A DNA stretch of 53,846 nt from a virus, in the IMG/VR virus record IMGVR_UViG_3300000558_000007. One strand, written 5' to 3'. Positions 1 through 53,846 of the stretch are shown here, in pieces; positions within the stretch are counted from its first letter, which is position 1; every line of letters begins with the position of its first letter. The notes below the pieces were generated by a model. The model did no database searches, was not told the DNA's origin, and saw only the letters and a list, made by a program, of their open reading frames with translations. The position numbers were made by a program, and so were the translations under genes.

Positions 1-44
1 GGGATGGGTCCGGGTACGGGTCCGGGTCCGGGGCAGGGTCCGGG
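1..44. repeat. Terminal 44-nt direct repeat (assembly overlap; genome circular or circularly permuted)
   Basis: gggatgggtccgggtacgggtccgggtccggggcagggtccggg is read at 1-44 and again at 53803-53846. The ORF starting at 53679 continues in frame into base 45. Confidence 0.9.
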
Positions 45-100
45 TACGGGTATGGGTATGGGTATGGGGATGGGTATGGGTCCGGGTATGGGTCCGGGGA
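1..100 (+). repeat. (GGGNNN)n hexamer array, right part
   Basis: Continues the same array (gggtac gggtat gggtat ggggat gggtcc...). Nine further G3+ tracts lie beyond the 44-nt overlap. Confidence 0.85.
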
Positions 101-116
101 CGGACCCGGATTTTAA
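1..116 (+). CDS. 3' part of the junction-spanning Gly/Tyr-rich ORF (1-44 duplicates the window end)
   Basis: In frame 3, from base 45: YGYGYGYGDGYGSGYGSGDGPGF, stop TAA at 114-116. A terminator-like hairpin follows at 139-186. Confidence 0.45.
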   Translation, partial: DGSGYGSGSGAGSGYGYGYGYGDGYGSGYGSGDGPGF

Positions 117-138
117 TACAGCAGGTAAAAGGAAGGCG

Positions 139-186
139 CAGTCTTGAAAAAAAACTAAAAAAAAAGTGATTTTCAAGACTGTTTTT
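139..186 (+). terminator. Putative intrinsic terminator after the junction ORF
   Basis: cagtcttgaaaa (139-150) pairs with ttttcaagactg (170-181) and is followed by ttttt. The loop is long (19 nt, A-rich), which lowers confidence. Confidence 0.5.
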
Positions 187-217
187 GAAGCATAAATATA
201 ATTGAGGAGGAGTCAAA

Positions 218-547
218 ATGAATTTTACGGAATATCAGGCAGAGGCAACCGAAACAGCGGTCTATCCGGATCGTGGGAAAAATTTGTATTATCCTGCCCT
301 TGGGCTTAACGGCGAAGCAGGCGAAGTTGCCGAAAAAGTCAAGAAGCTTATGCGGGATCATGGCGGGATTCTTACCGACGACATTGCCGAATCAATCGCA
401 AAAGAGCTTGGGGATTGTCTATGGTACATAGCCGAAACGGCAACGCAAATCGGCGCAAGCCTGGATGCAATTGCAAATGCAAATATTGAAAAGCTGAGAT
501 CACGGCAAAAGCGAGGTGTAATACAGGGCTATGGTGATAACAGATGA
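218..547 (+). CDS. mazG: MazG-family nucleoside triphosphate pyrophosphohydrolase
   Basis: 109 aa. EYQ..A..TA.YP, GL.GEAGE..E..KK and LGD.LWY are typical of small phage MazG proteins. RBS gaggagg lies upstream. Confidence 0.85.
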   Translation: MNFTEYQAEATETAVYPDRGKNLYYPALGLNGEAGEVAEKVKKLMRDHGGILTDDIAESIAKELGDCLWYIAETATQIGASLDAIANANIEKLRSRQKRGVIQGYGDNR

Positions 548-879
548 TAAAATGCCTGCCATATAAAGCCGAGTTTAAAACAGGCACGACATGCGTAAGA
601 AATCAGCAAAAAATAAAAGAGTTGAAAGCTGGTGGACGGGATAGCTTTAACCGCAAAGATACAGCAGAAGAGATTCTTGCAGCTATGCCGACGGACTATT
701 TCCGCATCAAAGAGTGCGATGGCTGCAAGGTAGGAATTGAGTTATACAAAAAAGCAGCGAAAGAGGGGCGGGTACCCGGAGAATTTAAGGCAAATTATTC
801 TCGCATAAGTCACAAAAAAAGACTGTCTATGATTGCCTGTGAGGCTTATCACAGGCAGAACGCACACATAGGTTGGTAA
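544..879 (+). CDS. Hypothetical protein (111 aa)
   Basis: ATGA start/stop overlap with mazG. Followed by a strong terminator. No recognisable motif. Confidence 0.5.
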   Translation: MIKCLPYKAEFKTGTTCVRNQQKIKELKAGGRDSFNRKDTAEEILAAMPTDYFRIKECDGCKVGIELYKKAAKEGRVPGEFKANYSRISHKKRLSMIACEAYHRQNAHIGW

Positions 880-882
880 TTA

Positions 883-920
883 AAAAGCCCTGGCAATATC
901 AGCCAGGGCTTTGTTTATTT
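883..920. terminator. Bidirectional intrinsic terminator between convergent genes
   Basis: gccctggc (887-894) pairs with gccagggc (902-909) around a 7-nt loop. A-run upstream, T-rich run downstream. Confidence 0.7.
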
Positions 921-1109
921 CTTTTTCCGGCCACGGGTTTCCGGCAGGCTCTTTATCCAGTCAACTGCTGAGATGTGGATGATTAAAGTCCTGCTTATCC
1001 TTTTTGCCAGGCCTGCATTAAGCAGCGCCGGTGCAAGCTGCTGTATCCTGCGATCCGACAGGCCCGTGCGTTTAGCAGTCTGGCTCACTGATATCATGCT
1101 TTCAAACAT
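915..1109 (-). CDS. Small helix-turn-helix DNA-binding protein (MerR/excisionase-like)
   Basis: 64 aa. ISVSQTAKRTGLSDRRIQQL looks like an HTH. The start overlaps the stop of the upstream small gene (ATGTTTGA). Confidence 0.55.
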   Translation of the reverse strand: MFESMISVSQTAKRTGLSDRRIQQLAPALLNAGLAKRISRTLIIHISAVDWIKSLPETRGRKKK

Positions 1110-1272
1110 TTTTTAGCCTCCTCCGGTAGTATTTTACATTGCATTCCAGGATTTCTTTACCTACGGCGCAGTCAGCCACTGGGATGTAATTCCCCGCCGA
1201 AAAAACGCTTATGTATTCATCTGTTTTTTCAATCGTTTCACCGGTGCGAAGGCGTCTGTATCCGTTTTCCAT
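1102..1272 (-). CDS. Hypothetical small protein (56 aa; below ORF-track cut-off)
   Basis: My translation: MENGYRRLRTGETIEKTDEYISVFSAGNYIPVADCAVGKEILECNVKYYRRRLKNV. Its ATG lies 2 nt after the stop of the upstream small gene, and its own stop overlaps the next gene's start (ATGTTTGA), so the genes are tightly coupled. Confidence 0.45.
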   Translation of the reverse strand: MENGYRRLRTGETIEKTDEYISVFSAGNYIPVADCAVGKEILECNVKYYRRRLKNV

Positions 1273-1274
1273 TC

Positions 1275-1433
1275 TCAAAACTCCGCTTTTAAGAGTTCTA
1301 TGTAATTCTCAACCGCCGTTTTATATTCGGTTGAGGCCATATACGCAATCAATCCTGCTTTGCAAGTGTGGCCTTTTGATATCGCGTCCATAATCACCAG
1401 TTGAGCGGCTTTCTCTGCTATAATCTTTTCCAT
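1275..1433 (-). CDS. Hypothetical small protein (52 aa; below ORF-track cut-off)
   Basis: My translation: MEKIIAEKAAQLVIMDAISKGHTCKAGLIAYMASTEYKTAVENYIELLKAEF. RBS aaggag lies 7 nt upstream. Confidence 0.45.
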   Translation of the reverse strand: MEKIIAEKAAQLVIMDAISKGHTCKAGLIAYMASTEYKTAVENYIELLKAEF

Positions 1434-1451
1434 GATGTTCTCCTTGTTATT

Positions 1452-1469
1452 GCCCCGGCGAACCGGGGC
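1452..1469. other. GC-rich intergenic hairpin (gccccgg-cgaa-ccggggc)
   Basis: Perfect 7-bp GC stem with a tetraloop between two minus-strand genes. No U-run follows. Confidence 0.5.
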
Positions 1470-1479
1470 TATGCTGCAA

Positions 1480-1752
1480 TTATCTTTTTGAGAAACCTAC
1501 GATATCAGCCATTTCTGGGCCAAACGCTGTAACAATTGCATTCCGTTGTGCGATAAGCCGATTTCTTTTTGCTCTAAAGTGTTTACGCATAATGGCGCTG
1601 TCATAAGCTGCGATAGCTGTCAGCGCGTCAATAGTACTAAAAAGATTAAATCCGTTTGAGAATATACCGATGCCTTCTTGGTCAGCGTCCTCACATCCTT
1701 TTATATCAAACCAAACATGTACTGTCATATCTTCTAATTTTTGTTCAAACAT
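1480..1752 (-). CDS. Hypothetical protein (90 aa)
   Basis: ORF with a purine-rich RBS (gggggga) upstream. Part of the minus-strand early block. Confidence 0.55.
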   Translation of the reverse strand: MFEQKLEDMTVHVWFDIKGCEDADQEGIGIFSNGFNLFSTIDALTAIAAYDSAIMRKHFRAKRNRLIAQRNAIVTAFGPEMADIVGFSKR

Positions 1753-1802
1753 ATTTCATCCCCCCTTTTTTTGTGCCCCGGTTTCCCAGGGCTGGTTTGG
1801 TG

Positions 1803-1955
1803 TTATTTTGTTTTTTTAATCCGGATGCGGCTTGTTACAACAGCATTGTTTTCTTCTATTATTTTTTTGAAGTGCTTTGCAGAGGATGCCAGGCATTCGG
1901 TAAGAACTTCCTGTCCGCCCCTTTTATTTTTAGTCCATGCGGTGTATGTCTTCAT
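1803..1955 (-). CDS. Hypothetical small basic protein (50 aa, internal start of the 1803-2030 ORF)
   Basis: The ATG for MKTYTAWTKNKRGG... is preceded by aaaggag. The longer ORF would run through the 1972-1993 hairpin. Confidence 0.4.
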   Translation of the reverse strand: MKTYTAWTKNKRGGQEVLTECLASSAKHFKKIIEENNAVVTSRIRIKKTK

Positions 1956-1971
1956 GATTTTCTCCTTTGTT

Positions 1972-1993
1972 GCCCGGCATGTGTAGACCGGGC
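1972..1993. other. GC-rich intergenic hairpin (gcccgg...ccgggc)
   Basis: 6-bp GC stem with a 10-nt loop between minus-strand genes. Confidence 0.4.
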
Positions 1994-2001
1994 GGTTTTG
2001 T

Positions 2002-2289
2002 TTAGATTTCTGCGCGTCTGTCGTCTTCAAGCCAAAAAGAATTATAATCTATTTTTTCAAACCGGATGCCGGACCAATTTTCGGGGTCATCATCTTCTAT
2101 TTTCTCGAAAATAATGCCGTCAGCCGCATTTTTTGCATTTTCTATAAAGTTTAAGGCAATTTCAATTTCACCGCGTTGGATATATTCTTTTGCCCGTTCG
2201 AGCTTCCCGAGGACCTGCGCGATATTAGTGGGGTAAATTGTGAAATTTTTTCCTGTTTCATCTTTAAGTTCAAGTGTTTTATATTCCAT
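2002..2289 (-). CDS. Hypothetical acidic early protein (95 aa)
   Basis: First gene of the minus-strand block, RBS gggag. The C-terminal half is rich in D/E (EKIEDDDPENW...WLEDD). Confidence 0.55.
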   Translation of the reverse strand: MEYKTLELKDETGKNFTIYPTNIAQVLGKLERAKEYIQRGEIEIALNFIENAKNAADGIIFEKIEDDDPENWSGIRFEKIDYNSFWLEDDRRAEI

Positions 2290-2449
2290 GATATTCTCCC
2301 GGTTTATGTCTCGGGGTTATTCCCTCGACTTCATGATTAAACAATACGCCTTGCCGAAACTATTGTCAAGTAAAAAATGCGGCAAAACGAAATTATTTTT
2401 ATGGCTATAAATCTGGTATACTTTTGCTTTTGTTTGAGGAGATTTAAAC

Positions 2450-2599
2450 ATGCTTAAAAAGATAACTCCAAGGCTGGCCACTGCGACTTTGTCCAGAGCC
2501 AGCGCCAAGCCGGAACGGAGGATGGCGGACAATGTCCTGGAAATGCTGGCAGGTGCTGGAAATCAATATGCTCTTGAGGAATTGAAACGGCGCAAATAG
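2450..2599 (+). CDS. Hypothetical small protein (49 aa; below ORF-track cut-off)
   Basis: gaggag lies 8 nt upstream of the ATG. Translation: MLKKITPRLATATLSRASAKPERRMADNVLEMLAGAGNQYALEELKRRK. Confidence 0.35.
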   Translation: MLKKITPRLATATLSRASAKPERRMADNVLEMLAGAGNQYALEELKRRK

Positions 2600-2692
2600 G
2601 CCAAATGGACTAAATGGACGAAAAGATGAGTCAGTCGCTTGCCTTGTATTGAAAAAACAGGTATACAACAAATAGTGTTTGCTGAAAAAGGA

Positions 2693-2737
2693 ACCTGGTA
2701 GTTGATCACTCTTGGCTGGGTAAGTCAGCTACCAGGT
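2693..2737. other. Long hairpin in a ~290-nt non-coding stretch
   Basis: acctggtagttga (2693-2705) pairs with tcagctaccaggt (2725-2737): 13 bp including one G-U, with a 19-nt loop. Confidence 0.6.
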
Positions 2738-2891
2738 GGATGGAAATGGTGTCATACAGACTCCTTTTTCGTTTGGAGTTCGACCCATTAGATGGATAAT
2801 AATACGCATTGACGTATTAATTCAAGTCTTAATTTCCTGCCTTTTTCTTCAAAAATCCACAAATCCCACAACATAAGCCAGGAGAGCTATC

Positions 2892-3107
2892 ATGAGCCTT
2901 TTAGCGGAATTATCAAAAAAACCAATACCACCAATTTATGCGGAAATCCTAAAGCCATTGTCAATTTATGCCGTCGCCGATCGGCTGGACATTTCATACA
3001 GCTATTGGCGAATGATCCTTTTAGGCCAGCGAAGACCCGGCCACAAGCTTGAAAAACGGATTCTTGCGTTGTATGAGCAGGTAAAATCAGAGCTTGAACA
3101 GGTTTAA
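2892..3107 (+). CDS. Small HTH DNA-binding protein
   Basis: 71 aa with RBS aggag. SIYAVADRLDISYSYWRMILLGQRRP resembles an XRE/Cro-type HTH. Confidence 0.55.
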   Translation: MSLLAELSKKPIPPIYAEILKPLSIYAVADRLDISYSYWRMILLGQRRPGHKLEKRILALYEQVKSELEQV

Positions 3108-3119
3108 CCCACAAAAGGA

Positions 3120-3154
3120 AAACGCCCCAAGGTGGACCAACCAGCGGGGCGTTT
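3120..3154 (+). other. Hairpin (terminator-like or attenuator) before the primase gene
   Basis: aaacgcccc (3120-3128) pairs with ggggcgttt (3146-3154) around a 17-nt loop. No clear U-run. Confidence 0.35.
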
Positions 3155-3165
3155 AAGGAAATCTA

Positions 3166-4434
3166 ATGAAAAACGATACCACAACGTTTAATAAAAATCA
3201 AGACATTAGAGTCAAAACAAGCTTCAAAAAATCATACCCGGTTACGGCAGACCTTCTTGAAAAATTCCGGGGGCACAGCGACGCCTTACATTTTTTTCTT
3301 TATGCCGCGACCATGCCAAGCGAATTTATTCTAAGACGTGAACACATGAAGAAAAGTATCCTGGGAATCGGGGACCACCGCTTTAGACGGGAAATTAAAT
3401 TCCTGAAAGAGCTGGGTGTACTTAGCCAAAAAGCTGTCCGGGGTGACGGTGGGTTTGTGGGTTCAGAGTATCTTATCACGGATATTCGGGCGGATCAGTC
3501 AAAACCCGCGCCATTTGGGGATTGTTCAGACTTGTCGATTTCTGACATGTCTGAAACCTACGCGCATATTATACAAGGGGGAGATAAGGAAGATTTAGCA
3601 GTGAGGGGGGTGGAGGACTTCGCAAATGTGCAGATGATTCCGTTCAGTGGTGACGCTGATGCAAACCGTCAGGCGTTCCTTGACATGTTCCCTGGTGTGA
3701 AGACATTCCAAACATTTGATGACAAACCAACTAAACGTCGTGAGCTGAATCATATCTTTCATGAGTACGATCCTTTAAATTTTGAGGCAATGAACGACAA
3801 GGATGCCGGTGTATTTTTGACGGTCAACGAGACAGATGGTAAGGGCAGAACCGCTGAGAATGTAACAAGTGTTCGGGCAGTCTATGCAGATTTAGACGGA
3901 GCGCCTTTGGCACCTGTGCTTGATTACAAGCCGCATATGGTGGTGGAGTCTTCTCCTGGTAGATACCATGCCTATTGGCTGACAAATGACGTGCCTTTGG
4001 ATCAATTCAGGGATCTGCAAAAATCAATCATCGCCTTGTTTGATGCCGACAAATCAGTACATGACTTGCCCCATGTGATGAGGATGCCGGGATTTTACTG
4101 GCGTAAACAGGATCAGGGATATCTGACAAAAATCATCTTTACCAGCGATCGGGCAGACAAGTTCACATGTGATGAATTAAAAGCGATGTTTCCACCATTG
4201 AAGAAATCAATGTCAACCGCAATGGCATCCAGTGGGCCGCTTAAAATCCATGGGGCATCTAAAGGAGAGCGGAATAGTACCCTGTGCCGGCTCCTTGGTG
4301 GAATAGCCAAGCGTGGTGGTGATATGGATCAAATGAACGCCGCTGCTTATGAATTCGGGAGAAAATGCGATCCACCTCTTTCTAAGAGAGCTATTGAAAC
4401 GACATTGTCCGGCGCAAGAAAATGGGTGTCATGA
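3166..4434 (+). CDS. Replication protein: N-terminal winged-helix-like domain fused to a RepB'-type primase core with a PriCT-1-like C-terminus
   Basis: 422 aa. Motifs: GVFLTVNETDGKGR (nt ~3808-3849), YADLDGAP, VVESSPGRYHAYWL, HVMRMPGF. C-terminal GERNSTL...CDPPLS is PriCT-1-like. Paralogous to 49366-50481. Confidence 0.8.
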   Translation: MKNDTTTFNKNQDIRVKTSFKKSYPVTADLLEKFRGHSDALHFFLYAATMPSEFILRREHMKKSILGIGDHRFRREIKFLKELGVLSQKAVRGDGGFVGSEYLITDIRADQSKPAPFGDCSDLSISDMSETYAHIIQGGDKEDLAVRGVEDFANVQMIPFSGDADANRQAFLDMFPGVKTFQTFDDKPTKRRELNHIFHEYDPLNFEAMNDKDAGVFLTVNETDGKGRTAENVTSVRAVYADLDGAPLAPVLDYKPHMVVESSPGRYHAYWLTNDVPLDQFRDLQKSIIALFDADKSVHDLPHVMRMPGFYWRKQDQGYLTKIIFTSDRADKFTCDELKAMFPPLKKSMSTAMASSGPLKIHGASKGERNSTLCRLLGGIAKRGGDMDQMNAAAYEFGRKCDPPLSKRAIETTLSGARKWVS

Positions 4435-4533
4435 ATTACAAAAGCAGAAAATGGCAGAGGGCAAGGCTGGCGCATTTGAGCAGAGAACCGTTGTGCCGTG
4501 CTTGTGGCCGTGCTGGTGGACAGGTGGATCACA

Positions 4534-4956
4534 TTAGGCCGGTAAGCCGTGGTGGAGACCAGGGGGAGACCAGGGGGAGCACCGGGGGAATGCTATATCA
4601 ATCACAAAACAGGTATCCGGGGCTGGATCTGGCTCTGGATCTGGATCTGGATCGGGTTTATTTTGGCACTGTGCCATTTTTTCTTTTTCAGATGGCCGAC
4701 GTCCTTGTTCTGCCGTCCTAACTCTATCCTGAAGCGCCCCCCCACTCACCAGATCCCCAGGTGCAGCCCCGTCGTTCACCCGGCTGGCAAGCTCACGGGT
4801 TACAGTGGCGGTTGGTGCCCCTGTCTTGGCCGCTGCCAAGTTTACAATATGGGTTAGGGTTTCATTGCACAGGGCGCATTTGTTCCTGGCATCTGTGGGT
4901 AGGGTGTCAAAAAACTCATTAAGCTTTTCAATTGTTTCCTTGCTAACTCTGGCCAT
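4534..4956 (-). CDS. Hypothetical protein with a PD-repeat tail
   Basis: Start MARVSKETIEKL... has ggag 7 nt upstream. The C-terminus (KPDPDPDPEPDPAPD) is coded by the hexamer microsatellite and overlaps the HNH remnant. The coding status of the 3' third is uncertain. Confidence 0.45.
   Translation of the reverse strand: MARVSKETIEKLNEFFDTLPTDARNKCALCNETLTHIVNLAAAKTGAPTATVTRELASRVNDGAAPGDLVSGGALQDRVRTAEQGRRPSEKEKMAQCQNKPDPDPDPEPDPAPDTCFVIDIAFPRCSPWSPPGLHHGLPA
4554..4586. repeat. Tandem 11-mer (ggagaccaggg x2 plus variant ggagcaccggg)
   Basis: Read directly. 11 is not a multiple of 3, so the repeat is frame-breaking. Confidence 0.8.
4623..4652. repeat. Hexamer microsatellite (ctggat/ctggct) x5
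   Basis: Read directly. One plus frame reads GAGSGSGSGSGSG, echoing the junction ORF. Confidence 0.8.
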
Positions 4957-4964
4957 AAATATCT

Positions 4965-5025
4965 CCAAAAATAAAAAAAGCGCTTTGCAGGTGACGCCAC
5001 GATACTAATCGTGCTGCAAAGCGCT
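4965..5025 (-). terminator. Intrinsic terminator on the minus strand (compound hairpin + U-run)
   Basis: agcgctttgcag (4979-4990) pairs with ctgcaaagcgct (5014-5025), with an inner stem cacgat/atcgtg. On the minus strand it is followed by TTTTTTTATTTTT. Confidence 0.6.
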
Positions 5026-5215
5026 TGGATAACTTATTTTTAATCCTGCGTCACCAAGATTAAACAAACAGTAGCAAATAAAAAACACAATGTAAAGTCA
5101 AAGACTCTACCAGCGCGGCCAACACGACATCGCGCTGATTGCATTCATCCTGGTAAAAATATGAAATAATTTATCAATGATCTATTGAAATAATTTCTTT
5201 TTTTATGTATTAATT

Positions 5216-5241
5216 TTCCACAAGTGTATACAATTGTGGAA
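5216..5241. promoter_or_regulatory. 26-bp near-perfect palindrome in an AT-rich intergenic region (candidate operator)
   Basis: In ttccacaagtgtatacaattgtggaa, 12 of 13 positions pair. It lies ~120 nt upstream of the first late-arm ORF. Confidence 0.5.
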
Positions 5242-5361
5242 ACATGTGTTAAATGAAGAAAATAATTACATAAAAATAAGAAAATAAATACTCAGAGGTA
5301 GAATTGTGATCAATAAGCCTTATACGATCATCGGCATATACCATCAACACAGAGTCTCTGT

Positions 5362-5733
5362 ATGTTTTTTTTAACACTTACCTCTATTTCTCAGCACACA
5401 CCATTGCCAGAACAAATAAGCATTTCTGCTTGGACTCCGGAAACTGTATTAATAACAATCGGGTTTGGAATAATCACGATTTTAATAGCTATCGTAAGTT
5501 TTTTTGCGAAAAAGCAGTTAAACGATATTTTAAATACAATACATCTTTTCTCTGATCGGCAATCAGAATGTAGAGAGTCGTTGTCAATCCGGTTTGCAGA
5601 TCGAATCGAAACAGCATCACACATCAGAGCATTAATTGCCAGGGCGGACAAACAGCATGAAGTGTTGACACGACACGACGTGTTGTTGAACGGCAACTGC
5701 AATCATTTAAATAGTGGGTGGTATGATGAGTAA
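5362..5733 (+). CDS. Hypothetical single-pass membrane protein
   Basis: 123 aa with a hydrophobic segment VLITIGFGIITILIAIVSFF. Overlaps the TerS start. Confidence 0.4.
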   Translation: MFFLTLTSISQHTPLPEQISISAWTPETVLITIGFGIITILIAIVSFFAKKQLNDILNTIHLFSDRQSECRESLSIRFADRIETASHIRALIARADKQHEVLTRHDVLLNGNCNHLNSGWYDE

Positions 5734-6268
5734 TATAACACGAAAGGTTGTAGATTGGGATTCGGTTGAGCCTTTGTATCGGGCAGGAATTCTGTCAAAC
5801 TACGAAGTTGCCCAGCAATATGCAGCCGATCATAAACACTCTCAAACTTGGAAACAAACAGTTGCAGAGTCAGCCATCCGCAAGAAAGCAAAAGAAAAAG
5901 GTTGGGAAAAAAATCTTGCGGGCCGGATTAAAGAAAGAGTTCGAGAGAAATTGGTGCGTGATGACGTGCGTAATGCGAACTTATCGGATGCTGAAATTGT
6001 TGAGCAGGCATCCGAAGAGCCTGTTTTAATAGCAAAAGGGCAACGTGCGCGGACTGCGTATCATTTGCAAATTCAAGATGAATTGTCAGAGGAATTGAGG
6101 GCTGCTACGGACATTGATATTATGTCTCGGGTTCGTGGATTTAAGGACATTGCTGCGGCTATTCGGCTGCATCACGATCAGCAGGCGGCGCAGTATAATC
6201 TATCATCGACAGCAACAACAAATACGGGTAGTAACATGATTGAAGTTGAATTCGTGGGCATGAGCTAA
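5723..6268 (+). CDS. Putative terminase small subunit
   Basis: Lies immediately upstream of TerL. The N-terminus is HTH-like (VEPLYRAGILSNYEVAQQYA) and the centre is basic. The start is ambiguous (GTG 5714, ATG 5723 or 5726). Confidence 0.55.
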   Translation: MMSNITRKVVDWDSVEPLYRAGILSNYEVAQQYAADHKHSQTWKQTVAESAIRKKAKEKGWEKNLAGRIKERVREKLVRDDVRNANLSDAEIVEQASEEPVLIAKGQRARTAYHLQIQDELSEELRAATDIDIMSRVRGFKDIAAAIRLHHDQQAAQYNLSSTATTNTGSNMIEVEFVGMS

Positions 6269-6269
6269 A

Positions 6270-7562
6270 ATGGCAATAGCCAAAACAAAAGTTCAATTTC
6301 CAGAAAAATTAGATTTCCTTTTTAAGCCTGCGAGATACAAAATTGTGCACGGTGGTCGGGGGTCGGGTAAGTCGTGGGGATTTGCCAGAGCTTTGCTATT
6401 GTTGGGGGCATTAAAACCGCTGAGAATACTGTGTACCAGGGAAGTTCAAAAATCTATCAAGGATTCTGTTTATAAGCTTTTAACAGATCAAATCCAATTG
6501 ATGGGGCTTGGCGCTCAATATACTGTCTTTGCTACGACGCTCCGTGGCAACAACGGTACAGAAATGATTTTCGCTGGTTTGTCTAACCAAACCAACGAAT
6601 CAAAAAAATCTCTTGAAGGTATTGATATTGTCTGGGTCGATGAAGGCCAGGTAATTTCAGATCGGTCCTGGGAGATATTATTGCCCACCATCCGCAAAGA
6701 TGGGTCTGAAATTTGGGTATCATACAATCCGGAGTTAGCAACTGACCCTACCCATGTCCGTTTTGTTGTGAACAAGCCGGATGATGCGATCGTTGTCGAA
6801 ATGAATTACTCCGACAACCCGTGGTTTAACGACGTCATGGAGAAAGAGCGATTACATTGCAAAGCGACAGACCCAAAGGGATATCAAAATATTTGGGAAG
6901 GCAAATGCCGCCCGGCGGTGGCAGGGGCTATTTATCATGACGAAGTCGAAAAGATGGAATATGAGAAACGCTTATGCCGGGTGCCGTACGATCCTATGCT
7001 TAAAGTGCACGTCGTCTTCGATCTTGGGTGGAACGATTCCATGTCTATCTCTCTTGTGCAGCGCCACATCTCCGAAATACGTATCATTAAATATATTGAA
7101 GAGTCGCACAAGACATTGGATTGGTATTCCGCCGAATTGAAAAAACTAAATCTCAACTGGGGTAAAGTCTGGCTGCCGCACGATGGATTCAACGGGGATT
7201 ATAAAACCGGAAAAACAACCGCTCAAATGCTTAGGAAATTGGGATGGGATGTTCCTGAGAGAAATCAAATCGTTGAATTATCTGTTGAAGAAGGGATTAA
7301 AATAACAAGGATGGCAATGGGCCGCATGGCAATTGATCATACTTATTGCAAACGCCTCATCGAGTGTATCAAGCGATACAAACGACATATCAACAAACAA
7401 ACTGGCGAGCCGGGGGCTCCGGTGCACGATGAATATTCGCATGGAGCTGACAATGTCAGATATATATCCGTCAATGCGGACAAAATGACGAATGATACTA
7501 ACATTAAACCGCCAATCGTGCATGTAGGATATTCTCCGATTGATTCGGTGGTAGGATATTAA
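6270..7562 (+). CDS. terL: Terminase large subunit (PBSX/Terminase_3-like)
   Basis: 430 aa. Walker A is GGRGSGKS (nt ~6351-6374) and Walker B is IVWVDE. A C-terminal nuclease-like half is present. Confidence 0.9.
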   Translation: MAIAKTKVQFPEKLDFLFKPARYKIVHGGRGSGKSWGFARALLLLGALKPLRILCTREVQKSIKDSVYKLLTDQIQLMGLGAQYTVFATTLRGNNGTEMIFAGLSNQTNESKKSLEGIDIVWVDEGQVISDRSWEILLPTIRKDGSEIWVSYNPELATDPTHVRFVVNKPDDAIVVEMNYSDNPWFNDVMEKERLHCKATDPKGYQNIWEGKCRPAVAGAIYHDEVEKMEYEKRLCRVPYDPMLKVHVVFDLGWNDSMSISLVQRHISEIRIIKYIEESHKTLDWYSAELKKLNLNWGKVWLPHDGFNGDYKTGKTTAQMLRKLGWDVPERNQIVELSVEEGIKITRMAMGRMAIDHTYCKRLIECIKRYKRHINKQTGEPGAPVHDEYSHGADNVRYISVNADKMTNDTNIKPPIVHVGYSPIDSVVGY

Positions 7563-7567
7563 AAAAA

Positions 7568-9820
7568 ATGAACAATGATGAATATATGACATTGCAAAAC
7601 GCAGGGACAACCGATTCAGACGCGGAGCAGAAAAGCAAGCACGATCAATTAGCCTTGATAGAAAAATTGGCAAACAGTCTGTTGCAAAGAAGAGACGAAG
7701 CAGTCGCATTCAGAGCAGCGTCCGGTATAGAGCGACGTTGGAGAGAAGATGAGGCCCTGTTCAATGGTTTCGATCCGGATGATATGGTGGGATCATCGAT
7801 GCTTGATTACGCAACCGGTGTCGCAAATAATCGAAATCAAGGTGGGATAAACCGGTCAAAAGTTATCGTGAATATTATTCGGGGGAAATGTGAGGTTGCA
7901 GAAGGCAGGTTTGCGGATATTCAACTCCCTACGGATGATCGCAATTGGGGCTTGGATATTACTCCCGATCCTTTTATGCAAGATGCAATACGGGATAACA
8001 GGTTTGCGACAATGAAAGGATCGAATCAACCGATTCAGAACGAAGACGGAAAACCTGCTAAAGTTTCAGATGTCGCGAGAAAAGACCTGGATGGATTGCG
8101 GAAAAAAATGAAAGGGATGGAGACGGTTATCGAAGACCAGCTCCTGGAATGCGGTTATAACGGAGAGAACAGAAAAGTTATACGTGATGCAATTCGGTTA
8201 GGCACAGGGATTATAAAGGGTCCTAACGTTGTGAAGCGCGTGTATAAAAAATGGCAAGATGCTGGTGAAGGGATTTTTGCATTAGAAGTTATCGAGGAAC
8301 AAGCACCTGCCTCAAAGGCCGTGTCATGCTGGAATGTTTTTCCAGATCCGGATTGCGATGATGATATCAAAAAAGCATCATATGTCTGGGAACGTGAGCT
8401 GATACTCCCCAGGGATTTACGCGATCTTGTCGGTGTGAGTGGATATTTTGAGGATCAAATAAAAAAAGTTCTCAAAGAAGAACCAATACGGACCAGGGTA
8501 GGCTATGATTCGACATCAAATCAGCATCGAGTCGTAAAGGCCACATCTCCAGGAACAGGGAAGCTGTTTGAGAAATGGGAATACTACGGCAATTTAGAAA
8601 GGGACGACCTTGAAGCCCTCGGGATAGACTTATCGCATGACGATATCACTCAGAATTTTTCTGCCTGTGTTGTGTTTGTGAATGAGCGCCCAATCAAAGT
8701 CATGCTTAATGTCCTCGATACAGGGGACTTGCCTTATGATTTTTTTCAATGGACAACCGTTGCCGGGTCTGTCTGGGGTGTAGGTATTCCCAGAATTTTG
8801 TTCTGGCTGCAAAGAATACTTACAGCCGCATGGCGCGCCATGATGGATAATGCTGGTGATTCCGCCGGCGCCAATATCGTATTGTCAAACAAACTTGTGC
8901 CTGTGGACGGTAAATGGGAGATAACAGGCAAGAAAATATGGCGGTTTCTCGACAACGACGACGTGTCAGAAGCTGATGTCCGCAAAGCCTTCTCTCAATT
9001 TCAGATTGCCAACAATCAAAATCAACTGCAAGCCATTATTGAGATCGCTCTCAAATTTGTGGATATGGAAACCGCTATGCCTTCGCTGTTCCAGGGAGAA
9101 AAGGCTGAAGCTCCTGAGACGCTTGGCGCAACAAACATTATGGTTGATTCTGCCAATATTGCCCTACGTTCCCGGGTGAAATTGTTTGATGATAATATTA
9201 CTAAACCACATCTGACCAGGTATTATGACTGGAATATGCAATACCATAAAGACCCTGAGATTAAAGGCGACTTCTCTGTCGATGCCCGTGGGACATCGGT
9301 TCTTTACGAAAAAGACCAACATGCCAGGACGCTTATGCAAGTGATGGCAATGAAGAACGATCCGGACTTCAACTTAAAAATAGACTGGGATAAAGCTGTT
9401 GATCAAGTGTTGTCATCATTGAGGCTTAATATTTCTAAGACCGAAGAAGATTTAAATGCTGCCAAAGAACAACTCTCACAGATGGCACAACAAGGACAGC
9501 AAGAACACCCGGCCCTTTTAGCCGCAAAAATAAGAAGTGAAACCGAGTTAAAGAAAGCTCAATTCAGAATGCAAGAAGGTGAGGTGCAGCGTCAACATGA
9601 GCTGGTAATAAAAGAAATGGACCAGAACATCAAAATGATGGAATTGGCAAATACAAAAGGGATTTCCCTGGAAAGAATCAAAGCTGAACTTTCCAGGGAT
9701 GCCCTGAAACTAAAAACACAGGTGGCTTTGGCCGGACCGGATAGGAAGGGGCCACAGATTTTGACTCCTCCAGTCGAGCCGGAAGGCAGGGCACCAGAAG
9801 GAATGGCTTATCAAGCATGA
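7568..9820 (+). CDS. Portal protein
   Basis: 750 aa directly after TerL. It has a long C-terminal coiled-coil (EEDLNAAKEQLSQMAQQGQQ...), like portals with a barrel extension. Confidence 0.75.
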   Translation: MNNDEYMTLQNAGTTDSDAEQKSKHDQLALIEKLANSLLQRRDEAVAFRAASGIERRWREDEALFNGFDPDDMVGSSMLDYATGVANNRNQGGINRSKVIVNIIRGKCEVAEGRFADIQLPTDDRNWGLDITPDPFMQDAIRDNRFATMKGSNQPIQNEDGKPAKVSDVARKDLDGLRKKMKGMETVIEDQLLECGYNGENRKVIRDAIRLGTGIIKGPNVVKRVYKKWQDAGEGIFALEVIEEQAPASKAVSCWNVFPDPDCDDDIKKASYVWERELILPRDLRDLVGVSGYFEDQIKKVLKEEPIRTRVGYDSTSNQHRVVKATSPGTGKLFEKWEYYGNLERDDLEALGIDLSHDDITQNFSACVVFVNERPIKVMLNVLDTGDLPYDFFQWTTVAGSVWGVGIPRILFWLQRILTAAWRAMMDNAGDSAGANIVLSNKLVPVDGKWEITGKKIWRFLDNDDVSEADVRKAFSQFQIANNQNQLQAIIEIALKFVDMETAMPSLFQGEKAEAPETLGATNIMVDSANIALRSRVKLFDDNITKPHLTRYYDWNMQYHKDPEIKGDFSVDARGTSVLYEKDQHARTLMQVMAMKNDPDFNLKIDWDKAVDQVLSSLRLNISKTEEDLNAAKEQLSQMAQQGQQEHPALLAAKIRSETELKKAQFRMQEGEVQRQHELVIKEMDQNIKMMELANTKGISLERIKAELSRDALKLKTQVALAGPDRKGPQILTPPVEPEGRAPEGMAYQA

Positions 9821-10095
9821 AACTTTTCCGTCTGTTTAAAAAGAAGTCGGTGGCCATTGATGACAAATTTAAGCCGTTTGTTATCAATGGCCACGTTCCT
9901 GATATCGGCAGAATTGAGCAATCATCTCCGACATGGGTATTCATCGATCAGTGGGCCAAGGCAGAAATCGAGACCCTGAGAAAGAAGAACGACAATATCA
10001 ATGCGTCAAAACAACAAACGACGATTTATCGTGCAGAAATCAGATTGTTAAAAAAAATTGTAGCATTACCGGGAATGGTGACCATTCAGCGATAA
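9817..10095 (+). CDS. Hypothetical protein (92 aa)
   Basis: ATGA overlap with the portal stop. Confidence 0.5.
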   Translation: MKLFRLFKKKSVAIDDKFKPFVINGHVPDIGRIEQSSPTWVFIDQWAKAEIETLRKKNDNINASKQQTTIYRAEIRLLKKIVALPGMVTIQR

Positions 10096-10182
10096 AATGC
10101 AAAGGATGAATTGCTAAACATAAAATAGAGCCGGGAAACCGCCTCAAAATTAACCGCCAACAGCCGGTTAAAAAAGGGAAAA

Positions 10183-11073
10183 ATGACACCTGAAAAAACA
10201 ATAAACGAAATGAGTCAGGACGAACAAACACTACGCGAAGAAGTGTTTGCCGAGGTTTTTGACGCCGAGGTTTTTGACATGGATGCGGATGCGTCGGAAC
10301 GCATCGATGAAATCAACAATGATGACATAGCATCCAATGAAACCAACGCCCCACAAGAACAGGATGCAAAGAACACTGACAATGCAGAGAGTCCGAATAT
10401 CCCTTCTGAACTGCAAAAGCAATTTGAAGAGATATCCAGACGTCTAGAAACATTAAGTGCCGTCGAAGAACGATTAAAGCAGACAGAACGACGGATAGGT
10501 TCAATTCAAAATGAATTCCATGCAGCCAAGGTTGCAGCAACAGAGCAATCAAAAGCGCCGACAGCCAGCGAGATGGCAACCGCCGCAAAAGACAAGGCTG
10601 ATTGGGATGAATTGAAAGAGGATTATCCGGAATGGGCTGAAGCCATTGAAAAGAAACTTGCCGCTACAAGCGCCGAGGTCTCAAAGGCGATACCCAAAGT
10701 TTCTGATTTGAGAGACGGCCTTGTGTCTCAAGATGTTTTTGAAGAGCGGTTGCTTACATTCAAGCACCCAGACTGGAAGAATACAGTCAAAACCGCTGAG
10801 TATCAAGACTGGCTTAAAGCTCAACCAGAAGATGTGCAATATAAGCATTATCACGGGAAAACTGCAGATGATGCCATCTTCGTGTTGGACAGTTTTAATG
10901 CCCCCAGGACGACAAAGAAAGACCCTCAGCACCTTGCTGAAGAACGAAAAAACAGGCTTAAACAAGCCGAACAAAAAATGAAACCGCAAAGAACGAAAGG
11001 TTTCCAAAAGTCTGAAGACGATATGTCTGAAGATGAGCTGCGGGAACTTGAGTTTGCAAAAATATGGGGATAA
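10183..11073 (+). CDS. Putative scaffolding protein
   Basis: 296 aa, acidic and helical/coiled-coil rich, positioned between portal and capsid. Confidence 0.6.
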   Translation: MTPEKTINEMSQDEQTLREEVFAEVFDAEVFDMDADASERIDEINNDDIASNETNAPQEQDAKNTDNAESPNIPSELQKQFEEISRRLETLSAVEERLKQTERRIGSIQNEFHAAKVAATEQSKAPTASEMATAAKDKADWDELKEDYPEWAEAIEKKLAATSAEVSKAIPKVSDLRDGLVSQDVFEERLLTFKHPDWKNTVKTAEYQDWLKAQPEDVQYKHYHGKTADDAIFVLDSFNAPRTTKKDPQHLAEERKNRLKQAEQKMKPQRTKGFQKSEDDMSEDELRELEFAKIWG

Positions 11074-11096
11074 CTCCCCGGGAAAGGTAAAAAGAT

Positions 11097-12158
11097 ATGG
11101 CCATTCAAAATTACGGCACAGTTCCATCAAGGAATTTAATCAGAGCAGAAGGGCAGATGCTGAAACATGCAGAACCTATCATGGTATTGGGATCATTTGG
11201 ATCTCAACATCATCACCCAAAACGGAAAACCGACACCCCTGTGTTCAGACGGCTGGACCCGTTCAATGTAACCTCTGACGGCGTCGCAAATATCACTCCA
11301 TCCAATTTTGTGACATCAGAAGGCACAACCCCTGACGCCAACACGATCAGCTACACAGACGTGTCTGTCACGCTTGAGCAGTATGCAGTGCTGTTCAAAT
11401 ATTCATCCAAATCAGAATTGATGTATGAAGATGACATCCCGGCCGACATGCAGAAACTGACAGGGGAAACCCTTGGCGAGGTCGCCGAACTCGTTTCGTA
11501 CGGTGCTGTTCGGGCCGGGTCAAGTGTTATTTATGCCAACGGCAGTACTCGTGCAGGTCTTAGCTCAACAATCTCCCTGAATAATCTCCGTGCCGCTGCC
11601 AGGTCGATGGAAAACAACCGTGGCCGTTATGTTACCAGCCGAATAGCCCCGGGAGCTGCGTTCGGAACGTCTTCCGTAGAACCTGCTTATATTGTATTCA
11701 TGCATACTGACATGAGCTCCGATGTCCGCGATCTCCCTGGCTTCACAAAGCGGGTTGATTATGGAACAGCAATCACACCGGTCCATGATCGTGAGATCGG
11801 AGCGTGTGAAGATTTCCGGTTTGTGACATCTCCATTGTTTCGCCCATTCTTGGGTGCCGGTGCTGCTATCGGTACCACCGGGATGGTCAGTGCAGAGGGG
11901 GTAAAATGTGATGTATATCCCATGATTATCATTGCCGAAGATGCCTGGGGCCATGTAAGCCTCAAGGGTGAAAAAATCCCGGGTACGAAAAACGCTGCTA
12001 ACACAGGCATCTCTCCAACAATTATTCCTGCCACTCAGAAGAATCATGCCAACCCGTCAGGGATGTTCGGGTATGTCGGAGCGGACTTCTGGTATGCCCC
12101 GGTCAGGCTGAATGAAAACTGGATGACAAGAATCGAATGTTGCGCCACTAAGATATAA
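11097..12158 (+). CDS. Major capsid protein (HK97 fold; resembles the N4 gp56-type family by eye)
   Basis: 353 aa after the scaffold gene. Segments PVFRRLDPF...TSEGTTPD...VSVTLEQYAVLFKYS are typical of this capsid class. Confidence 0.8.
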   Translation: MAIQNYGTVPSRNLIRAEGQMLKHAEPIMVLGSFGSQHHHPKRKTDTPVFRRLDPFNVTSDGVANITPSNFVTSEGTTPDANTISYTDVSVTLEQYAVLFKYSSKSELMYEDDIPADMQKLTGETLGEVAELVSYGAVRAGSSVIYANGSTRAGLSSTISLNNLRAAARSMENNRGRYVTSRIAPGAAFGTSSVEPAYIVFMHTDMSSDVRDLPGFTKRVDYGTAITPVHDREIGACEDFRFVTSPLFRPFLGAGAAIGTTGMVSAEGVKCDVYPMIIIAEDAWGHVSLKGEKIPGTKNAANTGISPTIIPATQKNHANPSGMFGYVGADFWYAPVRLNENWMTRIECCATKI

Positions 12159-12200
12159 AATCTTGAATGTTGTGTAACTGATATCTCATCATTTTTATTA

Positions 12201-12226
12201 GGCAGGATGGATAATTCCACCCTGCC
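12201..12226 (+). other. Hairpin after the capsid gene (possible partial terminator)
   Basis: ggcaggatgg pairs with ccaccctgcc (9 of 10 bp) around a 6-nt loop. No U-run. Confidence 0.35.
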
Positions 12227-12240
12227 TTGGAGAAATAACA

Positions 12241-12519
12241 ATGGCCGAAAAAAGTATAAAACGACGGATGCAGGCGGTGTCCAATAAATCGGATGCCAGC
12301 GAATTGCGTTCACTGCTTGATGCAACTTTAACAGATTTGACAGAGCTCAGGGATGAATTGGTTAAATCTGTGGCAGACGTGAAAAGAGTCGCAATGGCAT
12401 TAGATACCCTGGCAACCAAATTGAATGCAGATACCGGGGTGGCTGATACCAACTATGCCACCAATAACAATGCTGCGATTACATCAGCAACCCCGAATGC
12501 GTTAACGCTTACCAGTTAA
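12241..12519 (+). CDS. Hypothetical coiled-coil virion-module protein (92 aa)
   Basis: RBS ggag. Heptad-like sequence LRSLLDATLTDLTELRDELVKSVADVKRV. Confidence 0.5.
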   Translation: MAEKSIKRRMQAVSNKSDASELRSLLDATLTDLTELRDELVKSVADVKRVAMALDTLATKLNADTGVADTNYATNNNAAITSATPNALTLTS

Positions 12520-12594
12520 CGCTTACCAGTTAATGATTGCTATAGATAGGAACAACGATCAATGAATTTGAATGATGATTTAAGAGGAGGCACA

Positions 12595-13017
12595 ATGTGC
12601 CTTGGTTGTGTCGGCCTGGCTTTAGACGCTTCTGCAAAGGCAGATGCGGAGACGCTTGCCGATTTTGCGTTCGCTATAAATGGACGCACATACAAAAAAA
12701 CAAGCGGTGACGGCGATGTGCAGCTTGACGGGAATACAGTAACAGCCGGATATACTGCGCTGTTTTTGATTGTTGTCAGTGCTGCAGGCACCATTACTGC
12801 GGTTAAAAGCGATGAAGTTTCAAACGATGATCTCGAATCCGGAGAATCGGTGTTGCATTGGCCGGTACCAACGGCGAATACCTGCCCGATTGGAGCTTTA
12901 AAAATTAAAAATGCGTCTGCTTCAGTCTTTACCGGCGGCACCACTCTGCTCGATGCAGCAAATATAACTACAACATTTTATGACTTGCTCACTGTGCCGG
13001 CTACTCCGCTGACATAG
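12595..13017 (+). CDS. Hypothetical virion-module protein (140 aa)
   Basis: This internal ATG has the strong RBS aagaggagg 5 nt upstream, so I prefer it to the 12562 start. Confidence 0.5.
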   Translation: MCLGCVGLALDASAKADAETLADFAFAINGRTYKKTSGDGDVQLDGNTVTAGYTALFLIVVSAAGTITAVKSDEVSNDDLESGESVLHWPVPTANTCPIGALKIKNASASVFTGGTTLLDAANITTTFYDLLTVPATPLT

Positions 13018-13053
13018 CACCTGGTCTGGGCGGTTATTGACCCAATAAACATT

Positions 13054-13092
13054 AACCACCCTGGGTTGGATTTTCCGATTCAGGGTGGTTTT
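13054..13092 (+). terminator. Putative terminator/attenuator
   Basis: aaccaccctg (13054-13063) pairs with cagggtggtt (13081-13090) and is followed by tt. 17-nt loop. Confidence 0.5.
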
Positions 13093-13110
13093 CAAAGGAA
13101 TTTAAAAAAT

Positions 13111-13560
13111 ATGGCACCAAGAAAAGTTGAAATTGATGAAAGTAGTGTCCCGAATAAAGACCCGTTTGCTATTTCAGAAATAGGGCTGGCTACCGGGCTT
13201 GAACAGGTTTCAGAAAACGATTTTGTAAAAGCGGCAGAGCTGGAAGCCTTTATGAATCAATACCTCACAATCATACTGTCACCATCGTCCAATAAAGAGG
13301 ACCTACGGGTAGTTACCCCAAGCGTTGGAGGCATCAACCAACCGATCGTCAGGGGCCGTCAGACCAAGGTAAAACGAAAGTATGTTGAAGCTCTTGTCCG
13401 CTGCACAAACACAAGATATGAACAGCGAGTGTCAGATCCTTCTCAGCCACATAAAATCAAGATGGTCGAATATACGGTGCCACAATACCCGCTGACGGTT
13501 ATCAGTGATCCGCATCCGCATGGATTTGCCTGGCTTGAATCCATAACGGCGTCGCTATAA
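13111..13560 (+). CDS. Hypothetical virion-module protein (149 aa)
   Basis: I prefer this ATG because the TTG at 13066 lies inside the hairpin. Confidence 0.5.
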   Translation: MAPRKVEIDESSVPNKDPFAISEIGLATGLEQVSENDFVKAAELEAFMNQYLTIILSPSSNKEDLRVVTPSVGGINQPIVRGRQTKVKRKYVEALVRCTNTRYEQRVSDPSQPHKIKMVEYTVPQYPLTVISDPHPHGFAWLESITASL

Positions 13561-13562
13561 AA

Positions 13563-14240
13563 ATGAATTTTCTGGCTATGTGTCAACGTTTGAAGCGGGA
13601 GGCTGGGCTTCCGGGTGGAGGCCCAGTTTCGGTCAGCAATCAAACTGGTATTCATAAACAAATTGTAGAATGGATACAATCTGCCGATGAGGATATTCAA
13701 AATCAACACGCGGACTGGTCATTTCTTGCCAGGGATTTCGAATTTATAACAGTTGAAGGCAAACAAGCGTACTCACTATCCGATGCATCCCTGGCAGACC
13801 TAAACCACTGGAAAACAAATGACTATGACCAAATTTCGTGCCGACGTGAGTATACCGACGAACAGTTCTTGATCCCGTTGACCTGGTCTGAGTTCAAACG
13901 AGTATATCTGTTTGGATCATCCAGAACAATATCCGGAAGGCCACAGTTTTTTTCAATTAAACCAGATAAGTCAATTGTCTTTTATCCCATCCCTGACAAT
14001 GCTTATACAATATCTGGTGAATATTTTATAAAAGCAAAATTGATGACCGTGAATTCAGATGAGCCACCTTATCCGTCAGAATACCACATGGCTGCTGTCT
14101 GGAGGGCGTTAATGTTTTATGGTGCATTCGACGCCGCTGACGAACGGTACAGTCATGGGCAAAATGAATACCGGCGTGTTATGAATGGAATGTATTCGGA
14201 CCAGCTTCCAACGGTATCATGGGGAGAACCACTAGTATGA
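13563..14240 (+). CDS. Virion structural protein (possible head-tail adaptor / tail tubular A-like)
   Basis: 225 aa. N-terminal pattern CQRLKREAGLPGGGPVSVSNQTGIHKQIVEWIQSADEDIQNQHADWSFL recurs in podovirus structural modules, from memory. Confidence 0.45.
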   Translation: MNFLAMCQRLKREAGLPGGGPVSVSNQTGIHKQIVEWIQSADEDIQNQHADWSFLARDFEFITVEGKQAYSLSDASLADLNHWKTNDYDQISCRREYTDEQFLIPLTWSEFKRVYLFGSSRTISGRPQFFSIKPDKSIVFYPIPDNAYTISGEYFIKAKLMTVNSDEPPYPSEYHMAAVWRALMFYGAFDAADERYSHGQNEYRRVMNGMYSDQLPTVSWGEPLV

Positions 14241-16276
14241 GGTTAAAACCTGTTTCGGTGTCAACAGAATATTCGCCATTGGTGGGTGGATTAGATCAAG
14301 CTTCTCCGCCGTTGACCATAAAAGCAGGCAGATTAATTGATTGCGTAAATTACGAAGCAGGCGTTCTTGGTGGTTATCAACGAATCGATGGCTACGAACG
14401 ATTCGATGGTCGGCCGTCACCGTCAGACGCTGTTTATTATTTTGCTCCAACCGAAACCTCTTTGGTTGATATTGTCGATGTTGGGGATATTATTACAGGT
14501 GATACAAGTGGTGCTATCGGTATTGTTGCGAGAGTAACAGAAGAGGCGCTTAATCTTACGAAAGTTTTTGGCAATTTTGAGATTGAAGATATTTTGCTTT
14601 CTGGCGATGTTATCGGAAGGATTATTGAGATCCCAACTATCAGCGGAGAGCTGTCGATTGCGCCTGATGCTGAAGCCAAAAATGCGGCAGCGGATATTTA
14701 TCGTAATGATATTTCAGGTCCAACCGGTTCAGGTCCAATTAGAGGTTTAGCTTTACTTAATGGGGTTTTGTATTGTTTTAGAAATAATGTCGCCGGGAAT
14801 GCCGGGAAAATTTTTAAAGCGACATCAAGCGGATGGGTGGAAGTTCCTTTATATAGTCAGATTTCTTTTATTTCTGGTGTCGAATCAATTCCGGATGGCA
14901 CATTTATTTTACAATCTGTTTCAGGGGCAAGCGCTATTGTTCGCAGGACTGTTTTGGAGTCTGGTGAATGGGGTAGCACGGCTCAAGGTAGATTTATAAT
15001 TTCGAACATTGCAGGCACTTTTAACAAGATCAATGTAATAACTGTTTTGGGTGTTACAAAAGCGACTGCCAGTTCAACCGTGACACCGATCACAATTTCT
15101 CCTGGCGGACGTTATGAAACCATGGTGTACAATTTTTATGGCAGCACAGAAACAAAAAGGATTTATGGTGCCAACGGAGTTAATAAAGGTTTTGAGTTTG
15201 ATGGGTCTGTTTATGTGCCTATTAATACAGGCATGAGTGTAGATAAACCGGAATATGTTTATGCTCACAAACAACAGTTATTCTTCTCATTCAAAGGCTC
15301 ATTGCAACATTCAGGGGTAGGGAACCCATGCCAATGGACTGCAATTTCTGGAGCAAATGAGATTGGTATGGGTGACAATATCACAGGCATTATATCTTTG
15401 CCAGGGAAGGCCCTGGCGATTATGTCAAGAAATTCATCCAGCCAACTCATTGGAAATAATGTTGATGATTATGTCTTGGACGGAATATCCGATGAAGTTG
15501 GTTGTATTCCGCGTACTGTACAACGGCTTGGGTATTCATATTGCCTGGACGATCGTGGTATTATAGGAATTGTTCCAACAGATTCATTCGGTAATTTTGA
15601 GAATTCAACAATCAGTCATATTGTGCAACCAGCGATCGATCAAATTCGATCCAAGGTTGTTGCTTCATCTGTGTATCGCAGTCGTAATCAATATCGCATT
15701 TATGGGTCTGATGGTTCCGGGATTTGCATGACCATTACACAAGACAATAAATTCGCATTCACAAAGTTTAAATATCCTGTTAATGTGGCGTGCGTAACAA
15801 CCGGTGAGGATAATACCGGAAAAGATGTTGTCTTTTTTGGTGATGACCAAGGCATGGTTTACCAGGCAGATAAAGGGAGTTCGTTTGACGGTGAAGAAAT
15901 TTTGGCTTTTATATATCTGCCGTTCAATCATTCCAAATCACCAACGACATTGAAAACGTATCGCAAGGCTACAATAGAAATGACTGCTCAAAACTATAGT
16001 CAAATATGGATTATACCTGATTTTTCATATAGTGACATCGACCTTCCTGCGCACATTGCCGAGGAAATACCTATCCTTGGGGAGGGTGGACACTTTGATA
16101 TGGATTTATGGAATTCTTTTTTTTATGATGCAACAGTCATATCCAGCCCATCAATACGAATCAATGGTACAGGGGTTAATATAGGGTTCGTCTTATTCAG
16201 CAAAAGCGAAATAGATTACGGCCATAAATTCGATGGTATTTTTATGCATTACACGCCCAGGAGATTATCAAGATGA
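14237..16276 (+). CDS. Large virion structural protein (possible tail tube/nozzle)
   Basis: 679 aa, ATGA overlap with the upstream gene. The call rests on position and size only. Confidence 0.45.
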   Translation: MRLKPVSVSTEYSPLVGGLDQASPPLTIKAGRLIDCVNYEAGVLGGYQRIDGYERFDGRPSPSDAVYYFAPTETSLVDIVDVGDIITGDTSGAIGIVARVTEEALNLTKVFGNFEIEDILLSGDVIGRIIEIPTISGELSIAPDAEAKNAAADIYRNDISGPTGSGPIRGLALLNGVLYCFRNNVAGNAGKIFKATSSGWVEVPLYSQISFISGVESIPDGTFILQSVSGASAIVRRTVLESGEWGSTAQGRFIISNIAGTFNKINVITVLGVTKATASSTVTPITISPGGRYETMVYNFYGSTETKRIYGANGVNKGFEFDGSVYVPINTGMSVDKPEYVYAHKQQLFFSFKGSLQHSGVGNPCQWTAISGANEIGMGDNITGIISLPGKALAIMSRNSSSQLIGNNVDDYVLDGISDEVGCIPRTVQRLGYSYCLDDRGIIGIVPTDSFGNFENSTISHIVQPAIDQIRSKVVASSVYRSRNQYRIYGSDGSGICMTITQDNKFAFTKFKYPVNVACVTTGEDNTGKDVVFFGDDQGMVYQADKGSSFDGEEILAFIYLPFNHSKSPTTLKTYRKATIEMTAQNYSQIWIIPDFSYSDIDLPAHIAEEIPILGEGGHFDMDLWNSFFYDATVISSPSIRINGTGVNIGFVLFSKSEIDYGHKFDGIFMHYTPRRLSR

Positions 16277-16944
16277 GTGAATATTATACACCTCCAGATG
16301 ACATAGTGCCATTTACAAAGGTCAAATCTTCACAAATAAACGAACTCAAAGAATCTGTAAAAAGTGGTTTTGATAATTTACCAACAGATTTGTCAGGATT
16401 GAAACAAGAAATTATTGATGCCAGGGAAGGGCGGGAGTCATTATTTGAGCGTTTAATAGAGGCAGAAGCTGCGACATCAGCCGATGTCATCAGTTGCGAT
16501 GAAATTTTATCAGAGTGTCAAGATGAATTACTTAATTGCAAAGTGGAAACATCAAATTGTATTGAGCAGACGTATTTGTCTACTGAACAAGCGAAACTTG
16601 CAAAAAAATATCTCGATTATTTAATTTTCAGCCCAGAAGTCTCCAGTAGCTTGAGCACGGCAACGATTGGCACAGGAATAAAAAGCCTAACTGTGGAACC
16701 TGAGAAAGATTTCACACAGGATATGTGGATCATTGCAGTGGATCGCACGGCACCAGAAAATTATATGAAAGGTTATATCTCATCTTATGACAGTGTTACC
16801 GGGGATTTAAATTTAGCGGCTGTTCAGGTGCAAGGTACTGGATGCTCTTCAAGCAGTTGGCTGGTTTCTCAAACCTCCCCGGCGGTGGCGTCAGAATATA
16901 GTCCAGTATCTTTTAAGGGCCTGGTCATGGCGGAAATGTTTTAG
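16273..16944 (+). CDS. Hypothetical tail-associated protein (223 aa)
   Basis: ATGA overlap. N-terminal coiled-coil and Cys-rich linker. Confidence 0.45.
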   Translation: MSEYYTPPDDIVPFTKVKSSQINELKESVKSGFDNLPTDLSGLKQEIIDAREGRESLFERLIEAEAATSADVISCDEILSECQDELLNCKVETSNCIEQTYLSTEQAKLAKKYLDYLIFSPEVSSSLSTATIGTGIKSLTVEPEKDFTQDMWIIAVDRTAPENYMKGYISSYDSVTGDLNLAAVQVQGTGCSSSSWLVSQTSPAVASEYSPVSFKGLVMAEMF

Positions 16945-16964
16945 AGTTTTAGGAGAAAATTAAA

Positions 16965-17270
16965 ATGTCATCAGGTGTGCAAGCTCAAATTAGCTTGGTC
17001 GCAAACACAGAAACAACGGTTTATACAGTACCTGTCGGATATGTTGGAATATATAAAATTACAGCACGAAATATGTCTGATAATACTAAAGCTATTATCC
17101 ATGTATGGTATACAAAAACAACGACATCAGATACAAAAAAGGAATGGGAAGAAGAGTTTGAACAATCTTTTTCTGTCTCGGGCGAAGTGTTGGATAGTGG
17201 ACAAAAGATTATTGTTAAAACATCAAATGCTTCTGTGGTAACCGTCAAAGGTATAGAGGAGGCAGTGTAA
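16965..17270 (+). CDS. Hypothetical protein (101 aa)
   Basis: RBS aggag. Looks beta-rich. Confidence 0.45.
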   Translation: MSSGVQAQISLVANTETTVYTVPVGYVGIYKITARNMSDNTKAIIHVWYTKTTTSDTKKEWEEEFEQSFSVSGEVLDSGQKIIVKTSNASVVTVKGIEEAV

Positions 17271-17275
17271 TTATT

Positions 17276-18346
17276 ATGGGTGGTATTCAAAAGACAAAAT
17301 TCAACGCATCCGATTATCCAGCAGTTTTCAAAAGCATTGCTTTTGGACATCCTTGGAATTTTAGAAAGCTTTTCTTCACCCCTGGAACAACAAGTTTCAC
17401 AATCCCAGATAATATTTTTAAAATGCGAGCTATGGTGTTTGGCGCTGGTGGGTCTGGAGCTATGGGTGTCAGTGTCGGAGGTGGTGGTGGTGGCGGATAT
17501 ACAGAGCATTATTGGGATTGTGTACCAGGCACTGTACTTTCATTGGTTATAGGTGCCGGAGGAGCTCCAGTATTAACGCACAATGTGGAAGGCAATAATG
17601 GTGGGACATCATCATTAACCGACGCTGTTTCATCTGTGAGCTTATCATCAACAGGAGGAAAAGGTGGGCCACGCAATACTACACCGTTAGCAGCGCCAGG
17701 AGGTGTCGGAACTGGAGGTATCCTTACGGCAAATGGTGGTGCTGGTGGAGCATATTATTCAACAGCCGGGAGTCCTGGTGGAGGAGCTGCTGGTAGTTGG
17801 CTTGGAGTTGGTGGTGCTGGTGGTATGATGGTGCCTACAACATCACTAAATGGCGCCTGTGGTGGTGGAGCTATTGGAGGACATCGTGGTGGCAGTTATA
17901 AATCACCAGCAGTTGCAGATTGTCTGCACTCAGGTGCAGGTGTTTTTGGACCAGGTTGTGACTCAACTGCAAAAGATATAGGCGTTTCCGGGGGGCCTGG
18001 TGTTTATCCAGGTGGACGAGGATCTTTTCAAACAACAACCACATCACAGGATGCATCATCAGGGATAGGCCCAGATTGGTGGGATGCATGGGATATTTTG
18101 GGATCTGGTGGAGGAAGCGGTTCGTTTAGTCTTCAAGTAGCCGGTCATGGGGGGCCTGGCGCAGGAGGCGGAGGCGGTGGAGTAGGGGGCAATGGAGGAA
18201 TATTGGGTGGTGGAGGAGGAGCGTATAATGGTTCAGCGGGTTCTGGCGGCCTTGGTGGTGGTGGTGGCGCAGCTCTGTCTGGTGTTTCAACGATACTTGG
18301 GACATCCGGAGCAGGTGGGAACGGATTGATAATTTTATATTGGTAA
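17276..18346 (+). CDS. Glycine-rich fibre-like protein
   Basis: 356 aa. FTPGTTSFTIPDNI...VFGAGGSGA...GGGGGGYTE, then many GGxGG runs, ending GAGGNGLIILYW. Confidence 0.6.
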   Translation: MGGIQKTKFNASDYPAVFKSIAFGHPWNFRKLFFTPGTTSFTIPDNIFKMRAMVFGAGGSGAMGVSVGGGGGGGYTEHYWDCVPGTVLSLVIGAGGAPVLTHNVEGNNGGTSSLTDAVSSVSLSSTGGKGGPRNTTPLAAPGGVGTGGILTANGGAGGAYYSTAGSPGGGAAGSWLGVGGAGGMMVPTTSLNGACGGGAIGGHRGGSYKSPAVADCLHSGAGVFGPGCDSTAKDIGVSGGPGVYPGGRGSFQTTTTSQDASSGIGPDWWDAWDILGSGGGSGSFSLQVAGHGGPGAGGGGGGVGGNGGILGGGGGAYNGSAGSGGLGGGGGAALSGVSTILGTSGAGGNGLIILYW

Positions 18347-18359
18347 AAGGTGGGGAATA

Positions 18360-18815
18360 ATGAAATTCGCACGAATGGAAAATGGTAAAGTGTTTGAGAC
18401 TATTAATTTTTCCCCAGAAGGAAAATTCCACCCTTCTTTGATATGGGAAGCTGTACCAGATGATGTTGAGCAGAATTATATTAAAGTGTCCGATAAAGAA
18501 TTCAAAGCGCCCGAGAAACCCATTGACGTTCCCATAGAATCAGAACCAAAAGTCCAGTGTACAAAACGGCCCGTGTTGTCTATCATTGAATTTAAAATGT
18601 GTTTCACGTCTGCCGAGCGCGTGGCGATATATGCATTGAAAGACTCAGGTGATGCCTTCACAACTGATTGGCTGTCGATCCTTGATGATCCAAGGAGCAA
18701 AAATGTTGATTTGAGTCTTGTTGGGGTTCAGGATGCGGTGAATTATTTTATTGGGAAGATAAAAGGGTTTGATGATGTCAGGGCAGAAGAGGTGCTTTCA
18801 GGTCATTTGATATAA
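18360..18815 (+). CDS. Hypothetical protein (151 aa)
   Basis: ORF with an RBS, within the structural arm. Confidence 0.45.
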   Translation: MKFARMENGKVFETINFSPEGKFHPSLIWEAVPDDVEQNYIKVSDKEFKAPEKPIDVPIESEPKVQCTKRPVLSIIEFKMCFTSAERVAIYALKDSGDAFTTDWLSILDDPRSKNVDLSLVGVQDAVNYFIGKIKGFDDVRAEEVLSGHLI

Positions 18816-18844
18816 GGATTTCAAGGATTTCAAGGATTTAAAAT

Positions 18845-19993
18845 ATGGCCAATTACGATGGAAAATATAAAAACACGATTAACTCCCAATTCAATACATT
18901 ATTTGGACGGGATGCTGCGGATGAGGGCCTTAATTATTGGGGCGAGGCGTTATCGAATCCAAATTCTGGTGTTAATACCCAAAATCTTAAACAATCTTTA
19001 TTAAAAGGCGCGTCAGACAAGGATTTCGATTACTATACGGCCAATGCCGCCACACCAAAGACAAATACGCCGACAACAATATATACTGAGAATACCAACG
19101 ATGACTCCAAAACAGGCACAATCAATCCTGTTGATTGGTCAACGTCGGATCTCACCAATCCTTTCTCGAAATCGACCACAAAGATATCTGACCCTTCAGT
19201 TTCCATGGCATCTGTGCAATCGTCAAAGCCGGATGAAGCTGACACCGTTCAGAGTAGAATGTCTGGACTGCTGGCTTCTGGCAGTCCTTATATTCAAGCT
19301 GCGCGAGCTGCCGGAGAACGTACGGCGCATAGTCGAGGGCTCTTGAACTCCTCTTTAGCTGCGGGTAGTGCTGAGAAAGCGGCAATCGAAGCTGCATTGC
19401 CAATTGCGCAACAAGATTCTCAGTCAATGGTTAATGCTTGGATGTCTGAACAGGAACAAGATAATGCTTCAGACTTGTCGTACCAACAATACATGCAGGA
19501 TAGCAATAAGGCATTGTTGGAAGGAAATGTTCAATCAACGCTCAGCGATCAGGAGCATAATCAATCCATGGCGCTTGATTGGCAACAGCAAGCTGGTGTC
19601 AATTATCGTTTATCGGTTGAAGCATCATTAAAAGAAAAATTACAAACGATGGATTTATCATCAAGTGAAAAAGCGTCATTTGCTGATAATCTCACAAGGT
19701 TTGGTGAAAAATTTCAAAATGATGTTACCGGAATTAACGCTGATAACAATATGAGCGAGGAAGAAAAGACGGCGGCTATTTTAACCGCACAAGATGTTTA
19801 TACGTCAAATGTTAATATTATCAGTGGTTTATATGGTGTTCAGTTGACATGGGATGCTTTATTAACTGAAAAAGATATGACACAAGTAGATGAAAATGAT
19901 AAATCTAAAACGTTGACGACATCGGGTGGGTCTGCGTTTGATCCAACAACAATGAAGCCCAGGGGAGAAAAGGGTGACTATGGTGGAAGATAA
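18845..19993 (+). CDS. Hypothetical structural protein with a DUF4214-like N-terminus
   Basis: 382 aa. FNTLFGRDAADEGLNYWGEAL...SLLKGASDKDF resembles the DUF4214 motif. The rest is Q/S/N-rich. Confidence 0.45.
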   Translation: MANYDGKYKNTINSQFNTLFGRDAADEGLNYWGEALSNPNSGVNTQNLKQSLLKGASDKDFDYYTANAATPKTNTPTTIYTENTNDDSKTGTINPVDWSTSDLTNPFSKSTTKISDPSVSMASVQSSKPDEADTVQSRMSGLLASGSPYIQAARAAGERTAHSRGLLNSSLAAGSAEKAAIEAALPIAQQDSQSMVNAWMSEQEQDNASDLSYQQYMQDSNKALLEGNVQSTLSDQEHNQSMALDWQQQAGVNYRLSVEASLKEKLQTMDLSSSEKASFADNLTRFGEKFQNDVTGINADNNMSEEEKTAAILTAQDVYTSNVNIISGLYGVQLTWDALLTEKDMTQVDENDKSKTLTTSGGSAFDPTTMKPRGEKGDYGGR

Positions 19994-20091
19994 GGAAAAA
20001 AATTAGAAAAAAGAATTTACCATAAATATAAATGAGGAACGACCTCTTTTGGTATGATGTGGAAGATTTGTAAATTTGAAAGGTTTTTTCG

Positions 20092-20550
20092 ATGGATGTC
20101 TATCGAACAATTGATGTCGATGCAATATCAAATATTTTAAATCATCCGAAAGTTTTTAATTTCATAACGGATGACAGGTCACCGGATTTTTTCACTCCAA
20201 TTGTTAACCCACAAATTATTTATTTGATAGATGATAAAAAACAAGGTGTTGTCAGGATAGACCCGATGAATGGAATTATGTGCAGTGTGCATATTGCCAC
20301 TCTACCTGATATGTGGGGCAACGCTGTGAACTTTGTCAAAGAATGTTTGGCATGGGGTTGGCAAAACACCACATACATGAAAGTCATAGCAATAATCCCG
20401 GAATTTAATAAACATACAATTTCGTTGGCAACGCGATCAGGCTTTGAGCGTGAAGGCGTTTTGAGAAAATCATTTTTGAAAAATTGGAAATTGCATGACC
20501 AGGTTGTTTTTGGTTTGTGCAAGAAAGGAGAAATAACATGCCAATGGTAG
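20092..20550 (+). CDS. GNAT-family N-acetyltransferase
   Basis: 152 aa. C-terminal NKHTISLATRSGFEREGVLRKSFLKNWKLHDQVVFGL fits the RimJ/RimL-like GNAT pattern. Confidence 0.6.
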   Translation: MDVYRTIDVDAISNILNHPKVFNFITDDRSPDFFTPIVNPQIIYLIDDKKQGVVRIDPMNGIMCSVHIATLPDMWGNAVNFVKECLAWGWQNTTYMKVIAIIPEFNKHTISLATRSGFEREGVLRKSFLKNWKLHDQVVFGLCKKGEITCQW

Positions 20551-21371
20551 CGGGGGCAGCGGCTGTTGTAGGAGGATGGGCGTCAGCAGGAGCAACAGCA
20601 ATTGGGTTGGCAACAGCAGCAACAGCAATTGGCGCGGTCGTTGAAAGCGTTGTGGTTGGCGCTATATATGGTGCTGTCATTGGGGCGGCGACATCTGCCG
20701 TTACTGGTGGTAATATTTTATCCGGAGCGTTAAAGGGGGCTGCCGTGGGAGGCGTTACGGCGGGGGTTGCAACCGGTCTCAGTCAGGCATTTTCAACTGC
20801 AGCACAGACGACGACTGCTAACGCAAGTGCAAGTCAAAGCCTGAATGCTGCCCCATCACCCGCAAGTCCAAACATAACACCCATGAGCAATAACGTATCA
20901 CCTGCCATAGGAAAAGGTTTGTCACAGAATGTCAGCGGCGTTACAGCTTTGGAAAACAGCGCCGGAACTCAACTGATACAGGGGGGCTCGTCTGGTGTTA
21001 ATGCTGCTTCAAATGCCGTGCAGACCGCAGGGAAACAAAGCACATCTGGCGGTTTGTTATCTTCTGCAACGAAAACCCTGGCCAACAAAGAAGTAATAGG
21101 TAGTGGTGTCGAAGGTGCTTTTAAAGGTATAGGGCAAGTTGCTGCCGCAAAAATGGAATCTGACAGCGCTGAAGAACAGGCAGAAAAAGAAGCTGCTATA
21201 AAGGCAGAGGAAAAGGCCAATAATAAAACAGGGACCTTCACCAGCCGAAGCGTAGATATTAAAGTGCCGGATTGGTGGAATAAATATTTAAATCCAAGCG
21301 TTCAAGTTTCTGCCAATAAAGAGGATACAAGTCCAGGCAAGGGCCTTTTAAATACAGGGGTGACAGCATGA
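20538..21371 (+). CDS. Gly/Ala-rich membrane protein (putative internal/ejection protein)
   Basis: ATG preceded by aaggag. The N-terminal ~90 aa are glycine-zipper-like (AGAAAVVGGWASAGATAIGLATAATAIGAVV...). Confidence 0.5.
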   Translation: MPMVAGAAAVVGGWASAGATAIGLATAATAIGAVVESVVVGAIYGAVIGAATSAVTGGNILSGALKGAAVGGVTAGVATGLSQAFSTAAQTTTANASASQSLNAAPSPASPNITPMSNNVSPAIGKGLSQNVSGVTALENSAGTQLIQGGSSGVNAASNAVQTAGKQSTSGGLLSSATKTLANKEVIGSGVEGAFKGIGQVAAAKMESDSAEEQAEKEAAIKAEEKANNKTGTFTSRSVDIKVPDWWNKYLNPSVQVSANKEDTSPGKGLLNTGVTA

Positions 21372-21940
21372 ACTTAGAAGATGAAATTCGAAGGCAGACT
21401 CCAGTGGAGACGGGTGGAGATACTGTTTCAAATAATGAACAGCAACCACAAAATCAAAATAACCAAGGGGATCAGCAACAGCCACAAACGAATTCTCAAG
21501 TTGATTTAAAAACTCAAGAGCAAATGGATATCTTCATCTCAAATGGCATGATGATGATTCATAACTCCAAGGTATCTGATTCAATTCTATCCAAAATCCT
21601 CAAGGAGCAAGATAAGATAAAAGCCATAGCTGAGGCTATGGTGTTAATCATTAATCACCTTGTTGATTCTGCGGCTCAAAATGGACAAGCATTGACCAAT
21701 GAGGTGTTGGTGTTTGGCTCTAATTTTTTGTTGGGGGAATTAATATCCCTGGCTGAAGCCGCAGGTATGCAAAAGCTCAGTGACGAACAAAAAACAGAAG
21801 TATTGCAACGTGGGGTCGGAATGTTTATTGACGATGCTGTAAAACAGGGCCGGATCACTAAAGATCAATTGGCTGCATTAGGTGAACAAGTGAAGCAGAC
21901 ACCTGAAGGTCAAAAAATTATGCAACACGGAGGTATGTAA
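21368..21940 (+). CDS. Hypothetical protein (190 aa; putative internal virion protein)
   Basis: ATGA overlap. Q/N-rich N-terminus. Confidence 0.45.
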   Translation: MNLEDEIRRQTPVETGGDTVSNNEQQPQNQNNQGDQQQPQTNSQVDLKTQEQMDIFISNGMMMIHNSKVSDSILSKILKEQDKIKAIAEAMVLIINHLVDSAAQNGQALTNEVLVFGSNFLLGELISLAEAAGMQKLSDEQKTEVLQRGVGMFIDDAVKQGRITKDQLAALGEQVKQTPEGQKIMQHGGM

Positions 21941-21943
21941 GCA

Positions 21944-22939
21944 ATGGTTTCTTGGGGTTCAGGTCTTTTGGCTGTTGTCGGCGGGGCGGGGGAAGGAGCT
22001 GGGAATACGATTAAAGAACAGGCCAAAGATGAAAGAATAGCCAGCATTGAAGAAAAAAAGGCTGAGGCCTTACTACTCCGCCAGAAAAACTTGGCAAGAT
22101 ATCAATCAGATTTACAAGCATCCCGAGATGAATCACACATGGCACATGATTCCAAAGAATCATCGCTGGACAGAGACTTTAAATCTAAAGAATCTTTGCT
22201 TAACCGGAATTTTGATTCCGAAGAGGCTGGGTTTGATCGATCTTTCAAATCGAATGAGGGTGCATTAAATAGGGGCTTTGATGCTGAACAAACAAGGTTG
22301 CAAGCTGACTTGGGCTTGAGGAATGCAAAAGCAATGGCAGCATATAGCGCATCTTTTAAAACAACGTCACCTACAGAAATCGAACAGAAGTATAATTTTC
22401 TGGCACAAACTTTTGGTGAAGAGAAGGCCAAAGAACTTGTCATGTCATCAATGGATCGAGGTACAAATGGGGAAAATGCGCTTGACAATAGAAAGTTATG
22501 GAATAAGGCGTATAACGATCAATTGGATATTTCTACAAGTACCGTAAATGATAATCGACCATACAAAGAAAAAGTCGAAGAGGCCAAGGCCATTGCAGAT
22601 ATGGTTTCAGGTGTGAAATTAAGCAATAGCACAGAAGGCGGGAAAGGGTCTGAGAATCCGTTTGATAAATATCACAACGATTACAACGCTGCACGAAAAA
22701 ATACAGATACTGACCAAGAGCCAAAACACGCAGGGACAAATGTATTTAAAGCGCTTAAAAGTTCCGGAGGGCAATATAATCCAAGTGATGGCACCATAAC
22801 ATTCATTCCCAAAGACGAGGACGATCTCAAAAGAATCTTTTTAGATATCAGTGGTCAAGGTATCAAATTTGATGCTCACCAAGATTCAACCGGCAAGTTT
22901 GTACTTGAAATCAAAAACAATGCAAAGATGGAAAAATAA
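21944..22939 (+). CDS. Hypothetical protein with four 11-aa repeats (putative internal virion protein)
   Basis: 331 aa. SSLDRDFKSKE / SLLNRNFDSEE / AGFDRSFKSNE / GALNRGFDAEQ at nt ~22151-22290. The stop overlaps the giant ORF's start (TAATG). Confidence 0.45.
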   Translation: MVSWGSGLLAVVGGAGEGAGNTIKEQAKDERIASIEEKKAEALLLRQKNLARYQSDLQASRDESHMAHDSKESSLDRDFKSKESLLNRNFDSEEAGFDRSFKSNEGALNRGFDAEQTRLQADLGLRNAKAMAAYSASFKTTSPTEIEQKYNFLAQTFGEEKAKELVMSSMDRGTNGENALDNRKLWNKAYNDQLDISTSTVNDNRPYKEKVEEAKAIADMVSGVKLSNSTEGGKGSENPFDKYHNDYNAARKNTDTDQEPKHAGTNVFKALKSSGGQYNPSDGTITFIPKDEDDLKRIFLDISGQGIKFDAHQDSTGKFVLEIKNNAKMEK

Positions 22940-25900
22940 TGACTTTTTCTTTTATGGATGACCCAAGATGGATAGAATTGGATGCACAATCTAAGCAAGG
23001 TATGATTAATGCTGCGTTTGCAGATCAGGTAGTATCAGATCCACGGTGGGATTCCCTTGAAGATAACGAGAAACAGTATATGCATAATAGTTATTTGCAG
23101 GATGCAAAGACATATGACATGGAAGTTTCTCCACATGCAGAGGGGTTTGTTGGTGCTGTAAAAAGTGGCGTTAAACAAACGGCAAATAGTCTTAGGACTG
23201 CATTTAATGTTGTGACAAATGATGAAGCAGAAGTCGAAAAATTAACTCAAGACGCTTCAAAAATCCTTAAAACACCACAGCAGCAGTTATTTGAGGAAGC
23301 ATTACAGAGCAGAAAAACAGACGATAACGTTAATGCCACTGGCTGGGATAGTTTTAAACAGGGTGTCAGTAATGTCGCCGGGGCAGCTTGGGAAAAACCG
23401 CTTGGCGCATTGCATGAAGCAGCTGGGCAGGTGCCGAATGCCGGAGTTATCGTGGGTGGTGCATTAGCTGGTAGTGCCTTGGCTGGCGGTGCATTAGCCG
23501 GTGGTATGGTTGCTGGCATTGCTGGTGGTATCGTTGGAACTCTGTTTGGAAATACTGCCCTTGAAACTGGTGGCATTGCTCAAGATCAAACCAATGCGGG
23601 CAATTATGATCGAGCTGACGTATTAAAGAAAGGTGCTATAAAGGGTGCGGCTCTCACTGCATTTGATGTTGCATCAATAGGTTTATCAAAAGCCATTTTC
23701 ACTCCTGCGTTTAAAGCTGTAAATAAAGCATCTCAAACGGCAATGCAGGAGGTCTTGAAGGCCAGCAAGATTAATCCGTTTGATGACGCTGCCGTAAGAG
23801 TTGCGCTGGCTCAGGACCAGGCTTTGAAAACTGCGGTGATGAATGCCGGGGCAAAGGCAGCTGCAGAAGCTGCACCGAAAGGGATAAAAGGGGCTGGTTT
23901 GTTTGGGACTGGTATGGCCATAGACACTACCATGGAGGGGTTTGGGGAATATTATTCCTCTAAGCTCGCGGGTCTCGATGCCAATGCAACGGATGCAATC
24001 CTTGAGGCTGCCATGTCAATCCCGCATGGAGTTGCAGAAGTGTCAATAGGCAAAACCTTGGCAAAAGCTAAAGAAATATTACCGCAATCAGTCGGCGGAG
24101 ACGTATCAAATATAGGGGCTGCTCAAACAACTGATGAAGCTGTGCAAGCATTTGAGTCGTCCATATCTGCCGATCTTGATACAGTCATGGCAAAGCATGT
24201 TGACCCGGGCGGAATTTTATCCAGGGAACAAAAGGTAAGCCAGATCCGACAAGAATCTGACCAGTTCGGACAATTTCAGGAAGCGTTCCGGGACCAGAAA
24301 GTCAATCAGTTTGAGCAGAATTTAAAGCAGGCACAGGATGATATCCAGGAGTATCCAGACCTGCCACCTATTCAGCCGGACGTGGAATCGCTACGGAAAG
24401 AATGGGAAGAGAGGAGAGCCAGTGCTCAAACAAATGCGCCGGCCACGTCAAGAAGTCAGCTTATTGCAGATGAATCCAACACTTTTGATGATTTTCTTTA
24501 TAATATCCAGTCTGAGAGTTTTGAAGATGGATTGAGAAAAGCCCAGGCTGATATCAAACAGCCACAGCAGCAGTCGCCTATTCAACCTGATGTTGATGCT
24601 TTACGGCTGGAATACGAATCTCGTCAGGCAGATGTAAGAGCGCGACAAATGTCCGCCCCCGGGAGTGCCCCCGGGAGGGAATATGAATTGCAGCAGGCAA
24701 CAAATGCCACTGACGTTTCTACAATGTCTCAAAGCGAAATAAACTCAGAAATAAAAAGACTTGGTAACGTTCTTGAAGATTATAACTCCGGGGTGATAAA
24801 AAACATTGATGAAAGGATTATTGAGAGATACCAATCTTTGGTTGATGAAGAGAGTGGCCGTCGCACAGGCGAAAAATCAGAAGATTTTAAAAAAGATAGT
24901 TGGTTTGAATCGAAAGTCAAAGCGGATAAATACCTGGCAAGCCTTGGATATAAAAACGAAGGAGACTCTTATCTTTCTTCTGGTAAACCACATGCCAATA
25001 TCGAAAAGGGCGGGATGCATCAAGGTGGATTTACTGTAAAGTTTTCTGATTATCCTGGGGATGTAGAAGACGACATAAAAAAAGCAGCAAGGATTCTTGA
25101 TAAAACAGAGAATGAGGTTAAAAGGCAGTATGCAACGGTCCTTGATAAGTATGGAGTGGATGAAGCGAACAGGTTGTTGAGAATCAATATAGAAAGAGAA
25201 ATCAACAACGGGCAAGCGCAAGATATCACCCTATCCCTGAAAGATGAAAAACAGCGTTCCTTTGTCGATCAAAGAATTAGTAAGCTGGGCTCAATTGAGG
25301 CTGTCGATAAGGCGTATAATCGTGATGACCAGGTGAGTCGATATGCACGAGCAAAGGCCAGGGAGTTTTATGGTGGTGAAGTTTTAAAGACTGAAATTAC
25401 AAAAGAACCTTGGGAAATGACACGCGATGAATATGTTGAAAATAACTTTAACGTAGATCGTGAAAGCACATACATTGATGAAATTAAAGCTGTTTCTCGT
25501 GGACATAAACCTTCTCATTATGGAGCTATCAGAAACGATAACGCAATATCAGCCGCAAAAAAAGACAGCAGTTTAAAGGTCTATGAGGACGTCACGAAAA
25601 GTGGCGACTATATTGTGGTTAAAGATACAGAATCAGGCCGTAAAACAGCAAACGAACTCATATCTTTATCACAAAAAAGAGCAGATATATTCTCAAGCAA
25701 GGATATTGAATTAATAGACGAATGGAATCAAAAGTTTAGTGAATTGATGGGTTATGATCAAGCCCTTATCAACTCAATACGGGACGTTTCAGGTAGAGGT
25801 AATTTAAAGCTTGAAGCAGCAAGAGTGCATAAATACAAAATTCAAGAAGCATTAAAAGCAGGTAGGAACATACCAAAATCAGTATTAAAAGATTACCCCG

Positions 25901-28900
25901 ATTTAAAAACAGACACTCCCGGCGCCAGCGATGCAAGCGCACAGCAAGAATCTACTCCAACCAACAATGGGAACTTGTCAGTGGCCCCGGGCCAAGCCGT
26001 GACCTGGAAGGACAAAAAAGGCAAGTCTTTTTCCGGTGAAGTGGTGCAAAAACAAGGGAAGTCTGGCCAAGTATGGCAAGTCATTAAGCCGGATGGTAAG
26101 AAAACATTTGTTCATGAGAAGAATTTTTATGTTGTGGATAAAGGTGCGCCTGTTGAATCAGAAAACATTCATAATTTTGACACAATGGTAAAGGAAGCTG
26201 CTCGTTGGCGCGGAGCTGCCATGAATGTAGCCGAACGTGTCTCAGGAGATAAAAAGAAGGCACTGGCACTTTCAAAGCAGACGACAAAGGGTGATCTTGA
26301 TGCGTACCTGATAAAAAAATACGACATCGATGAACTCACGGCAAGAGATGTTTCGAATGAATTGACACGCAAGGATATTAAGCCAGACAAGACAGCGGCC
26401 TTAGATGACTTTAAAAATGAGCCATGGTATCATCTTGGTTCAAATACCATTGAATCCGGTCCTGAATTGAGTGGTAGAGGTTCGCAAAACCCCAAAAATG
26501 ATCCACAAAGCGGTTTGCCGCCAACCGATGAGCCACAAAGTTACGAAGACAAACAAGGCAGCCTCTTTGAAGAACAGACCGACCAAAGAAGAATCCCTGG
26601 AAGCAAAACGGGCGATCTTGCAGGGGGCAATGAAAGACGCTATGCGGATACCGGAGGAAAAGAAATTTCCTCTCAACAAGAAGTAAAACCCAGTGTTCTT
26701 CCAACAAACAAGCTTGACAAGCAAGAGCCAAAGCAAGAACCCTGGATGCAAACTCAAGAAGATTATTTAAAGTCAAATAAAATCGATCTCAAGAATAGGA
26801 ACAAAAAAGGCGATGCAATAACAGCCCACTTACAATCTGTAAAAGAAGCTTACAGAAACGGATTGAACGTCCCTGAAGAGAATTTAAAGCGATATGGTTT
26901 GAGTGGGGAAGATCCGGAAATGGATGCACTTGAGCGGTTTGATGCAAAACAAAAAGCGAAAGATAAAGACACATATGGCGCAAAGAACAAAGTCTTCACC
27001 GCCGAAGCCGCAGACAAAGCCAGGGATCTTTTAAGAAAAAAGCTGTCCGGAAATCAGTTAAATTCAGGCATTGACCCGGAAATCATGTTGGCAGGCATCC
27101 AGCTTGCCGGGTATCACATTGAGGCAGGGGCACGTACCTTTGCCGAATATTCAAAGGCAATGATTCAGGATGTCGGCGACGCGGTAAAACCATATCTGAG
27201 ATCCTTTTATGAAGGTGTCAGGCATTTCCCAGAATTCGATTCTGGTGGGATGACATCATCCATTGAACTCGACGGCAAGACAGAATCAGGAAATATTGAT
27301 AATTATACAACAGAGGAGAATAAAAATGTCGCTCAGTACGATACCGGCACCGATTCTGAACGAAATCGCGGAAACTCAAGAACTATCGACGGATTGGGCG
27401 AAGAGAACATTTCCGATGGATCAGGACCAGCAACGGGAGCAGACGGAACTGGAGTACGATCAGTTGATAAAGAAGGTGTCTCCGGACGTGGCGAAGGCAG
27501 TCCTGGATATGAAACTCCTCCTGCTGGAAAACGTGGCGATCAGTCGCCATATTCAACGGACGGACCGGACGGGCCTGAGGGCAGCAATGCCGGAAGTGAC
27601 AACGATACAAGAGGCGGTGATGTTGGCTTCGATGGAAAACAACCTGACCGCATCCCAACAAAAGGTGTTGTCGATACAGCTCAAAAAGGAAGTGACCTTG
27701 AATCAAAAATAGCCGATCAAAAAAAAGCGGCACGTATCAAGACGGTGAATGCCGATCTATCCAACATTGAAACGACACTACCAATTCTTCACCCGGGGCA
27801 ACATGAGGATGTTCTGTTCGCTGAAACCAGGTTTTTAAAGCCTGATGGCCATGGCGTTATGTTAACCAATGGCACAGGCACCGGGAAAACTTTTTCCGGG
27901 CTTGGCATCATCAAACGGTTTGAGCGTGACGGCAAAAAGAACATATTGGTGATTGCTCCGGATAACGTGATCATTAATGCCTGGACAAAAGCCGCCAGGC
28001 TGTTTGATATTTCCATGCACAAGCTTTATGACACTAAAGATGTCGGCCAGGATATCACAATCACGACATACGCCAATTTTAGGGACAACAAGACACTTGT
28101 TTCCAGGGATTGGGATCTGGTTATCGCTGATGAGTCACACGAACTGAGCATGAATAAAGCAGGCGGAAAAACCGAGTCTTTGACAATGTTCCGAGCCATA
28201 ACGAAACATCCGAGAGGGGTGCAGGACCGGGCTGAATTTTTACATCCGGATTTATTCGCTGCCAGGGGAGATTCAAAGAAGGCTGATGATGCATGGCAAA
28301 AAGCTCTTGACGAGGTAAGACAAGACGTTTCTAACAGCCAGCAATCAAAAGCCGTTTTCCTTTCAGCAACCCCGTTTGCATACGAAAAAAACATTGATTA
28401 TGCCGAGGGTTACCTTTTCAATTATGGAGCAGACCGTGACAATATCGGCTATAATTCAACCGATGCATACCAGCAATTCATGGTTGAGCATTTTGGCTAC
28501 AGGATGAGGTACAATAAGCTCACCGAACCGGATGCCGAGGTTGATCGTGGGGTGATGCAAAGACAGTTCAATTCATGGCTGAAAAAAGAAGGCGCTCTAT
28601 CCAGCCGGGTTTTATCAGTCGATTACGACTATGACAGGCGGTTTATCTTAACAGAGTCTGCCGTAGGTCAGAAAATCGACGACGGATTTGCATTCCTGCA
28701 TGAGAATTACAAAGAGTATAACGAACTGACCTCTTTCATAAAAGATGGTTTTGATTATTTGCAACGGCGGTATCTCCTTGAGGCGATCAAAGCCAAAGAG
28801 GTTATCCCGATCATAAAAGATCATCTTGCGCATGGCCGAAAGGTCGTTGTCTTTCATGACTATATCAAAGGCGGGACAACAAACCCATTTAATGTCAAAG

Positions 28901-31900
28901 AGTTGATAGACAGCGATTTTTACAATGGGAAATTAAAAGAGCAGGCAGAAAAGTTGACCGATGCACGACCGGACTTGGTGAACCTTCCTATCAAGAACCT
29001 TCCTGCTCCGTTGGCAACACTCAAGGCAGCTTTCCCGGGACTTCTTGTTGTCAATGGTCAAACAGTTTCAAAAAAAGAGATGCAGGAGAATATCAATACT
29101 TTTAACGATGACGCTTCGGGGCCATGTGTGTTGATGGTGCAATCGGATAAAGATAAGGGGTGGTCAGGGCATGACACGACAGGTAAGCACCAGCGGGTTT
29201 TAATCAATCTTGGTTTGCCGACACGTCCAACACGGGCTATTCAGCAGGAGGGAAGAATTTACCGGGTGGGCCAGGCCAGTGATGTAATGTTTCGTTATTT
29301 GAATACCGGTACAAATTGGGAGCGGTGGGCATTTGCCTCCACCATAGCCCAACGTGCGTCTGCGGCTGAAAATCTGGCAATGGGTGAAAGCGCCAGAAGT
29401 TTGCAGGATTCTTTTATTGATGCGTTTGAAGCCTCTGACAATTATCATGCTGGAATGCCCAATGAAGGGAAGGGTGGGAAAGAGCAGGACGCAACAAACA
29501 ACGCGGCGTTGACAGAATGGGACCGGGCCACATCATTTTATTTCGGACAGCAAAAAAAGACTGCCAGGACAAAGGCGAAAGAGGGCAAGGATTATTTTGC
29601 CACCCCGGAGCCGCTTGGACTTAAAATGGTTGAGTGGGCAGGCATAGAAAGTGGGGATAGTGTTCTTGAGCCGTCTGCCGGTCATGGTGCTATTGCGCGC
29701 TGGTTCCCCGGGAATGTTGATGTTACGGCCATTGAACCATCCGATGAATTATCCAGCCGGTTAAAAATGGTTGCACCAGATGCAAAGGTTCTCCAGGATG
29801 ATTTTGAGAATCATCACCTCACAAATAAATATGACGCTATTATGATGAACCCGCCGTTCGGATCGGCTGGCAAAACAGCCATGGAGCATGTTGAGAAGGC
29901 GTTTAAACATTTGCGGGACGGTGGCCGGCTTGTTGCGATTGTACCCCGAGGTCCTGCCATGAATAAACGTGTGGATAAGTTTCTTTATGGAGAGGATCTG
30001 GACGGAAAACTCTTAAACCCGAATGCTCACCTGATGGCTGAATTCCTTTTGCCTGAATCGACATTTGAACGGGCCGGGACAAAGGTGGTTTCAAGGGTTA
30101 TTATCATCGACAAAAAAGCAGGTGATGTTAAACCGTATCATCAATTGTCATTGGACTATTCAGGCGCCAAAGATCTTAAAGAATTTTTTGCAAGAATAGA
30201 GAACTCCGGTGCCCCTGCCAGAATCACAACGGAAGAACGGGATAGCGCTAAGTATTCAACCTCCACAGACAAAAAAGTAAATACAGATTCCGATTCGTTT
30301 CGGGAGTGGTTCGGCGATTCTCAGGTTGTGGATGAGAATGGTGAACCGCTGGTTGTTTATCATGGGACAAATGCCCATGTAACTCAATTTAAGAAGAAGT
30401 ATCTTGGATATGAAACAGAGTCAGGACCTGCTCAAAGAATAGCAAAAATTGGGTTTTGGTTTAATGAAAAACCAATGGCCATGAGGGAATATAGTAGAGA
30501 ATCTGCCGGAACAAATTATAAAGCTGATATGCCAGTTTACTTATCAATACAAGAACCTTTCCATACTTCTCTTTATGATTTATTTAATTATGCTGAAAAA
30601 AGGAAAGATATCGAGCAATATATTAAAGACATAAAAGCTGATGGATATGATGGCCTATCTGTAAACGATTCTGAATTTGGCGGTATTTCTTATGTCGCCT
30701 TCTCCCCCACCCAAATAAAATCCATCTACAACACCGGCACCTGGGACGGCAGCAATCCGGATATCAGGTATCAAATCGACTCCACCCCAGGCCAATTCCT
30801 AACACTCGACCAAATCAAAGACATTCCTATCGATGATGGGCGTATCATTATACGTTTTTCTGACGCCATAGATGAAGATTTATCAAGGGGATGGTCAGGA
30901 TTTATGGGTGAGAGGTCTGATAACTCACCTCAAGACGCTGTCATGCAAGAATTTGGACAAGATCTTAAATTTGAAGAAATAAATAATAATCTGTACTTCT
31001 TTTACGGCGAAGACGGTGAAAAATTAGGAGAGGTCAGAAAAGATAACAACACGGGTGACTGGGTCCATGTTGACCACGATGGAGTCGCCGGGTTCGCTAT
31101 AGAAACGGACGAATACGGGGATACTGTTGGGGAAATAATTGAGAGCTTAAAAAATACACCGTACCACCAATGGGATTTTTATGAATCAACAGACGAAGGT
31201 AAGATTTGGAAAGAAGACAATCCAGTGGTCTTGTTCTCAGGAGACGCCGGGGAAAATAAAAATATAAATATAATTCTCGTTGGGGCTTCAAAAGAGACTC
31301 TAAATAAATTTAAAAAACAATTAACAACAAACGCGCCGATATCAAAACTACAAACCAAAATAGACTCTCTTCCCGGCAAAGGGCTGTCCATAGACCAGAT
31401 CAAATCCCAATACAAAAATCAGCAGATCACAACTCAAAAAGACGGGACTTTGTCAATTCGCTTCACAAACGGCAAAGGCGTCAAAATAAGGGCTGTCGAT
31501 CATATCGGGGGCGATGATATTCAGGTTGCCCTGAAAAGCGGTAGGATGGACCGTGGTGGAGTCATTCTGGGAAAATACCAGGATGGAGAAATAACATTCA
31601 ACATGAACATGGCAAATATAGGTACCGCCATTCATGAAAACTATCATGCGCTCAAAGCTTTAGGCATGATCACCCCGGCAGACGAGAAAACACTCAACCA
31701 CTTCACCAAGATGCTCAAATCGCAGAAAAAATATCGGTACGATATCCAGGAAGACATGGAAGAAAACCAGGCAAACACTTTGGCTCAGCTCGTGGCTGAT
31801 CGGAAAAATTACCGGGAAGGATCAAATGTTCATGCGCTTATCCAGAAGCTTATGGACTTCTTTGATGCGTTGGTTCACATCGGCCGGCAGTCTGCCCGTA

Positions 31901-34900
31901 AGCTTGCCAGGGAATATGAGAGTGGGGATATTTATGGGCGTGAGGCAGAAACAAAGTCAAATCAGCTTTTAGATGGCGCACAATATTCAGTCTCTTCAGA
32001 CGTGACTGAGGAAGAACAAGCCACAGCATACAGCCAAATTTTATCCGGCCTGAAAAACGTTATCTCCAACCGAAAAAATAAAGGGCCAGAATATAAGCCG
32101 GATATCGGAGTGATTGAAGGCAACCTGGGTTTGATGTCTCATTACTCCGAAGGTATCCCGGCCATGAAAAGAACTTTTGATGAATTGCTGAAGCGCTCTG
32201 AATGGAAGTTTGAAAAAGAGAACGAACTTTCAAAGAACGGCAAAGAATCAATGATCGGCACCATGGATGATTTGAAAAAACACAATAAATCGGCTTATTC
32301 GTCCTTGAAAAAATATTTGCTGGACAGGGATATTAATCAGATCGGCTCCGTTCTTTATCAGGATGAAGATGGGGGATGGACCATTAAATCACCAAAAGAC
32401 GAGAAAACCGGCAAGAGAACCGTCTTAGAAGAAGGCATTGCGACGAAAAGAGAAGCCCGGAAGTTGGCAATTCAATACGAGATTGATGCATATCCGGATC
32501 CCGCCGGACGAGATGCCTTGAGAGCGTTTAGGTCTCTGACTGCAAACCTCCATGATTTTTATGCAAAATCCTGGGAAGACATTGTTAAGGACTATGAAGA
32601 GCGTGGGCTCTCTTTGCCTCAAGTGGTGACCAGAACAAAATCGGGAGAAGTCAGGATAGATTTGAAAGTAGCCCTGGCACAAATGGGAGACAGGTCGTCA
32701 TATTATTTCCCCCGGCAACGATCAAACGGTGACTGGATGGTTCATGCCGAAAAAAAAGGCGAACACGATTTTATTGAATATAGGGATAGTAAGATAGGCG
32801 CTGATTATCTGGCCGGTAAGCTTAAAGCACAAGGATACACTATTAAAGCTCACGAAGTGGATGGACAGATTATTGAAGGCCCTCAAAAAGTAGGCGGCAT
32901 ATCAGAAGACCTATACCAGGGAGTGAAAAACATCCTGGCCACACAATCCATGGTGAACCAGGCGTTGAGCGAAACCAAGCTGGATGCCAAACAAAGGACG
33001 TTGGGTGATATCGGATTGTCCGGGGAATGGCGCGGGAAAGATTATTTCATACCCAATGGAGGTGTTTACGAATGGTCATCTTCGGTTCTCAAAGACCTTG
33101 GTGGTCGTGAATATTCAGATCATGGCAAAGATGGTAGATCATGGTCACCCGGGTATTGGTTTGAAAGTGCTCCAAAAGACATCGAAGAACTGGTAACAAA
33201 TGCCTTGTATGTCTCCAGAGGGCAGGAAACAGATGTCTCTTTTGAGATTTCCCAGAGCCTGGCCAACCAACTTACAGACACGTTACGCGCCAGGGGGAGT
33301 CGGGCCAGGATGATTGCCAGGTCGGATGCCATCGGTAAAGATGTCCATATCGGATATGAAACGGACCCCGTGAGTGCCATTGCCCAGGCCGTGAATTCAG
33401 CCGCCGGAGGGTATGCAAAACAGCAGGTGGCTATGAACACGTCAAAGGCCATCACGGGCCAGCACTACACTTGGGCCGAATGGCAAGAACAGCATAATGA
33501 TTATGACGCCCTTGTCAGTGCCGAGGATGAGTTATCGGCATTGAAAAAAAATTCAGAGACAGAAGAAGAAAGAATTGCAGATATTGACCGTGAGATCAAA
33601 GATTTGCAACGGGAACGGACGGGGGTGGCAACTGAATCGGAAAAGTCCAGGCAAGATCGACTTTTCCGGATCGGAAAGTTGTTCCGTGAAAAAGAGAAAA
33701 TAAGAAAATGGGAAAACGATAAGCAGGCAGCAAAACTACACCAGGATATTGCACGACTGAGAAGCAATATCCATAAAGCATATCGGGAATATATCCAGGA
33801 CAATATGCTGGATCCGAAACGGCAGAAGCGTGCATATACTGACGCTGTAAACGCCGTTGAGAATGTCCTTAAAAATGACGAGGCCGGGGACCGGGCCATT
33901 AATACACTGAAAGGACTTGCATCGGTATGGTTTCTGGGCGGGCGTGTATCATCAGCCGCAATCAACCTCACAGCCATGGGTACTACGGTCCCGGCGGCCA
34001 TGGATGCGTATGGAGATATCCCCTTGCAACGGACAATGAAGCATATTGTCAAAGCCGGGAAAGCTTATATGTCTTTTGTGACGGGTAAGGGGAATGTGTC
34101 TCAATCAGACCGTTTGATCCTGGAAGATATTTTTTCCAGGGGGTGGGTAGCGGCTCAGCTGAACATGGAAACAGTTAATGCCCTGAAATCAGGCCCGGCT
34201 CAAAAATACGGCAAAGCTGTTGAACTGCTCATGATCCCGTTCAAAGTCACTGAAGAGTTTAACCGGGGCACAACAATCCTGGCGGCATACAAAGGGATCA
34301 TGGCAGAGAATCCGGGTATGAACCGTGAGGATGCTCTCTTAAAGGCTAAAAAGGTGTCCGACCGTGCCCATGGTATTTACGGGGTTGAAAACCAACCGGC
34401 ATTGCTTCGGAAGGGCCGGGGGCTCCGGGCGGCATCCGCCATGTATATCTTCCAGACATACATGCACAATTACCTGACAACGCTGGCCTATATGATCGGC
34501 AGAAAACAGGCAAAAGCGGCAACATACATGCTCCTGTCTCCTATGGTATTCGGCGGAGCTGCCAGCTCGCTCCTGATGCCAGCAATAAAGATGATATTTA
34601 AAGCCATGGATGAAGATGATCCTGAAGAAAAGATTTACCAAATTGCCGAAGAATTGTTTGGTGAAGCGGGTGGTGATGTCGCTCGTTATGGCTTACCGGG
34701 ACTGGCCGGGGTAAGCCTGAAAGGATCGCTGGCACCGAATCTGCCGGACTTCCAGGAGCCGTTGGATATTCTTGGCCCCATCGGTGGGATGATGCGGAAT
34801 ATTTATGACGGTGCCGTGAACATTACTCATGGTGATTACCTAAAGGGTATTGAAAAAATCAGTCCGCTTGCCATGGGGAATGTTGTCAAAGCTTATCGGG

Positions 34901-35301
34901 AGGTTTCTGAAGGTGTAACAACCAGGTCAGGAGATCCTGTCTTTTTCGGCAACGAACCGATTAAAGGAGATCTTGGAACCGGAATTATGAGAGCTGCAGG
35001 ATTCAACCCAATCAAAATCGCAAAGCCCCGTGAAATCCAGTGGAACGAGACGACTTTAAAACAGCAGTATGCAGAAATGAAACGTGATATTTACAGCAGG
35101 ATTGTTCGTTATCATGCACAGCCTGTGACAAAAAAGGACCCGGATGAATGGCATGAAATTGTGTCGGAAATAAAAAAGTTTAATGCAAGGGTGAAAAGTC
35201 ATGGCTTAACTGATATAGTTCCACAAATTACAGGGAAAACTATTAAAGCTCGTATGAGAAGAGCATACCGCCCAAATAAGCGCGAACGCGAGAGGGCATA
35301 A
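22939..35301 (+). CDS. Giant polyvalent protein (4,120 aa): SNF2-like ATPase + N6-adenine methyltransferase + ART-like + HExxH metallopeptidase, with glycine-zipper/hydrophobic termini
   Basis: One uninterrupted 12,363-nt ORF. The motifs are listed in the sub-features below. It sits downstream of putative ejection proteins and upstream of the fibre and lysis genes. Confidence 0.85.
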   Translation: MTFSFMDDPRWIELDAQSKQGMINAAFADQVVSDPRWDSLEDNEKQYMHNSYLQDAKTYDMEVSPHAEGFVGAVKSGVKQTANSLRTAFNVVTNDEAEVEKLTQDASKILKTPQQQLFEEALQSRKTDDNVNATGWDSFKQGVSNVAGAAWEKPLGALHEAAGQVPNAGVIVGGALAGSALAGGALAGGMVAGIAGGIVGTLFGNTALETGGIAQDQTNAGNYDRADVLKKGAIKGAALTAFDVASIGLSKAIFTPAFKAVNKASQTAMQEVLKASKINPFDDAAVRVALAQDQALKTAVMNAGAKAAAEAAPKGIKGAGLFGTGMAIDTTMEGFGEYYSSKLAGLDANATDAILEAAMSIPHGVAEVSIGKTLAKAKEILPQSVGGDVSNIGAAQTTDEAVQAFESSISADLDTVMAKHVDPGGILSREQKVSQIRQESDQFGQFQEAFRDQKVNQFEQNLKQAQDDIQEYPDLPPIQPDVESLRKEWEERRASAQTNAPATSRSQLIADESNTFDDFLYNIQSESFEDGLRKAQADIKQPQQQSPIQPDVDALRLEYESRQADVRARQMSAPGSAPGREYELQQATNATDVSTMSQSEINSEIKRLGNVLEDYNSGVIKNIDERIIERYQSLVDEESGRRTGEKSEDFKKDSWFESKVKADKYLASLGYKNEGDSYLSSGKPHANIEKGGMHQGGFTVKFSDYPGDVEDDIKKAARILDKTENEVKRQYATVLDKYGVDEANRLLRINIEREINNGQAQDITLSLKDEKQRSFVDQRISKLGSIEAVDKAYNRDDQVSRYARAKAREFYGGEVLKTEITKEPWEMTRDEYVENNFNVDRESTYIDEIKAVSRGHKPSHYGAIRNDNAISAAKKDSSLKVYEDVTKSGDYIVVKDTESGRKTANELISLSQKRADIFSSKDIELIDEWNQKFSELMGYDQALINSIRDVSGRGNLKLEAARVHKYKIQEALKAGRNIPKSVLKDYPDLKTDTPGASDASAQQESTPTNNGNLSVAPGQAVTWKDKKGKSFSGEVVQKQGKSGQVWQVIKPDGKKTFVHEKNFYVVDKGAPVESENIHNFDTMVKEAARWRGAAMNVAERVSGDKKKALALSKQTTKGDLDAYLIKKYDIDELTARDVSNELTRKDIKPDKTAALDDFKNEPWYHLGSNTIESGPELSGRGSQNPKNDPQSGLPPTDEPQSYEDKQGSLFEEQTDQRRIPGSKTGDLAGGNERRYADTGGKEISSQQEVKPSVLPTNKLDKQEPKQEPWMQTQEDYLKSNKIDLKNRNKKGDAITAHLQSVKEAYRNGLNVPEENLKRYGLSGEDPEMDALERFDAKQKAKDKDTYGAKNKVFTAEAADKARDLLRKKLSGNQLNSGIDPEIMLAGIQLAGYHIEAGARTFAEYSKAMIQDVGDAVKPYLRSFYEGVRHFPEFDSGGMTSSIELDGKTESGNIDNYTTEENKNVAQYDTGTDSERNRGNSRTIDGLGEENISDGSGPATGADGTGVRSVDKEGVSGRGEGSPGYETPPAGKRGDQSPYSTDGPDGPEGSNAGSDNDTRGGDVGFDGKQPDRIPTKGVVDTAQKGSDLESKIADQKKAARIKTVNADLSNIETTLPILHPGQHEDVLFAETRFLKPDGHGVMLTNGTGTGKTFSGLGIIKRFERDGKKNILVIAPDNVIINAWTKAARLFDISMHKLYDTKDVGQDITITTYANFRDNKTLVSRDWDLVIADESHELSMNKAGGKTESLTMFRAITKHPRGVQDRAEFLHPDLFAARGDSKKADDAWQKALDEVRQDVSNSQQSKAVFLSATPFAYEKNIDYAEGYLFNYGADRDNIGYNSTDAYQQFMVEHFGYRMRYNKLTEPDAEVDRGVMQRQFNSWLKKEGALSSRVLSVDYDYDRRFILTESAVGQKIDDGFAFLHENYKEYNELTSFIKDGFDYLQRRYLLEAIKAKEVIPIIKDHLAHGRKVVVFHDYIKGGTTNPFNVKELIDSDFYNGKLKEQAEKLTDARPDLVNLPIKNLPAPLATLKAAFPGLLVVNGQTVSKKEMQENINTFNDDASGPCVLMVQSDKDKGWSGHDTTGKHQRVLINLGLPTRPTRAIQQEGRIYRVGQASDVMFRYLNTGTNWERWAFASTIAQRASAAENLAMGESARSLQDSFIDAFEASDNYHAGMPNEGKGGKEQDATNNAALTEWDRATSFYFGQQKKTARTKAKEGKDYFATPEPLGLKMVEWAGIESGDSVLEPSAGHGAIARWFPGNVDVTAIEPSDELSSRLKMVAPDAKVLQDDFENHHLTNKYDAIMMNPPFGSAGKTAMEHVEKAFKHLRDGGRLVAIVPRGPAMNKRVDKFLYGEDLDGKLLNPNAHLMAEFLLPESTFERAGTKVVSRVIIIDKKAGDVKPYHQLSLDYSGAKDLKEFFARIENSGAPARITTEERDSAKYSTSTDKKVNTDSDSFREWFGDSQVVDENGEPLVVYHGTNAHVTQFKKKYLGYETESGPAQRIAKIGFWFNEKPMAMREYSRESAGTNYKADMPVYLSIQEPFHTSLYDLFNYAEKRKDIEQYIKDIKADGYDGLSVNDSEFGGISYVAFSPTQIKSIYNTGTWDGSNPDIRYQIDSTPGQFLTLDQIKDIPIDDGRIIIRFSDAIDEDLSRGWSGFMGERSDNSPQDAVMQEFGQDLKFEEINNNLYFFYGEDGEKLGEVRKDNNTGDWVHVDHDGVAGFAIETDEYGDTVGEIIESLKNTPYHQWDFYESTDEGKIWKEDNPVVLFSGDAGENKNINIILVGASKETLNKFKKQLTTNAPISKLQTKIDSLPGKGLSIDQIKSQYKNQQITTQKDGTLSIRFTNGKGVKIRAVDHIGGDDIQVALKSGRMDRGGVILGKYQDGEITFNMNMANIGTAIHENYHALKALGMITPADEKTLNHFTKMLKSQKKYRYDIQEDMEENQANTLAQLVADRKNYREGSNVHALIQKLMDFFDALVHIGRQSARKLAREYESGDIYGREAETKSNQLLDGAQYSVSSDVTEEEQATAYSQILSGLKNVISNRKNKGPEYKPDIGVIEGNLGLMSHYSEGIPAMKRTFDELLKRSEWKFEKENELSKNGKESMIGTMDDLKKHNKSAYSSLKKYLLDRDINQIGSVLYQDEDGGWTIKSPKDEKTGKRTVLEEGIATKREARKLAIQYEIDAYPDPAGRDALRAFRSLTANLHDFYAKSWEDIVKDYEERGLSLPQVVTRTKSGEVRIDLKVALAQMGDRSSYYFPRQRSNGDWMVHAEKKGEHDFIEYRDSKIGADYLAGKLKAQGYTIKAHEVDGQIIEGPQKVGGISEDLYQGVKNILATQSMVNQALSETKLDAKQRTLGDIGLSGEWRGKDYFIPNGGVYEWSSSVLKDLGGREYSDHGKDGRSWSPGYWFESAPKDIEELVTNALYVSRGQETDVSFEISQSLANQLTDTLRARGSRARMIARSDAIGKDVHIGYETDPVSAIAQAVNSAAGGYAKQQVAMNTSKAITGQHYTWAEWQEQHNDYDALVSAEDELSALKKNSETEEERIADIDREIKDLQRERTGVATESEKSRQDRLFRIGKLFREKEKIRKWENDKQAAKLHQDIARLRSNIHKAYREYIQDNMLDPKRQKRAYTDAVNAVENVLKNDEAGDRAINTLKGLASVWFLGGRVSSAAINLTAMGTTVPAAMDAYGDIPLQRTMKHIVKAGKAYMSFVTGKGNVSQSDRLILEDIFSRGWVAAQLNMETVNALKSGPAQKYGKAVELLMIPFKVTEEFNRGTTILAAYKGIMAENPGMNREDALLKAKKVSDRAHGIYGVENQPALLRKGRGLRAASAMYIFQTYMHNYLTTLAYMIGRKQAKAATYMLLSPMVFGGAASSLLMPAIKMIFKAMDEDDPEEKIYQIAEELFGEAGGDVARYGLPGLAGVSLKGSLAPNLPDFQEPLDILGPIGGMMRNIYDGAVNITHGDYLKGIEKISPLAMGNVVKAYREVSEGVTTRSGDPVFFGNEPIKGDLGTGIMRAAGFNPIKIAKPREIQWNETTLKQQYAEMKRDIYSRIVRYHAQPVTKKDPDEWHEIVSEIKKFNARVKSHGLTDIVPQITGKTIKARMRRAYRPNKRERERA
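23431..23576 (+). other. Domain: N-terminal glycine-zipper hydrophobic segment
   Basis: VPNAGVIVGGALAGSALAGGALAGGMVAGIAGGIVGTLFGNTALETGG. Confidence 0.6.
27340..27690 (+). other. Domain: Gly/Asp/Ser-rich disordered linker
   Basis: GTDSERNRGNSRTIDGLGEENISDGSGPATGADGTG...GPDGPEGSNAGSDNDTRGGDVGFDG. Confidence 0.6.
27790..29340 (+). other. Domain: SNF2/SF2-type ATPase-helicase
   Basis: Motif I GTGTGKT (27871-27891), motif II ADESHE (28126-28140), motif III LSATPF, motif VI QQEGRIYRVGQ (from 29242). Confidence 0.8.
29560..30130 (+). other. Domain: N6-adenine DNA methyltransferase (motif I before motif IV)
   Basis: SAM motif VLEPSAGHGAI (~29659) and catalytic NPPFG (29848-29862). Confidence 0.8.
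30290..30790 (+). other. Domain: ADP-ribosyltransferase-like (ART-PolyVal type)
   Basis: FREWFGDSQVVDENGEPLVVYHGT...NDSEFGGISYVAFSPTQIKS matches my memory of the ART domain found in polyvalent proteins. Not verified by search. Confidence 0.55.
31440..31720 (+). other. Domain: zincin-like metallopeptidase (HExxH)
   Basis: AIHENYHALKALG, with HENYH at 31633-31647. Confidence 0.55.
33880..35301 (+). other. Domain: C-terminal hydrophobic/helical region (possible membrane insertion or channel)
   Basis: Hydrophobic stretches GLASVWFLGGRVSSAAINLTAMGTTVPAAM, AASAMYIFQTYMHNYLTTLAYMIG and ATYMLLSPMVFGGAASSLLMPAIKMIF. Preceded by a coiled-coil at ~33480-33800. Confidence 0.5.
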
Positions 35302-35325
35302 TACAAAAAAAAGGGTATAAAGAGA

Positions 35326-35706
35326 ATGAAACCACTACCAATGTCGCAGGGCCGTGTTGTCGCTAAAGGATCTCAGGAAAAAATGCTGATGGCTGTTGAC
35401 TCAGCCGGGAATGCACAAACAATAAGTTCGTCTGAGTATCGTGAATTTTTTGTGCCAGCCGGAGGAGATTTCAACGGGGCGCTTGTTCTTGTTCAGATCG
35501 GGACGTTATCCGGGTATGATCCTGAATCAAATCACATACCATTTTTCTGGTCTGACAAAAATCCTGATTCCGACCCAACTGCAGTTGTTGGTAATTTCGA
35601 CTGGTATGGCAAATCTTCAGAAATTGCCAAAAAAGCCGGATTTAGCATGGGTTTTTTTAAAGCGTCTACAGCCGGGTCAAAAGTTGTTATCTGGTGCAGA
35701 GAATGA
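35326..35706 (+). CDS. Hypothetical protein (126 aa)
   Basis: ORF with an RBS, directly after the giant gene. Confidence 0.45.
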   Translation: MKPLPMSQGRVVAKGSQEKMLMAVDSAGNAQTISSSEYREFFVPAGGDFNGALVLVQIGTLSGYDPESNHIPFFWSDKNPDSDPTAVVGNFDWYGKSSEIAKKAGFSMGFFKASTAGSKVVIWCRE

Positions 35707-37085
35707 TGCAAGGCATAATCAGGGAAAACATGGCATATGGTGCACCACACGGCATTAACGGCCATATGCTGTTATATGATAAACCTCCGAGTTCAAACCA
35801 AAAAATGCTTATCCCTTTGGTGACTTCAATTGTACCAGTAAAAGGAGAAGCTCCAGCAACATTTGCAAGATCAACAACAGCAACTGTAACTGACTTTGAA
35901 GGGATTGTTCATACTGCTAAAATAAATGAACTCAGGTTTCCTAATGCCAGGAGGGTTGAGAACTTACTATCAAACACAGAAACACTTTCAACACAAACAG
36001 TGTCTGTTATCTCTGGTGCATCTTATATTCTTTCATTCTCAGGTACTGGTACTATTACATTATCAGGTGCAGCAACTGGAACTTTATCTGGTTCGGCAGG
36101 GACAAGAGTGGAAGTCTCAAAGACTATGGCATCTACAAGCTTAACATTAACGGTTACTGGTTCTGTGTTGCAGGCAATGCTTGAGACAAAAACAGGAACC
36201 CAGACTAAAGCATCTGAATATGTTAGCTCTGGAGTCCTATCCTCCCCGTTTCACGGAGCGTATGTTGATGGAGTCAAGTACTTCACTACTGACAGGTCAT
36301 GTAATTTACTACCTAATCTTAAAGGTGCTTTGATCGAACCAGCAGCAACGAATTTATTCTTAAACTCCGATGCTCCTGTAACTCAGACAATCACTGTTGT
36401 GTCAGGAACTAAATATACTGTTTGGGGGACGGGTGTAGGGTCTGTGATTCTTTCAGGTGCAGGTACTGGAACTGTTACTGCAAACAATGCAGTAATATTC
36501 ACAGCAAGTTCTACAGCTTTGATATGCACCGTTGTATCAATGCTTACAATGCAAGTTGAAGCCGGTACCGGAGCAACAAGCTACATACCAACAACAGGTG
36601 CTCCTATTTCACGAACTGCTGATAATCTGTATTACACAGTAACTAATGTCATCACTCAAGGCCAAGGTAGTCTATATTGTGAAGTTATATTTAACTCAAG
36701 AACACCATTAGATGAACGGATTCTTTATTTGTCTGACGGAACAACTACAAACAGGTTAATTATAAATTTAAACTCTTCTGAGGTTATAGTGGTTTCGATA
36801 TTTAATAATAACACTCAGGTTGGAGCTCTTTCGAGTGGTGTAGTAACAGTACTTGGAGTTAAATATAAGATACTATTAACATATGAGGATGACAGTATGA
36901 AATTATATGTTAATGGATCTCTTCGTGCAAATGATACATCTGGGTTAATGCCAACATTTTCTCCATCCTACCTTAATATAGGTAGTCAATATGGCGGAAC
37001 ATCTGTATCTGTTGGACTGTTTAAGAACATCAAGTACTTTTCAAATGTATTAACAGAATCACAAGCAATAAGGATGACATCATGA
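35703..37085 (+). CDS. Tail fibre / receptor-binding protein with a LamG-like C-terminus
   Basis: ATGA overlap. T/S/G-rich beta repeats (TLTVTGS, GTGTVTAN). The C-terminus (KILLTYEDDSMKLYVNGSLRANDTSG) is typical of concanavalin/LamG domains. Confidence 0.55.
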   Translation: MMQGIIRENMAYGAPHGINGHMLLYDKPPSSNQKMLIPLVTSIVPVKGEAPATFARSTTATVTDFEGIVHTAKINELRFPNARRVENLLSNTETLSTQTVSVISGASYILSFSGTGTITLSGAATGTLSGSAGTRVEVSKTMASTSLTLTVTGSVLQAMLETKTGTQTKASEYVSSGVLSSPFHGAYVDGVKYFTTDRSCNLLPNLKGALIEPAATNLFLNSDAPVTQTITVVSGTKYTVWGTGVGSVILSGAGTGTVTANNAVIFTASSTALICTVVSMLTMQVEAGTGATSYIPTTGAPISRTADNLYYTVTNVITQGQGSLYCEVIFNSRTPLDERILYLSDGTTTNRLIINLNSSEVIVVSIFNNNTQVGALSSGVVTVLGVKYKILLTYEDDSMKLYVNGSLRANDTSGLMPTFSPSYLNIGSQYGGTSVSVGLFKNIKYFSNVLTESQAIRMTS

Positions 37086-37525
37086 GAGTGCAAGGGTATA
37101 TAGAGCTCGATTATAAAGAGATGAGTGATGAAGATTTTGACCAATTCAACCAGTTTATGAATCATTACCTTATGTATTATTACCGGATACATAAGGCCCC
37201 GAGAGAATACTACTTCTGCATCTTAGAGGATGCAGAGAATCTACCAGTTCTATTAGCTGCTATGACAGCAAGGAATCCGGTAATCAACGGACTCTGGGAC
37301 ATCGAAGGCACCCCTTATGGCAAGACAAGGTCCATAAACGAAGAGACCGGAGAAGTGACAATCTCAGGGGATGCAGAGTACGGTTTCAATCTCGGTATAC
37401 ATATCAGCCATACCCCTGGTGATCCAATATTGGATTCTGAAGGGAATGTGTCGGGATATGAGATAGTGACTGAGTTTAAACCATTGCACGGGTTCGCTGG
37501 CTGGGAACTGTGTCATGAATATTAA
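37082..37525 (+). CDS. Hypothetical acidic protein (147 aa)
   Basis: ATGA overlap, D/E-rich N-terminus. Confidence 0.45.
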   Translation: MRVQGYIELDYKEMSDEDFDQFNQFMNHYLMYYYRIHKAPREYYFCILEDAENLPVLLAAMTARNPVINGLWDIEGTPYGKTRSINEETGEVTISGDAEYGFNLGIHISHTPGDPILDSEGNVSGYEIVTEFKPLHGFAGWELCHEY

Positions 37526-37772
37526 CAAGGAAAATAATGTTACACAAGGAAACTGGGCTCCTGATATCACACCTGCTTTATGGGTTATCAAATCAGCCCC
37601 AGGTATTATACCAGTTTGGAAACAACCGACCGGCGCACATGACGCCTATGCCATCGGCGATCGGGTGCAGTGGCCGGATGGCGGAGCGATATGGGAATCA
37701 ACAATTGCTGCAAATACGACAGAACCAGGAACTTTGCTTGTCCGTGGGTACTGGATTGAGGTGACAGATTGA
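37515..37772 (+). CDS. Small protein with a CBM5/12-like carbohydrate-binding signature
   Basis: 85 aa. W..P.GAHDAY.IGDRV.W.DG...WES......EPG is reminiscent of chitin-binding type-3 motifs. Confidence 0.35.
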   Translation: MNINKENNVTQGNWAPDITPALWVIKSAPGIIPVWKQPTGAHDAYAIGDRVQWPDGGAIWESTIAANTTEPGTLLVRGYWIEVTD

Positions 37773-37777
37773 CAGAT

Positions 37778-38089
37778 ATGGATTTGTTGCTACTCAAATT
37801 AGAGACGCAAGAGAAAGCTTTTTGTAAGCTTGATGACAGACTTGACGGCATTGAAAAGGCGGTCGTTGAGATGGCGGTACAGCGAAAAGACATAGAGTAT
37901 TTGATAATGCAGGATACCGCGCTGTCAAAAAGAATCGACAATTTATACGCGCCTGACGGAGCTATCACAAAATTACAGGAATGCGCAAATGCTTGTCCAA
38001 AAAAAGACTTAACGACATCTATAAATACTTTGTGGGGCGCTGTAGGTTTGCTTGTAGCATTAATTGGAGTTCTGAAACTTTTGGAGTAA
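37778..38089 (+). CDS. Coiled-coil protein with a single C-terminal TM helix (candidate holin or lysis accessory)
   Basis: C-terminal LWGAVGLLVALIGVLKLL. Lies immediately upstream of the endolysin. Confidence 0.35.
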   Translation: MDLLLLKLETQEKAFCKLDDRLDGIEKAVVEMAVQRKDIEYLIMQDTALSKRIDNLYAPDGAITKLQECANACPKKDLTTSINTLWGAVGLLVALIGVLKLLE

Positions 38090-38092
38090 AAA

Positions 38093-38653
38093 ATGGCAAT
38101 TTTTGATATAGCATTTGAAAAAACGCTCAAAATAGAAGGTGGTTATATCCTTCACACAGTAAAAGGTGATAAAGGAGGCATGACATTCGCCGGGATAGCC
38201 CGTGTCTATTGGCCAGATTGGGCCGGGTGGCAGTTGATTGATGGCGGAGAAACCTCTGGCCCACGGATTGAAGCAATGATCAGGATTTTTTTCAAAATCC
38301 ATTTCTGGGATGTTATAAAGGGCGACCAGATTGGCTTTCAATCCGTTGCTGATGTTATATATGATTTTGCTGTTAATTCAAACGTAGATGATGCCACAAA
38401 GTGTGTTCAAGTGATTGTTGGAGCAAAGGTGGACGGTGATTTTGGGCCAAAAACATTCGCTAAATTAAATGAGTATGTTGTTAATGAAATGGCTGAAGAG
38501 CTTTTTTGTGCAAAATACAACCTGCTGAGGCTTTTTCGTTTCAAAGATCTTTGCATGAAAGATAAGCGAAAATGTTGGGACCGCGTAACAAGCAATTTAA
38601 AGTTTTTATGTGGTTGGATAAACAGAGTTCAGGATTTACAAAATGGACACTGA
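38093..38653 (+). CDS. Endolysin, glycoside hydrolase family 108 with a PG_binding_3-like C-terminus
   Basis: N-terminal FEKTLKIEGGYILHTVKGDKGGMTFAGI is the GH108 EGGY...D.GG.T..GI signature (nt ~38133). Confidence 0.8.
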   Translation: MAIFDIAFEKTLKIEGGYILHTVKGDKGGMTFAGIARVYWPDWAGWQLIDGGETSGPRIEAMIRIFFKIHFWDVIKGDQIGFQSVADVIYDFAVNSNVDDATKCVQVIVGAKVDGDFGPKTFAKLNEYVVNEMAEELFCAKYNLLRLFRFKDLCMKDKRKCWDRVTSNLKFLCGWINRVQDLQNGH

Positions 38654-39203
38654 ACTTTATAAGCTCGCCTGTGAGCTGTGTGAGGAGTCATATGTTAATC
38701 ATGTTGATCTTGGCACGACGGAGTATCTTGCCCGAGTAGTTAATTATAAGGGCATGGCAGTTCATATACTTGCGATATCTGGAACAAATGAATGGAGTGA
38801 TTGGATAAAGAACATTGATTTGAGATCAAGAAATGGGATTAAAAAAGATGCTTATGACGCAGCACACGAAATACATGCAGTTTTTAAGCCTATGCGTGGA
38901 ATACCATTGATAGTTACAGGTCATTCTCGTGGGGGGGCTGCTGCAATAGCCTACAAGAAACTGTTTGGTGCAGATTACTGTATTGCTTTTTGCCCTGCAA
39001 GGTGCTTAAGATATACCATCAACAGGTATATGGTAAACACGACCGTCTTCATGGACCCGGATGATATTGTACCTAAATTGGGATTTTTAAATTTTGGGCA
39101 TCCGCTTTGTAATTGGATATATCTTCCGGATGATTTCCCAGGACTTGAAATATCAAATCATTTTTTGAATCACATCAATAAATTTTTAGAGAATAAACTA
39201 TAA
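38643..39203 (+). CDS. Class-3 lipase / alpha-beta hydrolase
   Basis: ISGTNEWSDWIKNIDL, nucleophile elbow GHSRGG (38919-38933), DPDDIVPKLG, and a C-terminal His. Overlaps the endolysin stop. Confidence 0.75.
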   Translation: MDTELYKLACELCEESYVNHVDLGTTEYLARVVNYKGMAVHILAISGTNEWSDWIKNIDLRSRNGIKKDAYDAAHEIHAVFKPMRGIPLIVTGHSRGGAAAIAYKKLFGADYCIAFCPARCLRYTINRYMVNTTVFMDPDDIVPKLGFLNFGHPLCNWIYLPDDFPGLEISNHFLNHINKFLENKL

Positions 39204-39208
39204 AAATT

Positions 39209-39243
39209 AAACTCCAGTTTTTACAAAAAGTAAACTGGAGTTT
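39209..39243. terminator. Bidirectional terminator between the late arm and the accessory island
   Basis: aaactccagttt pairs with aaactggagttt (12 bp) around an 11-nt loop. A/T runs on both sides. Confidence 0.65.
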
Positions 39244-39258
39244 AAAAAATATCATAGG

Positions 39259-39441
39259 TTAATCTTTTTTTATTTCTGCTGCGACTTGCCGAATGCTTTC
39301 TGCCCATATTTTTAATAACCCAGAAAGATGATCTCTATCAGAATCGTCTTTTGCTTTTAGCTCCATATGCGATGCGATATTAATTAGCATCGCGTACGTC
39401 CATTTGTCAGGAGTTTTTATTTTATTCAATTGATACCTCAT
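39259..39441 (-). CDS. Hypothetical protein (60 aa)
   Basis: ORF only. No clear RBS. Confidence 0.35.
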   Translation of the reverse strand: MRYQLNKIKTPDKWTYAMLINIASHMELKAKDDSDRDHLSGLLKIWAESIRQVAAEIKKD

Positions 39442-39600
39442 TATAAAAAATATCTAAAAAGTAAAAATGAAATCACCAATATCATAAAAAAATAAACGGC
39501 TGAGAAAATGCGTCTTTTTTTTGAAAGATTGACAACCTTGTCCCCATTTACGCAAATAAAGCCGTCGCTACGTTCCAAAATTACTCCATCATTAAACAAT

Positions 39601-40419
39601 TCACTGTACATTTTTTATCTCCTTTCTTTTTTGGCCTATCTGTACCTGAAGTTTCGACAATGCAGCAACGCTCGGTTTAAGCTCATCTGGAGCGTCCATG
39701 TATCTGTTTTGGTTAAAGCTGAGCATTTCTGCTTTCGATAAGAGCATAAGATTTTCAGGATCAAAGTTTTCTCGGTTTCCGTCCCGGAATGAAACTACAT
39801 ATCCGTCAGGGATCGGGCCGAAATGCTGCTCGTATACCCAGCGTTGCTTATGCATAAACCTGGTTTTAGTTTTTTTAGCGACGTTGGGAATAGGCACTTT
39901 TATCTCTATGAGTTTGTCTTTGTTTTTACGCTCAAAATAAAGAGGACGTATTGTTTCCGGGACATTCCCTTTTTTGAATGACCCGGCATTTGCTTTTGTC
40001 AATCCCTGGCCTTTTGAGCCAGTGTTCCATGGCTTGTTTCCTTTTTTGAAACATCCTGTCCGGCCTGACTTGTAGCCATGATTTTTGATATATGCGTCGA
40101 TTTGATTTTCACCAAATTCTGTTCCGAAATTATCATTCAGCGATTTTGTGACATCAGGTATCGGTATTTTTTTATATGCGTCTTGGACGAACTCTGCCTG
40201 CTCTTTTGTGAGCAGCGTATACCGATTTTCAATGAGTTTCTCATTACCCTGGCGACCGCATTTTATATTATTCTTATAAATAAGCGTTTTGATGGCTGAT
40301 TCAGGCTTATTCAATCCGAATCTGTCATTGAATGCTTTTGTCAGATTCCTGGTGTTCATTCGTCGGTATCCTGCTCTTAAAAACTCAATATGTTCGTCAA
40401 AATAAATCCGTTTATTCAT
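39601..40419 (-). CDS. HNH homing endonuclease (HNH_3-like) with duplicated N-terminal DNA-binding modules
   Basis: 272 aa. C-terminal FMHKQRWVYEQHFGPIPDGYVVSFRDGNRENFDPENLMLLSKAEM. Two N-terminal repeats (NLTKAFNDRFGLNKPESAIKTLIYKNNIKCGR and DVTKSLNDNFGTEFGENQIDAYIKNHGYKSGR). Confidence 0.75.
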   Translation of the reverse strand: MNKRIYFDEHIEFLRAGYRRMNTRNLTKAFNDRFGLNKPESAIKTLIYKNNIKCGRQGNEKLIENRYTLLTKEQAEFVQDAYKKIPIPDVTKSLNDNFGTEFGENQIDAYIKNHGYKSGRTGCFKKGNKPWNTGSKGQGLTKANAGSFKKGNVPETIRPLYFERKNKDKLIEIKVPIPNVAKKTKTRFMHKQRWVYEQHFGPIPDGYVVSFRDGNRENFDPENLMLLSKAEMLSFNQNRYMDAPDELKPSVAALSKLQVQIGQKRKEIKNVQ

Positions 40420-40642
40420 CGCTTACCTCAAGCATCTTTGGTGCCCGCTTTGTCATACCTGTGTTTATTGTCGTGTGGGCTTTCAATGCCAGGGCCGCGT
40501 TATTGATGATCTGTGTTGAGATGCCGCACATGGCCGCGGCACGGGTAATTTCTGTGTTTAGCTCATCGCCGGTCAAAGATTTGCTTAATCTGTCAAGCTG
40601 GCTGAAGAGATGTTCGTTCAGATCTGTTAATTTGTTCGACAT
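40412..40642 (-). CDS. Hypothetical protein (76 aa)
   Basis: I prefer the internal ATG (MSNKLTDLNEHL...) because ggaggt lies 7 nt upstream. Confidence 0.45.
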   Translation of the reverse strand: MSNKLTDLNEHLFSQLDRLSKSLTGDELNTEITRAAAMCGISTQIINNAALALKAHTTINTGMTKRAPKMLEVSDE

Positions 40643-40767
40643 ATTTACCTCCATTTTTTTGTTTCGGCCCTGGACACTGCCGGGGCTTGGTATAAAGTTT
40701 CTACATGTTTTGCACGGCAGTTTTCCTGAGCCGGCGGCGTCCGTGCAAGCTTTAAATTTTATGCATG

Positions 40768-40968
40768 TCACAGGTTAACTCCTACGGTTTTTATTAAGCC
40801 TGTTTCTTTGTCCAGAACTGCCACGCCCCACCGGTTTTGATACCTCACAATAGCTTTGATAACGTCTCCACAATCACGACGGATAAAGCAGTCTCGATTG
40901 TTACTGATGATTGCCAGGCGCATTTTCTCAATGTCGTAAGGATCCGGTTGCCCTGTGCCACCTTTCAC
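40768..40968 (-). CDS. Hypothetical protein (66 aa; start uncertain)
   Basis: ORF only. Start could be GTG at 40968 or ATG at 40923. Confidence 0.3.
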   Translation of the reverse strand: MKGGTGQPDPYDIEKMRLAIISNNRDCFIRRDCGDVIKAIVRYQNRWGVAVLDKETGLIKTVGVNL

Positions 40969-41013
40969 GGATTCTTAAAGAGCAGTGCATTTTAATCGCA
41001 GCGGAGTGTGTAG

Positions 41014-41418
41014 TCATGACGCCACCCATTTTTGATAACGTTCCCACGCGGCACAATGGTCAGGCTCGTCCGGGTATGCATCAAGGCACGCCTGGGCGCA
41101 ATAAATGACGGGGTCAATGATGTCTTGTCGGCCCGGCTTTACCTTTGCGTATATATCAGTCAATCCGGCAATGAGCATTGAAAGTATCTCAGGAGGCTCC
41201 AACGGGCTGTGTAACATCACACCGACAGCATTAATTATCTGCCGAGTTTTTGACGATGATAACGCCGGGTATGGATATTTACCTGTTGCTTCGTAGCCTG
41301 CATTGTAAAGCGATTCTCCAAGCGCTTTCAGCGTCTTTGACTCATCCACGGTTTGGATTTTTTTGCCAACGGCTGCCGATAGGGATAACGTTGCAAAAAC
41401 CTTCGTTGATGGGTTCAC
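41014..41418 (-). CDS. Hypothetical protein (134 aa)
   Basis: GTG start with ggagg 10 nt upstream. Lies 2 nt after the stop of the repeat protein. Confidence 0.45.
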   Translation of the reverse strand: MNPSTKVFATLSLSAAVGKKIQTVDESKTLKALGESLYNAGYEATGKYPYPALSSSKTRQIINAVGVMLHSPLEPPEILSMLIAGLTDIYAKVKPGRQDIIDPVIYCAQACLDAYPDEPDHCAAWERYQKWVAS

Positions 41419-41420
41419 AA

Positions 41421-42344
41421 TTATACAACCTCCACAAATTCACCGTTTTTTAATTTATAGAAAACGTCAGCTTTTAAAATTTTTCCATCAACGAACCCGG
41501 ATTTTACGCACAAAGGGACAAGCCTTTTTTTCTCTGCGCTGTACTCCCATTCAGCAAGAGTGATCCAATTTCCTACACTGGATTTAATTTTCGAGTTCAC
41601 GCCTGTCGCTGCACAAACACTATCATGCCCGCCAACAGTTATCTCGGCAGAATCACCTGCCGAACCGATCTTGGCATAATTACCTGCCGAACCGATCTTG
41701 GCATCATTGCCTGCCGAACCGATCCTGGCATAATTACCTGCAGAACCTATATTAGCATCATTGCCTGCAGAACCGATCTTGGCATTTCTCCCAGAAGAAC
41801 CGATTTGGGCATATTGCCCGGCAGAGCCGATCTTAACATAGTCCCCTACTGAACCGATTTGGGCCTCTGTCCCAACCGAACTGATCTGGGCATCGTCCCC
41901 TGCAGAACCGATTTGGGCATATCGCCCGGCAGAGCCGATCTGGGCATAGTCCTCTACTGAACCGATTTGGGCAGCGTGACAGCTATTATTATTGTAAGAA
42001 AAATTTGATTTGCATTCATCAATGAAATAGTAGGCAAGTTCTTTAACGAAGCCGCTCAAACCCATTCTCATACCGATTTCTATTTTTGTTGTAACGTGCT
42101 TTGAGTCGCCGGTTTTATTATCACTTATGGCTGTAGATAACGCTTTGACTTTGCAAAATTCTGAGTCATGGATGGAATAATAATTTAAAACATCGAATGG
42201 ATTTGTGCAGAAGTGAAAACCTGATTCACATATAATTGCTTCCTTTTCTTCAAAAATTGTATTCTCTTTAAATTGAAACCCTTTGCAGGTAAGGCCTTTA
42301 TTGAAGGCTTTATAGCCTTCTACCGGTGTATTTTCACTTGTCAT
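41421..42344 (-). CDS. Repeat protein: conserved N-terminal domain plus ~13 nonapeptide (A.IGSAG..) repeats
   Basis: Start MTSENTPVEGYKAFNKGLTCKGFQF...SGFHFCTNPFDVLNYY has gaggagg upstream. Repeats follow: AQIGSAGRY AQIGSAGDD AQISSVGTE ... AKIGSAGNY AKIGSAGDS. Confidence 0.6.
   Translation of the reverse strand: MTSENTPVEGYKAFNKGLTCKGFQFKENTIFEEKEAIICESGFHFCTNPFDVLNYYSIHDSEFCKVKALSTAISDNKTGDSKHVTTKIEIGMRMGLSGFVKELAYYFIDECKSNFSYNNNSCHAAQIGSVEDYAQIGSAGRYAQIGSAGDDAQISSVGTEAQIGSVGDYVKIGSAGQYAQIGSSGRNAKIGSAGNDANIGSAGNYARIGSAGNDAKIGSAGNYAKIGSAGDSAEITVGGHDSVCAATGVNSKIKSSVGNWITLAEWEYSAEKKRLVPLCVKSGFVDGKILKADVFYKLKNGEFVEVV
41634..41984. repeat. 13 tandem 27-bp repeats (coding)
   Basis: Units verified in register at 41661, 41688, 41715 ... 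41958 (cgaaccgatcttggcataattacctgc and variants). Confidence 0.9.
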
Positions 42345-42455
42345 GTCTCTTTTAAACCTCCTCTTAAAGTTGTTTGTTACATTGAGGCACTTTATCAGTA
42401 TGCACAATAGCTTGTCAATAGAAAAAATAAACATAAAATAAAGAAAAAATAATGC

Positions 42456-42484
42456 TTGACTAAAGAAAATAGAAAGTTTATGGT
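42456..42484 (+). promoter_or_regulatory. Sigma70-like early promoter (TTGACT-17-TATGGT)
   Basis: Read directly. Lies ~30 nt upstream of the Cro-like gene, in a 170-nt divergent AT-rich region. Confidence 0.45.
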
Positions 42485-42516
42485 AGTATAAAGTTTATAA
42501 AAAATGAGGATTAAAA

Positions 42517-42729
42517 ATGAAGAACCTACAGAAAGAAATGAAGTTGAAAGGCATGAAATATTCCGATCTTGCCGATGCCATAGGGGTATCGGTAATGACA
42601 ATTAACGGATGGATAGCTGGCATTTTCAAACCAAGCCCCAAAAGCGTTAAAAAACTTTTGGAGTTGGGTTTTTCTGAGGACGCTTGTTTGCGCCCGGCTG
42701 ACGAATCAGATAAATCAAAGGAGGATTAA
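42517..42729 (+). CDS. XRE/Cro-type HTH regulator
   Basis: 70 aa. MKYSDLADAIGVSVMTINGWIAGIFKPSPKSVKKL. Confidence 0.7.
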   Translation: MKNLQKEMKLKGMKYSDLADAIGVSVMTINGWIAGIFKPSPKSVKKLLELGFSEDACLRPADESDKSKED

Positions 42730-42944
42730 TGGGAGAATACGATGTAACCTGGGCGCAGGTGTCTAAATTGCCTTTCTCATTAAAAAGAGAAAGGATTATA
42801 TCAAAAATAACTGCATTTTTGATGGCTTGTTTTTGCTGCATGGGATTATTGACAGCTTATGCTGACATGCCTGTTTATGTGTTGCTCCTTGGCTTAAGCC
42901 TTGCGTCGCTGGCTTGCGCTGAATTAATAAGGAGGGCAAAGTGA
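42729..42944 (+). CDS. Small two-TM membrane protein
   Basis: 71 aa. Segments ITAFLMACFCCMGLLTAYA and VYVLLLGLSLASLACAEL. Confidence 0.45.
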   Translation: MGEYDVTWAQVSKLPFSLKRERIISKITAFLMACFCCMGLLTAYADMPVYVLLLGLSLASLACAELIRRAK

Positions 42945-43213
42945 ATATAGCTATGTTCCAGATACAGAACAAAAAAAATGTTCCAAATATGGAACCAGGC
43001 AAAATAGATTCCTTTTGGCACCATGCCGTACTGGAAAAAACGTATAAGAGAGATCATAAGCGGAACGCGCTTAAGCGTTGCAAATATGACCTTGTTTTTG
43101 GCCGTGGGATATTCCGGGCAAGGAGAATATACAAAGACACCCGGACCGGAGAACGCCGGGAGACAATCGAACTTTACGACAACGGGTTTAACACTGAGAT
43201 AAAGGAGGATTAA
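42941..43213 (+). CDS. Hypothetical basic protein (90 aa)
   Basis: GTG start with aaggaggg 5 nt upstream. Overlaps the upstream stop. Confidence 0.4.
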   Translation: MNIAMFQIQNKKNVPNMEPGKIDSFWHHAVLEKTYKRDHKRNALKRCKYDLVFGRGIFRARRIYKDTRTGERRETIELYDNGFNTEIKED

Positions 43214-45144
43214 TGAAAACTGTTGTAATCAATAAAATGAGGCTTAAAAACTTCAAAGGGGTGCAGGACTTCAACCTTGAGCCAAACGGCCAGAGTATCA
43301 GCATTTTCGGAAAGAATGCATCAGGCAAGACAACCATTCAAGATGCCTTTTTTTGGGTTCTCTTTGGAAAAGACTCCAAAGACCGGGCAGACTTTCAGAT
43401 CAAGCCTGTTGACGCATCAGGGGACGAAATCCACAACCTTGAAACAGAGGTAGAAGCCGTGCTTGATGTTGACGGTAAAGCCGTCACACTCATGAAGCTT
43501 TATAAAGAAAAGTGGACAAAATCAACTGGCAAGGCCACCCGTGAGTTTTCCGGGCACACAACCGAGCATTTTGTTGACGGCGTCTGGGTCAAGAAAAAAG
43601 ATTATGATCAACGCATTTGCGAGCTCATAGACATCAACTCATTTAAGCTTGTCACCAACCCGTTTGAATTTGCAAACATCCCATGGCAGGCCAGGCGCAA
43701 GATGCTGCTTGAAATGTGCGGGGATGTGTCAGACCAGGACGTGGTGGCGTCTGATGCCGAACTCTCCCCGCTTGCGTCAATACTTGACGGCTTGTCAGTT
43801 GATGACCACCGAGACAAGGTAAAAGCTCAGCAGAAAAAGATCAATGAAAAATTGAAAGAAATTCCTGCGCGTATCGCTGAGAACCAGGAGATGGCCAAGG
43901 ATGCCACGGCACCGGATCAGAAAGAAAAAGCCATGCTGGATAAAAACCTGACGGATCTCCAGGACAGGCTTGCAAGAGAACGTAATAACGAAACTTTATC
44001 AGCAAAACGGATTGAGCTCAACGAAGTCATTGCAGCAATCCAGCAGGAACAGGCCAGGGTTGATAAGATTAATAGGGAAGGCGAAAAGCCTATACGTGAT
44101 GTTATTTTCGCTCTCGAAGAAGAAAAGCGCCATAAAACATACAAAATTGAAGAATTAAAAGAAAACGTCATCAGGGATAAAAAGCGTAACTCAAATAGCC
44201 TGGAAGCAATTGAAAATGTACGCGCCAGATGGCATGAAGAAAATTCAAAAAAACCAACAAACAATACTACTACCTGCCCAACATGCGGGCAAGAGATGCC
44301 ACAGGATCAGGTCGAAGCCGCAACCAAGGCTTTCAATAGTTCCAAGGCCCAGCGCCTTGAAAAAATTAATGCTGAAGGCAAGCAGCTTAAATCGGGGATT
44401 GATGCCAGGGTAAAAGCAATAGAGGATGAACAATTCAAAATTGAAGAAATGTTGGAGAAGGTTGAAGAAATTGAAGAAAAACTTTGTTTTAAAAAAACAG
44501 AGCTTGATGGCATCGGATCGGCTAAACCTGACACTGAAGGCCTTGAACAGAAAAAGGCAGGGATTGAAAATGAAATCGCCACAATCAAGAACGGTTCCGG
44601 CATCAGTGAACGCTACCTTTCCGAGAATATCCAAAAAGTCAGAGAAAAACTTGATATCCTGGCAAAAGCCAAGGCTGATTACAAAGCATCCGAAACGGCT
44701 AGGGCCAGAATTGTTGAACTTAAGCAGCAGGAAAAGGCCCTGTCGGCTAAATATGAAGAACTCGCAAAAGAACTATATCTCACTGACAAGTTCATTGTCC
44801 GCAAAGTTGAGATGCTGGAAGGGGCTATAAACTCTCGTTTTAAGCTGGCAAGGTTCAAGCTGTTTGAACAGCAAATCAATGGGTCCATAAACCAGTGCTG
44901 CGAAATACTATACAACGGTGTGCCGTTTGAGAGAGGGTTGAACAATGCAGCACGAATAAATGTAGGTATCGATATTATCGATACGCTGTCCGACTTTTTC
45001 GGATTCAAAGGGCCTATTTTTGTTGACAACGCAGAGTCAGTTAACAATATTTTAGACACGCCTTCCCAGGTCATCGGGCTTTATGTGTCAGATTACGAAA
45101 AATTAATTATCAAGGATAAAAACAACATGGAGGTAACAGCATGA
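43213..45144 (+). CDS. Rad50/SbcC-like coiled-coil ATPase with a CxxC hook
   Basis: 643 aa. Walker A GKNASGKTT, a long coiled-coil interrupted by TTCPTCGQEMP (44274-44285), and a C-terminal PIFVDNAES Walker B/D-loop. Confidence 0.75.
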   Translation: MKTVVINKMRLKNFKGVQDFNLEPNGQSISIFGKNASGKTTIQDAFFWVLFGKDSKDRADFQIKPVDASGDEIHNLETEVEAVLDVDGKAVTLMKLYKEKWTKSTGKATREFSGHTTEHFVDGVWVKKKDYDQRICELIDINSFKLVTNPFEFANIPWQARRKMLLEMCGDVSDQDVVASDAELSPLASILDGLSVDDHRDKVKAQQKKINEKLKEIPARIAENQEMAKDATAPDQKEKAMLDKNLTDLQDRLARERNNETLSAKRIELNEVIAAIQQEQARVDKINREGEKPIRDVIFALEEEKRHKTYKIEELKENVIRDKKRNSNSLEAIENVRARWHEENSKKPTNNTTTCPTCGQEMPQDQVEAATKAFNSSKAQRLEKINAEGKQLKSGIDARVKAIEDEQFKIEEMLEKVEEIEEKLCFKKTELDGIGSAKPDTEGLEQKKAGIENEIATIKNGSGISERYLSENIQKVREKLDILAKAKADYKASETARARIVELKQQEKALSAKYEELAKELYLTDKFIVRKVEMLEGAINSRFKLARFKLFEQQINGSINQCCEILYNGVPFERGLNNAARINVGIDIIDTLSDFFGFKGPIFVDNAESVNNILDTPSQVIGLYVSDYEKLIIKDKNNMEVTA

Positions 45145-45977
45145 GCAACAGTCTACCAGCGATACGAAAGGTAATTACAGGCGCAGGTATGCAGGCAATG
45201 ATTCAGCAGCGCATCGGGGAGAAGGCCGGAGTTTTTACAACTTCGCTTTTGGACCTCATCGGGGATAACACTGCCCTTCAAAAATGCGATATTAATCTGG
45301 TGGTAAAGGAGGCCATCAAAGCCCCGGCCCTGGACCTGCCGATCAACAATAACCTGGGATTTGCATATATCATTCCTTACGGCAATAAGCCGCAGTTTAT
45401 CATGGGATATAAAGGCTTCGTGCAACTTGCTATCCGTACCGGCCAGTATAAGCACCTAAACGCAGACGCAATTTTTGAAGGTGAGGAAATCATCGTTGAC
45501 AAAATCCGTGGAACAATTGAGTTGACAGGCAAGGCAACGTCTGAAAATGTCGTCGGGTACTTTGCATATATAGAGCTTATAAACGGATTTGAGAAGGCTA
45601 TTTTCTGGACCAAAGAGCAGGTCACGGCGCATGGCAAGAAATTTTCCAAGACGTTCAGCAATGGCCCATGGAAGTCAGACTTCAACGCCATGGCAAAAAA
45701 GACGATTCTTAAAAGTCTGATCAGCAAATACGGCCCGCTTTCAATAGACATGACAAACGCATTGAGTTCTGACTCTTCAGATTTCAGGAGCCATGACGCT
45801 ATGGCCCAAGATGAGATCGAAACCAACGCAAACCAGGAGTATATCGACATCACCCCGCGCCCGGCCCAAATGGATGAGCCCGGACCGGACGGCATGACCG
45901 GTGCGGATAAGGCAGAAACATTGGTACAGGACCGTGCCGAGGCTGAGACAAAAATGCAGGATGGACCTGATTTCTAA
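45141..45977 (+). CDS. recT: RecT-family single-strand annealing recombinase
   Basis: 278 aa. LGFAYIIPYGNKPQFIMGYKGFVQLAIRTGQYK...GYFAYIEL...GPWKSDFNAMAKKTILKSLISKYGPLS. Confidence 0.8.
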   Translation: MSNSLPAIRKVITGAGMQAMIQQRIGEKAGVFTTSLLDLIGDNTALQKCDINLVVKEAIKAPALDLPINNNLGFAYIIPYGNKPQFIMGYKGFVQLAIRTGQYKHLNADAIFEGEEIIVDKIRGTIELTGKATSENVVGYFAYIELINGFEKAIFWTKEQVTAHGKKFSKTFSNGPWKSDFNAMAKKTILKSLISKYGPLSIDMTNALSSDSSDFRSHDAMAQDEIETNANQEYIDITPRPAQMDEPGPDGMTGADKAETLVQDRAEAETKMQDGPDF

Positions 45978-46001
45978 TTAAACAACAAAAAGGAATTTAT
46001 C

Positions 46002-46181
46002 ATGACAGAATTTAATGAAGTATCAGTGGTTGAACTTAGAACAAAAATAGAAGCAACATTTCGTGAATTCATGCTTGACTCTGCAAAGCCTAAAGTCAAG
46101 GCAGCAGCCCGGCGGGCAAGAAAAATAACGTCAGAGCTTGAAAAAATGCTGAAAGAATACAGGAAGATCAGCATCAAGTGA
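46002..46181 (+). CDS. Small basic protein resembling the histone-H1-like Hc1 N-terminal domain (59 aa; below ORF-track cut-off)
   Basis: My translation: MTEFNEVSVVELRTKIEATFREFMLDSAKPKVKAAARRARKITSELEKMLKEYRKISIK. The KAAA.R.R......LEK..K.YRK.SIK pattern matches chlamydial Hc1, from memory. Confidence 0.45.
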   Translation: MTEFNEVSVVELRTKIEATFREFMLDSAKPKVKAAARRARKITSELEKMLKEYRKISIK

Positions 46182-46879
46182 TCGAAATCACCACAATAGC
46201 ATCCGGGTCTTCAGGAAATTGCTACCGCATCACAGATGGAAAGAGCGTCCTTATGATAGACGCTGGTATACGTTTTCAGGAGATCCGGAAGGCTTTTGAT
46301 TTCAAACTTTCCGGTGTTTCCGGTTGTCTGCTTGATCACGAACACGGTGACCATTCCAAGGCCATAAAAGATGTTCTTGCGGCAGGCATTGACTGTTATA
46401 TGAGCGCCGGCACTGCCAAAGCGTTGGAGTTATCCGGACACCGGTTACACACAGTCCCTGCCCTGGAACAATTCCGGGTGGGGACGTTCACCGTCTTGCC
46501 GTTTCCGGTTCAGCACGATGCCCAGGAGCCATTCGGTTTTTTGATACAGTCGGATGCCGGGGACAAGCTGCTTTTCATCACTGACAGCTATTATTGTAAA
46601 TACCGTTTTTCTGGGCTGACGCATATCATGATAGAGGCTAATTACCAAAAGTCGATCCTGGATGAAAATATAGCGTCTGGTGTTGTTCCGGCAGCGATCA
46701 GGGCCAGGATTATCAAGAGCCATTTTGAAATTGAAAATGTAAAAGCGTTCCTGGCAGCATGTGATTTATCCCAATGCCGTGAGCTACATTTGATACATAT
46801 ATCAAGCACAAGCGGCGATCCGGTAGGGTTTGTTGAAGAAATCCAGGGCTTGACAGGTATACCTACAATTGCAGAATAA
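46178..46879 (+). CDS. Metallo-beta-lactamase-fold hydrolase (probable nuclease partner of RecT)
   Basis: 233 aa, GTG start overlapping the upstream stop. HxHxDH motif LDHEHGDHS. Confidence 0.75.
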   Translation: MIEITTIASGSSGNCYRITDGKSVLMIDAGIRFQEIRKAFDFKLSGVSGCLLDHEHGDHSKAIKDVLAAGIDCYMSAGTAKALELSGHRLHTVPALEQFRVGTFTVLPFPVQHDAQEPFGFLIQSDAGDKLLFITDSYYCKYRFSGLTHIMIEANYQKSILDENIASGVVPAAIRARIIKSHFEIENVKAFLAACDLSQCRELHLIHISSTSGDPVGFVEEIQGLTGIPTIAE

Positions 46880-47013
46880 AACATGCGTTGCATGAACCAG
46901 CTCGCCAACGCGCTGGCCGGACCTCCTCAAAAAATACCGGGGAACGCGCCTGCCGATTCGGTTCTTAAAAAGGCGCGGGTTGGATTAAAAAAAAATGAAA
47001 TGACGATACCTAT

Positions 47014-47037
47014 GTTCCCGAAACAGATTTCGGGAAC
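47014..47037 (+). other. Strong hairpin in the MBL-downstream gap
   Basis: gttcccgaaa-caga-tttcgggaac: perfect 10-bp stem with a tetraloop, followed by gtttc. Confidence 0.55.
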
Positions 47038-47073
47038 GTTTCACAGAGAATGGAATGGAAAGGAGAAATTTAA

Positions 47074-47259
47074 ATGGCAGGGATAGATTATCTATCATGC
47101 GCAGGATGCGGCAAGCGTCTTGCATACGACGGAGAATTTGAGTTTAGACACGGGTTGAAATCAAATGGGAACACGGTTGGTGTTACGTGTGATCATTGCG
47201 TTAAAAAGCTAAAAAATAAGATTCTTGATCTGCAAAAACACGATAGGAGACGGCATTGA
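47074..47259 (+). CDS. Small zinc-ribbon protein
   Basis: 61 aa. CAGCG...CDHC. RBS aaaggag. Confidence 0.45.
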   Translation: MAGIDYLSCAGCGKRLAYDGEFEFRHGLKSNGNTVGVTCDHCVKKLKNKILDLQKHDRRRH

Positions 47260-47711
47260 TTTTTATCCCAGGCAACGTGCCAAGCCTTAAAAACTCAAAG
47301 CAAATATCAACCGTGGCCGGCAAGCCAGTCTTGCTATATTCCAAAACAGTTACAAAATACCTTCAAAAATTGGGTATACAGCGGCTTTCGTCTCGTACTG
47401 GTATAACTGGGTACAAAACAAGACAAAACTTGTTTAAACAGACAATTAATGGCTTTTTTGACGATGCGCCGACACCATGCGTATTGGGTTTTAATTTTGT
47501 GCGTGATTCAAAGCGCGTTTTTGATTTCCACAACGCATGCCAAATAATTTGCGATCTGCTCGTAGCCCATGGTGCCATCAAAGACGATGACATTAAGCAT
47601 CTTATCCCCGTCCCGATGATGATCAACGGATCGTGGTATTCAATCTCCAGGGACAACCCTGGAGTTTATCTAAAAATTATAACTGATTACAATTTAAATT
47701 TTGAGGTGTGA
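47256..47711 (+). CDS. RusA-like Holliday junction resolvase (tentative)
   Basis: 151 aa. IPGNVPSLKNSK and DFHNACQIICDLLVAHGAIKDDD resemble RusA signatures. Confidence 0.45.
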   Translation: MIFIPGNVPSLKNSKQISTVAGKPVLLYSKTVTKYLQKLGIQRLSSRTGITGYKTRQNLFKQTINGFFDDAPTPCVLGFNFVRDSKRVFDFHNACQIICDLLVAHGAIKDDDIKHLIPVPMMINGSWYSISRDNPGVYLKIITDYNLNFEV

Positions 47712-47717
47712 AAAACA

Positions 47718-48029
47718 ATGAAGATAGGGTTAAATATCAAGATAGACGTGACGAAACTCGACAAAGCACGGTTTTTCAAGGGCAAAAAAGGAACATATGC
47801 CGACCTAACCTGCTTCATCGACACTGAGAACGTCAGCGAATATGGAGACAATGGAACAGTGAGCCAGGCGATAACCGCTGAAGAGCGACATGACGGGCTT
47901 AAATTGCCTATCCTGGGCAATGCAAAGGTTTTCTACACGGATGCTGGCAATAAGCAGCAAAGCCAGCCAAAACCGAATTATCAGCCTCCTCCGCCGGATG
48001 ACGACAGCTCTTTTGATGTGCCTTTTTGA
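47718..48029 (+). CDS. Small ssDNA-binding-like protein with an SSB-type acidic C-terminal tip
   Basis: 103 aa. Pro/Gln-rich linker, then PPPPDDDSSFDVPF (47998-48026). Compare the E. coli SSB tip DDDIPF. Confidence 0.5.
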   Translation: MKIGLNIKIDVTKLDKARFFKGKKGTYADLTCFIDTENVSEYGDNGTVSQAITAEERHDGLKLPILGNAKVFYTDAGNKQQSQPKPNYQPPPPDDDSSFDVPF

Positions 48030-48041
48030 TGATTGAATAAT

Positions 48042-48076
48042 AAAAAGTCAGGGCTTTTGTCTTGACTTTTTATTTT
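48042..48076 (+). terminator. Intrinsic terminator after the recombination operon
   Basis: aaaaagtca pairs with tgacttttt around a 12-nt loop. T-run follows. Confidence 0.55.
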
Positions 48077-48093
48077 GCTTTGGTATATATAAT
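48062..48093 (+). promoter_or_regulatory. Sigma70-like promoter (TTGACT-18-TATATA)
   Basis: The -35 is embedded in the terminator's descending arm. tatatataat lies at 48086-48093. Confidence 0.45.
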
Positions 48094-48126
48094 TACAGTT
48101 TGAAATTAACTATAGGAGGATACAAT

Positions 48127-48324
48127 ATGATTGAAGTAGGAGAGTGGAAAAACAACGGTAAAACAATAGTAGGAAAGAGAAATCAAAACAGAGTAGAAAA
48201 ATGGTTCACTGCAAATCCTGGTATGACAGTTGCTGATTGTGCAAGGGCACTGGGTTTAACTTGGCAGACAGTTAAAAAACATGTCGTAGCTATTAAAAAA
48301 GAGGACTCAAAAAATGCCAAATAA
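48127..48324 (+). CDS. Small HTH protein
   Basis: The ATG has the strong RBS taggagg upstream. GMTVADCARALGLTWQTVKKHV is an HTH. Confidence 0.55.
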   Translation: MIEVGEWKNNGKTIVGKRNQNRVEKWFTANPGMTVADCARALGLTWQTVKKHVVAIKKEDSKNAK

Positions 48325-48634
48325 AGACCCATTAATCCATTTCCCTTTTTATTGCAATGAGTACAGGGACATGCTTGCCAAATATTCTTACGAGGAAAAA
48401 GGGGCATTCGTCGAAGTTCTGGCAACGTTTATTGCGGAGGATGGCGCTATATCAAGAATATCTGAAATGTCAAAATATCGGATGTTTGGCGCTTTTACAG
48501 AATCAGAACAAAGAGCCCTTGATGTTGTATTCAAGGAAGCAATTTCTTTGGGACAAGATATAATAAAAAAACAAAAATTATTGAGAGGGAAAAAGCGAAA
48601 AAAACGGGGCAAAAGGTGGCCGTCCAAAATATAA
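48314..48634 (+). CDS. DUF1376-like replication-associated protein
   Basis: FPFYCNEYRDMLAKYSYEEKGAFVEVL fits the DUF1376 Y..D.......L...E.GAY..LL pattern. Confidence 0.5.
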   Translation: MPNKDPLIHFPFYCNEYRDMLAKYSYEEKGAFVEVLATFIAEDGAISRISEMSKYRMFGAFTESEQRALDVVFKEAISLGQDIIKKQKLLRGKKRKKRGKRWPSKI

Positions 48635-48660
48635 CCAAGCGGATAACCAAGCGGATAACC
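48631..48660. repeat. Tandem 12-mer ataaccaagcgg x2.5 (iteron-like)
   Basis: Read directly, in the gap between the DUF1376-like and initiator-like genes. Confidence 0.8.
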
Positions 48661-48703
48661 TACAGCAAACCGAAACCCAACCTAAATAAAAAAGCATAAA
48701 AAT

Positions 48704-49372
48704 ATGCCTTATAATCTTAACGATTGTGGAGGATATAGATATATACCTTCCAGGCTTCCAGATTTTTTAGAAAATGCGTCTCCTTGTTGTCAACGGCTAT
48801 GGTTTTATCTCATCCGTAAAGTTAAAATTAACGACACTGCATCTTTAAAAAGAGGGCAGCTTATAGCAACATACCAAGGGCTTTCAGACGGTATTTATTG
48901 GACAGAAAACAGGCAAAAAAAATCATATAGCGCAAAAGAGATAAGGACATGTATTGCCATGCTTAAAAAGCATGGGATTGTTGATACTAAACAAATAACA
49001 GGAGGATCGGCAGGGTTTGTTTTAACAATGTGTTTTTACAGAGAAATTCAAACGTGGGAAAGTTATAAAAATGAACCGGGGCAGGGGGTGGAAATCAAAA
49101 TGCACAATGATACCGATAGCTTATATGACTATAAAAATGAACCGGGGCAGGGGGTAGGGCAGGGACCGGGGCAGGCCATGAGTATATTAAATAATACACC
49201 AGTTAGCATAGAGTATAATAATACTAATACGCGCGAAGATATTCACGCGCGCGGGGGTAGCGACGTGAAAGCGTACGGCTTTGATGGAGTAGATACGTCA
49301 ATCTGCCATAATTGTGGGGCATGGATTGGTGAAGATGCAGATATCTGCCCGAATTGCGGGGCATCATGCTAA
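48704..49372 (+). CDS. Putative replication initiator: winged-helix-like core plus a C-terminal zinc ribbon
   Basis: 222 aa. LWFYLIRKV...SAKEIRTCIAMLKKHGIVDTKQ resembles the N-terminal domain fused to the other primase (3166-4434). C-terminal CHNCG...CPNCG. Confidence 0.5.
   Translation: MPYNLNDCGGYRYIPSRLPDFLENASPCCQRLWFYLIRKVKINDTASLKRGQLIATYQGLSDGIYWTENRQKKSYSAKEIRTCIAMLKKHGIVDTKQITGGSAGFVLTMCFYREIQTWESYKNEPGQGVEIKMHNDTDSLYDYKNEPGQGVGQGPGQAMSILNNTPVSIEYNNTNTREDIHARGGSDVKAYGFDGVDTSICHNCGAWIGEDADICPNCGASC
49064..49155. repeat. Two perfect 26-bp direct repeats 66 bp apart, G-tract rich
   Basis: tataaaaatgaaccggggcagggggt is at 49064-49089 and 49130-49155. The second is followed by agggcagggaccggggcagg. 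Confidence 0.85.
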
Positions 49373-50481
49373 AATTACCATGCGTCACAATCACGCTAAA
49401 TGCAAACAACGAGCTGCAATACGATCCGACAGGCAATGCAGAAAACAAAGCTGAGTGGTGGGCCAGGATACAGAGCCACAATAATGAGATCGTGGCTTAC
49501 CTCAAAACGTTTAAGCAGGCCGATGCCTTGGCGGATTACGTTGACGGCGGAGAAAAAGCCGGGCCATATTCAGAACGAAAAGAAAAATTGCCCGAGCTTT
49601 CAGCCTTGGTGGAATCAATGCGTATGTCTGAATCGAGTATTTTGGGCCATTTGAACGCGATACAGATACAGGCGCATAGGGATATATACCTCAAAGCATT
49701 AAAGGGGCTTAAAACGTATCAAACGTTCGCCGACAAAAACGTGCCTGATAAGGGTACTTTTGCAAGAGTGATAAACGATAAAGGACAGCTATCAAATGGC
49801 GTAAAAAAACAGCTTGAATCATTAAACAAGGCCGGTGCTGGCGTTTATTTAACAGTCAACGAGACTGACGGGAAAGGCAGGAAAATAGAAAACATCACCC
49901 AGGTCCGGGCGTGTTTTGCCGATCTGGATGGCGCACCATTGCATCCCGTTTGGGATTATCACCCGTCAATGGTGGTAGAGTCGTCTCCTGGTAAGTATCA
50001 TGCATATTGGTTGACGGATGAAAAATTTCCTTTGGAAGGATTCACCCAGGTGCAAGAGGCCATCGCGTTGACTTTTCAATCAGATTCAACAGTAAAAGAT
50101 TTGTCACGTGTGCTGCGTGTCCCAGGTTTTTATCACAACAAAGGTACGCCGTTTTTAACAAGGGTGATACATTTTTCTGGCGGAATTTACGATTTCGGGA
50201 CATTGGTTGAGATGTTCCCACCGGCACCAAAACAGCAATGGTCAGCACCAAAATACCAGGACGCAAAAAGTTTTGATAACAGTGGTTTTAAGGGGCATTA
50301 TGGCGTAGGCGAAGGACAAAGGAATTGTCACATAACGAAACGCGTGGGGGGTATGCTAAAACGCGGCCTACCGTGGCATGAAATAGAGCAAGAGGCTTTT
50401 AAAGAGGGCATGGCATGCTCACCTCCGCTCAGTGAAAATGAGGTCCAAAATATTTTAAAATCGTGCAGAAGATATGCTTGA
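49366..50481 (+). CDS. RepB'-type primase with a PriCT-1-like C-terminus (second copy, stand-alone)
   Basis: GVYLTVNETDGKGR (49841-49882), FADLDGAP, VVESSPGKYHAYWL, VLRVPGF. C-terminal GQRNCHI...CSPPLSENEV. An alternative TTG start lies at 49354. Confidence 0.8.
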   Translation: MLKLPCVTITLNANNELQYDPTGNAENKAEWWARIQSHNNEIVAYLKTFKQADALADYVDGGEKAGPYSERKEKLPELSALVESMRMSESSILGHLNAIQIQAHRDIYLKALKGLKTYQTFADKNVPDKGTFARVINDKGQLSNGVKKQLESLNKAGAGVYLTVNETDGKGRKIENITQVRACFADLDGAPLHPVWDYHPSMVVESSPGKYHAYWLTDEKFPLEGFTQVQEAIALTFQSDSTVKDLSRVLRVPGFYHNKGTPFLTRVIHFSGGIYDFGTLVEMFPPAPKQQWSAPKYQDAKSFDNSGFKGHYGVGEGQRNCHITKRVGGMLKRGLPWHEIEQEAFKEGMACSPPLSENEVQNILKSCRRYA

Positions 50482-50506
50482 CAATTTTTTATTGTCTTTG
50501 TACTAT
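50478..50506 (+). promoter_or_regulatory. Sigma70-like promoter TTGACA-17-TACTAT
   Basis: Read directly. The -35 overlaps the primase stop codon. Confidence 0.55.
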
Positions 50507-50512
50507 CAACAT

Positions 50513-50563
50513 AGTGGGATAGGGCGGCCACCCGAAACCCTGCACCTGACAGGTTATCCCACT
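50513..50563 (+). other. Structured leader element upstream of the helicase gene
   Basis: agtgggata (50513-50521) pairs with tatcccact (50555-50563), enclosing 33 GC-rich nt. Confidence 0.35.
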
Positions 50564-50605
50564 CATCTAAAAATCAGGAAAGTTTACAGGAGACTTTATC
50601 TTTAA

Positions 50606-52099
50606 ATGCTATCAATCCCACCATCAGAGCCCATAATATTAAGGCCTATACAAGAAGAAATTATTGCGGCATGTCGTGATACGATGCGTAATCACAAGCG
50701 ATTTATTTTGCAGGCTGCTACCGGGCTTGGAAAGACAATCTTAGCTACCTGGATGATAAAAAAAGCGTTTCAAAAAGGTAAAAAGTGCCTTTTCGTTTGT
50801 GATCGGATTACGCTCGTTGAACAGACATCGAAAGTTTTTGAAAAATACGGCGTTGGCCATGGCATCATTATGTCAAATCATCCTGGATATGATCCTGAGT
50901 TGCCTGTCCAAATAGCGTCTATCCAGACACTTGCCAGGCGTAAAATTCAAACATTCGATTTAATTTTTATAGACGAAATTCATTCTTTTTTTAAGGCTCA
51001 CCAAGAATTACTGCAAAAAAATAAAGAATCTTTTGTAATAGGCTTGTCAGCTACTCCGTTCACCGCCGGGCTTGGCAAACATTTTACGACGCATATTGAG
51101 CCAGTGCCAATGCGCAAGCTCATTGATGATGGATATCTTTGCGATTTTGAGATCTATGGCCCTGATACGTTTGATCTGTCAAAAGTCCGTACAGTTGCCG
51201 GGGAATACAAAAACGACGATCTTGGAGACGCCACGGATACTCCTAAGCTTGTGGGTGATGTCGTTGATACCTGGTTTAAGCTCGCAAGAGATCGGAAAAC
51301 AATAGTTTTTTGCACAAATGTTGCCCATGGCCGACACCTTGCCAAAGAATTTTGCAAGCGTGGAATAAAAGCGGCTGAGATAAACGGATATATGCAAAAA
51401 GATGGTGAGGATGGCCGTGAAAAAATATTGGAATCGTTTGTAACTGGTGAAACACAAGTAATTTGCAGCGTTGAGATTTTGATTAAGGGATTTGATGTCA
51501 CTCATGTTGATTGTGTCGTATGGGCCACGGCCACCAAATCTCCTACAAAGTGGATACAAGGATGCGGGCGTGGGTTGAGGATCCATGAAGGCAAAAGGAT
51601 GTGCAGAATTATTGATCACGGCAGCAATGCAGAAAGACTTGGCTTCCCGGACGAATTTGAGTTTTTAGAACTTGACGATGGCAAAAAAGGAGACGCAAGT
51701 AAAAAGAAAAAAGAAAAGAAAGAAAAGCTTCACAAAAAATGTCCGTCTTGCGCTTATTTAAAGCCATCTGGTGTTTATATTTGCCCTGCTTGCGGCTTTG
51801 CCCCTGTCCATGTTGAGCCGGTAGAAACGCAAGACGGCGAACTTAAAAAGCTAAAAAGGAAAGCTAAGAACGAATACAGCCTTTTAGACAAAAAAGCGTT
51901 TTTAGCTCAGCTAAATCAATACGCGGCTGATAAAGGGTACAAGCAAGGGGGAGGTGGTTGTTTTGGTTGGGCGCTGCATGCGTACAAAGATAAATTTGGC
52001 ACGAATCCACCAAGTGCGATCCGGTGGAATAACAGGGCCATCCCCGGCGGAGATGTTTTGGGGTGGATTAAACATCGCAATATCAAAAACTCAAAATGA
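50606..52099 (+). CDS. SF2 DEAD/DEAH-type helicase with a C-terminal zinc ribbon
   Basis: 497 aa. Walker A AATGLGKT, Walker B DEIH (50972-50983), motif III SAT, motif VI-like QGCGRGLR, then CPSC...CPACG. Confidence 0.8.
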   Translation: MLSIPPSEPIILRPIQEEIIAACRDTMRNHKRFILQAATGLGKTILATWMIKKAFQKGKKCLFVCDRITLVEQTSKVFEKYGVGHGIIMSNHPGYDPELPVQIASIQTLARRKIQTFDLIFIDEIHSFFKAHQELLQKNKESFVIGLSATPFTAGLGKHFTTHIEPVPMRKLIDDGYLCDFEIYGPDTFDLSKVRTVAGEYKNDDLGDATDTPKLVGDVVDTWFKLARDRKTIVFCTNVAHGRHLAKEFCKRGIKAAEINGYMQKDGEDGREKILESFVTGETQVICSVEILIKGFDVTHVDCVVWATATKSPTKWIQGCGRGLRIHEGKRMCRIIDHGSNAERLGFPDEFEFLELDDGKKGDASKKKKEKKEKLHKKCPSCAYLKPSGVYICPACGFAPVHVEPVETQDGELKKLKRKAKNEYSLLDKKAFLAQLNQYAADKGYKQGGGGCFGWALHAYKDKFGTNPPSAIRWNNRAIPGGDVLGWIKHRNIKNSK

Positions 52100-52117
52100 T
52101 TAAGGAATTAATATAGA

Positions 52118-52294
52118 ATGAAATGCCCAAAGTGCGAAACAGAAATGTATATAGACAGCTGGGATGGATGGTTTTGGACTTGTTTTAATTGCGGGTATGT
52201 CGGACGGCAGGCAACTCATGAAGAATCTGAAAAGCAAGAAAAAAAACATCATGAAGAATATCTTAAAAAATCAAGAAAGGTGCTTGAAAAATGA
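52118..52294 (+). CDS. Small zinc-ribbon protein (58 aa; below ORF-track cut-off)
   Basis: My translation: MKCPKCETEMYIDSWDGWFWTCFNCGYVGRQATHEESEKQEKKHHEEYLKKSRKVLEK. ATGA overlap with the next gene. Confidence 0.45.
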   Translation: MKCPKCETEMYIDSWDGWFWTCFNCGYVGRQATHEESEKQEKKHHEEYLKKSRKVLEK

Positions 52295-52608
52295 AAAAGA
52301 CATTGGCAATACTTATTGCGGCTGTGGTGATACCAGCTTCAGCAATCGCTGAACAAAATGCAAAAAAGGTAGATTTCTGTGCCCGGCTATCAAAAACGGC
52401 CGTGAAGGTAATGCGGATGCGGCAAGATGGCCGGCCCATGTCCGAGTTGATGCAAATAGCTGATAAAAATGGGCCACTGTATGTGCATATTGTAAAAACT
52501 GCATATGCCACGCCACGCCGCTATGCCGAAGAAAACAAACAAACAGAAGTTGAAGATTTTGAGAATGAAATATTTTCAGAGTGCTTAACAATCTTGGAAA
52601 AGGAGTAA
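52291..52608 (+). CDS. Small secreted/periplasmic protein
   Basis: 105 aa. Signal-peptide-like MKKTLAILIAAVVIPASAIA-EQ. Confidence 0.5.
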   Translation: MKKTLAILIAAVVIPASAIAEQNAKKVDFCARLSKTAVKVMRMRQDGRPMSELMQIADKNGPLYVHIVKTAYATPRRYAEENKQTEVEDFENEIFSECLTILEKE

Positions 52609-52613
52609 AATAA

Positions 52614-53372
52614 TTGAAATATATTTGTAAAGATTGCGGCACAAGTACGCCGTGCATAATTGACGCGCCTGATGGCCTTGAATCTCCTTACGCTTGTCCG
52701 TATGCAAACGAGGATGACGGTATTTACGCAAATTGGAAAAAACTATCAGATTCAGATTACTTTGAAATGCGCGGCTTGTGTGCTGATTTTTCAAACAATG
52801 ATGAGACCTGCAGTTTTGAGCGGGAAAAGAAAAAAACACAAAATGACTGCAATGCGTATCGAGAATATGAAAAGCACGAATTTTGTCTTGCTATGCGTTG
52901 CGCATGGCTAAAAAAAGGAGAATGCCAACTTCAACCAGGAGGTTGCCTTTTCGCAAAAGAATTCCATATATGGCTTAAAAAAAATGGCTTTAAAATCGTT
53001 AAAAACAAAGATGGAATTATGAGGTGGTTTAAAATGACTGAAACAGATCCAAATGGCATTGATCAGCATTCCCCAGGGGCCAAACTTGACAACGGAAAGA
53101 TCCTTGCCGGTATCCTGCAGCAATGGCCCAGGGCTTTGACTGCGGTCCTGGAAGTTGCCACGTTTGGTGCTCAAAAATACACTCGTGGCGGGTGGATGCA
53201 TGTCGAAAATGGTGTTGAACGGTATACAGACGCAATGTTCCGGCACCTGCTGGCCGAGCCTCTTGAGCCGGTTGACCCGGATTCCGGCTTGTCACATGAA
53301 GCTCATGCGGCATGGAATGCGTTAAGCCGTCTGGAATTAAAACTTACTGATACTGAAAGGAAAAACTTATAA
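52614..53372 (+). CDS. Cys-rich N-terminal domain fused to a dATP/dGTP-pyrophosphohydrolase-like (DUF5664-type) domain
   Basis: TTG start with aaggag 8 nt upstream. The C-terminal half (from ~53061), KLDNGK...ALTAVLEVATFGAQKYTRGGW...YTDAMFRHL...DPDSGLSHEAHAAWNALSRLEL, matches that family from memory. Confidence 0.55.
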   Translation: MKYICKDCGTSTPCIIDAPDGLESPYACPYANEDDGIYANWKKLSDSDYFEMRGLCADFSNNDETCSFEREKKKTQNDCNAYREYEKHEFCLAMRCAWLKKGECQLQPGGCLFAKEFHIWLKKNGFKIVKNKDGIMRWFKMTETDPNGIDQHSPGAKLDNGKILAGILQQWPRALTAVLEVATFGAQKYTRGGWMHVENGVERYTDAMFRHLLAEPLEPVDPDSGLSHEAHAAWNALSRLELKLTDTERKNL

Positions 53373-53692
53373 TGAAAGAATCAATTTATAGCAGAATGAT
53401 CGGTAAAATGGTCCTGGTACGCAGTTATAATGAAGGGATTAATGCAGGAATAGTTGTTGCCGCGGATGAGACAGGTATTGAACTTAAAGGCTGCCGGAGG
53501 ATTTGGTATTACAAACCGAAAGACAAAAAATTAAGTTGGTACGAAGGCGTCGCCATGTCAGGATTGAGTGATGATTCAAGAGTGTCCGGAACTGTCCTGA
53601 GAAAAGTCATTGTTGAGAGCTACTCAGTTACGGAATGTACAAATGATGCGTTTAAATCGATTATGGAGAAAATACCAAATGCTCAAGATTAA
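53372..53692 (+). CDS. Hypothetical conserved phage protein (106 aa)
   Basis: ATGA-type overlap with the upstream gene. VLVRSYNEGINAGIVVAADETGIELKGCRRIWYY is a pattern I have seen in phage early regions. Confidence 0.5.
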   Translation: MKESIYSRMIGKMVLVRSYNEGINAGIVVAADETGIELKGCRRIWYYKPKDKKLSWYEGVAMSGLSDDSRVSGTVLRKVIVESYSVTECTNDAFKSIMEKIPNAQD

Positions 53693-53846
53693 AGATTCAA
53701 AAAAAGAAAATTGGTCTGGGTATGGGTCTGGGCATAGGGATGGGGATAGTGATGGATCTGGGTCCGGGTCAGGGTCTGGGTATATGGATGGGTCCGGGGA
53801 CGGGGATGGGTCCGGGTACGGGTCCGGGTCCGGGGCAGGGTCCGGG
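53679..53846 (+). CDS. Low-complexity Gly/Ser/Tyr/Asp-rich protein, 5' part (79 aa when joined to 45-116 across the junction)
   Basis: ATG at 53679 has GGAG ~10 nt upstream and overlaps the stop of 53372-53692 by 14 nt. Translation is MLKIKDSKKENWSGYGSGHRDGDSDGSGSGSGSGYMDGSGDGDGSGYGSGSGAGSG. Caveat: the hexamer repeat keeps other frames open too. Confidence 0.45.
   Translation, partial: MLKIKDSKKENWSGYGSGHRDGDSDGSGSGSGSGYMDGSGDGDGSGYGSGSGAGSG
53718..53846 (+). repeat. (GGGNNN)n hexamer array, left part
   Basis: GGG/GGGG tracts recur every 6 nt (gggtat, gggtct, gggtcc, gggtac...). I counted 19 G3+ tracts here. Confidence 0.85.
53803..53846. repeat. Second copy of the 44-nt terminal overlap
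   Basis: Identical to 1-44 by direct comparison. Confidence 0.9.

Follow-up and report, generated by a model that had tools for sequence, protein, structure and literature searches.

The window analysed here is the whole 53,846-nt stretch of viral DNA, and all coordinates below refer to it and to its + strand. Its first 44 nt are identical to its last 44 nt; the genome therefore looks circularly closed, and the 53.8-kb window looks like a closed, complete phage genome. Genes for TerL, the portal, the major capsid protein and the tail lie upstream of a single giant gene (22939-35301), and a tail protein gene and an endolysin gene lie downstream of it. The giant gene lies at the close of the structural module. 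Before it come the tail genes, then a GNAT gene and, next, three small ORFs free of Cys; between it and the endolysin that follows there are a tail gene and two small ORFs. The same slot is occupied by the giant genes of Serratia phage Parlo (gp81, 3,764 aa) and Klebsiella phage vB_KpnP_ZX1 (a 'PLxRFG protein' of 3,867 aa), where the order likewise runs from tail genes and GNAT through small virion proteins to the giant gene and on to the lysis genes. The GNAT-type acetyltransferase / head-morphogenesis gene (20092-20550) matches phrog_651 and phrog_4470 and is syntenic with Parlo gp77 and the GNAT gene of ZX1. The three Cys-free ORFs (20517-22939), of 284, 190 and 331 aa, gave no PHROG or Pfam matches and are candidate internal or ejection proteins in their own right; about 90 aa at the N-terminus of the first are Gly/Ala-rich and hydrophobic, and the slot of the three ORFs is taken in Parlo by 'virion structural proteins'. 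On the other side, the tail protein gene (35694-37085) matches phrog_5939 and phrog_1419, and the endolysin (38093-38653; phrog_315, E 2e-22) marks the lysis genes that come after the structural block. A promoter and terminator scan of the 19.5-39.4 kb region returned fewer sites than shuffled sequence and no operon boundaries.

The giant gene is a single ORF with an ATG start and no internal stops, encoding 4,120 aa; at the base composition of the window, a stop-free run of 4,120 codons has a chance of about 1e-115. It takes 12,363 of the 53,846 nt (22.96%), and a TAATG overlap joins the preceding ORF (21944-22939) to its start, so that the ORF list and the translation bear out the uninterrupted 12,363-nt frame, the share of about 23% and the start overlap described in an earlier sequence-only reading of this DNA. 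Its PHROG matches (phrog_10691, phrog_5143 and phrog_10089, 'DarB-like antirestriction'), taken with the ORF list and translation, identify the product of the whole gene as a DarB-like, PLxRFG-tailed polyvalent protein. Neither 50,697 phage records, searched at the nucleotide level with the giant gene, nor PDB sequences, searched by phmmer with the whole protein, contained a match, and three segments of the protein were searched against a database of 5.8 billion proteins. Matches to FtsK_SpoIIIE (aa 878-940), ribosomal L35Ae (aa 1018-1050), PilJ and GH97_C lay far under the cut-offs and were dismissed as chance.

The centre of the protein carries the enzymatic domains. An SF2 ATPase of SWI2/SNF2 / Strawberry-notch type (aa ~1620-2190; 27796-29508) was assigned from Pfam matches, motifs and collinearity with Parlo. 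Its N-lobe matches ResIII/DEAD/SNF2-rel_dom at aa 1635-1751 and its Strawberry-notch-type C-lobe matches Helicase_C_4 at aa 2080-2169, and the ATPase motifs are intact (I GTGTGKT, II DESH, III SAT, VI QQEGRIYR). It is followed by an N6-adenine DNA methyltransferase (aa ~2200-2410; 29536-30168) with MTS, N6_Mtase and Eco57I matches, the family match lying at aa 2242-2340, and with both motif I (VLEPSAGHG) and motif IV (NPPFG) present. This helicase-methyltransferase core (aa 1321-2450) is collinear with aa 1304-2499 of Parlo gp81 at 42% identity, and with ZX1 at 41%; the helicase starts at residue 1635 here and at residue 1637 in the Parlo-type relative, and the order of the Pfam matches is identical. 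Next comes an ART-PolyVal ADP-ribosyltransferase domain (aa 2465-2598; 30331-30732), recognised by PF18760 (E 1.7e-19; 71.4 bits, cut-off 31.2). Among 30 homologues, H2475 is kept in 100% and D2571 in 97%, a pattern that fits the H-Y-D type of PMC5512222. The enzymatic domains named in the sequence-only reading, an SNF2-type ATPase with motifs I, II, III and VI, an N6A-methyltransferase and an ART-like module, are thus real, and profile scans back each of them.

An HExxH module (aa 2812-3003; 31372-31947), probably a zincin-like metallopeptidase, lies further downstream. All of 27 aligned sequences, whose identity ranges from 22 to 74%, share its residues H2899, E2900, H2903 and the downstream E2942, and this invariant H-E-H...E pattern suggests a zincin. 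Related units occur in P0001 and P0002 (52% and 44% identity) and, more broadly, in 45 of 161 related giants, 42 of which keep HE..H. The motif noted earlier is therefore real and conserved, but no curated MPTase model matched the giant protein at E<=5; Tox-MPTase2/3 appeared below threshold only, and 3 of the 27 homologues reached Tox-MPTase2 (best E 0.023). An AlphaFold2 model of the module from a 3-sequence alignment (mean pLDDT 52.8) has its secondary structure elements in the order of zincins, at low confidence. Foldseek with this low-confidence model gave no matches, nor did a search of PDB sequences with the 27-sequence profile. Between the ART domain and the HExxH module lies an unassigned block (aa ~2610-2800; 30766-31338) that matches no family and is absent from the close relative P0019; its start echoes the start of the HExxH module (PGQFLTLDQIKD...IIIRF).

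The enzymatic centre is preceded by a hydrophilic, poorly conserved spacer (aa 401-1330; 24139-26928) with no family match above threshold, of which only a small beta-rich island (aa ~990-1076) recurs among relatives. Long helical and repeat regions had been claimed for this protein; the repeats were rejected, as self-BLAST of the giant protein found none at E<=0.01 and what can be seen are short motif echoes only (QPDVESLRKEWE / QPDVDALRLEYE). A small, unnamed polyvalent-protein domain follows (aa 1331-1445; 26929-27273). It is conserved at 59-73% identity in P0019, P0021 and P0022 and corresponds to a part of phrog_938 (positions 1963-2068) that lies clear of any lysozyme domain. The G/D/S/N/P-rich stretch at aa ~1450-1600 (27286-27738) is probably a disordered linker; residues G/D/S/N/P/T/E make up 60-62% of aa 1401-1600 and Gly 13-19%, a composition that agrees with the G/D/S-rich linker first noted.

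The C-terminal part of the molecule opens with a conserved pre-C-terminal region (aa ~3015-3530; 31981-33528), which matches nothing in Pfam, PHROG or NCBIfam, aligns in P0018-P0027 and many other sequences, and in many relatives accompanies the PLxRFG domain. A highly charged helical stretch (aa ~3531-3597; 33529-33729) was delimited from composition and a low-confidence model. Since K/R/E/D account for 43% of aa 3501-3600, the coiled-coil proposed here earlier stands as a charged stretch, but helix is predicted at low confidence only, as long helices in that model accompanied by weak SMC / LysB-type coiled-coil matches. The C-terminal PLxRFG domain (aa 3598-4109; 33730-35265) matches NCBIfam NF032893 'tail-700' with E 4e-42 and 144.4 bits against a cut-off of 100, covers positions 140-669 of the 681 in the profile and stops 11 aa before the stop codon. 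What had been described as a hydrophobic C-terminal region corresponds to this domain, but its markedly hydrophobic part is confined to a single segment, aa 3862-3887. An AlphaFold2 model of the C-terminal 561 aa from a 12-sequence alignment is all-helical and poor (mean pLDDT 57.5), and Foldseek against the PDB returned nothing at E<1; the T7 ejectosome 7k5c appeared at rank 44 with E 7.3 and was discarded as noise.

The PLxRFG tail is widespread. It was found in 8,005 protein clusters at E<=1e-3 and almost always lies at the extreme C-terminus of proteins of 2,000-5,600 aa, the median distance to the last residue being 3 aa. In 140 of 144 representatives (median length 2,980 aa) this distance is no more than 60 aa. 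Among cultured phages it occurs in 56 records, including phages with names suggesting sipho- or myovirus morphology; the domain is therefore not tied to short tails.

The opposite end of the protein is formed by a conserved N-terminal module of about 330 aa (aa ~50-400; 23086-24138), defined by homology to P0014-P0017 at 37-64% identity and matching no Pfam, PHROG or NCBIfam family. An alignment that includes one Bacillus phage sequence retains 48 invariant columns. The module is N-terminal in the ORF in all 55 IMG/VR loci in which it was found, and it also exists as a stand-alone protein of 782-1,478 aa. Inside it lies a hydrophobic glycine-zipper segment (aa 165-208; 23431-23562), where overlapping [GAS]xxx[GAS] runs coincide with the hydropathy maximum of the whole protein (Kyte-Doolittle 1.68-1.78), in agreement with the glycine-zipper segment of the sequence-only reading; the homologue P0017 gives a weak Gly-zipper_Omp match. 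A tblastn search of cultured phages with the N-terminal 600 aa gave no matches, and Bacillus phage Dartukuta was reached only through the intermediate sequence P0017. An SLT lytic transglycosylase is characteristic of the ejection proteins of podophages, T7 gp16 among them. Parlo and ZX1 have an SLT domain at aa 44-150, whereas the glycine-zipper module takes that position here, and family scans of the whole protein and its tiles found no SLT or muramidase domain. An N-terminal SLT or cell-wall hydrolase is common among Bcep22/Parlo-type giants and may not be defining for them.

Comparison with the closest relatives separates the ends of the protein from its centre. P0019 shares 75-76% identity over aa 1445-2451 and 2801-4119 and is without the ART block. 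P0022 (4,024 aa) shares 51% identity at the N-terminus and 62% over the last 1,300 aa, and its centre is made of LigT and a methyltransferase followed by a Sno helicase; in P0021 the cargo comprises InPase, a Sno helicase and ART. These alignments show that the termini are kept across relatives as a chassis, made up of the glycine-zipper module at one end and, at the other, of some 1,100 aa with the pre-C-terminal region, the charged helices and the PLxRFG domain, and that the centre, which differs between close relatives, is an exchangeable enzymatic cargo. From its conservation, the chassis may serve in incorporation into the capsid and in exit and membrane passage.

Judged by its sequence, the giant protein is a member of a described and very common class, the podophage-type DarB-like/PLxRFG polyvalent proteins. 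According to PMC9144972, PMC6630229, PMC6606913 and PMC9505181, DarB-like giants take 19-22% of 55-63-kb podophage genomes, among them Bcep22, JC1, Atu_ph08, Parlo and Lastavirus with its 'PLxRFG protein'. Agrobacterium phage Atu_ph08 gp21 has 4,877 aa (PMC6630229), and Burkholderia phage JC1 gp69 has 4,515 aa and takes 22.1% of its genome (PMC9144972). The giants of Bcep22-like, PEp14/Parlo-like, PBC5-like and Lastavirus phages share with the present one a single ORF of 3,700-4,900 aa before the lysis genes and a PLxRFG end, and they are Cys-free. The likeness to Parlo and ZX1 has its limits: these have LPD39 (ZX1 also GNAT) where ART-PolyVal and HExxH stand here, and the rest of the present phage is related at a distance only, its best portal match being 36% and no match turning up at the nucleotide level. 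Combinations of SNF2, methyltransferase, metallopeptidase and ART domains were explicitly covered by Iyer, Burroughs, Anand, de Souza and Aravind in 2017 (PMC5512222), who named the same combination for an Acetonema prophage protein. With the polyvalent proteins of that study, the giant protein shares at least two unrelated effector domains, PF18760 and a late/virion gene context, whereas no LPD model matched it, and its N-terminal module, aa 2610-2800 block and pre-C-terminal region match no Pfam LPD/PolyVal model. The claim that its size, domain mix and position single the protein out as a prime candidate for new biology was consequently not upheld, as giant DarB-like proteins have been described since 2011 and the PLxRFG tail is found in some 8,000 clusters.

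The comparison with DarB of phage P1, also put forward in the sequence-only reading, is a loose one. Both proteins combine an N6-adenine methyltransferase with an SF2/SNF2-related helicase, and DarB (2,255 aa) is capsid-associated. The methyltransferases align at 26% identity (E 3e-8), but the helicases barely do, with E 0.006 in the motif I region, and the domain order is reversed: DarB has its methyltransferase at aa 91-290 before the helicase at aa 833-1517, while the helicase at aa 1635-2169 precedes the methyltransferase at aa 2242-2340 here. Moreover, the PLxRFG tail, the ART domain and the HExxH unit are absent from DarB, which contains 9 Cys. P1 is a myovirus, and packaging of its DarB requires DarA, Hdf, DdrA and DdrB (PMC9144972, citing Piya 2017). 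The annotation 'DarB-like' thus overstates kinship to P1 DarB.

Two other systems were compared. The N4-like virion RNA polymerase (~3,500 aa) is also a giant, in its N4-type form encapsidated and ejected by a podovirus, and it is fused to a zincin-like MPTase and sometimes to ART (PMC5512222; PMC13434306). Pfam, PHROG and NCBIfam scans found no RNA polymerase domain in the giant protein, and the conserved terminal modules of the N4-like polymerase differ from those described here. Gp57 of Bacillus phage vB_BspP_Dartukuta (4,203 aa, annotated 'putative methyltransferase') carries the same N-terminal module at aa 60-382 (27% identity, E 6e-14) and an ART domain. It is free of Cys, and its share of the 60.9-kb genome is about 21%; it differs in that PLxRFG was undetected by BLAST and in its Gram-positive host.

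The giant protein is likely a DarB-like/PLxRFG podophage-type polyvalent protein that is packaged in the virion and leaves it with the DNA, built of a chassis and an enzymatic cargo. Homology and gene context make a virion-packaged, injected multi-enzyme effector the best reading. The protein would be made late, a few copies would be built into the capsid, and it would exit the virion with the DNA at infection; this course of events is deduced from the place of the gene, from the composition of the protein and from the proteomics of virions that carry homologues. JC1 gp69 was detected by mass spectrometry in purified virions with 51 unique peptides and a score second only to that of the capsid protein (PMC9144972), and mass spectrometry of Bcep22 is cited in the same paper. 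Such evidence for packaging and injection comes from relatives that share at most 42% identity in the core, and its transfer to this protein is by analogy. As for composition, the protein contains 1 Cys in 4,120 residues, whereas Cys makes up 1.3% of the residues of the other ORFs (binomial P = 2e-22), and Parlo gp81, the ZX1 giant, Dartukuta gp57 and the four ORFs directly upstream of the giant gene have none. Cys depletion would be expected of proteins that travel in an unfolded state, be it through a narrow channel or across an oxidising periplasm, and 1 Cys in 4,120 residues is consistent with an ejected protein.

Once delivered, the Strawberry-notch-type ATPase could translocate along the incoming dsDNA, and together with the adjacent N6-adenine methyltransferase it may protect this DNA in cis from restriction, by modifying or shielding it; such an action has been proposed for P1 DarB and for the SNF2-methyltransferase dyad. 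The H-Y-D-type ART would ADP-ribosylate some host target, and the HExxH...E module, as a zincin-like peptidase, might either cleave the polyprotein into working pieces or attack a host protein. A functional model for the SNF2-methyltransferase dyad, ART and MPTase is given in PMC5512222. The anti-restriction role ascribed to Bcep22-type giants would follow that of P1 DarB, the only one assayed, on which it is modelled.

A more elaborate alternative, which we regard as rather unlikely, is that the protein is conduit as well as cargo. Its glycine-zipper N-terminus and PLxRFG C-terminus would enter the host membranes and form part of a trans-envelope DNA channel, combining in one polypeptide the job of a T7 gp14/15/16-type ejectosome with enzyme delivery. 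The 44-residue hydrophobic glycine-zipper hairpin, the place of its module where cultured relatives have the SLT lytic transglycosylase, the N-terminal position of the module in all 55 viral loci, the conservation of the termini around a variable centre and the extreme Cys depletion common to the giant protein and the small upstream ORFs all speak for such a role. However, more conventional candidates for the channel are the 3-4 small Cys-free ORFs that immediately precede the giant gene, in one of which the hydrophobic Gly/Ala region is far longer. Furthermore, the two ends are no obligate pair, as PLxRFG is present in only 5 of 42 giant ORFs with the N-terminal module and most PLxRFG giants are without the module, which can also stand alone. 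The PLxRFG domain itself has a single clear hydrophobic segment, and its poor model gave no T7 ejectosome match. A related proposal, which we put forward as quite doubtful, sees in the glycine-zipper module an undescribed 'leader' domain of a distinct and widespread set of giant phage proteins, the functional counterpart of the lytic transglycosylase of Bcep22/Parlo-type giants, that inserts into membranes on ejection and, with the PLxRFG tail, threads cargo and DNA across the envelope. If this were true, the giant protein would be a part of the ejection machine together with its payload.

It is very unlikely that the protein is instead an unpackaged, late cytoplasmic enzyme that acts on progeny DNA, methylating or remodelling it ahead of packaging, and that sits in the structural operon only because it is needed late. 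A helicase-methyltransferase dyad could indeed work on replicated DNA, and no promoter or terminator signal separates the giant gene from its neighbours. On the other hand, homologues are abundant in purified virions (PMC9144972), a nearly Cys-free cytoplasmic enzyme of 4,120 aa would lack an explanation, the conserved non-enzymatic termini and the N-terminal cell-wall hydrolases of relatives point to envelope passage (PMC6630229), and ART-PolyVal is a domain characteristically found in effectors that are delivered (PMC5512222). Finally, an assembly chimera or a fusion of neighbouring genes through sequencing error, suggested by the unusual size of the ORF and by one relative (L003) called as two genes, has a negligible probability and the ORF is taken as genuine, since the blocks found here also share a single reading frame in the independent assemblies P0018, P0019, P0021 and P0022 (P0019 and P0022 in one polypeptide), cultured phages have homologues of 3,764-4,877 aa (PMC6630229), and GC content shows no break along the giant gene. 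The two-gene call in L003 comes from a 1-nt frameshift within otherwise continuous homology, for which reason a separate PLxRFG protein suggested by that split was rejected as well.

Giants of the Bcep22/PLxRFG type take a fifth of the coding capacity in thousands of phages. The probably virion-packaged polyvalent protein described here introduces no new principle into this class and is a clean specimen of it, with all catalytic motifs intact. Its N-terminal module is absent from every domain library, and its termini are shared by close relatives with different central enzymes. Fixed ends, a swappable middle and a near-zero Cys content offer handles on how a small capsid takes up and later expels a protein of ~450 kDa, and the same handles bear on what the delivered enzymes counter.

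The giant gene runs without interruption from 22939 to 35301 on the plus strand, starting with ATG and encoding 4,120 residues, as seen in both the ORF list and the translation; at the base composition of the window, the chance of a stop-free run of 4,120 codons is ~1e-115. Its ATG shares an A with the TAA stop of ORF 21944..22939, and the uninterrupted 12-kb frame and TAATG overlap claimed from the sequence alone were thus both recovered. The gene takes up 22.96% of the window. The window opens and closes with the same 44 nt, which is what a circularly closed assembly should show, so that stating this share as a percentage of the genome is justified. Both ends (1-110 and 53730-53846) lie within one G-rich imperfect hexamer array of ~200 bp, (GGGTCC/GGGTAC/GGGTAT/GGGATG)n, which spans the junction and which may either encode a Gly-x repeat peptide or have a structural role as DNA. 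An assembly chimera, which had been raised as a possible objection, is ruled out because independent assemblies hold the same blocks in single polypeptides: the close relative P0019 is 75-76% identical to the giant protein across aa 1445-2451 and 2801-4119, and P0022 (4,024 aa) is 51% identical over the N-terminal 426 aa and 62% over the last 1,300 aa. On another contig (ENA ERZ21878363, 9850-10060), the homologous giant is called as two genes, of >3,617 aa and then 584 aa. A true gene split was rejected there, since the break is a 1-nt frameshift inside continuous homology, pointing to an error in sequencing or to a recently formed pseudogene.

From N to C terminus, the protein begins with a conserved module (aa ~50-400), centred on a glycine zipper, and continues with a poorly conserved, hydrophilic and charged spacer (aa 401-1330), a small domain with 59-73% identity in relatives (aa 1331-1445) and a G/D/S/N/P-rich linker (aa ~1450-1600). 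The enzymatic centre comprises an SF2 ATPase (aa 1635-2169) with a ResIII/DEAD/SNF2-rel N-lobe, a Strawberry-notch-type (Sno) C-lobe (Helicase_C_4) and intact motifs I, II, III and VI, an N6-adenine methyltransferase (MTase; aa ~2200-2410, motifs VLEPSAGHG and NPPFG) and an ART-PolyVal domain (aa 2465-2598, E 1.7e-19). H2475 and D2571 of the latter are kept across 30 homologues, in line with the H-Y-D configuration known for this ART family (PMC5512222). A block without assigned domain (aa 2610-2800), an HExxH module (aa 2812-3003), a conserved region (aa 3015-3530) and a very charged helical stretch (aa ~3531-3597) precede the C-terminal PLxRFG domain (aa 3598-4109; NCBIfam NF032893, "tail-700", scoring 144 bits where the cut-off is 100). 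The glycine zipper, the linker, the SNF2-type motifs, the methyltransferase and the ART-like module named in the sequence-only reading were all borne out. Its repeat regions were not, as self-BLAST found no internal repeats in the spacer, and its coiled coil amounts to the charged helical stretch.

The HExxH motif, also named earlier, proved to be part of a real, recurrent unit. Among 161 related giants compared, 45 contain it (HE..H kept in 42 of these 45), and it also occurs in a 579-aa protein with an LPD3 domain (52% identity) and a 1,674-aa protein with RadC (44%). In a 27-sequence alignment with identity down to 22%, only H2899, E2900, H2903, E2942, A2945 and one Gly are invariant, which by sequence is a gluzincin pattern, HExxH with a Glu ~40 residues further on. 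In the secondary structure as predicted, strands are followed by an HExxH helix and a Glu-bearing helix, which agrees with the zincin core (PMC5512222). A zincin fold received no support from Foldseek, run with a poor model (pLDDT 52.8), or from a PDB profile search, neither of which gave a match; Pfam gave nothing beyond Tox-MPTase2/3 signals below threshold, seen for 3-4 of the 27 homologues. The module is therefore likely, but unproven, to be a zincin-like metallopeptidase. Its opening (PG.G.S.DQIK...DG.LSIRF; window 31372-31470, aa ~2812) is echoed ~195 aa upstream by PGQFLTLDQIKDIPIDDGRIIIRF (window 30766-30850, aa ~2616), so that aa 2610-2800 may be a degenerate or alternative copy sharing this N-terminal element.

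Comparison with P1 DarB (NC_005856) gave a significant alignment only in the MTase (26% identity, E 3e-8), with E 0.006 for the helicase motif I region. In DarB, the MTase (aa ~91-290) precedes the helicase (aa ~833-1517), whereas the order is reversed in the giant protein. The helicase of the latter belongs to the Strawberry-notch type (Helicase_C_4), which is in the minority among polyvalent proteins (Iyer et al., PMC5512222). Judged from these alignments, "DarB-like" is a loose label and the giant protein is not a DarB orthologue, although it may work like DarB. In the helicase-MTase core, identity is 42% (collinear) to gp81 of Serratia phage Parlo (3,764 aa) and 41% to the "PLxRFG protein" of Klebsiella phage ZX1 (3,867 aa), the helicases of both starting at nearly the same residue as here.

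Homology searches place the giant protein in a known, very abundant class. Among cultured phages, 56 records have "DarB-like" giants that end in the PLxRFG domain, including Parlo, PEp14, LASTA, SopranoGao, Skulduggery, PBC5, Atu_ph08, POI1126 and Itty13. Searching 1.84 billion cluster representatives with a profile yielded 8,005 matches at E<=1e-3 (5,765 at E<=1e-10); among the best 144 of the 8,005, the median distance between the end of the domain and the C-terminus is 3 residues, and the median protein length is 2,980 aa, with a maximum of 5,613 aa. Described members include JC1 gp69 (4,515 aa, 22.1% of the genome), with 51 unique peptides in CsCl-purified virions (PMC9144972), Atu_ph08 gp21 (4,877 aa) and the Bcep22 homologue, with an N-terminal lytic transglycosylase (SLT) (PMC6630229), Parlo gp81, with helicase, MTase, transglycosylase and acyltransferase (PMC6606913), and a Lastavirus protein making up 19% of its genome (PMC9505181). 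Iyer et al., who defined polyvalent proteins, describe the SNF2-MTase dyad, the family-specific ART, zincin MPTases as probable autoprocessing units, and a prophage protein combining SNF2, MTase, MPTase and ART (PMC5512222). The claim that size, domains and position make this gene the prime candidate for new biology thus falls, all three having been described already. Close relatives have fixed termini and a swappable middle: the centre of P0022 holds a 2'-5' RNA ligase-like domain followed by MTase and then Sno helicase, that of P0021 an inorganic pyrophosphatase (InPase), Sno helicase and ART, and P0019 lacks the ART block.

The N-terminal module is the single feature of the giant protein absent from domain libraries, with no match in Pfam, PHROG or NCBIfam. 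No N-terminal SLT of the kind present in Parlo, ZX1 and Bcep22 was found; the glycine-zipper module opens the protein instead, and its zipper (aa 165-208) is the most hydrophobic stretch of the whole polypeptide. The module is 37-64% identical to metagenomic proteins and 27% identical (E 6e-14) to the N-terminal part of gp57 (4,203 aa) from Bacillus phage vB_BspP_Dartukuta, with 48 invariant alignment columns. Dartukuta gp57 (11827-24438), annotated just as "putative methyltransferase", shares an ART domain too, so that this giant type also exists in a phage infecting a Gram-positive bacterium. A pattern search through IMG/VR turned up 55 loci encoding the module, N-terminal in its ORF in all 55, on contigs whose lengths cluster at 55-63 kb; 31 of the 34 ORFs closed within the fetched DNA have 2,269-3,570 aa and three have 782-1,478 aa. 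Since PLxRFG ends only 5 of 42 ORFs carrying the module, these two termini are independently combinable modules. Furthermore, on the phage-like Logan contig SRR14699985 the module forms a gene of its own (1,001 aa, 10001-13006), with a separate Sno-helicase giant gene (19270-23006, >3,452 aa) 6 kb downstream, so that the fusion seen in the window is split elsewhere.

Upstream of the giant gene lie a primase, TerL (6270-7562), portal (7568-9820), the major capsid protein (11097-12158), tail proteins, a tail-fibre-like gene, a GNAT-type acetyltransferase/head-morphogenesis gene (20092-20550, plus strand) and, directly upstream, three ORFs without family match (20517-22939); a small ORF, a tail protein (35694-37085) and an endolysin (38093-38653) lie downstream. 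Parlo and ZX1 show the same order of tail, internal virion protein, GNAT, virion proteins, giant and lysis genes. The GNAT has the same relative position in their virion modules; solo GNATs among late genes are possible capsid-delivered effectors (Iyer et al., PMC5512222). The portal is nearest to podovirus portals and, as no tape-measure, tail-tube or sheath gene was found among the ORFs scanned, the virion is probably short-tailed. Amid the otherwise plus-strand genome, a short block of ORFs on the minus strand (39601-42434; 272, 134 and 337 aa) shows inverted GC skew and could be a lysogeny or regulatory module.

The giant protein contains 1 Cys in 4,120 residues, versus 1.3% in other plus-strand ORFs (binomial P = 2e-22); the four ORFs directly upstream (18845-22939) have 0 in 1,187 aa, and Parlo gp81, the ZX1 giant and Dartukuta gp57 (3,764-4,203 aa) have none. 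P1 DarB has 9. We read such depletion, by our own inference and no established rule, as a mark of proteins passing unfolded through the portal/tail channel and an oxidising periplasm; it may mark ejected proteins in general. The depletion would also fit the additional proposal that the giant protein's own termini form the ejection conduit, as would the glycine zipper and its position equivalent to the SLT domain of relatives. This nevertheless seems unlikely, given that the termini combine independently, that the PLxRFG domain has little hydrophobicity and that separate small candidate ejection proteins are encoded upstream. Indeed, the ORF at 20517-21371 (plus strand, 284 aa), without family match or Cys, begins with ~90 hydrophobic, glycine-zipper-like residues, almost all Gly/Ala/Val/Thr/Ser/Ile; its product is likely a separate membrane-inserting ejection protein and, by composition, a more conventional candidate than the giant protein.

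We favour a packaged, expelled, multi-enzyme giant protein, a picture we hold to be probable overall, with far less confidence in any single enzymatic target. Its firm basis is the domain inventory, the intact motifs, the structural-operon position and the pattern of conserved chassis and variable cargo, together with homology, established by alignment, to virion-associated giants; the earlier interpretation is supported in part, without its claim of novelty. The protein would be incorporated at low copy into the procapsid and expelled at infection, the terminal modules serving packaging and exit. The Sno-type ATPase would then travel on the incoming dsDNA, which it would methylate or shield against restriction together with the MTase, the ART would modify a host protein, and the HExxH unit would free enzymatic pieces or attack a host target. 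The class would be recognisable at once to a specialist; the value lies in the question of what such expensive proteins do, to which this one adds a further clean example.
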